Below are positions 1 through 64,000 of a stretch of 64,000 bases of DNA, piece after piece. Position 1 is the stretch's first letter. Each line of letters starts with the position of its first letter. Position numbers and translations under genes: made by a program. Below the pieces are notes generated by a model. It saw only the letters and a program-made list of their open reading frames with translations. It was not told the DNA's origin and searched no databases. This DNA comes from Macrostomum lignano (lineage: Eukaryota): assembly GCA_002269645.1 (NCBI GenBank), contig NIVC01000842.1:25837-89836 (forward strand), read 5' to 3'.

Positions 1-711
1 CCAGCTGTTGAAGTACGTCGCTGGCTAGAAGTCCAGACACGCCGGAGTCGATGTGCATCAATAGAAGGCTGGCGTCGCAGGCCAGTTGCTGCTCCGGTTG
101 TTGCTGAGGCTGCTGAAGACCTCCGCGCTGCAGTCTGGCAAGCAGTCGGCGCCTGACTGGCGGCAGCAGGCAGGCCAGCCAGACCAGGCCGCTCACTCCG
201 CTAGCCAGGGCGCACAGCAGCAGCCAGAGTGAGCCGGCAATGCACAGGCAGTTAACCAGAGACTCGTGGGCGAATTCGCACACCAGCTGGTGCGAGTGCT
301 GATGATGCACGTGCAGCTCGCCGCCGTACTCGCAGTGAAAAGCGCCTGGCATGAGACCAGACTGCCAGTCCGGGTCCAGCAGAAGGCGCCTGGCAGGTCC
401 CAGAGGATGCCCGGCAACAGCTGTGAACGGCTGGCCTAATAGGCGCAGACAGGCCAGAGCGAGGCCACATGTGGTCATCTTGGCAACGAGATAGACGGTT
501 GCCAGGCAACAGGGTAGCAGGCTTGGACGGCGAAGTTCGTCGGCTAGATAAGCGGTGGCGTGGCTTCTCTCCAGCCACGGCTGCCACTGGCAGGCAACGC
601 CAAGTTCCACCAACTCGTGGGCTCGACGGCCAATTAGTTGCCATAGCAATCGGGGCGTCGCCATGGCAACAGCTATTCCGACGAATACGGCTGGTAGCCA
701 GCGTAGGTAAT
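1..711 (-). CDS. Innexin-family protein, exon 2 (TM2-TM4 and C-tail; runs off the window edge)
   Basis: Stop-free frame from the acceptor ctcccacag| at 712 to position 1; missed by the ORF track. Translation: (N)YLRWLPAVFVGIAVAMATPRLLWQL (innexin YYQWVP...PRLLW TM2), LATVYLVAKM (TM3), MPGAFHCEY...LVCEFAHESL (second loop, two Cys), WLLLCAL (TM4), CDASLLLMHIDSGVSGLLASDVLQQL (innexin C-tail pattern). Confidence 0.8.
474..670. promoter_or_regulatory. Cluster of four RFX X-box-like palindromes inside the innexin coding exon
   Basis: GTCATCTTGGCAAC 474-487, GTTGCCAGGCAAC 498-510, GTTGCCATAGCAAT 637-650, GTCGCCATGGCAAC 657-670; compare the X-box GTTGCCATGGCAAC. Function untested. Confidence 0.4.
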
Positions 712-799
712 CTGTGGGAGACAGTTTCAGGGGTAGACGATGTTGGCTCCTACTGACTCTGGAGTCACCCTGTTGCGTTTTCGCGTAAATGACTTTATT

Positions 800-2580
800 A
801 CACTATTTATCAGTGCCTCTAGATGAAGCGTCAGGGTATCAACACGTATCTCGGTGTGATAATTACAGAATCTTTAATTTATCCAGTCTTCATCACAATA
901 CACCGAAAACTTAGTTCCACTTCACCAGACCATTGGCATCGCGCCATACCTATCCATATTGATATAAACAAAAATCTATTTATAGAATCCTACAAGTCCC
1001 CAATACTGAGATAGAGGCTTCAAGGCAATCATCTGCTGCAGGGTAGACGGTACACTTCGTCTACTTAGTGCCATTCGGCTCTTGTAGCCAAAATGCAATT
1101 TTCTCTCAAAGCTTGGCCTGCAAGCAAGGGGCAACACGCTCATAGAATATTCAGCTTCTCTTCTCCATCAGAGCTTTCCGAGCGCTTGTCCGGATGTTCC
1201 TTGGCTGGCTAGAAAATTGATGAAAAATTGTTGGCTTAGGGAGTTACACGAGGGAGAATGGAAAGGGGGTGGCAGACAGGCAGGGAAGAGTCGTGGGCGG
1301 GATGGTTGAGCCGAAATTTCTAAATTTAACACTTTTTGGGATACTGAAACCGCGATGGAAAAAGACGAATGGGACAAGGTTTTGTACTTTTATGCGTTGA
1401 GCATATGCGATTTGCGGCTAAGTTGACTCTAGTCCTGTCGTTGCACACGGGCTTCTAAATCTGTGCTTAAAACATTCTGACAGCAGATTACTAGAAATAG
1501 GATACTGAAATCTCTTCTGTCAAGCTTTAGTTAACCCTCTATCCTGTCTCTTTGCCCCTGTATCCTCTGCACTACCCTTCAGTCTTCTAACTTCTACCCT
1601 ACCTCTCTTACTCTACCCTACCTCTCTCGCCCTATTCTAACTCTCTCACTCTAGCCTAGCTCTCTCATTCTACCCTACCTCTTTCGCCATACCCCAACTC
1701 TCTCCCTCTACCTTAACTCTCTCCCTCTAACCCTACCTTTCTTCTTCTACCCTACCTCTCTCCGTATACCTCTCTCCGTATACCTCTCTCCGTATACCTC
1801 TCCCTCTACCATACCTCTCTCCCTCTACCTTACATTTCTCTTTTCTACCTACTCTCTCGCTGTATGTACCTCTCTTCCTATACCCTACCTCTCTCCCTCT
1901 ACTCTACCTCTCTCCCTATACCCTACCTCTCCCTCTACCCTTACATCTCTTTCTACCCTAACTTCAATTTCTCTAACTCACCCGCTATCCTACCTCTTCC
2001 TCTTTTGAACCTCTGCCCTTATCACACCTCTTGATATCCTTCCCTAAGACTCTTCAATCAAATTTTCCTTTTTGTCCCTCTAACCAAAACCCTTTCCGCC
2101 TCTTTAACTAACCTGGCACTTACTCCCTATGAACTGAGACCAAACCCGCCTTCGATCAGAAATTTAATCACTTCCTAGTTGACTACGCGACTGTAAGGAT
2201 ATCGTAAAAAGTCTTTAAATCAGCCATAGTAACTCGGATTAATTGTAAACCCCCCCAGCAACCCTGTAAGTCTGAAATGATCCTACATCTACTGTTTTTT
2301 ACGAGCCAAGTCTTGCGGTCCAATATATCTAGTCTTTCATTGTTCGAATTCGTTTTCCTTGGTTAATTAGTCAAGTTCTTCTACGGTCCCATGGAGGACC
2401 CATGGTGGAAGGGGCAGACTCATGATCTGTAATTTTGCTCCCCGAGGCTAAAAGTTGTTTTGAAAAGTTTTGTAATGAGCCTGCACAGCTGTTCTGTGGG
2501 ATACTGCAGCTTGTTCCCTATTATCTGGTCTGACGGTGATTTTGAATATCGCAGTTTAGAATTTTTATGAATTTTTCCAT
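800..2580 (-). mobile_element. Decayed Penelope-like retroelement relic (RT, thumb and GIY-YIG remnants) in the innexin intron
   Basis: Fragments with stops and frameshifts occur in the expected order on -. About 2560-2390: LRYSKSP..LCRLITKLFKTTFSLGEQNYR..(M)GSSMGP, like the PLE RT F.FNG..Y.Q..G..MGS..P motif. About 1370-1210: FSIAVS..LNLEIS..FHSPSCNSL..QF. About 970-900: FISIWIG..CQWSGE. Confidence 0.4.
1560..2050. repeat. Degenerate CT-rich tandem repeat (ctaccctacctctctcc-like)
   Basis: Repeated ctac(c)ctacctctctc(c) units are visible directly. Confidence 0.85.
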
Positions 2581-2619
2581 CGGGGCCCTGAATCTCATAA
2601 ATAAAGTTCTGCATCTCAT

Positions 2620-3790
2620 ACTTGGGGTCCTGATTATCAGAAATGGGGTCCTGAATCTCATACTTGGGGTCCTGATTATCAGAAAAATTGGGTCCTGAAT
2701 CTCATACTTGGGGTCCTGATTATCAGAAATGGGGTCCTGAATCTCAAAAATCGGGTCCTGAATCTCAGAAATGGGGTCCTTAATCTCATAAATAGGGTCC
2801 TGAATCTCAGAAATGGGGTCCTGAATCTTATAAATAGGGTCCTGAATCTCAAATTTGAGTCCTAAATCTCAAAAAAGATATCCTTTATCTCAATAATAGT
2901 AGCCAGAATCTAAAAAATTGGGTTCTAACTCTCAGAAATGGGGTTCTCAATCTCAAAAAATGATATCCTTCATCTTATAAATGGTGGCCTGAATCTCAGA
3001 AAGTAGGTCCTAAATTTCATAAATAAGGTCCTGAATCTCAATAATGGGGTCCTGAATCTCGGAACTGGGGTCCTGAATCTCATAAATCGGGTCCCGAATC
3101 TCTTAAATAGGGTCCTGAATCTCAGAACTGGGGTCCTGAATCTCAGAAAATTGGGCCATGAATCGCAGAAACAGGGTTCTAAATCTCAGAACTGGATCCT
3201 GAATCTCAGGAATGGGGTCCTGAATCTCATAAATAGGGTCTTGAATCTCTTAAATAGGGTCCTGAATCTCAGGACTGGGGTCCTGAATCTCAGAAATGGG
3301 GTCCTGAATCTCAGAAATGTGGTCCTGAATCTCAGAAATGGGGTCCTGAATCTCAGAAATGGGGTCCTGAATCTTAGTAATGGGGTCCTGAATCTCAGAA
3401 ATGGGGTCCTGAATCTCAGAAATGGGGTCCTGAATCTCAGAAATGGGGTCCTGAATCTCAGAAATGGGGTTCTGAATCTCATAAATGGGGTCCTGAATCT
3501 CAGAAATGGGGTCCTGAATCTCAGAAATGGGGTCCTGAATCTCAGAAATGGGGTCCTGAATCTCAGAAATGGGGTCCTGAATCTCAGAAATGGGGTCCTG
3601 AATCTCAGAAATGGGGTCCTGAATCTCATAAATGTGGTCCTGAATCTCAGAAATGTGGTCCTGAATCTTATAAATAGGGTCCTGAATCTCAGAAATGGGG
3701 CCCTGAATCTCATAAATGTGGTCCTGAATCTCATAAATGGGGTCCTGAAACTCAGAAATGGGCCTTCTCTTCAATTTCACAACTAGGGAT
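2620..3790. repeat. 21-bp minisatellite (gaatctcagaaatggggtcct)n
   Basis: About 55 units; explains the 7-aa-periodic ORFs at 3151-3786. Lies in the innexin intron and ends about 45 bp from the exon-1 donor. Confidence 0.97.
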
Positions 3791-3839
3791 GCTGAATCTC
3801 AGAAGTAGGCAAGAGTGCTATCTGTTAAAGAAAACTCAC

Positions 3840-4146
3840 TTTTCACCGGCACTCCCTGTCCGTACGGCCCCTGTGAGGTCTTGTTAACTTCTTCGTACAG
3901 CAGCGGAGCCTCCCAGCAGAAGGTCTCGGCGTGCTCAAGCCAGGCGTGGTTGAACTCCTTGGGCGCCAGGCAGCGTAGTGGCGACGGCAGCGAACTCCAG
4001 TGCATCACGGCCGAGGAGTACATGGAAAATAGGCTGAACAGAGCAGCCGAACCCAGCCAGCAGGCTCGGTCGAACCAGTCCTCGGCTGTGCCCTGACCCG
4101 GCCAGCTCGGCATGGCGATCTGCGCGACGGGAGAAGCTGGCGGCAT
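3840..4146 (-). CDS. Innexin-family protein, exon 1 (N-terminus, TM1, first extracellular loop)
   Basis: ATG at 4146. EDWFDRACWLGSAALF (innexin DD..DR.N) and PLRCLAPKEFNHAWLEHAETFCW (PIQCW.P.EF...W..YAE.YCW, two Cys). The phase-1 donor A|GTGAGT at 3839 matches the phase-1 acceptor at 712, giving PVKNYLRW. Confidence 0.88.
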
Positions 4147-5990
4147 TGGGTCAGTGGGGCAAGGAGCTCGGGTGATGGGTCAGTGGGTCAGGAAGCTTGG
4201 GTGATGGGTCAGTGGGTCAAGGATCTCGGGTGATGGGTCAATGGGTCAGGAAGCTTGGGTGATGGGTCAGTGGGTCAAGGAGCTCGGGTGATGGTTCAGT
4301 GGGTCAGGAAGCTTGGGTAATGGGTCAGTGGGTCAAGGATCGAGCTCAGGTGATGGGTCAGTGGGTCAAGGAGCTTGGGTGATGAGTCAGTGGGTCAAGG
4401 AGCTCAGGTGATGGGTCAGTGGGTCAGGAAGCTTGGGTAATGGGTCAGTGGGTCAAGGAGCTCAGGTGATGGGTCAGTGGGTCAAGGAGCTTGGGTGATG
4501 ACTCAGTGGGTCAAGGAGCTCAAGTGATGGGTCAGTTGGTCAAGGAGCTCGGGTGATGGGTCAGTGGGTCAAGGAGCTTGGGTGATGAGTCAGTGGGTCA
4601 AGGAGCTTGGGTGATGAGTCAGTGGGTCAAGGAGCTCGGGTGATGGGTCAGTGGGTCAAGGATCTCGGGTGATGGGTCAGTGGGTCAAGGATCTCGGGTG
4701 ATGGGTCAGTGGGTCAGGAAGCTTGGGTGATGGGTCAGTGGGTCAAGGAGCTCGGGTGATGGTTCAGTGGGTCAGGAAGCTTGGGTAATGGGTCAGTGGG
4801 TCAAGGAGCTCAGGTGATGGGTCAGTGGGTCAAGGAGCTTGGGTGATGAGTCAGTGGGTCAAGGAGCTCAGGTGATGGGTCAGTGGGTCAGGAAGCTTGG
4901 GTAATGGGTCAGTGGGTCAAGGAGCTCAGGTGATGGGTCAGTTGGTCAAGGAGCTCGGGTGATGGGTCAGTGGGTCAAGGAGCTTGGGTGATGAGTCAGT
5001 GGGTCAAGGAGCTTGGGTGATGAGTCAGTGGGTCAAGGATCGCGGGTGATGGGTCAGTGGGTCAAGGATCGCGGGTGATGGGTCAGTGGGTCAAGGATCT
5101 CGGGTGATGGGTCAGTGGGTCAGGAAGCTTGGGTGATGGGTCAGTGGGTCAAGGAGCTCGGGTGATGGTTCAGTGGGTCAGGAAGCTTGGGTAATGGGTC
5201 AGTGGGTCAAGGAGCTCAGGTGATGGGTCAGTGGGTCAAGGAGCTTGGGTGATGACTCAGTGGGTCAAGGAGCTCAAGTGATGGTTCAGTTGTTCAAGGA
5301 GCTCGGGTTATGAGTCAGTGGGTCAAGGAGCTTGGGTGATGAGTCAGTGGGTCAAAGAGCTCGGGTGATGAGTCAGTGGGTCAAGGAGCTCAAGTGATGG
5401 GTCAGTTGGTCAAAGAGCTTGGGTGATGGGTCAGTGGGTCAAGGAGCTTGGGTGATGACTCAGTGGGTCAAGGAGCTCAAGTGATGGTTCAGTTGTTCAG
5501 GGAGCTCGGGTTATGAGTCAGTGGGTCAAGGAGCTCGGGTGATGGGTCAGTGGGTCAAGGAGCTTGGGTGATGAGTCAGTGGGTCAAAGAGCTCGGGTGA
5601 TGAGTCAGTGGGTCAAGGAGCTCAAGTGATGGGTCAGTTGGTCAAAGAGCTTGGGTGATGGGTCAGTGGGTCAAGGAGCTTGGGTGATGAGTCAGTGGGT
5701 CAAAGAGCTCGGGTGATGAGTCAGTGGGTCAAGGAGCTCAAGTGATGGGTCAGTTGGTCAAGGAGCTCGGGTGATGGGTCAGTGGATCAAGGAGCTTAGG
5801 TGATAAGTCAGTGGGTCAAGGAGTTCAAGTGATGGGTCAGTTGGTCAAGGAGCTCGGGTTATGAGTCAGTGGGTCAAAGAGCTCGGGTGATGAGTCAGTT
5901 GGTCAAGGAGCTTGGGTGATGGGTCAGTTGGTCAAAGAGCTTGGGTGATGGGTCAGTGGGTCAAGGAGCTTAGATGATGGGTCAGTGAGT
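4147..5990. repeat. 29-bp G-rich minisatellite (gggtgatgggtcagtgggtcaaggagctc)n
   Basis: About 63 units starting immediately 5' of the innexin ATG. Confidence 0.97.
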
Positions 5991-6099
5991 AAAGTTTTAA
6001 TAAGCAAACACTTGTAGACAGCAAAGTATTTATATATTACTCGCCTTTCGAACGACCAGTTGCAAAAGCAGAGTTTGAGAGTTTTTTCAAGTCTCCTGG

Positions 6100-6600
6100 C
6101 TAAGTAAGCCTCACACAGCCGTTCCCTTCTGTGAGTCTGTCTCCAGCCAAATCTCCTTTGCTTGGGGCTATCAGCGAAGGCTTATATTGATGTAAAAATA
6201 GTTCAGGGAGAAAGAGGGAGCGGAGCTGCGGCAAGAGGTTGAGGGAGTTTGAAGTGCAGAGCCTTCGCCTCCCCATCACCCTCCTGCCGGGGTTGGCCAG
6301 CTTCACCACGCAAGCAAGTAGCCTTTGTCCACCACCCAGCTTAGGGAGAGACAGGGAGGGTCCTCGCCATCCTGTGTGTATAGCCTGTGTAGATGAGAGA
6401 AGAGCGAGATAGACTGGCGCTAAAGTATGCTAGCGCGGAATCCTGTTTGGCGTGGAACTTTATCCTCTAACTCTCTTATAGTTAAGCTGGCTGTGGGCGC
6501 TGCTGTATTTTTTATATTCACTGTTGCTAACCGGCAGGCTTAGAAAATTAGGAGAGTCTGTCAAATGACCATCTAGCTTTGCCGTCATTCTGTATGTGAA
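6100..6600 (-). mobile_element. Possible second decayed Penelope-like (GIY-YIG-like) fragment
   Basis: RRLCTS...LFLHQYKPSLIAPSKGDLAGDRLTE loosely resembles the GIY-YIG IY...C...YIG.T.R.L..RL.EH pattern. Adjacent to a CT-rich array, as is the first relic. Confidence 0.2.
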
Positions 6601-6654
6601 ATTAGGGAGCTCAGCCTCTTACAGTCCGCTGGAATTCACCGGGCCAGACAAAAA

Positions 6655-7900
6655 CTCTACCTCTCTCTGTCTTAGGCTACCTCTCTCACTCTCGCCTCTT
6701 TCCTTTTAGCCTACCTCTCTCCCTCTAGCCTTCCTCTCTCCCTCTAGCCTTCCTCTCTCCCTCTAGCCTTCCTCTCTCCCTCTAGCCTTCCTCTCTCCCT
6801 CTAGCCTTCCTCTCTCCCTCTAGCCTTCCTCTCTCCCTCTAGCCTTCCTCTCTCCCTCTAGCCTTCCTTTCTCCCTCTAGCCTTCCTTTCTCCCTCTAGC
6901 CTTCCTCTCTCCCTCTAGCCTTCCTCTCTCCCTCTAGCCTACCTCTCTCCCTCTAGCCTTCCTCTCTCCCTCTAGCCTTCCTTTCTCCCTCTAGCCTTCC
7001 TCTCTCCCTCTAGCCTTCCTTTCTCCTTCTAGCCTACCTCTCTCCCTCTAGCCTCTTTCCCTTTAGCCTTCCTCTCTCTCTTTAGCCTTCCTCTCTCCCT
7101 TTAGCCTTCCTCTCTCCCTCTAGCCTTCCTCTCTCCCTCTAGCCTTCCTTTCTCCCTCTAGCCTTCCTCTCTCCCTCTAGCCTTCCTTTCTCCCTCTAGC
7201 CTTCCTCTCTCCCTCTAGCCTTCCTTTCTCCCTCTAGCCTTCCTCTCTCCCTCTAGCCTTCCTTTCTCCCTCTAGCCTTCCTCTCTCCCTCTAGCCTTCC
7301 TCTCTCCCTCTAGCCTTCCTCTCTCCCTCTAGCCTTCCTCTCTCCCTCTAGCCTTCCTTTCTCCCTCTAGCCTTCCTCTCTCCCTCTAGCCTCTTTCCCT
7401 TTAGCCTTCCTCTCTCTCTTTAGCCTTCCTCTCTCCCTTTAGCCTTCCTCTCTCCCTCTAGCCTACCTCTCTCCCTCTAGCCTACCTCTCTTCCTCTAGT
7501 CTACCTAGCCTATCTAGTCTATCTAGTCTAGTCTAGTCTAGTCTAGTCTAGTCTAGTCTAGTCTATCTAGCCAGACAAAAACTCTATCTAGGCTACCTCT
7601 CTCCCTCTAGTCTACTTCTCTCCCTCCCTCTAGCTTACCTCTCTCCCTCTACCCTACCTCTCTCCCTCTAGCCTACCTCTCTCACTCTAGCCTACCTCTC
7701 TCTACCCTACCTCTCTCCCTCTAGCCTACCTCTCTCTAGCCTACCTCTCTTCCTCTAGTCTACCTCTCTCTCTAGACTAGCTCTCTCACTCTACCCTACC
7801 TCTCTCCCTCTAGCCTACCTTTCTCTCTCTACCCTACCCTACCTCTCTCCCTGTACCCTACCTCTCTCACTCTCTCTCTCTTCTCTCTACCCTACATCTA
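6655..7900. repeat. 19-bp pyrimidine-rich minisatellite (ccttcctctctccctctag)n with a (ctagt)n patch near 7500-7570
   Basis: Directly visible tandem units. Confidence 0.96.
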
Positions 7901-8499
7901 AACCTACATGTTTCCGTTAGTTTTCTATAGTTTAGCCGCAACTCTAGTTGCTTTTAGTGACTCTGCCATCCTGTCCCAGGGTGCTGAAATCAGAGTGAAA
8001 AATATATATTAGGCAGGTTTTTTTCAATTGTTATTGGAGACTTTCGATTTCTGAGAATAACTCTCTTTTAGAAACGTGACTAGCCATAATATTCACTTCA
8101 AGGCTGCCTGATATTTCGGCCTCAGCAATGTTCCGTGTTTTTTTTTCAATTCATGCCTTTGGCTTTCTGCTCTCGCGATTCAATTGACTTTTCTGTATAG
8201 ATCCATCCGTCTTAGAACAGCTGAATTCTCTGTTTTTCTCCTGCTTTTCTGCCTGAAATCGCCTCCATTCTGCTTCTAGCATCTTCCTGGGGCCTATGGC
8301 TGGGCGTCTGCGACTGTCTCGTGTGGGACAGCTGTTAGACTAATTAAAACAAGCGGCTGGGCCTACAGCTTTATCATTTTGGGCAATAAGCATGGAGAAT
8401 AGAAAGAGTGCCCGAGGCAAAGGCAGTGGAGGGCAAGGGAAAGCAAGTGAGGGATATGAACGAAACATTGCGGATGTACTAAATTAATTAGTAAGAGAG

Positions 8500-10295
8500 A
8501 GTTGTGGGTGTGAGAAGAAAGAGGCAGGCTAGAGGAATAGAGGTAGAGAGACTGAGAGAGGTTGTGTAGAGAAAGAGAGGTAGGGTAGAGTGAGAGAGGT
8601 AGGGTAGAGGGAGAGCCGTAGTGTAGAGTGAGAGAGGTAGGATATAGTGAGAGAGTTTGAGTCGAGGGGTAGAGGTACGCTAAAGGGGAGTAGAGGTACA
8701 TGTAGGCTAGAGGAAGAGAGGTAGATTAGAGGGTAGATCAGTGGGAGAGAGGTAGATCAGGGAGACAGAGAGGTAGATCAGTGGGAGAGAGGTAGATCAG
8801 AGGGAGAGAGGTAAATCAGAGAGGCAGAGAGGTAGATCAGAGAGAGAGAGGTAGATCAGTGGGAGAGAGGTAGATCAGAGGGAGAGAGGTAGATCAGTGG
8901 GACAGAGGTAGATCAGTGGGAGAGAGGTAGATCAGGGAGACAGAGAGGTAGATCAGTGGGAGAGAGGTAGATCAGAGGGAGAGAGGTAGATCAGAGGGAG
9001 AGAGGTAAATCAGAGAGACAGAGAGGTAGATCAGAGGGAGAGAGGTAGATCAGTGGGAGAGAGGTAGATCAGGGAGACAGAGAGGTAGATCAGTGGGAGA
9101 GAGGTAGATCAGGGAGACAGAGAGGTAGATCAGTGGGACAGAGGTAGATCAGTGGGAGAGAGGTAGATCAGAGAGACAGAGAGGTAGATCAGTGGGAGAG
9201 AGGTAGATCAGGGAGACAGAGAGGTAGATCAGTGGGAGAGGGGTAGATCAGAGGGAGAGAGGTAGATCAGAGGGAGAGAGGTAAATCAGAGAGGCAGAGA
9301 GGTAGATCAGAGGGAGAGAGGTAGATCAGTGGGACAGAGGTAGATCAGTGGGAGAGAGGTAGATCAGAGAGACAGAGAGGTAGGCCAGTGGGAGAGAGGT
9401 AGATCAGGGAGACAGAGAGGTAGATCAGTGGGAGAGAGGTAGATCAGTGGGAGAGAGGTAGATCAGAGGTAGGGAGGTAGATCAGTGGGAGAGAGGTAGA
9501 TCAGAGGGAGAGAGGTAGATCAGTGGGAGAGAGGTAGATCAGGGAGACAGAGAGGTAGATCAGTGGGAGAGAGGTAAATCAGAGAGGCAGAGAGGTAGAT
9601 CAGAGGGAGAGAGGTAGATCAGTGGGAGAGAGGTAGATCAGAGGGAGAGAGGTAGATCAGAGGGAGAGAGGTAGATCAGAGAGAAGTAGATCAGAGGAAA
9701 GAGGTAGATCAGTAGGAAAGAGGTAGATCAGTGGGAGAGAGTTAGATCAGAGGGAGAGAGGTAGATCAGTGGGAGAGAGGTAGATCAGAGGGAGAGAGGT
9801 AGATCAGAGAGGCAGAGAGGTAGATCAGTGGGAGAGAGGTGGATCAGTGGGAGAGAGGTAGATCAGAGGGAGAGAGGTAGATCAGAGGGAGAGAGGTAGA
9901 TCAGAGGGAGAGAGGTAGATCAGAGAGAAGTAGATCAGAGGAAAGAGGTAGATCAGTAGGAAAGAGGTAGATCAGTGGGAGAGAGTTAGATCAGAGGGAG
10001 AGAGGTAGATCAGTGGGAGAGAGGTAGATCAGAGAGACAGAGAGGTAGATCAGAGGGAGAGAGGTAGATCAGTGGGAGAGAGTTAGATCAGAGGGAGAGA
10101 GGTAGATCAGTGGGAGAGAGGTAGATCAGAGAGACAGAGAGGTAGATCAGAGGGAGAGAGGTAGATCAGTGGGAGAGAGGTAGATCAGTGGGAGAGAGGT
10201 AGATCAGAGGGAGAGAGGTAGATCAGAGAGAGGTAGATCAGTGGGAGAGAGGTAGATCAGAGGGAGAGAGGTAGATTAGATACAGCGAGGTAGAT
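8500..10295. repeat. 19-21 bp purine-rich minisatellite (gagaggtagatcagtggga)n
   Basis: Directly visible tandem units, homogeneous from about 8720. Confidence 0.96.
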
Positions 10296-11019
10296 CAGAG
10301 GGTAAAATGTATAAAATGTGCAAAAGATGTTTATTCCTTTTGCATGTAAATCATAGTGTCATAAGCTTCCTTAATCAAGTATTATATTATACTCTTTTCA
10401 AATCATCAATATACCGTAGAGGCGCTGAATCAATTCAGTCTATACTCCAGCACTAAAATATTCTATATTTAGAAACAGATATTGGGCATAATTCTCGCTA
10501 TAGAGACCTGCCGATCTCCAACAATTGTGCCAAGAATCTGAGCGGAACTTCGGCAGTTCCGCCTAACTGTGTTTATATAAGGCATATGTAAAATAATTCC
10601 CAAGCATTTTTTCGACCTCTCACAGTCTGTCCGTGATTTTGGGTGCTATTTATAGTTGGCTTATTGGACTTGACAGGCCGCAGGCGTAAGCGGACGAAAA
10701 AGCTGGGAGAGAATGGGAAGTCAAGGGATGATTGAAGAGCACTATATGTAGAAGACCATATAGTCAAGGATTGTGTGTTTACTCATCAACTGCTCCATGG
10801 TGATGTATTATTATTAACTGGTTGTAGTGTACTCAGCTGCATTGGGGCGATGCCTATCTAGTATATTAGAGGATAGTAATTTTCGTAATAAGGGCAATAT
10901 GCACTTTCTTTATTTAAGGCGAGTCAATCATCTGGGGCTTGTTAGCATTCTTGGTGCAAACACACAAATATTTAACAGATGGAGAGATTTAAAATCAAAT
11001 AAGCTACTAACATCTCTAC

Positions 11020-14000
11020 CAGGGGCGTCGCCACCGGGGGGGGGGGGGCATGTCCCCCCCCCGGTAAAATCTAGGAGGGGATTTTACGATGCTTTGCCCC
11101 CCCCCCCCGCCTCACCTCGTGAATAAAGTCAAGAATTCAATAATTTTGCTTCAGGGCAACAAAATACAGCACTAAAATGAGTGCCTGCGGCGCTAAAATG
11201 AGTGCCTGCAGCTCTAAAATGAGTTCCTGTGGCGCTAAAATGAGCGCCTGCGGTGCTAAAATGACTGCCTGCGGCGCTAAAATGAGTGCCTGCGGTGCTA
11301 AAATGACTGCCTGCGGCGCTAAAATGAGTACCTGCGGCGCTAAAATGAGTGCCTGCGGCGCTAAAATGAGTGCCTGCGGCGCTAAAATGAGTACCTGCGG
11401 CGCTAAAATGAGTGCCTGCGGCGCTAAAATGAGTGCCTCCGGCGCTAAAATGAGTGCCTGCGGCGCTAAAATGAGTGCCTGCGGCGCTAAAATGAGTGCC
11501 TGCAGCTCTAAAATGAGTTCCTGTGGCGCTAAAATGAGTGCCTGCGGTGCTAAAATGACTGCCTGCGGCGCTAAAATGAGTACCTGCGGCGCTAAAATGA
11601 GTGCCTGCGGCGCTAAAATGAGTGCCTGCGGCGCTAAAATGAGTACCTGCGGCGCTAAAATGAGTGCCTGCGGCGCTAAAATGAGTGCCTCCGGCGCTAA
11701 AATGAGTGCCTGTGGCGCTAAAATGAGTGCCTGCAGCTCTAAAATGAGTTCCTGTGGCGCTAAAATGAGTGCCTGCGGTGCTAAAATGACTGCCTGCGGC
11801 GCTAAAATGAGTACCTGCGGCGCTAAAATGAGTGCCTGCGGCGCTAAAATGAGTGCCTGCGGCGCTAAAATGAGTACCTGCGGCGCTAAAATGAGTGCCT
11901 GCGGCGCTAAAATGAGTGCCTGCGGCGCTAAAATGAGTACCTGCGGCGCTAAAATGAGTGCCTGCGGCGCTAAAATGAGTGCCTGCGGCGCTAAAATGAG
12001 TACCTGCGGCGCTAAAATGAGTGCCTGCGGCGCTAAAATGAGTGCCTGCGGCGCTAAAATGAGTGCCTGCAGCTCTAAAATGAGTTCCTGTGGCGCTAAA
12101 ATGAGTGCCTGCGGTGCTAAAATGACTGCCTGCGGCGCTAAAATGAGTACCTGCGGCGCTAAAATGAGTGCCTGCGGCGCTAAAATGAGTGCCTGCGGCG
12201 CTAAAATGAGTACCTGCGGCGCTAAAATGAGTGCCTGCGGCGCTAAAATGAGTGCCTCCGGCGCTAAAATGAGTGCCTGTGGCGCTAAAATGAGTGCCTG
12301 CAGCTCTAAAATGAGTTCCTGTGGCGCTAAAATGAGTGCCTGCGGTGCTAAAATGACTGCCTGCGGCGCTAAAATGAGTACCTGCGGCGCTAAAATGAGT
12401 GCCTGCGGCGCTAAAATGAGTGCCTGCGGCGCTAAAATGAGTGCCTGCGGCGCTAAAATGAGTGCCTCCGGCGCTAAAATGAGTACCTGCGGCGCTAAAA
12501 TGAGTGCCTGCGGCGCTAAAATGAGTGCCTGCAGCGCTAAAATGAGTGCCTGCGGCGCTAAAATGAGTGCCTGCAGCTCTAAAATGAGTTCCTGTGGCGC
12601 TAAAATGAGTGCCTGCGGTGCTAAAATGACTGCCTGCGGCGCTAAAATGAGTACCTGCGGCGCTAAAATGAGTGCCTGCGGCGCTAAAATGAGTGCCTGC
12701 GGCGCTAAAATGAGTGCCTGCGGCGCTAAAATGAGTGCCTCCGGCGCTAAAATGAGTACCTGCGGCGCTAAAATGAGTGCCTGCGGCGCTAAAATGAGTG
12801 CCTGCAGCGCTAAAATGAGTACCTGCGGCGCTAAAATGAGTGCCTGCAGCTCTAAAATGAGTTCCTGTGGCGCTAAAATGAGTGCCTGCGGTGCTAAAAT
12901 GACTGCCTGCGGCGCTAAAATGAGTACCTGCGGCGCTAAAATGAGTGCCTGCGGCGCTAAAATGAGTGCCTGCGGCGCTAAAATGAGTACCTGCGGCGCT
13001 AAAATGAGTGCCTGCGGCGCTAAAATGAGTGCCTGCAGCGCTAAAATGAGTGCCTGCGGCGCTAAAATGAGTGCCCTGTGGCGCTAAAATGAGTGCCTGC
13101 GGCACTAAAATGAGTACCTGCGGCGCTAAAATGAGTACCTCCGGCGCTAAAATGAGTGCCTGCGGCGCTAAAATGAGTACCTGCGGCGCTAAAATGAGTA
13201 CCTCCGGCGCTAAGATGAGTGCCTCCGGCGCTAAAATGAGTACCTGCGGCGCTAAAATGAGTACCTGCGGCGCTAAAATGAGTGCCTCCGGTGCTAAAAT
13301 GACTGCCTGCGGCGCTAAAATGAGTGCCTGTGGCGCTAAAATGAGTGCCTGTGGCGCTAAAATGAGTGCCTGCGGCGCTAAAATGAGTGCCTGCGGCGCT
13401 AAAATGAGTACCTGCGGCGCTAAAATGAGTGCCTGCGGCGCTAAAATGAGTGCCTCCGGCGCTAAAATGAGTGCCTGTGGCGCTAAAATGAGTGCCTGCA
13501 GCTCTAAAATGAGTTCCTGTGGCGCTAAAATGAGTGCCTGCGGTGCTAAAATGACTGCCTGCGGCGCTAAAATGAGTACCTGCGGCGCTAAAATGAGTGC
13601 CTGCGGCGCTAAAATGAGTGCCTGCGGCGCTAAAATGAGTACCTGCGGCGCTAAAATGAGTGCCTGCGGCGCTAAAATGAGTGCCTGCGGCGCTAAAATG
13701 AGTACCTGCGGCGCTAAAATGAGTGCCTGCGGCGCTAAAATGAGTGCCTGCGGCGCTAAAATGAGTACCTGCGGCGCTAAAATGAGTGCCTGCGGCGCTA
13801 AAATGAGTGCCTGCGGCGCTAAAATGAGTGCCTGCAGCTCTAAAATGAGTTCCTGTGGCGCTAAAATGAGTGCCTGCGGTGCTAAAATGACTGCCTGCGG
13901 CGCTAAAATGAGTACCTGCGGCGCTAAAATGAGTGCCTGCGGCGCTAAAATGAGTGCCTGCGGCGCTAAAATGAGTACCTGCGGCGCTAAAATGAGTGCC

Positions 14001-15558
14001 TGCGGCGCTAAAATGAGTGCCTCCGGCGCTAAAATGAGTGCCTGTGGCGCTAAAATGAGTGCCTGCAGCTCTAAAATGAGTTCCTGTGGCGCTAAAATGA
14101 GTGCCTGCGGTGCTAAAATGACTGCCTGCGGCGCTAAAATGAGTACCTGCGGCGCTAAAATGAGTGCCTGCGGCGCTAAAATGAGTGCCTGCGGCGCTAA
14201 AATGAGTGCCTGCGGCGCTAAAATGAGTGCCTCCGGCGCTAAAATGAGTACCTGCGGCGCTAAAATGAGTGCCTGCGGCGCTAAAATGAGTGCCTGCAGC
14301 GCTAAAATGAGTGCCTGCGGCGCTAAAATGAGTGCCTGCAGCTCTAAAATGAGTTCCTGTGGCGCTAAAATGAGTGCCTGCGGTGCTAAAATGACTGCCT
14401 GCGGCGCTAAAATGAGTACCTGCGGCGCTAAAATGAGTGCCTGCGGCGCTAAAATGAGTGCCTGCGGCGCTAAAATGAGTGCCTGCGGCGCTAAAATGAG
14501 TGCCTCCGGCGCTAAAATGAGTACCTGCGGCGCTAAAATGAGTGCCTGCGGCGCTAAAATGAGTGCCTGCAGCGCTAAAATGAGTACCTGCGGCGCTAAA
14601 ATGAGTGCCTGCAGCTCTAAAATGAGTTCCTGTGGCGCTAAAATGAGTGCCTGCGGTGCTAAAATGACTGCCTGCGGCGCTAAAATGAGTACCTGCGGCG
14701 CTAAAATGAGTGCCTGCGGCGCTAAAATGAGTGCCTGCGGCGCTAAAATGAGTACCTGCGGCGCTAAAATGAGTGCCTGCGGCGCTAAAATGAGTGCCTG
14801 CAGCGCTAAAATGAGTGCCTGCGGCGCTAAAATGAGTGCCCTGTGGCGCTAAAATGAGTGCCTGCGGCACTAAAATGAGTACCTGCGGCGCTAAAATGAG
14901 TACCTCCGGCGCTAAAATGAGTGCCTGCGGCGCTAAAATGAGTACCTGCGGCGCTAAAATGAGTACCTCCGGCGCTAAGATGAGTGCCTCCGGCGCTAAA
15001 ATGAGTACCTGCGGCGCTAAAATGAGTACCTGCGGCGCTAAAATGAGTGCCTCCGGTGCTAAAATGACTGCCTGCGGCGCTAAAATGAGTGCCTGTGGCG
15101 CTAAAATGAGTGCCTGTGGCGCTAAAATGAGTGCCTGCGGCGCTAAAATGAGTGCCTGCGGCGCTAAAATGAGTGCCTGCAGCGCTAAAATGAGTGCCTG
15201 CGGCGCTAAAATGAGTGCCCTGTGGCGCTAAAATGAGTGCCTGCGGCACTAAAATGAGTACCTGCGGCGCTAAAATGAGTACCTCCGGCGCTAAAATGAG
15301 TGCCTGCGGCGCTAAAATGAGTACCTGCGGCGCTAAAATGAGTACCTCCGGCGCTAAGATGAGTGCCTCCGGCGCTAAAATGAGTACCTGCGGCGCTAAA
15401 ATGAGTACCTGCGGCGCTAAAATGAGTGCCTCCGGTGCTAAAATGACTGCCTGCGGGATTCTGAAAATAATGGATATGTAAGAATTTCTTCCTGTACATA
15501 TGTACATGTAAAATTCTTGGCTTTGTCCCCCACCATAAAATCCATGGCGACCCCCCTG
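11020..15558. mobile_element. Non-autonomous hAT-like TIR element filled by a satellite
   Basis: Left end CAGGGGCGTCGCCA (11020) and right end TGGCGACCCCCCTG (ends 15558) match 13/14 as an inverted repeat. The flanking 8-mers atctctac and atgtgtac (6/8) fit an aged 8-bp TSD. No transposase is present. Confidence 0.7.
11170..15456. repeat. 21-bp satellite (ctaaaatgagtgcctgcggcg)n with higher-order structure
   Basis: About 204 units; source of the 590-660 aa MSACGAK / GTHFSAA ORFs. Confidence 0.98.
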
Positions 15559-16957
15559 ATGTGTACCCTTTACCCTTTACACTGCTGAGTCTCTCTGAAC
15601 TGCAGAAATTGTTGTTGACAGACTACTCAAAGTTGATAATTGTGTTATAGCTCTAAAAAACCCAAGAATCTCAAAATTGATTAAGTTATTGATAATTTAA
15701 ATGAAAAAATATGAGCTTGGTCCGAATTCAGGATGCCAAAATTAAAGTTGATGTGTCACAACCTATAGGTTCAAAAAGCAGAAATTAACAAGTCTTAAGC
15801 TCAATACGCTCGTAGGTAAAAAACAACGATTTTGCAGACGCACACTGTGCCTCTTGAAAATATGAAAAGAAAATTGTTTTTTTTTAACCAGCCAAGAAGA
15901 TTATAAAAGACATCAGCCTGCTTCGGCGTAGATTTTTGTGTCATAGTTTATTTTTGTTAATCTGTAACTGTTTGTTAATATGCATGCATGGCACAGTATT
16001 AAATTTGTGCGATTATCACGGTATATTGAATATCTTTTTTTGTGAAAAATAATCGCCAGAAGTGAACAAAATAAAGTCAGGACAAGAGCCTGGAGTAAGT
16101 TCAGTTTTGCCATATTTCGGTCGGTCTGGTAATAAGATAATTTTTTTTTTTTATAGGCGGTTCTTCAGACCGATGAAATGGCAAATAAATATAGAATAAT
16201 TAATTGATTAAGACACGCTACAAGAAGGATGTCTACACGGAGGGCCATTACACATCAAAGCAGAAAAAACACGAACGAGTATTTTATAAATATAGAAAAT
16301 GTTAAAGATTTTCAGACAAAACAAGTTCAGTGGTTTTAGTCGATACCATTCTTGACTAAAAAAGTCAATAAGTATTGATCGTCTGCAAAAGTATAGCTTC
16401 TTAACTAGCGAGTTGGTTAACAGGAAAATCCAGAAAACCCTTTAGAAAAAATTGGAAATGATAGGAGAAAAATATTCGAGAACTGCAGTGCTCTCAGTTT
16501 GGGGAAGAGCAATTTAAAGGCAGGAACTTCAGCGAACTTAAAGCCACTTCCATTGGCCTCAAAATGAACAGGCCAATAAATAAATAATGATACTACTGCT
16601 TATTTAAGGCGTCTGTGTAGTATTTTTTCGTATAAATTTGCTAAGAAGAATAATTCTTTGTTTGCAAATATTCAAGTGAAATCACGGGTTTTTACTAATT
16701 CAAAACACCCAAATCTAAGTTAATTACGCTCATTACGCTTACGTGTTGAAATTTATACACGCATCGACCGCTTCCAATTTTCCAATTTTCCAATTTCCAA
16801 TTTTTGTTAAAATAAACCCAGAAAACATTCCAATTAAAACAGGGTCAAATAAAAAAGAAAACTAGACTAAATAATCATACTCACAGAAACAAATAAGTTG
16901 GGTTAATTTGTCTTCGAATTGTCTTGTACAGATCAATAATTGCCCAGTTCCATAGTT

Positions 16958-18543
16958 TCAATTCTTCTCAGACAGTTGCACCTCAAGCGCCTCCTTGCGC
17001 CGGTCGCTGATGCTGCCGTTCATCTCTAAGCTGACGCTTCTCAGGCCATTTCGGACGGCGCTGTTAGCGATGAGGTCGCAGGCTCGGTCCGACAGCCGGT
17101 TGCCCTCCAGGTCGATGCTAATTAGGCTCAGATTCGAGCCCAGACCCTCTAGCAGAGCAGCCAAGCTCGAATCGGTCAGGTCGCAATAGTCCAGCATCAT
17201 GGATTCGAGTTTTGTGTTGCCACGCAGCGATTTTCCCAAATTGGCCCACGCAGATTCGGACAGGCCCCGACTGCCGGTGAGTTCAAGTCCGGCCAGTGGT
17301 GGATTCTCGGCCAGTAGACCGGCCACCTGTTGAAGGCCTTGGTCTGTCATGCCGGTGTTTCCCAGGTCAATCTGCAATGACAGTAGGCAAGTGTAAATGA
17401 CGGATTTAAAAAAAAATTAATAAATGCGCTAAATTAATGCGCCCAATCATAGTCAACACACTTTATATACTACTTTTTTGTAAGTAGACGATCTCTGTTA
17501 CGAGCTAGAGCTGGCTAAAAAAGTTGTTTTCAGCAAGGAAAACTCAAGTAGAAGGACGCGAAACCAAGGTTTCTTAGAAAATGTTAAGGAGGCTGGTTTT
17601 CGCGGAAAAATACACTACGCAGATAGAAAGTTTTCATGTTTTTCATATCAAAACTGTTATTGCTTTCGATAGGAGGCAGACCCAATGTTCGTATTTTGAT
17701 ATGTTGTGCCTTTCTTATGGCTCTATTGATATTCATGAAGCTTTTCGTTCGGAAAGTTAGGATTCTGACTTAATTTTTTTATTCTCAGTACATTTCCTGT
17801 GCGTTAAAATCATAAAAATGCATGGCACAGCTCGAATCTTTGGTTTTATGGATCTATTTTATCATCTCCTTTACACATATTGTTACATGGTTCATAACAC
17901 CAATGAGCCGAGCTGTGCCATTTTAATAGTTTTCAGGCACAGGACACTTGTAAGTGCACATGTAAGAGCCATAAGGAAGGCACAACATATCAAAAGATGA
18001 CCATTGGGTCTGCCTCCTACGCTCGTATCAAAAGCAATAACAATTTTTGTGCTGAAAAATGAAAACTTTCCATCTCCGCAGTGTATTTTTCTGCGAAAAC
18101 CAGCCTCCTTAACATTTTCGAAGAAACGCTGCAGTTTAAGAGCTTTCTTAGATATCTTGAAAAGACAATAGGACCGTGCTTGTTTGCATGTATCTGCACA
18201 TTATTATTTCGCTACTCACCGTATCGATAGTTGACGAGTTGGTTCGAAATCTGTTTCTCAATCCTTTGACAAGAGCGTAGATACCGTCGTCCCCGATGGC
18301 CACGCTGTGCAAGTTGAGATTAGAAAGCTGAGGCCAACCGGACAGGCGCTCGGCGATGACAGACGCAGTTCGTGAGCTAATGGAGTTGCATGTCAAGTTC
18401 AGGTAGTTCAATTTATCATAGCCTGCAAGAGCCTCGAGCATTCGGATAGCCTGACTGTCCGTCAGCTGGCAGTTGCGCACAGAAACTGACTCCATTTTCT
18501 CAGCTTTCTCGCGTTGATTGAGCTCTTTGAGAAAGAGTTCGAA
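16958..18543 (-). CDS. LRRC73-like ribonuclease-inhibitor-type LRR domain (exons 18543-18220 and 17371-16958)
   Basis: SVSVRNCQLTD, LNYLNLTCNSI, LNLHSVAIGDDG, IDLGNTGMTDQG, MMLDYCDLTD, IDLEGNRLSD. Phase-0 GTGAGT donor at 18219 and CAG acceptor at 17372. Repeat order resembles human LRRC73 as recalled. An alternative in-frame ATG lies at 18606. Confidence 0.85.
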
Positions 18544-21500
18544 CTGCGGGTAATGGTCGGGTAGTTTGAGTATTCTCAATATTCTGCTAGACCACAGAAT
18601 TTGCATTTAACTAAGATCTAAGTTTAAAATATACTCGAATTATTACAGCGAATAATCGTCTTTAACTTGTAAACATGTACAGAGAACTTTTCCAGAATAT
18701 GAGTACGTCATGAACTTAAATATGTTAACCTAATTACTTACTTCTTAATCGTACTTTGGATTATAAACAAACTAAAAAAACGCAAGCATAAAAACTAATA
18801 AATCGTTTTTAAAGCATTAAATTCATAATAAAGTAAAATAAAAAATACTAAAAATATATATAAATATATGTATGCAAGATTTTTAAACGAGAAAAAAATG
18901 GTTCTAGATGTGCAATAAAACATTTGTGTAATATTCTGCAATATGCCGTCGGCTCAACCGGTTAATTCGTCTCAAATTTGTGCTCAAGAAAGCTCCGATC
19001 TGATAAGCTTCAATTTAATCATAGATACGGAAATCAGACTGGCGAGACTGAAAATTCTGTCTATGGTCGACACTCGCTGGCATAGCGGAGTTCAATTTAA
19101 TCCTTGGGGCATTAATTTGATCATTCTAATCATATAACGTTAGATATCCTGTGTTGAAACAAACTTCGCTTCCCTGCAACCAGCTCTGTAGGACAAGGAT
19201 TCGCCACTCTCGTAGCGAATGACCAGCAGGCGGAGTGTCCAGCTCTTCTTGCAGTTGTGGTTGAGTCAGTTGGCTTTTGGCTGCCTTCAAGCAGGCGTGC
19301 GCGTTCTCCACAGGATTGAGGAACGGCGAGTATGGCGGCAATGCACGCTTTGCACCAGATCATTGATGAACTTCTGGAACCTGGATGCCATCATAGTCTG
19401 TCCGAGGATCATATGATGTAAAAGACAAGCTAAAAACAAGTTACGATGACAGTGAAAATGTGCATTGAAAACATAGAATGATCAAATTGATGCCCCCAGG
19501 ATTAAATTGAAATCCGCCATGCCAGCGAGTGTCGACCATAGACAGAAACATTTCAGTCTCGCAAGCCCGACTTCCGTATCTATGATTAAATTGAAAGCTT
19601 TCAGTGCCAACTAGGCCGCAAAAAGGAATAATTGATTCCGTTTTTAGTGGCTCACGTCAACAGAGTAAAGCTTTGACAGTTTGACATCAGTACATCGTTT
19701 CAAGACAAAAAGATAAGTAAAACAATGTGAATAATCTATGGAAAGTCTAAGAAAAAGCATGCTAACGTTCAGATCAAGATGTAAATATATAGGCTTCACT
19801 TGAACGGCAGTGAAGCTTGAAAATGAACAGAGTGCATGCAGTGAAGACTCCACTGAGAAGTGTCAACTCACCGTCTGCGGAATGTCGTTTATAAAATGTG
19901 TGGCGAAGTTTTTGTTAGCTAGTCTACACTTTCCATAGGTCACTACTATGAGTACTATACACTTGTGTACACTGTACGGATGTAGACAGTCAAGCACTTA
20001 TTTGGAAGTGGCCGTCTAGCATTGACTGACCGAGTAAATGGTGCAGTAGTTGACTTTTAATGGAAAAAAAGTAGTGAACAAGGCTATAGAACTTGAAAAA
20101 ATACAATTTAAACTAAGCACTTTAAGTTCAAATACAATAATAAGCTAGACTAGGTTTTCTTTCATGGATTTTTCGAAAACAGATACAAAAACTGATTAAC
20201 TGATAATCGCGGACTCACCTGTTCATCCGATAGCTTTGTATCGTACACAGAGACCCCATTATCTTTGAACAGATCGCGCACTTTTCCAATCCGAGTCTCC
20301 GGAGGCTGAATGTCGTCCGGTTGAACAGATCCGCTACGCATTCGGTTCTGTCTGGGCACAGACTCGGCAGCCTCATCATCTTCCCCGGCTGTTTCTGTGT
20401 CGGACTCGCTGTCGGACGAGTCGCTGTCAGCTTCGCTGGATTCCTCCGCCGTACTGCTGACGTCGTCATCGCTCTGCTCCGATTCGTCAGTGCTGGCTGT
20501 ATCCGACGATTGAGCGGTGGCGGTTGTGCCGCTAGCCGCTGTCGATGGCTTTCCAAAGGATCCTGCATCGCCCGTGGAGGTGGTGGTCGCTCCAGTGGTA
20601 GTTGTGGTGGCAGCGGTGGGTGGTGCAGCCAGCGTCGGCACCGCCTGACGAGCGGACGAAGGTCGCGACTCTTCATGCTGGGACACTTCATCGTCGGTTG
20701 GCGGGGCCAGCAGAATGTGACTATCGCAGTCCCTGGTGAACCACTTGCCGCAGGGAAAGCTGCGCGTCACCCCGCGCTGTTGATCTTCAACCTCCACCTG
20801 GTAAGATTGAGATTTGATGCAGGTTATGGGCACTAATATAATCTTAACACGAGCTTCAACCTGTAAATATGGTACTAATCTGACAGCTGATGATCTAATG
20901 ACGGGATGAAGGAGTGAAGGAGTGAAATAATGAAAATGCTTATTGGAAAATAGGCCACACTGACAAGCATACGCTAATAAAACCATTGACACAGACACGA
21001 AAATCATCACTCTCTCCCAAGTTGTCTCACCCGTGAGAGCAGCCATCTGTCTTGCTCATACTGCACGTCGGTAAAAATTCGTATTTTATTGATGGCACCC
21101 AGGTCGGGAATGCTGATGGAGAACTCGGAAGTACTGAAAATTTTCAAGATTAATAATATGCTTTTACAAATAAGGGTAAGGTAAAACCAAAAAATACAAG
21201 TATTTCGTATTACCTGCCACTCTGAAACTTTCTGCCTTGCTCATTTTTAAACGTCCTGACGTCTGAGTCACCTTGTTCACCGCACAGAACGATAGACACT
21301 GTAGCGTGAGTGCCAGCGTCCTCCGTCGAATCCGTGACAAAACGAATTTTGTAGTCGCATAGGCCTAATAATTGCAGACAAAAATGGTAGACAAATTCTT
21401 TGCAGCCACATTGGTGGGATTTTCTTGCTTCCATTTGCTCGTATGGGCTAAAGTTTTGAGCTTTAACTTTACCTTTCTCCTTAATTGCCTGCTGCTCTTG

Positions 21501-24500
21501 ACGCATACGGTCCAGCTGATCTTCCAGCATCTGTTGCTGCTTCCTCTGCCTTTCCTCTTCCTCTTGCCGGCGCTCCTCTTCTCGCCTTTGAGCAGCAGCA
21601 GCAGCCTCCTCTTCGCGCTTACGGTCTTCCTCTTCGCGCTTACGGTCTTCCTCTTCGCGCTTACGGTCTTCCTCTTCGCGCTTACGCGAAGCCTCCATTT
21701 CCTTCCATCGCTGATTCTCCTCTTCCTCGCTTTCATCTTCCTCGTCGCTGGAAGGCCGTATTTGTAGCGTAGCCGGCTCTTGGTCACGTTCATCCTCCGA
21801 GCCTGCATTTTTGTGGAGCGAATTAGAGTAAAAAATTTTTATTCATCCGTACAGCAATTGGACGTCGTCAACGTCAAGTCGATGTTTTTTTATTAGAGGC
21901 AGGGGGGTTGTGTGCACCCTGGCGCACTTTAAGCGACATAGGCACACAACCGGCGAGAGGCATTACTGCCCATTCCGCCGACTCCCCTGAGTAGGCATAC
22001 AAGCGCGCGGATACGTACGCAAGCACACATTCACACAGGAGTGTACAGCGGCCCTAACTTTATATTATCGTTAGGCATGTACACTTCACTGCGCCTTGGG
22101 GGGTTGGCTCTCAAGGCCATTAATTGCACGAGCAGAGCCAAGCCGAGATTCCAATTCAGCCCCAAATTAATGTGACTGCACTTGGAATCGAGCCTGGGTC
22201 GCTGGCACACCAGAGCAGCTGCGCTACCGCTGGGCTACGGCCCCCGATAACGTCAAGTCGATGTTTCTGATGTTTATCGACGTTCGCTGGCAAATGAGGT
22301 ACTTTTTAATTACGTATAAGGACATTGTGTAGCGTCATCATCCGTCAGCGTAGTTTTAAAAGACCAACTTGCCAGCGACTCTTATCAGCAATATACAAAA
22401 CAACTTGTCTAGACAGTAATTAGAGCGTACCAGAATCCGACTCCTCTGAAAAGCTTGAAATCCTGGTCTGAATGTGACCTTTCTTTTTTCGGTCGGCATC
22501 TGAAAAGAAGCAGTGTAAAAAATTAGTTTACATTCGATTTAATAACTTCGATATTAAATACAGCGCTCATACCAGAGTCTTCGCCTGAGGAACCGCGATC
22601 GCTTCCAGAAACGCGCCTTCGCTTCTCTTCTAAAAGAAGTAAGAAGTATCAATATGCTAGTCAATTGTGTTTTGTATGACCTGAATTTCTAGCTGTTGGT
22701 AAATGATAATAATGACTACACGTGCCCCAATAGGCAGATGTGCAACCGACAGCTCAGCCGCAGCTATTGCGCGGCGCATCTGAAGGCTGCGTACGGCTGT
22801 TCAGTCCAAGGACTGGGGGGTCGCCACACACACCCTCAATTACCCCAGCTAATGCTGGCACCCATTTTACAGCTGGGTGAACTGAAGCAATTTTCTTGCT
22901 CAAGGCACAAATTGTTCGAATGGGATCAGGAATCAAACCACAGACCTTTCAGCAGTGAGTCTGACGCTCTAACCACTAAGGCTACAACCCCCTACCAAAT
23001 TTTGCTAAATAATAGCGTATAAATATTCGTTCGTAATTTACTAACCTTTGCGAACCAAAGTCGATTGGGTGTTTCGAGAATCTTCTGAAAACGAATAGAG
23101 TATAAGTACACAGAGTTACCAATATCATTCTCAAAGAATATACTTGCGAAAGCGCAAGAGGGAAATTTTGATAAAATGTGAAAACTTTGATTTACCAACG
23201 TCTGGGGCATCATCTACTGGCACTTCAGTGACACCTGCAGCGGCTGACTTCTGTTGCTGATCTGTGAACGAAATTAAACCAAAGGAACGAAGAAACGGTG
23301 AGTATTGAAGAGTGACGTGGCAAAAGGAAATGTGATATTTGAGAACTCGAACAAAAAAAAAACAAAATCCCGTTTAGTTTTATAATCAATTCTTGATTCA
23401 AGTTAAATTACGTTTTTGTTTGTTAAAATTGTAATATTCTTACGTATAAATAAATAAATTTCGATGAATATAAATTTTCAAGCGTAAGTTAGTCGTCTGA
23501 ACTCTTGCAAAAGTTTATACAAGTAGTAAGAGTACATATAGATGAAAATGTTGAAAAAATTCTTTTGAAAGTGTTGAAAAGGCTTTTAAAGACAAACAAA
23601 TAGATAGATATAATCAAAAGCTTTATAACAAAGTTTCCGGTGCAAATAAAGTTGTTTTGTGCAGAATAGGCAATTAAACAGTAAAGTGTTTGAATCGTCC
23701 GGTAGATATTTTAGTGTCGAAATACCTTTCTTATTGCCAAGCAGAACTGCCCTGGCGGCGGCAATGTCCTTTTCAAACTCGTCCGCATCATCGTCATCGG
23801 AGTCGAGTTTCGGTCGTGCGACTTTTTTGAATTCGGTTATTTTTAGTTCAAGGTTATTCGGGGCGCTCATTTTAGCTAACTCATTCTAGTAATTAGTAAA
23901 TTACTGATATTTTGCACTGGCTGGAAGTATGCTCCAAGGATTAAATGAAATTGATTCGCACTTTTTCTGCCTCGCCTCCTTTGTTAGTAATAAATCTTGC
24001 AAATATAGTAACGAAAATTAGAAATGGTCTGGAAATAAGGCCGAAGCTGTGGGCTCCCTATCAGCGACGGTTTCCACTGTGTGCAGAAGCCTGCCATTCG
24101 TGGGATGGAATTCGACTGATTTTATACTTATATGTTGTGCCATACGCTAGGCATTACACACAGTAGGAAAAAAATAAAACGGACTCTTTTTGTCGAATAT
24201 TTTTGAAAACAAAACAGAAAATTTCTCACCTGGAGCTGCGTGCTCAGGCGAGCCTTCTATCTTGAAGTTGACAACTTCTTCATCGTCTGAACGATCAGAT
24301 CGGCTGCTACCAGATGCGCGCTGAAAAAGCAATGATTGATGAAGCCATTGTGGAGCTTGAATTTTGCACTTTAATCGAACTGAACAGTAGACAAAGAAAG
24401 CACTGGCAATCTCTTACTCTCTGCCTAGTCAAATCGTCGTCAGCTCTGTCGGGCAGAGCAGCCACCGCGGCGCAACGTTCGGGTCGCTCCTTTTGGATCC

Positions 24501-27500
24501 AACGCTCGAATGGAAACTCCCAGCGTTTGTCGTTCTGCTCAGCGATGACGCGTTCCACGTACCAATCGGTTGAAATGCCGCCCTCGATGTACAACCTGAA
24601 TGTAGTGAGACATAGCAAAGGTTGGAGCTTTAATGTCATAAATAATTAATGTCGTTAAAACTGACAAAACTGATTTTGATTATTTGATGATGGAGAGGTT
24701 TAGATGAGTATAGAACTTGTACTTCCATAGCATCGGGGATTCACCAGCTGAGTCAGGATGCTTCTTGTAACAATTTAACTTCAATGCCGAATATTTATTA
24801 TTGAGATGACATACATTTTTATATAGAACTTCTCCTCGCAGACAGTGGCGCCAACCTAAGAGACAGGGACGCCAACCTAAGAGACAGTGGCGCCAACCTA
24901 AGAGACACTGGCGCCAACCTACGAGCCTAATGTGCAACCGACAGCTCAGCCGCAGCTATTGCGCGGCGCATCTGAAGGCTGCGTAGGGCTTTTCAGTCCA
25001 ATGACTGGGGTTTGACAAACTTACATGTCAAACTATGGGTGTAAAATGGCACCCATTTTACAGCTGGGTGAACTAAAGTAATGCAGAGTTAAGTGACTTG
25101 CTCAAGGATACAAATTGTTCCAAGTGAGTCGAGATACGAACCCCTGACTTTTCACTCGTGAGTCTGACGCTCTGACCACCAGGCTACAAACCCCTTCAAC
25201 AAAACCAAAACAAAAACAAAAACAAAAACAAAAACTTACTCAATTGTCTTCAAATCGCCAAGCTGCTCATCAGCCTGAATATTGAATTTGTCAGCTTGAC
25301 CGCGTCTATACAAACGACCGTCTTTGTTCTGACGGAATTCTTCCAAGGAAATCTGCTCCGAGGTGGCCTCAGTGCCAGCCAGTTGAATTGTTGCTCGGCC
25401 GTCAGTGTCAGCGCCCATGCGATCGCCGGTCTTCACTGTCACGGTGAAGCGGCGTTCGTTGGCATCGACTGCGTCGCTGTCGTCCTCACCCGTAGCGTCT
25501 TTGACTGTTATGAAGAAAAACCGGATTTCCGTTGTAGAGAATACAGGCAAATATTGATGTTAAAGTTAATAACGTTTACCGTTTCTTTGAATGAATAATA
25601 CTTGTATCTAAGCCATGATGCATGGTGATGCAAGACTACTATCATAATGCAGCCACGTCTCAAGTCAAAATTAGCTTGAAACTACTCAAATACGAGAGTA
25701 GAGGCCCATTAGTAGACTAATTTCTGCCCGAATGCCCTTACAGATTGAAATAAATGTTATGGCTGTTTCAGCACAGCAAAAATGTTGTTAAATATATTGT
25801 ATAGGAACTACGAGTACGTTTACTCACCAACAGGAAGGGTCTCAATTGAATTCTTTTCAATCCAGCGACCGGTTTGGAAGCGCCACTCTCTGCCTCCGTT
25901 GGCCACGGTGATGGTTTCGGGCAGCCAGCCGCTGGTCAGGCCACCGCCCTCCGTCTCCAGCCTTGAATTCAGTGGGAAAGTTTCACACATGACATGCTGG
26001 CCTACCAAGAACTTAACTGAATGAGGCAACACGCAAAATATTAGACGTCCAACAACTCACTCTATGGAATGAATTTCGCCCAGGTTGCTGCCAAATCTAG
26101 CTTTAAACTGATCAGTTTGTCCCCGTTCGAAGCAGTCGATTCGGTCGTTTTTCAGCTGCACTCGGTTGGACCTGCGATCCTCGCCAACCAGCGTGGCGAA
26201 TACCCTGGCGTCCGTGCCTGCCATGGCCTGCGACGAGGTTTGAATAGTGACGACGTACACCTCGTCATCGTTTTCACCCGCGATATCTTCTGTAGAAGTA
26301 TGGTTATTCGGGGTGCAATCAATAAGTCCGATTTCAGGAAATTTCAAAACAAAAACAACAGTTTTATTGTGTTAAAGATTACAAAGGTCCTTCAGGATAA
26401 CGGCTAATGTTGGAGTTATAATAAAGTCAATTAAAAACATCCATATACGCTCGTATTTATTTTAATATTTATATTTAGGCTAGCAAATATTGCTTTCACT
26501 CATCACTTACCAACGGTGAAAGTCTCGCACTCGTTCTTCTCAATCCAGCGACCAGCTGGGAATGTCCATTGCTGGTCACCGCGCGAGACAGTGATCGACT
26601 CAGGACGCCAGCTGGAGCCGATGCCTCCGTCCTCCAGATGAAGTCTTTATAACGTTCAGGTGTTCGGGTAGGGGTGAATCTTGGTTAGTTGAAAAAATTA
26701 AACGTCATAAATAAATCCCTGTCGCTGAATATGACATTTTCTAGCTGACTGATTGTAAGCGGTGCTTACTATTGCTTAACTCCCTTATTTTCCGACCAAG
26801 CAACTGCTTACCATAATACTTTTTATTTAAATTTCCACTGTCATTGATTCCATTCCATTTCCATTGACTACATTTTTCAAAGCAGAGTTTATCAATTTGG
26901 TCTTAACCAACCTCGCTTCAGATGGAGTTGAATTCACTTCCAAGGTCAAATGTTTCTATACGAATAATATAATAATCTACCAGCATTCTACTAAAACAAA
27001 CAAATAAACGAATCATAGTCTATGGTTAAAACATCATTCTCACGTGGGACAATTGGAAGCGTTTCTAGAGGGAACGATTCGTCAAATTTGTAATCTATCT
27101 TTCTGCTACTTTATCGGTCTGATTATTAAAAAAATGAACACACTCACCTGACTGCAGTAAGCTCTCCTAGATCCTCGCGCGCTTTCACCGTAAATTCGTT
27201 GGTAGCACCTCGCTCGAATGTAGTGGCGCCGTCGTATTGCTTTAATGGAAACTTTTTCGAAGTAGCCGAACTTCCGATAAGTTCAATGAAGGCAGGGGCC
27301 TCGGTGCCGGATCCGATCTCATCAAAGGTCGCTATTATCACTTGGTATTCCACCCTTTCTCTCCCAATACTGCTGCTTCTGCTGCTCTTACTGCTGACGC
27401 TAGCGCCGCGGCTTCGGCTGCTACTAGAAGATGAGGAGTCCTTGTCTACAAGTGCAGGTTGAAGTATTGAATTTGTAAGCATTAGTAGTCAAGACAGTGA

Positions 27501-30500
27501 ATATCAATGTCTCAATGATCTGCCTCTGGATTCTAACAAATTTGTATTGTATCCGAGACGAATACGAGTATATCCTCATATAATTTAATTATACGTTCCT
27601 TTACATATATGACTCGTACACACTCAAAGGATGCTCGTGAGCACCCTGGCGCAACGTCTTGCGAGATCTCGTAGCACAACAACCAGAGCTGAGGCATTTC
27701 TGCCCATTCTGCTACAAGCGCACCGATACCGTTCTCAGGCACGCACTCACACACACGCTCACACAGAGTGTACAACGGCCCTGGCTTTTTAACTGTCAGA
27801 TATTTACACTCTGTGACTTGGGCCCTCATGGTTAGTAAGCGCACGACAACCTTCTCGAATGTTCGAGCGCAAGCCTTAAATTAATGAGGCCACGCTCTGA
27901 ATCGAACCAGGGGTCGTAACGTCAGACGCTTTTTTGCTAAGCAACTCAGCCTCTCATCCTAAAAGAAAGTTCTCTGAATTCAGGAAGCTTATGCTTCGCA
28001 TCATGAAAGTGAAATAAGTTCCCTCAAAGACTATCCGCAGGGTGAACGTATCTCTGGACTCGCAGGACCTTCTCGCAAAGATTATCGAGTCGCAAAATTG
28101 GATTAATTTCTGTCTCTGCATAGAAACTACGCAAATAAATGCCGTAAAGAAGCATAAAAAGACGTGCAGTCTACGACATGCGCCATGATGTGGATGAAGA
28201 CGGCTATAGTACTCAAATCTAACCCTCGATCAGAATAGATCAGTTAGTAAAGCAGCTGGGAATAGGGGAGACGATGATCTCAGTTTTCTTTCTTAACCCT
28301 CTCTCATATGCGTTGCATGCTCTCTCTCTTTGCTTGTAGGACCATCTGCTATATTCACCGCAGTTGTTGTCCGACATTAGGGACCTCTCATCGAGGCTTC
28401 TATTGGAGCATCCCTGAGACTATTAACTGGGTCAAACAGAAAGAGAAACGGGGATGGAGACGCGCACACACAGAAACAGACGACAGAGCTCAGCGAGAGA
28501 ATTATGGAGAAGCATGATCTCGCATCGGAGTATTTGCGGACGGGTTTGTCCGGCCAGAGATCCTTTTTTGCTTGATTATGAGCAGACTAAATTTCTTTTA
28601 CAATTTAGGGACTGTAAGGCCTCCAAATCGACTGCTACAATGTTTAAAGCTAATCAGTAGAATAGTCAGCACTCACCGGATCGCTTGCCTCGTTTGTCAT
28701 GGTCCGACTCGTCCTGGAAGTCGTCGTCGTAGGCTGAAATGCAACATTGGACGGTTAGTTTAGTGGTCTGTTGTAAATTTAGTTGAACAGAAGAAGACGA
28801 AATGGTGGCATTATGATTGCGACTGTCATTGCTGCACTGGCTGGTTGAATTGTGACTAGCATGGAATAGAGCCGCCTGGTGCACCAGCTGCCTCACTAAA
28901 GCCAGTTTCTGGCAAGGCAGCATGCTTGCTACGCGGTCCAAGTATTTCGCGATATAAACAAATGGATCAAAAATCGAATAAATATGGCCATGCGAGCATG
29001 TGAGAGATTCATAGGCCATTTGATTGGTTAGCATTGGCTGGATGATCGGAAATTACTTTACCATTGGTTGTTTATCATAGGGATGTCGACATCGCTTATT
29101 GGTTGCGTTGGAAACAACTGATCAGTTTGTGAGCTCAGCGAGTCATTCAGCTCGCTACGAGTATTGCAGTGTTAATTTATAAAAATTTGCTTCGATTTCG
29201 CTAATAAATAGACAGGTAGTAGGACAGCTATAAAAATTAAATGAAACTATAAAGTGTAATTATCAAATAGATAGACAGACAGCCACAACATCGAGAAAGA
29301 GAGGAAATCCAAAAGACTCTAGCGAGCTTTCTCGAATTGTCGATGATTTACTACCTGACGCAGGTGGCTTTCTGTCAGCCATGGCCGATGATGGACGAGG
29401 TCCAGATTTAGCCGAAACTGGCCTGCTCGATTTCGACATCGAGCTGTGACGACTTCGTCGACTACGATGACTGGCTGAGCCAGATGATGAAGAAGCAACT
29501 GTTGCTGCTTCTGGAAGCAGTTGGAAGTTGTCCAAGCGGGATGTCAGTTGTTTTGTTTGTTAGGTAGGTGCCAGCGAGGAGGCAGGAAGTCATGCTAGCT
29601 CGTATCCCATAAGTACAGATAGGTACGCAGGCACACGTTCATACAGGATGCACAGCGTTCCTGGTTTAGCCAAGCATGCACACAATTTGACAATATGAGG
29701 GCCCTCAAAGACGCGAATCATACAACGGGCCAATTTTTTGTGAACTTTTGACTCTTTTATTCCTCGATCTAAGCTCGGTTCTATCTTCAAATCGTATTAT
29801 AAGATATTCCTGGAAAATGACGCTGGCTTGCTAAGGATAGCAGATTTTGTATGCAGATGTTCTATGCATATGAACAGGTGCTCATATGCATCGAGAGATG
29901 CACATTTCTCATCCGCTCTCAGCCCTCTAGATTGTTCGAAATATTCGCAATATGATAGCTAATATATTCTTCCTCAGAGGGAATCCATATATGCCTCTGA
30001 TTGTAGAATTATTTCCACGAAGCAAATAAGACAGCAATGGACTCGGCACGCCTGGGTGACTGATCTAACAATTATTCATTGCGTAAATCATCTTCATTGT
30101 GGCAGCGTGAAATGAATTACTAGCAAATTTACGATCGCAATAATGTAGATTTCTATTCAATTTGATAGATGAAATGGCGCAGTGAATTAAGTAAATCAAG
30201 TGACATTTTGTAATTCCAATTGTCGCATGCTAGATACTATACTCATAGTTGGATCAACGAGATTCTAATGCTCAATTTAATTTCAAGAGTATTTTGTGAA
30301 CAATTTTTGACGCGACAATTTCCATAGGTGAAATAGTGAGAACTGCGTTTTTCTAACTGCCGAGTTCCCACCTTCGACGGCTGCATTGTTGTTATCTGAT
30401 TGCTCGACAACGTTCAAGTTGTTGTTGTCGTTAGTTTTGCTCTTTGTATCGCTGTCTGTATCGCTGCCTGTATCAGTGTCGTCCAACGGTATTTCCACTG

Positions 30501-33500
30501 GTTCCTGTAAAGTGTCCTTTTCAGCCTCCTCCTCCGTTGTCTGCTTTGGCATTGCTGTATCCTCTTGTTCTACAAGCGGCACCTCTTCTTCCTTGCGTGC
30601 CGGCGCACTTGCTGACGGCTCACTATCCTGCGGATGCTCTGAATCCGGCACAGCTTGACCGTCAGGTCGAGGGTTCAACGATGACTCCGGTTCCTTTGGG
30701 TCTCTGTCGGCTTGCGTCGAATCTTCGGCTTCTTTGTTTGCAATATTTTTAGTGTAGAACAAAGTTATTTTTATGTAGTTACTGTCCCTGATCTTAAACT
30801 CTTGTTACCCTACTGAGAGTAGATAATACTGTGTGGTGGTTATTTAGCCAATTTTTAGCCTAGTTACCAGTAAATGCTAGTGGTTTTTACTTGACTTTAA
30901 ATTTTTTAAACCACGACTCGTATTAAGATTTGGATTTGTATGTTATTGAGGGTTTTAAGGAGGCTCAGCCTCTGTCGTTCGCACTTTGTTTCGTAGATCC
31001 TTACGAGCTAATTAGTGACTCACTTTTCTGCGGTTTCCTTCGACCAGAAGAAGTGCTCTCTTTCTTGGCCTTTTCTTTCTTGCCGCGTCCCTCCTTCAGC
31101 TGTTCCTCTACCTGGCATCTGAATTGTAATGTGTTTTAGTTTTGAATTATAAAACATTACAAAACAAGCGTCTCAGTTACAATGACGCAAGTAGCTACAC
31201 TACATTAGTTTTAAAACAGTAAAGTAATTGAAGCACTTCAAGCACCCACCTGTAGCACGGCGCCGCCTCGGACACGCTGACAAAACCGAAGTGGCCGGTC
31301 TTCGAGCCGAGTCTCACGCCAGTCCTGTGCTTGTACTCGCAGCAGGCGCTCACCCTCGAGTCCATCACGCCGTCGATGTAAAGAGACAACGAGAACGGGT
31401 AGCCACGATGGCGCCGACTCACGAATGTGAAGTCCTCTGAAAATTGTAGTTGTCGATTAGTTTGTTAACGGACCACTACAGGGGCGATCCTCAGTAGAAG
31501 TTGTTAGGAGGATATGCCAATGTTTTGTCTCGAATTTCGCCTTTCACTAGTTAATCATTAACTCACCGCCAGGCTTCACCAGTCCGTAGAACACCCGGAG
31601 CGTGTTGCCGCCAGAGTGCTGCTGCATCACCGTCACCTCTTGGCCGTCATGGCCAGGCCCGTCGTGCGGTATCTTCAGCGCCGGACCGTAATAGTGCAGC
31701 GTCACCTTGCAGAGGCTCTGGTAGGAGGCCTGCTTGTCGAGCGCTGGCTCGGCCCTATGCAGCCGGAGTCTTCCAACCCTCGACTTGCCACCCCTCTTTT
31801 TCTTTCGCTTCTCGTCTTCAACTTCGCCTTCGTCGCTCAGATCTTCGACGTCGTCGTCATCAGAGTCCCGACGAGCCGCCGCCGCTCCCGGTCTTGCAGC
31901 CGATTTTGGCCGGCCGCTGCGCGAACGATTCCGACGTCCCGGCGATGGCGAATTACCGGTGCTACGTCGACGAGGCTGCGAGGAGGCCCGATGGGAGCTG
32001 AGATTCGAACCACCGCCACCGCCTCGAGCTTCGTTGCGACGCATTGATTCTAGAATGTTGGCGTATTCCTGCAGCGCCACGCTGTCCAAAGTGAGCAGAT
32101 GCTTCGAATCGATCTCTGCCCGAGGAAATTGGCGACGAAGTCGTCGGCGCTGCACGGTGTCCGGGTGCGGCGGAAGGCCCGACGGTTCCGGCTGAAGTTG
32201 GGAAAGTTTTCGAGGTTCGAGGAGGCCTTGTTATAGTTATCAGTTAACCAGGCGACTTCACACGCTGATTTCACGTATGCTTGCATTGTAAGCGTTATTA
32301 GTACTCAGCTTATCCTCGCACAAACGCAAACTAAATTACCTCTTCGTCTCCGTCGCCCTCCTCGGCATCGCCGCCAATCCGATTGGGTCGCTGCTTTCTA
32401 CGGCGAATGCCAGACGACGTGGCAGCTCCTGGGTCTAGCAGAGGCATCAGGTCTTCGTCCCCGCGGCGGTTGCGTTCGTTCTGTTTGGAAATATTTTAGT
32501 AGAAAGCATAGATAAACGTCATAAACGTCATAGGAGAAACAAAAATATCGAAGTCCTGTGGAGCTTCTTAACTGACGAGTGACAAAAATCAATTGACAGA
32601 TTGTCTTTGGATTACGAATGAAAATGAGTGACAAGGTGATAAAAAATCAAACTCAAAACGTTTAATTTTCAACGGGATGACTGTGCTGACTGACCGCTAT
32701 CCCTCAAATCAAAGTAAATTGACGAAAAGCAGTAAATAAATACAATGGTGAATTTAAAAACTGAAATTGACTGTAGAATCTTCTGCAGTACCAAACGCCT
32801 CGGCAGACGCTCTTGATCTCCGCTAATTAGCGAAGACACATCGCTGGATGCGGCGCTACTACGCTGCGTGTCAAGCAGCAACTGTGGCAGAGGTGGCGAG
32901 TTTTGACGTCGTTGCTGACGCAGCTGGAGACGCCGTCCGTCGTGATGACCGGCCGAGAGCGTCGAGTTGGCTGCGGCTTGGGCCGTAACCTGCGCCAAGC
33001 TGGTGGGCGTCAGGTGCGCCAGTAGACCGCCGCGATCTTCTGGCCTAGCCTGACCCTTTGTTGCGGTGTGCGACCCCGGGAATAGAATTAGAGTTTGTAA
33101 TAGAGGTATATAGCAGTAACGGACCAGTATATCAACCCGACGTCAGGGACGTCGGCCCACTTTTTCAACATCTTTCGACTTCGCTGGAAAATGGATACTT
33201 TCCACTGCACAGACCTGTACGCATGACGTCATCACCTATCATTTTCAGTTGATTTGTAACAGAAGATTGAAGACGATATGACGAAGTGCAGTCACGTTAA
33301 CTTGGGGCTAAATTGGAATCTGGGCTTGGTTCTGGTCGTGAAATTAACGCCCTTGAGGGCCAACCGGCCCAAGGCACAGTAAAGAGTACATGCCTAACGA
33401 TAAATAAAGTTAGGGCCGCTGTACACTCCTGTGTGAGGGTGTGCCGGTACGCGTATGTGCCTGCTCAGGGACGTCGGCGGAATGGGCAGTAATGCCTGTC

Positions 33501-34044
33501 ACCGGTTGTATGACAATGTCGCTTAAAGTGCATCAGGGCGCCACACAGCCCTCTGCCTCTAATAAAGAAGTATGCCTGACGCTATAACTACTACTGTCTT
33601 GAAAATTAACTTTTGAAAAGTAGTGCTTTATAACACTGCGTCCTGTTTCTGTCTCTAATCTCACCTTGATTCGCCTGACGTGCTCCATTTTGGCAATCTC
33701 CTCCAGTTTGCGTCGAATATCGACTTGACGTTTGCGCTCGAGATCAAGCGACTTGTGCACAATGGCCTGGGCAAGCATGTCCCTCACGTGGCGTTTGTGC
33801 TCTTTTCGGGCCATCTTGAGCCTGTACACTGGCTCGGGCACGACTTCGCCAGTTCGAGTGATCTGGTTGGTTGAGTAGTTGTGTGGGTAGCAAAAATATA
33901 GCGTTTAAAAACTATTTCGTTTAAAATCTTAAAATAAATCCAAGCCATACCAAGCCAGCCTTGACCAGGTGACGCCACTTTGCTCTGTTATTAAAGTAGC
34001 CAGCCAGGTGCTCATCCTTCAGGCTGTTGTACTGGGCCAAAGGC
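16958..34044 (-). CDS. Predicted 27-exon gene: DUF4590 (ERICH3-like), low-complexity linker, PLAT x3, acidic/coiled coil, PLAT, acidic linker, RI-type LRR; about 1,900 aa; first (ATG) exon not located
   Basis: Phase-consistent exons: 34044-33951, 33862-33665, 33049-32792, 32480-32340, 32191-31567, 31436-31250, 31118-31024, 30731-30372, 29510-29355, 28733-28677, 27445-27148, 26644-26511, 26289-26061, 25961-25828, 25504-25240, 24595-24418, 24320-24230, 23875-23726, 23261-23196, 22629-22573, 22499-22431, 21802-21473, 21364-21214, 21133-21031, 20797-20219, 18543-18220, 17371-16958 (TGA). Linker exon boundaries are less certain than domain exons. Confidence 0.65.
17570..18127. mobile_element. Foldback/MITE-like element in the LRR intron
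   Basis: Arms 17570-17687 and 18002-18127 are imperfect inverted repeats, with a perfect inner 18-mer TAGGAGGCAGACCCAATG / CATTGGGTCTGCCTCCTA. Confidence 0.7.
19000..19606 (-). mobile_element. Internally deleted IS630/Tc1-like transposon
   Basis: About 130-bp TIRs (19000-19130, 19473-19606). The interior encodes LPPYSPFLNPVENAHACLKAA, the DDE C-terminal LPPYSP.LNPIE motif. Confidence 0.85.
20700..27345 (-). CDS. Four PLAT/LH2 domains within the large gene
   Basis: YQVIIAT..GSGTEA..FERG..LGEL..WRPESI..GRWI; YVVTIQT..AGTDA..FERGQTDQF..LGEI; FTVTVKTGDRMGADTD..GQADKF..LGDL..WYVERV..FPFERW; YKIRFVT..AGTHA..DLG..WLLSRVEV..FPCGKW. Confidence 0.9.
21888..22248 (-). mobile_element. tRNA-derived SINE, type A, full length with TSD
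   Basis: Head GGGGGCCGTAGCCCAGCGG (A box) and GGCTCGATTCC (B box); tail ccctgcctctaataaaa. An 18-bp TSD aacgtcaagtcgatgttt sits at 21870-21887 and 22249-22266. Other copies occur in the window. Confidence 0.9.
22705..22992 (-). mobile_element. tRNA-derived CORE-like SINE, type B, copy 1
   Basis: Head GGGGGTTGTAGCCTTAGTGG..GGTTTGATTCC, then gtgccttgagcaag..cagttcacccagctgtaaaatggg (CORE-like). Second copy at 24929. Confidence 0.8.
24841..24921. repeat. Short 21-bp tandem repeat x4 (gacagtggcgccaacctaaga)
   Basis: Directly visible; abuts the SINE B tail. Confidence 0.9.
24929..25194 (-). mobile_element. tRNA-derived CORE-like SINE, type B, copy 2
   Basis: Homologous to 22705-22992. Contains ccttgagcaagtcacttaactct...ctgtaaaatggg, close to the CORE consensus. 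Confidence 0.8.
27610..27951 (-). mobile_element. tRNA-derived SINE, type C (different head, body related to type A)
   Basis: Head GGCTGAGTTGCTTAGC..GGTTCGATTC. Shares caccctggcgca, ggcatt.ctgcccattc and cacacag.agtgtaca.cggccct with type A. Confidence 0.65.
29023..29115 (-). promoter_or_regulatory. Candidate internal promoter: four CCAAT boxes plus an X-box
   Basis: ATTGG at 29023, 29033, 29063 and 29098; GTTGCGTTGGAAAC at 29102-29115. The ATG at 29034 opens a frame continuous with exon 28733-28677. Confidence 0.4.
31024..34044 (-). CDS. ERICH3-like N-terminal region including DUF4590
   Basis: PLAQYNSLKDEHLAGYFNN..RHLVKAGL|ITRTGEV..RDMLAQAIVHKSLDLER; QQHSGGNTLRVF; FVSRRHRGYPFSLSLYIDG..SACCEYKHRTGVRLG..GHFGFVSV..APCYRC. 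These closely match ERICH3/C1orf173 motifs as recalled. Confidence 0.88.
33285..33566 (+). mobile_element. SINE type A copy, 5'-truncated and diverged
   Basis: aagtgcagtcac..ttggggct..agggccgctgtacactcctgtgtg..gcctctaataaa. Confidence 0.85.
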
Positions 34045-35703
34045 CTAAAATATGTAAGATTTTTGTTTATAAGAAACGAATTCGTTTATTAAAAACGATT
34101 ATTACGATTACAATCAGTGAACAAAAACTAAAAAGAAAAAGAAACAAATGACTCTCATTAAAGCCTACTAAAAGGAAAAAAATTAGGAACACAATTTCCG
34201 AATAAACCCTCTAAAAATCGACAGTATATTTATACTGTTTAATTTCGGGATAGTTATTTAACGTAATGCAATGTAATGTAATTTCTTTATCCACCCAGAA
34301 TGTCAGTTAATTTTAGTTGTATTAAAAAACGTATTGAAAAAGAAATAAAGCAAAGGGTAGTCATAGATGAATTGGGCAATGATAAGTTAGATCGAAAGCA
34401 AGCTTGCTTGCAATCTGGGAAATGCTTGCATGCTGTCAGGGGTTGCTTGCTGTGTAGGGATGTTTTCTTTTAGAGGAAATGTCTGTTGTTTTTTCGTTGT
34501 CTATTTGTTACTTGTAAATAACAAAGATTCTATCCAGATGTCCCCCATTGGGGGGCGAAGATTGCTAGTAAAATTCTATAAATTAGACTGGACATTTTAA
34601 TTGATACATTTCAGAAGAGTAATTAGCTTCAAAAGAAAGCCAAATCTTAATTAAAAAGTTTTGGTATCGTTGCAACACGACCTGTACTATTAAAAAGGGT
34701 AATTTCGTACAGGCTATCGGCCATAAAGTTGATTAAGTCCAGTTCAACATTTGTCATGTACGAGTGTATACGCTCGTAAATAGCTAATAGCAGTATAATT
34801 TGTAACAAAAACATAACAAGAAGCAGATTATATTATACAATTAAGGACAATCGGTTTATAATAAAACAATATAAATTTCCCTATGCTATAAAACGATTTT
34901 TTTAATATCGATAAAGTATGATCATACGATTAAGTGCGAATTTATCGATCTGTCGGTAAAAAAATGCACTCCAGGCTCCAGCTAACCTATGCATGTCTAC
35001 TCACTTCATACATGCAAGTAAAAAGTGCCTAAATGGTAAAAAGTGCCTACGTAATTTTTATAGACAGCTAACTTAAAACATAAGCTGAATTAGAGTAATT
35101 CAGTGATAGACAATGAAGTTCCTGAAGTTACCAATTTGTTTGTAATTGTAAAAAAAACTTGTGGTAATTTACCACTGGTAAATACTGTAAATATGGCAAT
35201 TATAATTGAACTTAAAGTCGAGCTTTTACTGTAAATATTTAATTGAAACAAAAAGGGAGAACCGATACTTTTAAATGCACAAACATACCCAGTTTCTGGT
35301 TTTGCCATGTCAATTGTGTCAAAAAGATTGAAATCTAGCACTTTTGCTGAAACAAAAATGAAAGAAAAAAGAGAAATTAAAAAGTTGAAAAATGTCTTAG
35401 ATATTCACTTATAAACAGATTTTTCTGTTTAATTTTGCAACTTAATCAAGTTTTTATCAGTGCAATTTGCAAAATATTATTAAATTTATGTTATTTAGGC
35501 GAAACTTTATTATTTAATGCAACAATCTAGATGTTTTTTGTTTTAACGTTTGTTGAGCTACTATTTTTAAATTTTGCTAAATAAACTGGATCGCATTTCC
35601 AACTGTGCGCTCTCTCTTACCAGAAGTTGTGTTTCTTTTACCCTGTAAAGAGTGACGGTGCTGTATTTACCTATAAAGTTACCCAAAACACGTAGCGTAA
35701 TAT

Positions 35704-38700
35704 ATGAAAAACATGTCCGGCAGCATTGCAACCGTTGCGAAAAGCTATGAGCTTCTTAGAAAGGAGTGGGAGCGAGACTCTTGTGACTTAAATCGTTGTG
35801 GAGAAATTTTAAAAACCCTAAAGGTACGATATTTTTTACTTTAATAGTTTGTCTTTTCATTTTTTAGTTTTACGCCTTATATTTTTCTTATAGTTTTAGT
35901 ATTAATGTAGAATCATACCATAACAAAATACTTACTTTTTTCTGTAAACGACACTAGCTAGGCCTACTGCTTAACTTGGATTAGATGGTGCATGTCTAGG
36001 ATGGCCACACACTAAGGTGGCCACAATACAGGCATTGCTCTAAATTAGCTTATACAAAGAGAAATAACTTTTAACCTCTTTAAATTACTAGGCCTATTGG
36101 CTGTTCTAGCTTCTGGGGTAGAGAGGAGTAAGAGGACCATTTTGTATCTTTAAATTCATTAGGCCTAATTAAAACTTTGACTATTAACAAGAGGCCTAAT
36201 CAACAATTATAGGCCTAATTGTCAATAATACAGTATTGACTATAGATTATTCAAAAGCTAGGCATATCCAAAAAACTACAAAGGCCTTATCTCTAGAATA
36301 TTATACTCCCAAAGATGCTACCTATTTTTAGGGAAAAATTATTGAATGCAACAATGTCCCAGGCACTCTAGTATTATGTACACAGTGTGCATCAAGGAGT
36401 CAGCAATGTTTTTTGGCATGCTTTATATAATAGCAGAATGTATAGAAAGGTAAAAATGTGTATCATTTTAAAGTAAGTATTGTATTGTATGTAAATTTTA
36501 GGAGACAGATAATTAAACTTAAATAATTGAAAAAGTAAATAAATATATTTCAATTATAAATAGGAGAGCATATCAAAAAACAGTGTTTATAGGGATGTAG
36601 CCAAGAATTTCTTATGGGGGATATAGGGATATGAGTAGCTGCTGCTACTTGTATTTGCTAGCCTAATGGGTGGTAGTTCACAGGAAAAGTAAATGCTATA
36701 AATCAATTTTTTACACCCATCAACCAGGCCCACAGGGGGATATATCCCTGTATCCCCCTTTGCCTGGTTACCGGTTGTTTCGGTAACAAGTTGTTTCGGT
36801 GACAGACGTTTCGGTGACAAATAGTCGTTTTGGTGACAAGTTGCTTTTGATATAGACACACTTTATTTTTTATAAAAAAATAAAGAATTTATAAGTATAG
36901 TCATTTTTGTGACAGGAGGTGCTTCATAATATCAGCTTGTAGTTATTTTGTTAAGATTTATGTTTTGTAAATACTTGAAAACTACCGTCTAAATATTAGT
37001 TATAGGAAATTTGGAAAAGAAATCAAACTAATCAATTATATGGTTTTCTTTCTGTGCAGATTGTTTTAAATTGTCCTAGAATATTCAAACACAACCTATA
37101 AACCTATAGAGAATCCTCATGAAATGCTGACTACAAGAAAAGCAGAGATATTCAGAAGACTAGACACAATTGGTTCAATTGGATTAGAACCCTATTGGAA
37201 TAAATGTTAAAAACCCGCGGACGCGCACTTTAGAAAAGAGTCAAACTATTTTACCACACTTTAGGATTATTAGAGATGTTCTGAAAGATCTGCAGTTTCA
37301 TCGAAATCAAAATTCGCTAACTTTCCAAAATCAAAATTGAAATTTCAGGAAATCATAATTCAGAAAAACAAAGTTTTATATGATCAACACTCACTTTTTT
37401 ACTTTCAATTTACTGCTTAAGCAAAAAGTAATACATGTATAAGTAGTAGAAAGTAGTTTATTTTTAGCAATTTTTTAGACACTACCAAAATTTTAACTTC
37501 TAATTTTTTTTTTGAAATTGAAATTCGCTCTGAAAAATTTCAAATTTTGGAAAATTGAAATTGAATTTTTGGAACATCTCTAAGCTTAATAAATTACGAG
37601 TGTATAAGCCCCTTCAACAGAGGTATTATACCCATTTCCATGTATATGTATTTGCTAGAGCAGCAGCCAGTAAGAAAGAGCAGTGCACGCGCAGGCGCTG
37701 CGCCTGTGTGCGCGCTGCACTTTAGAAAAATTTCAAAAGTGCGCTGGACACTGTCCGCGGTTTTACAACTTTTTCCTATAAGGGATTAGAAAACATAAAT
37801 TCAAAAGATCACAACTCTGGAATTGTAATATAAACAAAATTAAATAAAGCAATACTTAACTGTTTCAGAAAATTACTAAAAAGTTAAAGTTTGACATCCC
37901 TTAGATTTTTAAGGTAATTTTACTTTTTAAAAACAAAATGGCTATCACCAAAGGGTATTTTTCTTGTCACCAAAATGACTTTTACTTCTCACCGAAACAA
38001 CTGTCACCAAAACGTCTTGTTACCGAAACAACTGTAATCCCTTTGCCTATGCCATTGACTATTTATTTGCAATCTCACATAAAATTACTCATTATATATA
38101 GTCATAATGCAAAAATGTCTTTTATCCTCACAGCACCCCAACTTGCAACCTGTCCCCTCCCCCAGTCTATTAGCTAATGCACACAAGCTTTTTGTTTTTT
38201 ATTTTATATAGTTTTTACCAAAGCTTTCTAAACAATGTTGGCATAAAAACCAATAAAAAATTATGTTGAAATGATACCTAACACAAAAGATTTATTAATT
38301 TATTAATAAATTTTTTGGCACTTTTTTCTTTTTTGTTTCTCATAAGGAATGCAATTTTAAGTAATATTTTAATAATTGCAAAAGTAGTTCTAATATAAAT
38401 ATTGTAAAAGGGACAAAAGCTTATGATTCTTTCTGGTATAAACCTTGGGATAAAAATAAAATGAACTATGAATTGCATAGTATTTTAGTGCTTACATTAT
38501 ATATAGGCCTACTTGTGTCTTGTTATATATTTATTTGTTTATATTTATACTCATTATGATATATAATTTAACCTTGATTATAGTTTATATCCAATTTAAG
38601 CTTTTAAAATATATCTTAAATATAATGTAGAACCATGTATAATGATATATATGTACATATATAATGGTGATAGGATGTATCCTAATAATGCCAGTTAATA

Positions 38701-40012
38701 AAAAAAGTTTATTACTACAATTTATTCCTACAGCTATCACTGCTGAGCAATTCTTTTCTACCTGAGTCTCAATCTGGTGCTAGTCAGCAGGAACTGCTCA
38801 TTGCCCGTGAGTTTTTTCTATTCAATCTAAATATACTTACCTACTAAACATAAAAATTTCATTCGTTTTTATTTCCTTATTTGAAGCAAAAAATGTAATC
38901 AGGAAAGTGTCAGATAGTATTCAGGAGTGTCAGATAGTATTCAAGAGTGTCAGATAATATTCAGGAGTGTCAGATAGTATTCAGGAGTGTCAGATGGTAT
39001 TCAGGAGTGTCATAGAAGAATATCTCGTAACTACCTAAACCTTGAGCAGGCAACACGCTAGAGATCGGTGCTCTGCACGCCATCTCCTCTGAGAATGTGG
39101 CCACATTCGAGCGCTATCTGTCTCAGCTGAAATGCTATTACTTCGATTACAAAGGCCAGTTACCTCAATCGCCTTACGAGCACGAACTGCTAGGATTGAA
39201 TCTGCTCTATCTGCTTTGCGAAAGTAGATTGGCAGATTTCCATTCTGAATTGGAGAGGCTGAGCGAAAAACAGATGGAAAGCGTCTATATTCGGCATCCG
39301 GTATCCATGGAGCAGTATCTGATGGAGGGCAGCTATAATAAGGTAAATTTGATAGGTTTTATTATTATTAGAGGTTTGTGGCTGTGTGCACTCTATTATT
39401 GCCCATTCCGCCGATTCCCCTGAGCGCACACACACAGGAGTGTACAGCGGCCCTAACTTTATTTATCGTTAGGCATGTACACTTCACTGTGCCTTGGGGG
39501 GTTGGCTCTCAAGCCGAGCAGAGCCAAGCCGAGATTCCAATTCAGCCCCAAATTAATGTGACTGCACTTGAAATCGAGCCTGGGCCGCTAGCACATCAGA
39601 GCCTGCGCTACCTTCTACCCCAGTCTACCTACCTTTTACCCTACTACTAATAGGTATTTTATTTACCTGTGTTCATAATCCCCTCCAGGTATTCCTATCC
39701 AAAAGCAATGTGCCATCCGAGCGCTACAATCTATTCATGAACATCCTGCTCAATACTACTCGGGACGAGATTGCCAAATGCATGGAGGCCAGCTATGAGC
39801 GGATCGAGCAGCGCGAGGCCCAGCGTATGCTATTCTTTGAAAGCCTGGAAGCTATGGAGCGCTACCGACAAGGCCGCGGCTGGCAACTAGCCGAACAGAC
39901 TAGAGAGTTCGTGTTCCAACAGGACCAATCCGACGCTCATAAACGATTCCCATCGGAGCGAGTGGCCAATACTATGCTGCAGTATGCGGCCGAATTGGAG
40001 AAGATTGTCTGA
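35704..40012 (+). CDS. PSMD8: 26S proteasome non-ATPase regulatory subunit 8 (Rpn12), 4 exons
   Basis: Exons 35704-35823, 38734-38806, 39050-39342, 39689-40012 with consistent phases. Motifs: [88 protein letters not shown]. Confidence 0.96.
36766..38040. mobile_element. Non-autonomous TIR element with repetitive TIRs and an exact TSD, in PSMD8 intron 1
   Basis: Left ggttaccggttgtttcggtaacaag; right cttgttaccgaaacaactgtaatcc. TIRs are built of repeated tttcggtgaca. TSD ctttgcct at 36758-36765 and 38041-38048 (9 bp if the end is shifted by one base). Confidence 0.85.
38899..39011. repeat. 20-bp tandem repeat (tcaggagtgtcagatagtat) x5
   Basis: Directly visible in PSMD8 intron 2. Confidence 0.9.
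39365..39612 (-). mobile_element. SINE type A copy with internal deletions, in PSMD8 intron 3
   Basis: Near-identical to 21888-22248 over cacacaggagtgtacagcggccct...gtgactgcacttg. Confidence 0.88.
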
Positions 40013-40459
40013 ACTGCGACTCTAATGAAACTTTTGAATGCATTGTCTGACTGAAACCTATATTCATAACTACTTATTGCTAGTGGCTCCTGTGTGCGTG
40101 TGTCTCTTCAGAATTCGCTTATTAAATAACCAACTAAATTGCTATCCTGCGTCCTGTGTACTCAAATGTGCTCAGCGTTTTTCTTTTCTTTCTACGGCTA
40201 ACAAAATTCTACTGGAAACTGTAAACTCCCCCCCAAAAACATTTTCCTACCTGCAGTCAACCAATGTAATTAGAGAACTAGGCTCTTAAATATTCTGTGA
40301 AATTGTTTAATAATAATATTAGTTGGCAAACAAGTACCATTTTTTAAAACATAAAATATACGTGTTTTCTTTTATTCAACAAAAGCCAATAAATTATATA
40401 TAATCTAGAATCGCCCAAAACATTCATTATAAACTTCCATTAAACAGCCACTACAAAAT

Positions 40460-40930
40460 CGTCCTAAACAGTCCCTTAGAATCACCCTAAACAGTCCCTT
40501 AGAATCACCCTAAACAGTCCCTAATAATCACCCTAAACAGTCCCTAATAATCACCCTAAACAGTCCCTAATAATCATCCTAAACAGTCCCTAAGAATCGC
40601 CATAAACAGTCCCTAAGAATCACCCTAAACAGTCCCTTAGAATCACCCTAAACAGCACCTTAGAATCACCCTAAACAGTCCCTAAGAATCACCCTAAACA
40701 GTCCCTAAGAATCGCCATAAACAGTCCCTAAGAATCACCCTAAACAGTCCCTAAGAATCGCCATAAACAGTCCCTAATAATCACCCTAAACAGTCCCTAA
40801 GAATTGCCCTAAACAGCCCCTAATAATCACCCTAAACAGTCCCTTAGAATCGCTCTAAACAGTCCCTAAGAATCGCTCTAAGAAGTCCCTAAGAATCGCC
40901 CTAAACAGTCCCTAAGAATTGCCCTGAACA
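40460..40930. repeat. 23-bp minisatellite (cctaaacagtccctaagaatcac)n
   Basis: About 20 units ending about 75 bp before the RPL4 ATG. Confidence 0.95.
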
Positions 40931-41006
40931 ACCTAAACCGAGACTAATAGCCTCAAACCCCCGGATTTGCTCCCTAATTTGCATGCATGCCAGCCTAGCA
41001 GCAACA

Positions 41007-44000
41007 ATGACCGCCCGTCCAGTAGTGACAGTTCAGCCCAGCAAAGAGGGCGAGAAGGCCGGCACCAGCCTAGGCCTGCCAGCCGTGTTCCGCGCCCCGA
41101 TCCGGCCGGACATTCTCAACTTCGTGCACGACCAGATGCGCAAGAACACTCGCCAGCCCTACGCTGTTCACGTGAAGGCCGGGCATCAGGTGTCCGCCGA
41201 GTCCTGGGGCACCGGCCGGGCCGTGGCCAGGATTCCCCGCGTGCGCGGCGGCGGCACCAGCCGCTCCGGTCAGGGCGCTTTCGGCAACATGTGCCGCGGC
41301 GGTCGCATGTTTGCCCCGACTAAAACCTGGCGCAAGTGGCACCGCAGGATCAACGTGCAGCAGCGCCGCTTCGCCGTGGCTTCGGCTATCGCTGCTACCG
41401 GCGTTACCAGCTTGGTGCTGGCTAGGGGTTCGTTTGGGGAGATAGTTCTACTGTGCTTTTTGTTTCTGAGCCAACGCAACCATCGCATAGATCCTCAGTT
41501 GCTGTGCCAGTCTCCCAGATCGTCAGTTGCTGTGCCAGTCTCCCAGATCCTCAGTTGCTGTGCCAGTCTCCCAAATCCTCAGTTGCTGTGCCAGTCTCCC
41601 AGATCGTCAGTTGCTGGGCCAGCTTCCCCAGATCCTCAGTTGCTGTGCCAGTCTCCCAGATCCTTAGTTGCTGTGCCAGTCTCCCAGATCCTCAGTTGCT
41701 GTGCCAGTCTCCCAGATCGTCAGTTGCTGGGCCAGCTTCCCAGATCCTCAGTTGCTGGGCCAGCGTCCCAGATCCTCAGTTGCTAGGCCACCAGCCTCCC
41801 AGATCCTCAGTTGCTGGGCCAGCTTCCCCAGATCGTCAGTTGCTGTGCCAGTCTCCCAGATCCTCAGTTGCTGGGCCAGTCTCCCAGATCCTCAGTTGCT
41901 GTGCCAGTCTCCCAGATCCTCAGTTGCTGTGCCAGTCTCCCAGATCGTCAGTTGCTGGGCCAGCTTCCCAGATCCTCAGTTGCTGGGCCAGCGTCCCAGA
42001 TCCTCAGTTGCTAGGCCACCAGCCTCCCAGATCCTCAGTTGCTGGGCCAGCTTCCCCAGATCGTCAGTTGCTGTGCCAGTCTCCCAGATCCTCAGTTGCT
42101 GGGCCAGTCTCCCAGATCCTCAGTTGCTGTGCCAGTCTCCCAGATCCTCAGTTGCTGGGCCAGTCTCCCAGATCCTCAGTTGCTGTGCCAGTCTCCCAGA
42201 TCCTCAGTTGCTGTGCCAGTCTCCCAGATCCTCAGTTGCTGGGCCAGCCTCCCAGATCCTCAGTTGCTGTGCCAGTCTCCCAGATCCTCAGTTGCTGGGC
42301 CAGCTTCCCAGATCCTCAGTTGCTGGGCCAGCCTCCCAGATCCTCAGTTGCTGGGCCAGCCTCCCAGATCCTCAGTTTCTGGGACAGCATCCCAGAGTCT
42401 CATTTGCTGGGCCAGCCTCCCAGATCCTCAGTTGCTGTGCCAGTCTCCCAGATCCTCAGTTGCTGGGCCAGCTTCCCAGATCCTCAGTTGCTGGGCCAGC
42501 TTCCCAGATCCTCAGTTGCTGGGCCAGCCTCCCAGATCCTCAGTTTCTGGGACAGCATCCCAGAGTCTCATTTGCTGGGCCAGCCTCCCAGATCCTCAGT
42601 TGCTGGGCCAGCCTCCCAGATCCTCAGTTGCTGGGCCAGCCTCCCAGATCCTCAGTTGCTGGGCCAGCCTCCCAGATCCTCAGTTTCTGGGACAGCATCC
42701 CAGAGTCTCATTTGCTGGGCCAGCCTCCCAGATCCTCAGTTGCTGGGCCAGCCTCCCAGATCCTCAGTTTCTGGGCCAGCCTCCCAGATCCTCAGTTGCT
42801 GGGCCAGTCTCCCTGATCTGCAGACTAAGATGTTCTGCTAGATCACAATTCAGCTATCTTGCTTAAATTATAAAAATTAAACCCATATTAATACATTCAG
42901 GCCATCGCATTGAGAAGATCAGCGAGGTGCCACTGGTTGTGAGCGACTCCGTGCAGGATCTGAAGAAGACCAAGGAGGCTGTTGCCTTCTTGAAGCGCGT
43001 CAAGGCTTGGCCAGATATCCAGAAGGTAACAAAATTTCTTGGCTTATTTTGCATTAGCTTACATGTTGTATGTATGCGTTAATCTTTATGAATCAAATCA
43101 TGCTTTTGAGTGTGGGACTTGGAATATGAATTATAAAGTTTGAAAAATCTAAGACATGTTTTCAAATTTGAAAAGTAACGATGAAAACTTTATATTTTAA
43201 ACTTCAGGATCAGATTTTAAGTACATTCTGCACTTTTAGTTGAATAAAATGGCTACCAAAAGGCAGTTATTGCGCCATGATAGCTTAGGGAATCGTCCTG
43301 TGTATAAATATTTCTGTCTCCAAATTTTCTATTTATACTATTATAATGTCTCTCCCACCCCGAATTCCAGGTGTACGCCAGCCAGCGTTTCCGAGCCGGC
43401 CGCGGTAAAATGCGCAACCGTGCTCGCATTCAGAAACGCGGCCCCTTAGTCATCTACGCCAAAGACAATGGACTCTGTCGGGCTTTCCGCAACATCCCGG
43501 GCATCACTCTGATCAATGTTAGCCGGCTGAACCTGCTGAAATTGGCTCCCGGCGGTCACCTGGGCCGATTCGTGATCTGGACTGAGTCGGCGTTCCGTCA
43601 GCTAGATCAGATCTATAGCCGGGCTAAGCTTCCGGACACTAAGATGGTTTGCACCGATCTAACTAGATTGTTGCGCTCGGACGAAGTTAAAGCCGCCGTT
43701 AGACCGCGTGTTGTACGCCAGAAGCGGGCCGTTCTTAAGAAGAATCCGTTAAAGAATGTCAACGTGATGGCCAAGTTGAATCCGTACGCTCTGGTGCTTA
43801 AGCGTAAGGCTATTCTAACCCAGCGCAAGGCTGAGGCTAAGAAGCGCAAGGTAAATTATTTTTTTGATTAGTTATTGAAAATTTTGGTTTTCTACTTATA
43901 GTAGTAAATATATATATTGACATCATTTTTTTGCAACTCTCCAGGCTGACTCGTCCGCTGATAAGAAGCCGGCGGCTAAGAAGGCTAAGACTGGCGGTGC

Positions 44001-44061
44001 CGCGGCCAAGGGCACCAAGGGCGTCAAGGGCAAGCCTGCGGCTGGCAAAGCTAAGAAGTGA
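41007..44061 (+). CDS. RPL4: 60S ribosomal protein L4 (uL4), 4 coding exons
   Basis: Exons 41007-41427, 42901-43025, 43371-43850, 43945-44061. Motifs: [74 protein letters not shown]; Lys/Ala-rich tail. Confidence 0.98.
41490..42812. repeat. 28-bp minisatellite (cccagatcctcagttgctgtgccagtct)n filling RPL4 intron 1
   Basis: About 47 units; the stop-free unit yields long ORFs in all three + frames. Confidence 0.96.
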
Positions 44062-47000
44062 ACTGACAGTTTGTGAAAACGGTGGCCGTAATACTTGATT
44101 TTAGTGTCAGATTAATAAAACTAGCTGATTGTCTAAGAACAGATAAGGCTTGTGCATTCGTGTGCATATTTTAGTGTTGCTTGATTTGGCTTAGTCAAAA
44201 ATGAATAAATAAACAAGACGGTGAAGAAGTGGCAATGAAGAAAGAAATGGCTGGTTGTATCTCAACTTTCTTCTTGGATAAAAGACGAGCTATTTTTGTT
44301 CTCTCGTTTTATTCATTTTTATTACTAACCTCAGTCTGTGCTTTTTCTAAGCACATTTCATTCATTCATTTGATTAATATTTACCACCCGAAACTCCACG
44401 ATAGGCCGATAAGCTTTTATAGCTTAAAGTAGCATAGATCGAGCCAGCGGAGCGAACCATGGACTCCAATCATTCTCTTCAGTGCAGAGTACATTAATAC
44501 TGCTTTAATTCCGTTTTATAGAGTATACATCAAAAAGGATTATGCCCGATGCGCTTATTAACAGGGCGTGGCTCCTTTTCGAAGACTATTGAAATCTATT
44601 AAAATATGGAAATTTTTCAATACAAACTAAAAAAAATTATAATTTTTCTAAAGCTACGTAAACCTATGAAAGCTTTTAAACAGACAGCTAACTTGTACCA
44701 TTTTGTTTTATCACATAACTATGTTTTATCCGCACTAATTTAAATCGCAGGAAAATGAGTTTGGTAATTTAGTGCCTTAACATTAACCTCCTGTTTAATC
44801 TCACGGATGGACTTATTTAGGTGTTTATTGTGTCAAAATGATATAAAATTTATAAGTTTTGCAATAGTTCGTAAGATATTAAAACTTTTGAAAGTAAATT
44901 TAAAATAAATTCATTCTGTATATGACATCGACATGCAGACCTGTGTAGGCCTAATAGTTCAACCTTGCTTAGAGTTAGGACAGGTTAGCCCTTGGGCTAG
45001 ACCCTTGGGCTAGGACTAGGACTACGGTTCAAATGACGAAACAAACAAGTTGACCAAATAACAACACGAACTACTGTCTTTGATTTTGTTTTTATGATAA
45101 TAGTAATTTCATTGTAAATGCTTGTTAACTTTTGTTTTCTTGGACTTTGCTGCTGCATTGCGACTGGAGTTGTTAGCTATGGCCTAGTCATAGCTTTTAG
45201 GGCTAAGAGCCTTAGGCCCTCATGGGAAAATCCAGTTTCTTTATTAGGTTAATTGTCCTAGCCTAATAGGCTAATACTTAGCATAGGCATAAACTTTTTC
45301 CTAAATTTTCCCTTCAGAAAATTATTAAATATCTTATTTGTATCAAATTTCTTTAAACATCCATGGGTAGCTAGGCCTATCATATTGGACCATAATCAAG
45401 GAACATAGCTTTAAGCACAAGAAAGAATGTATTGAGCTAACTAGGCCCATAATATATATCTAATAAGACTAATAACAATTATTATATAACTATAGGCCTA
45501 CTTTCTGTTTTCTTTTTAAAAAGTCAGTTTCATTTGCTAGCAAATGAAAAGGCAGCAGAAAAAATAACTGCACACTAATACATAGCCATAGGGTCTAGCT
45601 AGGACCTATATAATTATTTTTTCTATAAATGACATGAGCCAAAATATCATCATTATCTAGATTGATATAGGGTATTAAAAGCACATATTTGTCATTGATA
45701 TCAATATTATAATAATATATATTGCCTCATAGAGAATATTAGTCTAGCTAATCAATATAGCCAACCTTAGAGAAGATTGCTATATACTATAGGTATAGGT
45801 TAAGACTATATAACTGGGACCTATATCTTTTTTTCTACTAGAAAAAGTTGTTTTAGACCTATTTGCCAATAGAGAAAAAATAACTAGTTAGTTTGCCAGT
45901 AGTCAATTTGCTAAAAGTTTATTTTTAAAAGCAGGTTGTTTTAGGCCTACCAAAAGTTTTATATTAGTCATTTTAAAATATAAAAAAAAATAAAATAGTA
46001 AATTAGACCTATTAAATAGAGTTTGTAAAAAATGCCAAATAAAATAATTAAACTTAGCATATTTAACATTTTGCCCAAATACTCAATATTAGGCCTATTA
46101 GATTAACAAGGACTTTTTAGCTCTGTTGGATATATCAATATTTGAATTGATAGATATCAGTTTGTTGATAATCATGAGACTATCAACTTAGGTCAAGACA
46201 TAACCTTTAAACTTTTAGCAAACATCTTTTAACAAAAGACAAAGGTTTTTAACAAATCATTTAATATTCACAAAAAGGTAATAAAAATCATTGTACATTG
46301 TTATAAGATCTAGCCTGTTAGCCATAGATCAATAACAGTGTTATGTTAAGGGTAGGCCTAGGGCTTAATAAAAAAAAAACTATTGATTAGAATACTTCAA
46401 GCTAATTTTCAATTCTTTATTCTTGTTAGAAAGCATAGGTGAACATTTAGTAATGTACATAAGTATATTTAGATAATATTTTTAGCTTTAATTCAAATCA
46501 CATTCTAACATATTATATAAAAGTAAGTTCTATATCATAAATGTGCAAGTGCAATTTTAATTTACATTGGCATACAACTTACTTTTTTTTACCAAAATGT
46601 GACTTACCTATAAAAGTTAGCTTCAAGCAGAAGTTAATGTAATTTCAAGGTAATAGCAGGAATAACTATAACTATATTATTAAAGCTAAATGCCTTATTA
46701 TATAAACTGTACTACTATGTCTATACTTTTGGGTGCATAATTTTGTAATTTACCTTGGTTGGACCCTTTGGCCTTTGCCAATAGGCTAGATCAACTAGCT
46801 TGGCTAGGTGTTGTGGATATACTATATTCAATATATATTAACTTAGCAACCTTTAGAGGCTTTTATTATAACATTAAAACTATCTATATATAACAAACAA
46901 TTACTTTAGCAATATATTTCTTAAAATGCCCTAATGCTAAAAACCCCATATTATAGTTAGTTTTAAATATACACTATCTTTTGTTTATGTTATAAAAATT

Positions 47001-47885
47001 TAATTCAGAGCTTGGATTGTAACTTATTATATGTTGTTAGACTAAGGCTAAGGGAAACTTAAGGGGTCTTATTGTTAATATTGTTAATAGTATGTCTAGT
47101 ATGCAAGACATTTTTAGACTCTCCTTATTGTATACTATGCATACAATATAATATCTAAGACTATATACAAGAATTTTTTTTCAATAAACAGCTTTTTATG
47201 AGTATAGATACTACAATAAAATAAGTAAAAGAATTATAAAAAAATTTGTTCTCTAAAGAAATAAATTAACAAAGAAAGCAAGGACTTAATAAAATTATAC
47301 AAAATATAAATTCTATACATAGTTTTTTATCATAATCAAATGATCAAATATTATTTAACTTTTTTAGAATTAAAATAGGCCTCAATAATATTTAGCATCC
47401 CAATGATGCTAAGGTTATTATTTTTAAGAATAAAGGGATTTACTTTTCTTTTTAATTTTTATTTCATCTTAGCAATTAGTATTTCTTATAATTAGTATAA
47501 TCCAATGTGTATTTAATTTTGCATCTTTAATTTTAGTTATTGCTACTACTACTATTTTGAACTTTAAAAAAAATACTACTATTTTGAACTTTAAAAAAGT
47601 TTACTTATAAGAGACTAGTTTTTGTAATTCATATAGGTGTCCAAGACTTAAAGGTTTAAAATAATAGTTCCTCCCTCATAAATGGTTTATAAAATTCCCT
47701 CTTTGTTCATGGCGCGCAGTTCTTCACTCTCTCTGCTGCTCGCCACAACTCCAACAAGCCAATCTCCGGCTGCTCTCCTGTCCATAAAATTATAATCTTG
47801 ACACAGTTTAGTTATACTAATAGGGGAGTGCGTTGGTTCCACTTGTATATAACACTGTGCACTTAACTGGCGCTAGAGCTGGAAG

Positions 47886-50800
47886 ATGGCGGACGCCAGT
47901 CTCCCAGCAGCCGCAGAGCCGATGGCTCTCCCAGTCGGTCGGGTGGCCAGAATTCGTCAAATGTTTCTTGCCGGCCGCGTTGTCCCATTAGAGCCGGGAG
48001 CTAGCGATGAGGCGTCGGCGGCTGCGGTGGAGGCTGCTTTGATGTCTCCGCCCTCGCAGCAGCAGCAGCAGCAGCATCAGTTACATCATTCGCCAGCGTC
48101 TTCGTCGTCTTTGAAACGGCCCCGAGAATCGTCTGAGCCGCCACCACAGGAGCGCCGCAGCTCTTCACTGACGCCGTCGCCACCTTCGAATGCTGGTTCA
48201 ACTAGACAGAATGGCGGCGGCGCCGAGGGACCGGAGTTCTTGCAGGTAGTTTTAACAGTCTAATTTTTTAATTGCTTTTCTAGAACTACAACTGTTGCTT
48301 GCTGCTTTGAAGCTTATCCTCCGTTCCGCCCCTAAATCCTCCGTTCCAACCCTAAATCCTCCGTTCCGCCCTTCATCCTCCGTTCCGCCCCTAAATCTCC
48401 GTTCCACCCCTAAATCCTCCATTCCGCCCCTATAACCTCCGTTCCGCCCCTAAATCCTCCGTTCCGCCCTTCATTCTCCGTTCCGCCCCTAAATCTCCGT
48501 TCCACCCCTAAATCCTCCATTCCGCCCCTATAACCTCCGTTCCGCCCCTAAATCCTCCATTCCGCCCCTACAACCTCTGTTACCCACCCCTAAATCCTCC
48601 GTTCCACCCCTAAATCCTCCGTTCCACCCCTACAACCTCCGTTCTACCTCTGATCCTGTGAGCTCCCATTAATCCACTGTTCTAAAACCTATCGTCCTAC
48701 GTTCCGGCCCTTAATCCACAAGTCCTTTGCTTAACCTGTTATAGTTCTTCGTTCCACTCCGCCATCTTAATCCTCTATTCCTCGCTAATGATTCCCCTAT
48801 CCGCTGCTCTCACTGTCAAGACTTTCTTTACACACCCTTTCCCCTGTTCGAGTTTCGATTGTGGCTGCTACAGCTAGTAGGCAAGTTTTCTGATCAGTAT
48901 TAAATAACTTGCCCTGTTAGTCCTTCTACGAAGGAAAGTTATTTCATACACTAGCCGTACAACTAGAGCTTATATGGCTGCTTGTGTCGTGTTTGGTATG
49001 CGCCTATGCTGGCTGCCCGTGTAGCTTTCGATCTGTGTGCATGTGGGCGCTCGAGATAAGGATATAGCACGAATAAGGGACACTGCACACTCGGTGCGAG
49101 ATAGAACCAAATATTATTTTTTATGCATTAAAAAATCTTCTTTCGGTGTCTTTTTCTGGCCTCCGCTGGTTTGCTGCTTTTTTGTGCAGAATCATTGCTC
49201 TCTTTTTTGTCTCTTACTCGTCTAGAGGAGAGAGAGAGAGTTAGTAGACAACTGTAACAGCTACCTTCCACTCTGAGTGACCTGGTTAAGAAAATGTTTC
49301 AGATCCTGTAGACAACTATTAATTAGTACAATGCCGTAAATGCTGCACTTTTTATGTGAAGTTTTTTTTAAATTGTTTAATAATTTAACACTGTTATTTA
49401 GAATTGATTCGGGGAAATATAAAAATATGCTAAGGACGCGTGAAAAACAAGATTATAAGCCTTCCAAAGTTGGTTTAGTGTATTGGGTTTCCTTGGTAAG
49501 GTAAAACTAATTAACTTTGGCCTAGTTTCGGTTTTGGTTCCAAACAAGCAAGCAGTTTTTATTGCTATTTTTTGCGCCCTAATGCGACTCTTAAATCGTT
49601 AATTATTATAAGCGGTGCATGGCAATAGCGATGTCGTAAAAATACAGCCTCCATATTCTACTTGATTCTTTCTTATCCGTAGGTCTCACTGTTCGAGAAC
49701 ATTTTAAATCTGATATCCAAATATTTCATATGATATACACCAGGACCAGTGAGTAGCTAGCTAGGCTTATGCATGTATTGTACTTTATGATTAGTACCTA
49801 AAAAGAGGCATATAGAGGGGTACAGGTTCTGTATAATATGTATATGATGGTTTTGGTTAGTGTGTCTCTCTGTCCCTCTGTCCCTCGGTGTCTGTCCTTC
49901 TCGTTCTCGTTCGTAGAATTTTCAGTTGCTCAGTGTGCCAGCGGTTTTCAATAAATATAAATTTAGAATTCTTGCTGCCGTGACTGACCAGAGCAACTAA
50001 CCGAAGTAGCAGCCCCCAACCCCGCTCCAACCCCCCTAGATCTTCTGGTATAGTTTTGAAGCATTCAGTAAACACAAGGCTATGGGTTAGCTCTTAAATT
50101 ATAGCCCTTGGTTGGGTTGGGGGGGGGGGCTGTCTTACTCTTATTGGTGTACAAAGTGACATGAAACTCGGGTTCTAGAATATTGTGTGTATACAATACT
50201 TGTGTGTGGCAGTATTTACCACTGCCTTAGTCCTGCTGTCCCCTGTTCTGTTGCATATCAATTAGCATATTATAAATGCTTATTATGCTTGAGTATTGTC
50301 ATGACGCATAGATACATCTATTTTCTAATGGATTGGGGTACGGGGAGTGGGAAGAGAAAGACAGAGAGACAGCCGAAATTTGGGTGTGGCCGTTGATATT
50401 GAATTCAACCAATAAGCATTTTTATCCTCGGTACTCTTGACAGTATTGACAGTACTCTTGAAAGAGAAGGTAGAGTGGGAGCTGATAGAGAGGGTAAAGA
50501 GGGAGCTGATAGAGAGGGTAAAGAGGGAGCTGATAGAGAGGGTAAAGAGGGAGCTGATATAGAGGGTAAAGAGGGAGCTGATATAGAGGGTAAAGAGGGA
50601 GCTGATAGAGAGGGTAAAGAGGGAGCTGATAGAGGGTAAAGAGGGAGCTGATAGAGGGTAAAGAGGGAGCTGATAGAGAGGGTAAAGAGGGAGCTGATAG
50701 AGAGGGTAAAGAGGGAGCTGATAGAGAGGGTAAAGAGGGAGCTGATATAGAGGGTAAAGAGGGAGCTGATATAGAGGGTAAAGAGGGAGCTGATAGAGAG

Positions 50801-53042
50801 GGTAAAGAGGGAGCTGATAGAGAGGGTAAAGAGGAAGCTGATAGAGAGGGTAAAGAGGGAGCTGATAGAGAGGGTAAAGAGGGAGCTGATAGAGAGGGTA
50901 AAGAGGGAGCTGATAGAGAAGGTAAAGAGGGAGCTGATATAGAGGGTAAAGAGGGAGCTGATAGAGAGGGTAAAGAGGGAGCTGATAGAGAGGGTAAAGA
51001 GGAAGCTGATAGAGGGTAAAGAGGGAGCCGATAGAGAGGGTAAAGAGGGAGCTGATAGAGAAGATAGAGAGGGAGCTGATAGAGAAGGTAAAGAGGGAGC
51101 TGATAGAGAAGATAGAGAGGGAGCTGATAGAGAAGATAGAGAGGGAGCTGATAGAGAAGGTAAAGAGGGAGCTGATAGAGAAGATAGAGAGGGAGCTGAT
51201 AGAGAAGGTAAAGAGAGAGCTGATAGATGGTTAAGAAGGAGCTGAGAGAGGTTAAATAGGGATCTGAGAGAGGTTAAAGTACTAGCTGGGGGAGAGGGTA
51301 AAGAGGGAACTGATAGAGAGGGTAAAGAGGAAGCTGATAGAGAGGGTAAAGAGGGAGCTGATAGAGAAGATAGAGAGGGAGCTGATAGAGAGGGTAAAGA
51401 GGGAGCTGATAGAGAAGATAGAGAGGGAGCTGATAGAGAAGGTAAAGAGGGAGCTGATAGAGAGGGTAAAGAGGGAGCTGATAGAGAAGATAGAGAGGGA
51501 GCTGATAGAGAAGGTAAAGAGGGAGCTGATAGAGGGTAAAGAGGGAGCTGATAGAGAGGGTAAAGAGGGAGCCGATAGAGAGGGTAAACAGGGAGCCGAT
51601 AGAGAGGGTAAAGAGGGAGCTGATAGAGGGTAAAGAGGGAGCTGATAGAGAGGGTAAAGAGGGAGCTGATAGAGAGGGTAAAGAGGGAGCCGATAGAGGG
51701 TAAAGAAGGAAGCTGATATAGAGGGGGTGCGTAAAGCATCGAATATATTATTATATTTTACTGATTACTTGCAGCAGGTGTATATAAATGTAGGGATTGG
51801 TGCTAGTGTTAAATTTCTAGGCATAATTCTAGTGCTGCTATCTCAGTTTGTGATTTAATCTGTTTTAAAATAGGTTTTGTAAATAAACTTCAATGCAAAC
51901 TATAATATTTCTAACTTCGCGGTTTACGGCATTGACAACTTTCACTGTCAATTTCATGTAAAACGAATACATTTATTAAATTATAAACTAATCGTTTAAA
52001 TCAATCATTTTAAATCAAAACACGTTTTAGAAATTAAAATCAATAGTAACTGAGGCAATATAGCTTTGGAAAACCCGTAAGGTTGTACCATCCCCTTTTA
52101 CCTTCTTTTCTGTCAGCTCTTTACCCTCTGTCAGTTCCCTCTTTACCCTCTCCCCCAGCTAGTACTTTAACCTCTCTCAGATCCCTATTTAACCTCTCTC
52201 AGCTCCTTCTTAACCATCTATCAGCTCTCTCTTTACCTTCTCTATCAGCTCCCTCTCTACCCTGTCTATCAGCTCCCTCTTTACCCTGTCTATCAGCTCC
52301 CTCTTTACCCTCTCTATCAGCTCCCTCTTTACCCTGTCTATCAGCTCCCTCTTTACCCTGTCTATCAGCTCCCTCTTTACCCTCTCTATCAGCTCCCTCT
52401 TTACCCTGTCTATCAGCTCCCTCTTTACCCTGTCTATCAGCTCCCTCTTTACCCTCTATCAGCTCCCTCTTTACCCTGTCTATCAGCTCCCTCTTTACCC
52501 TCTATCAGCTCCCTCTTTACCCTCTCTATCGGCTCCCTCTTTACCCTCTCTATCGGCTCCCTCTTTACCTTCTCTATCAGCTCCCTCTTTACCTCTATCA
52601 GCTCCCTCTTTACCTCTATCAGCTCCCTCTTTACCCTCTCTATCGGCTCCCTCTTTACCCTCTCTATCGGCTCCCTCTTTACCCTCTCTATCAGCTCCCT
52701 CTTTACCTTCTCTATCAGCTCCCTCTTTACCTCTATCAGCTCCCTCTTTACCTCTATCAGCTCCCTCTTTACCCTGTCTATCAGCTCCCTCTTTACCCTG
52801 TCTATCAGCTCCCTCTTTACCCTCTCTATCAGCTCCCTCTTTACCCTCTATCAACTCCCTCTTTACCCTCTCTATCAGCTCCCTCTTTACCCTGTCTATC
52901 AGCTCCCTCTTTACCTCTATCAGCTCCGATTCTATGATAATTAAATTGCTTCAACTCAGGTGAAGCGGCACCTGCGAAAGACTTCAACTACGGATCGGTC
53001 GCCTGGTCAGGATGGCGAGGCTGATTCGCCTTCTCCTACGCT

Positions 53043-53089
<47 letters not shown>

Positions 53090-56000
53090 AGCAACAGCAG
53101 CAGCACCAGAGACGCGGATCTCTTCCCCTATCACCGCAGCAGGCATCGGCGGGAGAAGATTTCCAATCAACGCCCAGACAACGCGTCGATATGCCGATGC
53201 TGGCAAAGTTAAAAACAACCGCCGATCCGCAACAGCAGCAGCCCAACCTGCCTATGCCCCTGCTGATGAGACCAGCCAGGGCAGGAGCGCATCACAGGCC
53301 TAGCTCGTCTCCGTAAGTGTCTCATCTTTAGATGTCTTATTTAATATTGTTATTTTTTTATTCTGTTGTTAATCGTTCCTTACTTTTTGCATGCTGTGTT
53401 AATATGTAATTACCCGTTGAAAGCGTTACCCGTGATAAGAGCTCAACTCTCAAGAGCTCTCAAGATGACTCTCAGATCGAAACGGCTCAAATTTACTCTT
53501 AGGCGACTCTTTGACGACTTTTTGGCGATATGTACCATGACATTTCGTCGTTTTAGAGTTGTCTAGTCTAGAGTCACTTCTTTCCTTTTTTACGAGTACC
53601 TGTGTTACCTGGGCTGGGACGCTTCGTGTCCTAGGTACCGTTTTCATCGGGTGTTTGTCTTTATGAATTCATCCTTGAATTTGATACTAACGTCGCGCAT
53701 CTAAAGATGACGTCATAACTGACATTATTAATCATACTACCGGTATCATATGAAGTTTCAATAGAAGATTATTAAAACTATTCTATTCCTACAGAGCATT
53801 ATACCTATCACGTAGGGAATTACACTAAACCACAATAAAGAATTACAACTAGCTCGTAAACCACAATGGAGAATTACAACTAAACCATAATAGGGAATTA
53901 CACTAAACCACAATAAGGAATTACACTAAACCACAGTAGGGAATGTTACTAAACCACAATAGGAAATTACACTAAACCACAGTAGGGAATTCCACTAAAA
54001 CACAATAGGGAATTACACTAAAGCACCGTAGGGAATTACACTAAACCACAGTAGGGAATTCCACTAAAACACAATAGGGAATTACAACTAAACCATAATA
54101 GGGAATTACGCTAAAACACAATAGGAAATTACACTAAAACACAATAGGGAATTACAACTAAACCATAATAGGGAATTACACTAAACCACAATAGGGAATT
54201 ACACTAAACACAATAGGGAATTACACTAAACCACAATAGGGAATTACACTAAACACAATAGGGAATTACACTAAACACAATAGAGAATTACACTAAAACA
54301 CAATAGGGAATTACACTAAAACACAATAGGGAATTACACTAAACCACAATAGGGAATCATACAAAACCACGATAGGGAATTCCACAAAAACACAATAGGG
54401 AATTACACTAAACCACAATAGATTACACTAAACCACAATAGATTACACTAAACCACAATAGATTACACTAAACCACAATAGATTACACTAAACCACAATA
54501 GATTACACTAAACCACAATAGATTACACTAAACCACAATAGATTACACTAAACCACAATAGATTACACTAAACCACAATAGATTACACTAAACCACAATA
54601 GATTACACTAAACCAGAATAGATTACACTAAACCACAATAGATTACACTAAACCACAATAGATTACACTAAACCACAATAGGGAATTACACTAAACACAA
54701 TAGGGAATTACACTAAACACAATAGGGAATTACACTAAAACACAATAGGGAATTACACTAAAACACAATAGGGAATTACACTAAACCACAATAGGGAATC
54801 ATACAAAACCACGATAGGGAATTCCACAAAAACACAATAGGGAATTACACTAAACCACAATAGATTACACTAAACCACAATAGATTACACTAAACCACAA
54901 TAGATTACACTAAACCACAATAGATTACACTAAACCACAATAGATTGCACTAAACCAGAATAGATTACACTAAACCAGAATAGATTACACTAAACCACAA
55001 TAGATTACACTAAACCACAATAGATTACACTAAACCTAGTCTACATCGCACTAAGCACAACAGAAAGTTAATTATTCCAAAATGAGCATCAGAGGTTTTC
55101 AGCTTGCCCTTACACTATGTTGTTGCTTAAGTTTGTATTAACTAATGATTCTAAATATATGCATAGTCGGATTGAATTATTTAAAAAATATGCAAGTATT
55201 ATGTATCAATATGGCACGCTCGCTTGCAGCTCCTCAGTACAAGATCAGCATCAGCAACAGCAGAAGCAGCAATTAAGAAAGCCAACACAAGGGCCTGTTA
55301 ATGCTAGGCGATTTCAGCCATCGCAGCAACAATCAACAGCTGCTAGCAGGTAGTGCGAAAGGAGAGTCTGCTTTAGCTATAAGATTTTACTCGATTTCAA
55401 ACCTTTGCCCACATCCTCCATTTGTTGCAAAACTGCAATCAGCTTTCCTTCTGTCTGCTGCGCACTGCTCCAATATATAGCTGTAATTATAAACTTCAGT
55501 TTATTATGAAATATGATAATAATAATAATTGCACTTTTAATGCACTGGTTGTTACTTTTATTATTTAGAAATTAGCATTTAATGGTACTATTAGCAGATT
55601 GTTTAGCATCTTTTTTATTTAATATCGAAAAAATAATCTTATCAAATAATTTACGCACAACTTTTGCATATGCTTCTTACTATGTAGTTTGCAAAGATAC
55701 TAAAATAACTAGATGGGCCACTAAGTAAGGCATATAATATATACGAGTACTTAGTAAAACAGCTTTCTACTTTCAGTTCAGTAGCAAGAAAGAATACATA
55801 AGCTATTTTATAAAGAGGACGTTGAAATGACTTTGATTTTAGAAGCCCACAAGCTTGCAGGCGTAAACAACTTGCTAATTGGTTCAGCAATAATGTACAT
55901 TGGCCAGTCCACTGAAATGTACATGGCAGCCTTGGGGTCGGGCGAAGGGGGGGGGGTAGGGTGGAAAGGCGCGGTTGGAGGGTTTCAGCAAGGGGGGTAA

Positions 56001-59000
56001 GAGTCAATAAATAAACCTTGGCATTAAAATACATTAAGATGCTTCTGTTAACTTACTACTGAACTGAAAGTAGCTTACACGCACATGTGCTGAGTGTCCC
56101 ATTTAGTCATTCTAATAAAGTATCTGTGGTAGTTGGCAGTAGTAGTGAGTAGGCTTGATTTCAATTGACGTTTTTGGAACTTCTTTAAACTATCCTTTAA
56201 CCCTAAACATTTAAATTTTCATATGCTGTGTTCTACAATATTTTACAACTCTTTTCACATTTTACAGACGTTCAGGCGAATCCTCGCCAACCAATTCAGT
56301 TGCTTCGTCTAACAAAGAGGAGCCGGATTTATCCAGTTTATCAAGCGCCGTTGCCCAGCAGCAGCAGCACAATGGAAATTATGGGGAAATCACGTATCCG
56401 AAACGGTCCGAAGCTCAAATTCAATTGTCCACTGGCGGCAAGACTGGGCTGAATTACACTGCTGCTGGCACTGCCGCCGCTAATGCTGAGCCTTGTCAGT
56501 CTAACAGGTATGAATACAGACTGCTCATTTCGCTGACTCTTGAGCAGTAATTGATGACTCATCGGAACTTGTGTCTCATGTGACATCATAGCATTGATTG
56601 ATGACTCATCGGAACTTGTGTCTCATGTGAGATCATAGCATTGATTGATGACTCATCGGAACTTGTGTCTCATGTGAGATCATAGCATTGATTGATGACT
56701 CATCGGAACTTGTGTCTCATGTGAGGTTATAGCATTGATTGATGACTCATCGGAACTTGTGTCTCATGTGAGATCATAGCATTGATTGATGACTCATCGG
56801 AACTTGTGTCTCATGTGAGGTTATAGCATTGATTGATGACTCATCGGAACTTGTGTCTCATGTGAGGTTATAGCATTGATTGATGACTCATCGGAACTTG
56901 TGTCTCATATGAGGTTATAGCATTGACTGATGACTCTTCGAAAACAGTGTCTCATGTGAGTTTATAGCATTGACTGATGACTCATCGGAACCTGTGTCTC
57001 ATGTGAGGTCATAGCATTGATTGATGACTCTTCGAAAACAGTGTCTCATGTGAGTTTATAGCATTGACTGATGACTCATCGGAACCTGTGTCTCATGTGA
57101 GGTTATAGCATTGATTGATGACATATCGGAACTTGTGTCTCATATGAGGTCATAGCATTGATTGATGACTTATCGGAACTTGTGTCTCATGTGAGGTTAT
57201 AGCATTGATTGATGACTCATATGAACTTGTGTCTCATGTGAGGTCATAGCATTGATTGATGACTCATATGAACTTGTGTCTCATGTGAGGTCATAGCATT
57301 GATTGATGACTCATCGGAACCTGTGTCTCATGTGAGGTCATAGCATTGATTGATGACTCATCGGAACTTGTGTCTCATGTGAGGTTATAGCATTGATTGA
57401 TGACTCATCGGAACTTGTGTCTCATGTGAGGTTATAGCATTGATTGATGACTCATCGGAACTTGTGTCTCATATGAGGTTATAGCATTGACTGATGACTC
57501 TTCGAAAACAGTGTTTCATGTGAGGTTATAGCATTGACTGATGACTCTTCGAAAACAGTGTCTCATATGAGGTCATAGCACTGATTGATGACTCATCGGA
57601 ACTTGTGTCTCATGTGAGGTCATAGCACTGATTGATGACTCATCGGAACTTGTGTCTCATGTGAGGTCATAGCATTGATTGATGACTCATCGGAACCTGT
57701 GTCTCATATGAGGTCATATCATTGATTGATGACTCATCGGAACTTGTGTCTCATATGAGGTCATAGCATTGACTGATGACTCTTAGAAAAAAGTGTCTCA
57801 TATGGTCATGGCTAAATGCTCGATTTACTATTTTAATTACAATGACTCTCTATTCAAATACAATATACAAGTGTTAATAAATAGGTTATTAATAGGTTAT
57901 TAAAATTCAGATCTATTTTTGGTAATCTAATCCCTAAGTATATTTACATTCAAATCTAGGCCCGCATTTCCTTTGCCAACAAGCGACGAGCCGGTGCAGT
58001 CATCAGCCGAGCAAGATCCCGCGAAACCCGACAAGTCACCAGACGAATCGTCCGCTTGCTTTTCATTGGAGCCACTGTACACCGTAGAAGATTCCGACGG
58101 TAGAACTTTGTACTTTATCGATGATGAACGATTCTATTACGACACGGAAGGTTTGCCATTAGAAGAAGGCGAAGCTCTCGCCGAAGCTCTGGCAGCCGCT
58201 GGCGAGCGTCGGCGGATTCGATTCAGCCGGGCCCCGATTCGAGTGTACAGCGCGCACGCTATGGACGATTACGATCGGCGCAACGACGATATTCGACCAG
58301 TCGAGGCGGCGGCCGAATACGAGCTTGAGAAGCGATTAGAAAAGATGGAGATGGTGCCAGTGCAGCTGGACAAAGGAGCAACTGGCGGACTGGGGATTAG
58401 CATACTGGGCATGGGCATGGGCGCTGAGGCTGGCATTGACAAGCTGGGAATCTTCATCAAGGTGAGATTTGCGTGTTGTTGCGTTCAAAGTTTGTAAAAA
58501 TTTCTAATTAAGTTAAAGGATTAGAATTACAGATAAGGCAAGATGCATGAGAATGAAGGTTGACAAACTGGAAGATAAAAGTTGAGATCGATAACGATAA
58601 AGGATGGGATCTTATTGTTATTATGGGTAGTAGATAGTGAGATTCAGGTAGAAGACAGTGAGATTCTGGTAGAAGACAGTGAGATTCTGGTAGAAGATAG
58701 TGAGATTCAGGTAGAAGACAGTGAGATTCTGGTAGAAGATAGTGAGATTTAGGTAGAAGACAGTGAGATTCTGGTAGAAGACAGTGAGATTCTGGTAGAA
58801 GATAGTGAGATTCAGGTAGAAGACAGTGAGATTCAGGTAGAAGACAGTGAGAATTAGATAGAAGACAGAGATTTAGGTAGAAAACTTATTTGGATAGAAA
58901 ACAGTGAGATTTAGATAGAAAACAATGAGATTTAGGTAGAAGACAGTGGGATTTAGGTAGAAGACAGTGGGATTTAAGTAGAAGACAGTGAGATTCTGGT

Positions 59001-61699
59001 AGAAGACAGTGAGATTCTGGTAGAAGATAGTGAGATTCAGGTAGAAGACAGTGAGATTCTGGTAGAAGATAGTGAGATTCAGGTAGAAGACAGTGAGATT
59101 CAGGTAGAAGACAGTGAGAATTAGATAGAAGACAGAGATTTAGGTAGAAAACTTATTTGGATAGAAAACAGTGAGATTTAGATAGAAAACAATGAGATTT
59201 ATGTAGAAGACAGTGGGATTTAGGTAGATCACAGTGGGATTTAGGTAGAAGACAGTGGGATTTAGGTAGAAGACAGTGAGATTTAGGTAGATCACAGTGG
59301 GATTTAGGTAGATCACAGTGGGGTTTAGGTAGAAGACAGTGGGATTTAGGTAGAAGACAGTTGCATTTAGGTAAACACGTTAATTTTTTTCATGTATAGA
59401 GAGGGAGAGAGAAAATTTTGAACCACCAATTCGCAGGCGCTAACTCCGGGCGGAGCCGCCGAGCGCGATGGTCGCATCAAGGTGTGCGATCAGATCGTTG
59501 AGGTGGACGGCGTCAGCCTGGTCGGCGTGAGCCAAGCATTCGCCGCGGAAGTGTTGAAAGCTACGAGGGGCACCGTGCACTTCGTCATGGGCCGGGTTAT
59601 CGATCCGGACACGTCTGATATTCATAAGCTCATTCGGCGAAGCCTGGACGACCGCGGCTCGAGTGCCACTGATGGCCAGCAGCAGGGTCAGCAACAGCAG
59701 CAGCAGCAGCAGCAGCAGCAACAGCAGGAGCAGCAAAATCAGCAGTTTCTGGATAAAATGCGAGGCGAATTGTAAGCATAATGGAACTGCGATGCTCTGT
59801 CAAAATGAGATAATTGAGGAAGAGTGAAAATGAAAGGCTGGTGTAGAGTGACAATGAGAGGCGAGTGATTCTCAGAGTGACAATGAGTGGCAAGTCATTC
59901 AGAGTGACAATGAGAGGCGAGTGATTCAGAGTGACAATGAGAGGCAAGTCATTCAGAGTGACAATGAGAGGCAAGTCATTCAGAGTGACAATGAGAGGCA
60001 AGTCATTCAGAGTGACAATGAGAGGTGAGTCATTCAGAGTGACAATGAGAGGTGAGTCATTCAGAGTGACAATGAGAGGTGAGTCATTTAGAGTGACAAT
60101 GAGAGGCAAGTCATTCAGAGTGACAATGAGAGGTGAGTCATTCAGAGTGACAATGAGAGGCAAGTCATTCAGAGTGACAATGAGAGGTGAGTCATTCAGA
60201 GTGACAATGAGAGGCGAGTGATTCAGAGTGACAATGAGAGGCGAGTGATTTAGAGTGACAATGATAAAACCAGCACCCCACTCGATCCCTAACCGTTTCT
60301 CAGGCAGGACCGTCTGCGCCAGAGCTCCGAAGCGCTTCAAGAAGGCCGCTCGGAGCTGAACGTAAACGTGTCGAACCATTCGCAAGATTCTACAGACTCT
60401 ATTCAACATCAGCGTCCAGCGTCCCCGTCTCCGCCGGCTCCATCGCCTCCGCCGGAGTCTCCTCCATCATTCCTAGTAACGGAAACTTATCAGCAACCGC
60501 AGCAGGAATCGCCCGAGTTAGCTGAAGCTCTTCGCGAAATTGTCGAACTCCGTCGCCAGCTGGAAGCCGAACGGGACCGCTCGGCCCAGCTGCAGCGTCA
60601 GGCTGAAGAATCCGCCCGATTACGACGCGAAGCGGAGGCGGCCCAATCCGAGGCGGAGAAAAAGTATCGCAAAGCGAAACGGCTGCTACGCGAAGCGATG
60701 GACGAGCGGGACAGCGCTAAAACGCAGCTGAAAGAACGCGAGCTCTACGTCGACGAAGTGCTGCGTCGGGTTAGTCAGCAACAGCAGCAGCAGCAACAGT
60801 CGGCTCAGCAGGGCGACGCTGAGCTGTACTCTGACCCGCACATCGCCGCCCTGACCGATCGGGCCCAGCTGGCCGCTCACGGCAGTTTAAGCAAACGCCG
60901 GCCGCCTTCCAATCAATTGAAATTGTTGAAATCTGGCGAGCTAGTAGCCGACGACGGCGCTCAAGACGACAACGGAGCTGGTAGCAGCGATGATGATGAG
61001 GAGAATGGCAGCAACGCTGATCGGTGGGCTGCCTCGGCTTCGGCCACTGACACTGGGACGGTTCTGCGCAGGCCTGCTGCTGCTGCTGCTGGTGCTGCTA
61101 GTGGCGGCGGTAAAGCTACGCAACCTTCGCTACCGCCTCAGACTCAGCAGTACCGCCCTAATCCGATTGCTGCCGCAGCTGCCGCGGCCGCTTCATCAAA
61201 GTCTTCCTCTGGTAGCAGCAGCGGCGGCGTCATGCTAATCTCTGCTCGTCGATTTGGCGACGACGATGGAGTCGGTGGCTTCGGCGGCGGTGGCGGCGGT
61301 GCTGCCGGTGGAGACCTTCCAAGTGCGCTAGACGAATTCGACGACGAAGCTGGCACCAGCGGCTCCTACGATGTGTCCTCTTCGTCGGCTGCCGCGGCGT
61401 CTGTCGCTCTGCCAGAAGGTGGCGTCGCCGCGTTGGATGCGGAACCGCTGGCTGCTTGGCTGCGAGCCAACGGCCTTCATCAGTTGGCCTCAAGTGCTTT
61501 GGAACGCGGCGTCACCGGTCGTAGCTTGGTTGCCATGGACGCGTCGGCGTTGAAGCAACAACTAAGCGCGTCGAAATCCGATCAGCGACTTTTAAAGACA
61601 GTGCTGCGCGAGGCCGAACGTCGACGATCTCGCAGTGGCGGCGGCGGCGGTGGCGGCAGCCGAGGAATCAAAAAGGTGTTCAACTTCAGGAACAATTGA
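47886..61699 (+). CDS. Neurabin/spinophilin (PPP1R9-family)-like scaffold: actin-binding N-terminus, PP1-binding motif, PDZ, coiled coil, SAM; 7 exons
   Basis: Exons 47886-48245, 52960-53312, 55230-55349, 56268-56507, 57960-58461, 59437-59771, 60304-61699 with consistent phases. Motifs: [16 protein letters not shown] (RVxF-type), [51 protein letters not shown]|[30 protein letters not shown], and a SAM-like [10 protein letters not shown]. Confidence 0.92.
48318..48720. repeat. About 20-bp C-rich minisatellite (cctccgttccgcccctaaat)n
   Basis: Directly visible; neurabin-like intron 1. Confidence 0.92.
50465..51720. repeat. 24-bp minisatellite (gagggagctgatagagagggtaaa)n, left arm of an inverted pair
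   Basis: Directly visible; reverse complement of 52095-52925. Confidence 0.96.
52095..52925. repeat. 24-bp minisatellite (ctctttaccctctctatcagctcc)n, right arm of an inverted pair
   Basis: Shares an identical, about 110-bp irregular marker with the left arm, in inverted orientation. Confidence 0.96.
53047..53103 (+). repeat. Coding (CAG/CAA)19 polyglutamine tract
   Basis: In neurabin-like exon 2; further polyQ runs near 48058, 59700 and 60780. Confidence 0.9.
53800..55040. repeat. 20-23 bp minisatellite (gattacactaaaccacaata / +ggga)n
   Basis: Directly visible; the marker gggaatcatacaaaaccacgat recurs at 54351 and 54792. Confidence 0.95.
55767..56073. mobile_element. Small MITE-like inverted-repeat element
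   Basis: ctactttcagttcagtagcaag (55767) and cttactactgaactgaaagtag (ends 56073) match 21/22 as an inverted repeat; no clear TSD. Confidence 0.45.
56535..57800. repeat. 47-bp minisatellite (gcattgattgatgactcatcggaacttgtgtctcatgtgaggttata)n
   Basis: About 27 units filling most of neurabin-like intron 4. Confidence 0.96.
58630..59370. repeat. 21-bp minisatellite (gtagaagacagtgagattctg)n
   Basis: Directly visible in intron 5; contains an internal block duplication of about 267 bp. Confidence 0.94.
59840..60265. repeat. 27-bp minisatellite (cagagtgacaatgagaggcaagtcatt)n
   Basis: Directly visible in intron 6; explains the VTMRGKSFR-periodic ORF. Confidence 0.95.
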
Positions 61700-63874
61700 T
61701 CGCTATATTTGCCAAAGCTTAAGTATCATACGGATCTTTAGTACACTGAATTGTTAATGTTATATATTAATAATTGTGGATGATTAACTATATATATTTA
61801 TGACAAAAATCGTATTAAGTTTGTTACACGTGCATGCAGTGTATGAACAACGTATTCCCTCTTTGTAACTTATTTTTTTATTCTTTTGCTTAATTTCGAA
61901 TACTACTAACAGTACGTTTTCTCCAACGAAATGTTTGAATTCTTGTATATTTATATTCTCGCGCGACTCGTGTCTCTCCCTCGCCGGTATGAAATTAAAT
62001 TACATTAGCCAGCTTCAATAATTTAACCAATAATAATTGTGCACAATTTTTTTAAAGTTGTGTCGAACCATTTTAAAAAGAATTGTTTTGTTCACTAAGC
62101 GCTTGTTTCAACTCTATCATTTGCATGGAGTTTATTTATATCGCTACAGAATTAGCTAGTAAATCGCGATGACTTATTAATTATTGACAACTTATATGTT
62201 TGTTTAACATAATAGTGCTTTCTCACCAACAACCGTGTGCTTCTATTTAGTCTGGCTAGATTGAAATAAAATCAGTTATAATCTTTCTCATATTTTGGGT
62301 TAATTAACTGAACTGTAAATGACGATAGTGATTATATTCTTATTTATTAGTAAACAATAGTAACTACATTAGTGAAGAACATTTTATTGTACTTTATTTT
62401 TTGTTTAAAATTTATCTAGACTTGTGTTTACCTTCCATTCCTCGAACAGTAACTGGATTGACTGTAATTAAACGAATTCCATATTTTCTATTTATTAAAA
62501 TATTGTATAGCAACTAAAATATTCTATGTTGAAATTTCTCTATAGTAGGCATCAAAATTTTCAAGTTGATAAATCCAAGTCATGTTTCGCTGACTCTGAT
62601 TCCAATTGTTTAATAATGTCATCAATTGTAGTTTTAACCAGTTTATGAAAAATTAATTCCAATAAAAGATACAAAATTCCGACAGAATTCGGTGTAACAA
62701 TTTGCTCACTTCTCACATTTTTCTCATGTTTTTCATTCTCTCTGCATGTGTTTTTTTCTCATTGTTTACTCAGCACCAGCAGGGTTTTTTCAAATCCCTT
62801 CCGATATTGTGTATATTTTGTAGGGTTAAGTTGGCGTTTCTACTTTATGCACTATTTGTAGTTAATTAGGACTGGCAATTAACTAATTCAAGTATTTCAT
62901 GGGGCTGTTCCGTTTTCACTCGTACTAATATTTCCTTTATATTATTGTATCTTAATATCCCGCCTTAAATTGGTTTGAACAAAAAATTTCGCAAACTATT
63001 TTTTACGACAAATAAAAAACCACGCCAGAAGTTGATTATTAAGCTCCTAGACATGACAAATTATGATTTTTTTAAATATTGAATATTTTCTATCTCGCAT
63101 GGAATCTTTAACTTAAAATCAGATGAGTTTTTTCTTTGCTTGTTTTTGTTGTTTTTTATATAAAAAAAACAGGTATTGTAATTCAGATTTGCAGCCAATT
63201 GTTTCAGCACCTCTAATTTAATGAGATCTGCTATCGTGATCTGCGCACATCTGAACTTTATTAATGCCAATTATGCATGAATCCGTTTATATTGATTATT
63301 GGTGCAACACGCCAATACTGTAGAAGGATTTTTGTCATTTTACAGTAGTTGAAATGCTTCTTGCTTCTTGTGTGCGAATAGGCTGCTTATAACTATGTTA
63401 TAAGCCTTTTTGTTGCTGTAATTCCTTATTTTATTATATTATTTAATTAGGCTTAAATTATATATTTTTGTTTTCTTTTCCTTTGTTAAATTCCAGACAG
63501 CGATCTATAATAAAATTGTTATATATGCATATTTATTATTCTTTAAATACGAACATAAATATACATATATTAATTTTTATAATCTACACACCATTTCGCA
63601 ATCAAAGTGTGCTTAATATGAATTCTTAATTGACTGAGCTATTTATCTCTGTTGGATCTTAGCTTAATTTAACGTTACAATATGTTATTATAGGTAATTA
63701 CAACCTAAATTCAAAAAGTAAATGTAACACTATACTAAAGACCTCGTAGAAATCAGGTAATTATATTCATCACTTGGAAGTGTCTAGGGCTTGGAACTTG
63801 GTATGTACATAGTACATTAAAATCACAATGTGAGGTGAAGTTCTAACAATAATACTCTACTATGCAAGGAGCAC

Positions 63875-64000
63875 GGGGGCCGTTAGCCCAGCGGTCTAGC
63901 GCAGGCTCTGGTGTCCAGCGACCCTAGGCTCGATTCCAAGTGCAGTCACATTAATTTGGGGCTGAATTGGAATCTCGGCTTGGCTCTGCTCGTGCAATTA
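63875..64000 (+). mobile_element. SINE type A copy (5' head; runs off the window)
   Basis: gggggccgttagcccagcgg..ggctcgattccaagtgcagtcacattaatttggggctg matches the head of 21888-22248. Confidence 0.9.

Follow-up and report, generated by a model that had tools for sequence, protein, structure and literature searches.

An ERICH3-like gene of Macrostomum lignano with four PLAT domains in its linker and an LRRC73-type LRR tail

The window analysed here, a 64,000-nucleotide stretch of Macrostomum lignano DNA (contig NIVC01000842.1), carries an ERICH3-like gene on the minus strand that runs from an ATG at 35308 to a TGA stop at 16960-16958 and has 26 coding exons for 1745 amino acids. All introns have AG/GT borders, and the exons join in matching phases into a single open frame of 1745 codons whose only stop is the terminal one. 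A preliminary description of the sequence had chained 27 exons and placed the gene within 16958-34044. Its borders, phases and single frame hold, but this interval contains 25 of the 26 coding exons, and the ATG belongs to one more exon, at 35308-35289, as given by GenBank PAA93423.1 together with the window sequence. This exon 1 (35289-35308) encodes MAKPET plus two bases of a Gly codon and reads ATGGCAAAACCAGAAACTGG/gtatgt; it fits the PAA93423.1 N-terminus, MAKPETGPLAQ, and is conserved in the paralogous locus L001. Position 34044 is an acceptor bearing the third base of the Gly codon, not the start of the gene.

The conserved ERICH3 N-terminal region starts in exon 2 (33951-34044; PLAQYNSLKDEHLAGYFNN...AGL), which was placed by tblastn and AG/GT borders and is 56-63% identical to the ERICH3-like proteins of oyster, Actinia and Trichoplax (tblastn). 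It continues in exon 3 (33665-33862; …YRLKMARKEHKRHVRDMLAQAIVHKSLDLERKRQ…; tblastn, phmmer), where the oyster protein is 73% identical (tblastn). Exon 4 (32340-32480; AG/GT borders) encodes a basic and acidic stretch with a conserved GDEDLMPLL motif common to Actinia (KKGDEDILPLL) and oyster (RKGDEEILPYL). Exon 5 (31567-32191; tblastn, Pfam) holds an Arg/Ser-rich linker and the first half of DUF4590 (PF15257). The core of the domain lies in exon 6 (31250-31436; FVSRRHRGYPFSL…CCEYKH…PCY; Pfam, tblastn), and exon 7 (31024-31118, donor at 31024) carries its end (R-CQV) and a Lys-rich linker. Exon 6 alone matches PF15257 with an E-value of 2.3e-29 (102 bits; Pfam) and is 61-66% identical to Actinia, oyster and Trichoplax (tblastn); the motif PCYRCQ, spanning exons 6 and 7, also occurs in Actinia. 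The whole domain scores 131.1 bits against a Pfam gathering score of 27, spans residues 335-431 of the 1745-aa protein (328-424 in the model without MAKPETG) and is predicted to form a seven-stranded beta-sandwich. Only one paper of the searchable literature mentions DUF4590.

A long Glu/Asp/Ser-rich low-complexity region follows DUF4590, as it does in the oyster, Actinia and Trichoplax proteins. Exons 8 (30372-30731, a 100% match to the start of UniProt A0A1I8JD35) and 9 (28677-28733; YDDDFQDESDHDKRGKRS) encode acidic linker. Exons 9 to 23 were placed by mapping A0A1I8JD35, which maps exactly, spliced, onto 18 exons with AG/GT borders. Neither deposited model (UniProt, GenBank) includes the candidate exon at 29510-29355, which is in frame. 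The four PLAT domains (PF01477) score 234 bits in total (Pfam) and make up about a quarter of the protein. Exon 10 (27148-27445; phase 1 in, phase 2 out; Pfam) encodes Ser-rich linker and the N-terminal half of PLAT1, and exon 11 (26511-26644; 134 nt, phase-1 end) the C-terminal half. PLAT2 is divided between exons 12 (26061-26289, N-terminal half; Pfam PLAT, E 5e-09) and 13 (25828-25961, C-terminal half; 134 nt, phase-1 end), and PLAT3 between exons 14 (25240-25504, N-terminal half; Pfam PLAT) and 15 (24418-24595, C-terminal half). Exon 16 (24230-24320) is linker, as are four micro-exons that each run from phase 1 to phase 1 (exon 17, 23196-23261; exon 18, 23046-23084; exon 19, 22573-22629; exon 20, 22431-22499), and exon 21 (21473-21802) is Glu/Arg-rich with REEEDRK repeats. 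Parts 1 and 2 of PLAT4 occupy exons 22 (21214-21364; Pfam PLAT) and 23 (21031-21133).

Exon 24 (20219-20797) reads through 193 codons with no stop, from the last strands of PLAT4 (its part 3) through a Thr/Ser/Asp/Glu-rich linker into the LRR N-terminal cap. This cap consists of the first beta-strand, GVSVY, and the beginning of helix 1 (DEQ), and it can be aligned both to ERICH3-like proteins and to LRRC73. The exon ends at 20219 in the top-scoring donor of the gene (GAACAG/gtgagt) and joins position 18543 in phase 0, the protein reading ...VYDTKLSDEQ/FELFLKELNQ across the junction. Exon 25 (18220-18543; tblastn, alignment, model) supplies the rest of helix 1 and approximately the next four LRR strand-helix units, and exon 26 (16958-17371; tblastn, model) approximately the last five, the C-terminal cap and the stop, with 33-40% identity to oyster, Actinia and Trichoplax (tblastn). 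The LRR module (residues ~1474-1745, its cap sharing an exon with PLAT4) has LRR_6-type repeats (Pfam) and is of the ribonuclease-inhibitor type, with nine strand-helix units; its AlphaFold model has a pLDDT of 91 and a pTM of 0.89. In this model the first strand covers residues 15-19 and the helix residues 25-35, and the 20219/18543 junction falls after residue 27, completing the first LRR unit. The preliminary description had read this junction correctly in position, phase and effect, had both other junctions it named (31024/30731 and 28677/27445) exact, and had rightly seen no stop after PLAT4, where the exon runs on into the LRR fold.

A0A1I8JD35 is 100% identical to exons 30729-18340 and crosses the PLAT4-LRR junction. 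It and A0A1I8H339, both named 'PLAT domain-containing protein', are fragments that cover the PLAT domains and the start of the LRR and lack DUF4590 and most of the LRR. The preliminary description knew of no protein with the complete architecture, yet GenBank PAA93423.1 (BOX15_Mlig002034g1, M. lignano, 1758 aa, 2017) has exactly that. This entry, named 'hypothetical protein, partial', comes from a paralogous locus, is 97.2% identical to the present gene across the 1738 aa compared and has the same 26 exons; transferring the exon map to locus L001 yields it exactly. RNA-seq and de novo transcripts underlie the annotation it comes from (PMC5730564). Transcript support for the present gene is indirect, consisting of this transcript-derived model of a 97%-identical paralog and an earlier, partial model in agreement with the window. 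In the paralogous locus all 26 exons are conserved, splice sites included. Substitutions between the copies amount to 1.2% in exons versus 2.7% in introns, and indels are in-frame only in exons (12, 21 and 3 nt, the 21-nt indel being a repeat-number difference in exon 21) and many in introns. The pN/pS ratio between the copies, calculated from 62 differences only, was 0.42 overall, 0.59 for PLAT1-3, 0 for PLAT4 and 0.16 for the LRR. The exon chain is real as one gene, with DUF4590, four PLAT domains and the LRR module. The gene sequence itself is not new, having been in GenBank since 2017, and the gene is not mentioned in the searchable literature. A common presence of the architecture in databases, which the preliminary description regarded as removing its novelty, holds in part.

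ERICH3-like proteins match the flatworm gene at both ends. The N-terminal ~100 aa scored 70-132 bits by phmmer against 26 ERICH3 and ERICH3-like proteins of vertebrates and invertebrates, with the matches at residues ~8-107 in most of the full-length ones, and the conserved pattern …YNSL.D.HL.GYF… / …ARKEHK.H..D.LA.AI… is present at the protein start. Over this region, identity to non-vertebrate ERICH3-like proteins is 51-73% (tblastn). Self-matches aside, the DUF4590 part finds its best matches exclusively in ERICH3 or ERICH3-like proteins, and the LRR module aligns end to end, including both caps, with the C-termini of eight ERICH3-like proteins (62-89 bits). The set includes Crassostrea virginica isoform X9, Actinia tenebrosa, Acropora muricata, Xenia sp., Clytia hemisphaerica and Trichoplax sp. 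H2, and no ERICH3 from another flatworm was among the relatives retrieved. These relatives carry DUF4590 and LRR_6 (Pfam), and the order shared by the non-vertebrate proteins is N-terminal ~100 aa, DUF4590, acidic/Ser-rich linker and C-terminal ribonuclease-inhibitor-type LRR; the linkers of those retrieved are purely low-complexity and contain no PLAT domains. DUF4590 and LRR in one protein is the ordinary non-vertebrate ERICH3-like architecture, and the only unusual part of the present gene is the four PLAT domains within the linker. Vertebrate ERICH3 (C1orf173; fish, frog, bat) shares the conserved N-terminal region and DUF4590 with the flatworm gene but has neither the LRR module (14 proteins) nor PLAT domains. 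We consider it probable that the locus is the M. lignano counterpart of ERICH3, with an LRRC73-type tail and with four PLAT domains added in the linker.

The LRR module is the counterpart of vertebrate LRRC73, which stands alone as a protein, whereas the M. lignano module forms the C-terminal end of a protein of 1745 aa. The likeness to LRRC73 pointed out in the preliminary description was confirmed when hhalign compared the module profile with human LRRC73 (NP_001012992.1, 316 aa; probability 99.85%, E 1.5e-30, 248 columns). Residues 4-256 of the human protein are collinear with the whole module, and the alignment covers both the N-cap and the C-terminal 'NSISPE…' cap. Against an ERICH3-LRR profile, LRRC73 gave one collinear domain at 148 bits, and the same profile found no match in 14 vertebrate ERICH3 proteins. 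LRRC73 scored 56-110 bits against the eight ERICH3-like tails (78-110 for six of them), compared to at most 57 bits against LRR proteins of the PDB (ribonuclease inhibitor, NLRP). The M. lignano LRR, at 50 bits, is further from LRRC73 than most of the eight other tails are. Because LRRC73 aligns along the whole module, which is missing from the 14 vertebrate ERICH3 proteins, it appears to be a tail that came off an ancestral ERICH3. Since non-vertebrates join DUF4590 and LRR, the separate ERICH3 and LRRC73 of vertebrates would be the derived state. No link between ERICH3 and LRRC73 was found in the searchable literature, where the two names never share a paper.

The PLAT domains differ among themselves. 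PLAT1 and PLAT2 (42% identity) match each other best, for PLAT2 by a narrow margin (90.1 versus 89.4 bits for an outside domain), and the best match of PLAT3, as of PLAT1, is another domain of the same protein. PLAT1-3 are closer to one another than to any domain from outside and share exon phases, whereas PLAT4 is distinct in sequence and exon structure and best matches sea urchin LOXHD1 repeats (35-37% identity). The best outside matches of single domains are 32-40% identical. For the PLAT segment as a whole, the best matches are LOXHD1-type multi-PLAT proteins (sea urchin XP_030851151.1, lamprey, Mastigamoeba, Pelomyxa; 26-35% identity), which likewise have tandem PLAT beta-sandwich domains but consist of nearly nothing else (up to 21 matched PLAT stretches each), with no DUF4590 or LRR. 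LOXHD1 itself has 15 PLAT repeats. Domain comparison showed no close orthology of the flatworm domains to LOXHD1-type repeats. The only other retrieved relative that joins DUF4590 to PLAT is a protein of the choanoflagellate Salpingoeca kvevrii (EP00050_P015164, 3378 aa, a transcriptome ORF), with DUF4590 (99.5 bits) and 15 PLAT domains but neither the ERICH3 N-terminal region nor an LRR module. Its PLAT domains rank 21 among the non-self matches of the flatworm domains (26% identity) and are no closer than LOXHD1-like ones, so the joining of DUF4590 to PLAT likely arose independently in the two lineages.

A lineage-specific fusion of ERICH3, a LOXHD1-type PLAT gene and LRRC73 into a novel architecture, as the preliminary description proposed, would account for the one frame shared by three domain types, for the separate ERICH3 and LRRC73 proteins of vertebrates and for the lack of PLAT in every other ERICH3-like protein retrieved. 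However, DUF4590 and LRR are already joined, collinearly and in the same order, in molluscs, cnidarians and a placozoan, which leaves at most one lineage-specific event, the acquisition of PLAT, and the full architecture had already been deposited as PAA93423.1. The LRR module is the LRRC73 counterpart within the architecture of non-vertebrate ERICH3-like proteins, and the gene is therefore not a new ERICH3-LRRC73 fusion. What stands of the proposal is one gene with DUF4590, four PLAT domains and LRR; we regard three genes fused in this lineage as very unlikely. We give equally little weight to an artefact in which neighbouring or nested genes were mis-joined (for example, a PLAT gene in an ERICH3 intron) or a polycistron was read through, even though M. 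lignano transcriptional units often hold several trans-spliced genes (PMC5730564). A polycistron would show stops and starts between genes, whereas one unbroken frame in matching phases crosses all borders here. Exon 20797-20219 alone encodes the end of PLAT4 and the LRR cap, exon 27445-27148 links the linker to PLAT1, and two loci show the same structure, as do two model sets deposited independently (UniProt, GenBank).

Alternatively, the gene may be real but its PLAT-containing form only one isoform, if the main product skips PLAT1-3 or intron retention yields a short form that stops after PLAT4. Loss of PLAT1 or of PLAT2 would be frame-neutral because each exon pair starts and ends in phase 1, and reading through the donor at 20219 leads to a stop after 18 codons, with an ATTAAA at 20061. 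On the other hand, neither deposited model lacks any of the four PLAT domains, skipping of PLAT4 would lose the LRR cap, the PLAT exons change less than introns with no frame damage in either copy, and no donor of the gene outscores that at 20219. This reading appears unlikely. Splice variants, such as ones that skip PLAT1 or PLAT2 or use the candidate exon 29510-29355, may exist.

Under the preferred reading, an ERICH3 counterpart with PLAT domains added, the gene would have kept the architecture of non-vertebrate animals, namely N-terminal region, DUF4590, an acidic/Ser-rich and probably disordered linker, and C-terminal LRR. Vertebrates would have split ERICH3 and LRRC73 apart, or ERICH3 would have lost its LRR module. 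A two-exon module with borders in phase 1 would have been duplicated in tandem to give PLAT1-3. PLAT domains attach to membranes or partners in lipoxygenases, polycystin-1 and LOXHD1, and M. lignano is a densely ciliated worm. We infer that the protein works in its cilia: human ERICH3 is a ciliary protein (PMC6848114), and staining for LRRC73 marks motile cilia (bioRxiv 10.1101/2025.03.18.643967). The core ERICH3 function there would come from DUF4590 and the N-terminal region, the LRR module could serve as a protein-docking surface, and the added PLAT domains might tether the protein at further points to membrane lipids or to partners. A more speculative reading, which we think has only a small chance of being right, is that DUF4590, PLAT arrays and the LRRC73-type LRR are parts of one old ciliary assembly, in which ERICH3 and LRRC73, as halves of an ancestral protein, still bind each other in vertebrate cilia and a PLAT-repeat protein (LOXHD1 or a relative) is the third partner. 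It would draw on the two cases of DUF4590 joined to PLAT, in the flatworm (four domains) and in S. kvevrii (15).

The M. lignano entries named 'hypothetical protein' or 'PLAT domain-containing protein' can be renamed ERICH3-like. The Rosetta-stone idea of the preliminary description, that co-occurrence in one protein hints at cooperation, survives in changed form: for ERICH3 and LRRC73 it now rests on many invertebrate proteins, and for DUF4590 and PLAT on the flatworm and one choanoflagellate. In vertebrates, both ERICH3 and LRRC73 are cilia proteins about which little is understood. The LRRC73-type module forms the C-terminus of ERICH3 in oysters, cnidarians, Trichoplax and the flatworm, which leads to the hypothesis that vertebrate LRRC73 binds ERICH3 or acts in the same step. 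As a weaker hint, the flatworm PLAT insertion and the choanoflagellate DUF4590-PLAT protein may place PLAT-repeat proteins in the same functional neighbourhood.

Between 16000 and 35000, translation of the minus strand from stop to stop gave a series of open segments whose Pfam content comprised DUF4590, four PLAT domains and ribonuclease-inhibitor (RI)-type leucine-rich repeats (LRRs). Exons of the 5' part were modeled on oyster, Actinia and Trichoplax homologues, and the remainder on UniProt A0A1I8JD35 (1114 aa, "PLAT domain-containing protein"), an M. lignano protein that a homology search, queried with the concatenated domain segments, found to be 100% identical to the window. The resulting model has 25 exons in 34044–16958, with canonical splice sites and one stop, at the end. 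Exact spliced mapping of A0A1I8JD35 on the window produced 18 exons from 30729 to 18340, with AG/GT at every intron, covering all four PLAT domains and then crossing 20219/18543 into the LRR. In the same protein cluster is GenBank PAA93423.1 (BOX15_Mlig002034g1; 1758 aa; "hypothetical protein, partial"), whose N-terminus reads …MAKPETGPLAQYNSL. The counterpart of its start is a minus-strand ATG exon at 35308–35289 (ATGGCAAAACCAGAAACTGG followed by the donor gtatgt), and this match brings the gene to 26 coding exons and 1745 codons. The exon chain of the preliminary description was largely right; its count of 27 exons and its 5' end were off, the gene starting at the ATG at 35308, 1.26 kb outside the range it had assigned.

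Two open reading frames tried as exons, at 33142–32672 (between 33665 and 32230) and at 23885–23589 (after PLAT3), were dropped in favor of the exons given by the homologues and A0A1I8JD35. A trans-spliced ATG at the acceptor at 34044 was out of frame, and needless given the ATG exon at 35308. Intron 8 holds a candidate exon at 29355–29510 on the minus strand (156 nt, in frame, Ser/Arg-rich, phase 1 to 1) with a good acceptor and donor. Neither deposited model includes this segment, which may be a cassette exon and may partly explain why the preliminary description counted more exons.

PAA93423.1 is encoded at a second M. lignano locus (NIVC01000029.1:1308431-1333796) that is collinear with the window and keeps all 26 exons with their AG/GT borders. 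A coding sequence built there from the window exon map reproduced PAA93423.1 exactly, and the window model was 97.2% identical to it over all 1738 residues compared. Exons of the two copies differed by 1.2%, with indels that were all in-frame (12, 21 and 3 nt), and introns by 2.7%, with numerous indels. The pN/pS ratio between the copies was 0.42 overall, 0.59 for PLAT1–3, 0 for PLAT4 and 0.16 for the LRR (62 differences in all). The genome paper (PMC5730564) states that the annotation in GenBank relied on RNA-seq assemblies together with de novo transcripts, and that transcripts were split at sites with trans-splicing or poly(A) evidence. Since two loci and two independently deposited model sets agree, the deposited models point to a single continuous coding sequence. 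The architecture, which had been described as unknown in any protein, was already deposited as PAA93423.1, unnamed and undiscussed; a literature search on the locus tag found nothing.

The junction on which a PLAT–LRR fusion depends, 20219/18543, was the best solution of a simple donor/acceptor scan, is in phase 0, and has a donor that outscores every other donor in the gene. The preliminary description had named it as the key junction, and both the scan and the mapping of A0A1I8JD35 bear this out. We examined a gene boundary at this point against an AlphaFold model of the LRR module made from an alignment of ERICH3-type C-terminal LRR modules (pLDDT 91, pTM 0.89, nine strand-helix units). Exon 20797–20219 codes for the last PLAT4 strands, the linker, the first LRR strand (GVSVY) and the start of helix 1 (three residues, DEQ), and the exon from 18543 opens with the remainder of helix 1 (FELFLKEL). 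Because the LRR cap shares an exon with the end of PLAT4 and the predicted helix 1 straddles the junction, a gene boundary there is not plausible on this model. Read-through of the donor at 20219 reaches a stop after 18 codons, with ATTAAA at 20061, so a minor truncated isoform ending past 20219 may exist beside the continuous product. Within intron 24 (1675 bp, separating the PLAT4/linker exon from the first LRR exon), a minus-strand ORF at 19133–19390 carries the motif LPPYSPFLNPVENAH, typical of Tc1/mariner transposases; as this Tc1-like ORF has no Pfam match, it probably represents decayed remains.

Apart from self matches, the DUF4590 part hit ERICH3 and "glutamate-rich protein 3-like" proteins in the homology search, and Pfam placed both DUF4590 and LRR_6 in ERICH3-like proteins of oyster, Actinia, Acropora, Xenia, Clytia and Trichoplax. 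Read side by side, these proteins and the window gene follow a common plan: a conserved N-terminal region of ~100 residues (in exon 3, 73% identity to oyster; 70–132 bits against 26 ERICH3 proteins, including those of vertebrates), DUF4590 (131 bits, Pfam), a long acidic or Ser-rich linker, and a C-terminal LRR module (62–89 bits to eight ERICH3-like proteins, aligning end to end with both caps). By these sequence comparisons, DUF4590 plus LRR is the ordinary non-vertebrate ERICH3 architecture. The preliminary description had proposed a novel fusion of three genes, ERICH3, a multi-PLAT gene and LRRC73; as DUF4590 and LRR are already joined in oyster, cnidarians and Trichoplax, their combination was not made by fusion in the flatworm lineage.

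The PLAT domains are what is unusual in this gene; no other ERICH3-like protein recovered carries one. With A0A1I8JD35 as query, 1.84 billion representative proteins yielded no relative above 36% identity outside M. lignano, and the best matches were multi-PLAT proteins of LOXHD1-like type from sea urchin, lamprey, Mastigamoeba and unknown organisms. Each of PLAT1–3 spans two exons in phases 1-2-1, except that PLAT3 ends in phase 0; the linker around them is built of phase-1 exons. The second exon is 134 nt in both PLAT1 and PLAT2, which are reciprocal best matches (42% identity); PLAT3 matches PLAT1 best (35%). The exon phases, equal exon lengths and mutual matches fit a module with phase 1 at both borders that was duplicated in tandem inside this linker. 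PLAT4 is split over three exons, and its best matches are sea urchin LOXHD1 repeats. DUF4590 occurred in one of the 149 best PLAT matches, a transcriptome ORF of 3378 aa from the choanoflagellate Salpingoeca kvevrii (EP00050_P015164) with DUF4590 at 110–203 (99.5 bits), then 15 PLAT domains and no LRR. This was the sole other DUF4590–PLAT combination found. Its PLAT domains show no special closeness to those of the flatworm, which suggests that the two combinations probably arose independently.

The relationship of the LRR module to LRRC73 was decided by local comparison of the human sequence, confirmed by exact look-up as NP_001012992.1. Profile comparison aligned LRRC73 with the ERICH3-type LRR alignment over 248 columns (probability 99.85%, E = 1.5e-30), residues 4–256 pairing with profile positions 18–268. 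Mammalian LRRC73 proteins matched the profile as one collinear domain (144–149 bits), whereas generic LRR proteins drew their scores from several overlapping partial matches; none of 14 vertebrate ERICH3 proteins matched. LRRC73 scored 78–110 bits against six of eight ERICH3-like tails, 73 bits against Trichoplax (in three fragments) and 56 bits against Clytia. Among PDB proteins, ribonuclease inhibitor and NLRP proteins reached no more than 57 bits with it, and no close relative of LRRC73 has a solved structure there. These values uphold the earlier "LRRC73-like" assignment. In a database search with the alignment profile, metagenomic proteins with generic RI-type LRRs crowded the results, with neither the input proteins nor LRRC73 among the matches listed. 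From these sequence scores, vertebrate LRRC73 likely arose as the C-terminal module split off from an ancestral ERICH3. The searchable library contained no paper that names both ERICH3 and LRRC73. The 90%-identity cluster of human LRRC73 includes several rodent proteins of 347–406 aa named "protein YIPF3", one of them the cluster representative.

Head to head with the ERICH3-like gene lies a plus-strand PCI-domain gene (35704–40012) resembling proteasome subunit PSMD8/Rpn12. Its first ORF begins ~400 bp from the ERICH3 ATG at 35308, and this order and spacing suggest a shared bidirectional promoter; the same neighbor (Pfam CSN8_PSD8_EIF3K) flanks the second locus. Farther along the plus strand, a ribosomal protein L4 (uL4) gene at 40983–43871 (Pfam Ribosomal_L4, Ribos_L4_asso_C) has its two coding parts separated by a 28-bp minisatellite of ~47 copies (41489–42818) that yields long spurious ORFs. 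A gene at 57973–61699, also on the plus strand, resembles neurabin/spinophilin: an exon encoding a PDZ_5 domain (78 bits in Pfam) precedes a long ORF that has a coiled-coil-like stretch, a SAM-like C-terminal segment and no Pfam match. Twelve or more minisatellite arrays, with unit lengths of 19–47 bp, flank the ERICH3-like gene (1593–15456, 40441–42818, 48316–60264) and account for strong GC-skew blocks and long repetitive ORFs. The largest (21-bp unit, 204 copies, 11172–15456) lies immediately past the ERICH3 stop and recurs at the second locus.

DUF4590 was predicted to form a seven-stranded beta-sandwich (pLDDT 77). Comparison of this fold with the PDB gave no match at E ≤ 0.001 and a weak likeness to C2-like beta-sandwiches (TM ≤ 0.5), which gives no basis for assigning a function; no PDB chain contains DUF4590. 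In lipoxygenases, polycystin-1 and LOXHD1, PLAT domains mediate membrane or protein-partner binding; LRR modules of the RI type serve as surfaces for protein binding. Both ERICH3 (PMC6848114) and LRRC73 (bioRxiv 10.1101/2025.03.18.643967) have been reported in cilia. By analogy, our best inference is that the flatworm protein would be an ERICH3-type ciliary scaffold, to which the gain of PLAT domains in the worm would have added extra membrane- or partner-binding modules. What is new is the lineage-specific insertion of PLAT domains into ERICH3 and, more widely, that vertebrate LRRC73 would correspond to the ancestral ERICH3 tail.
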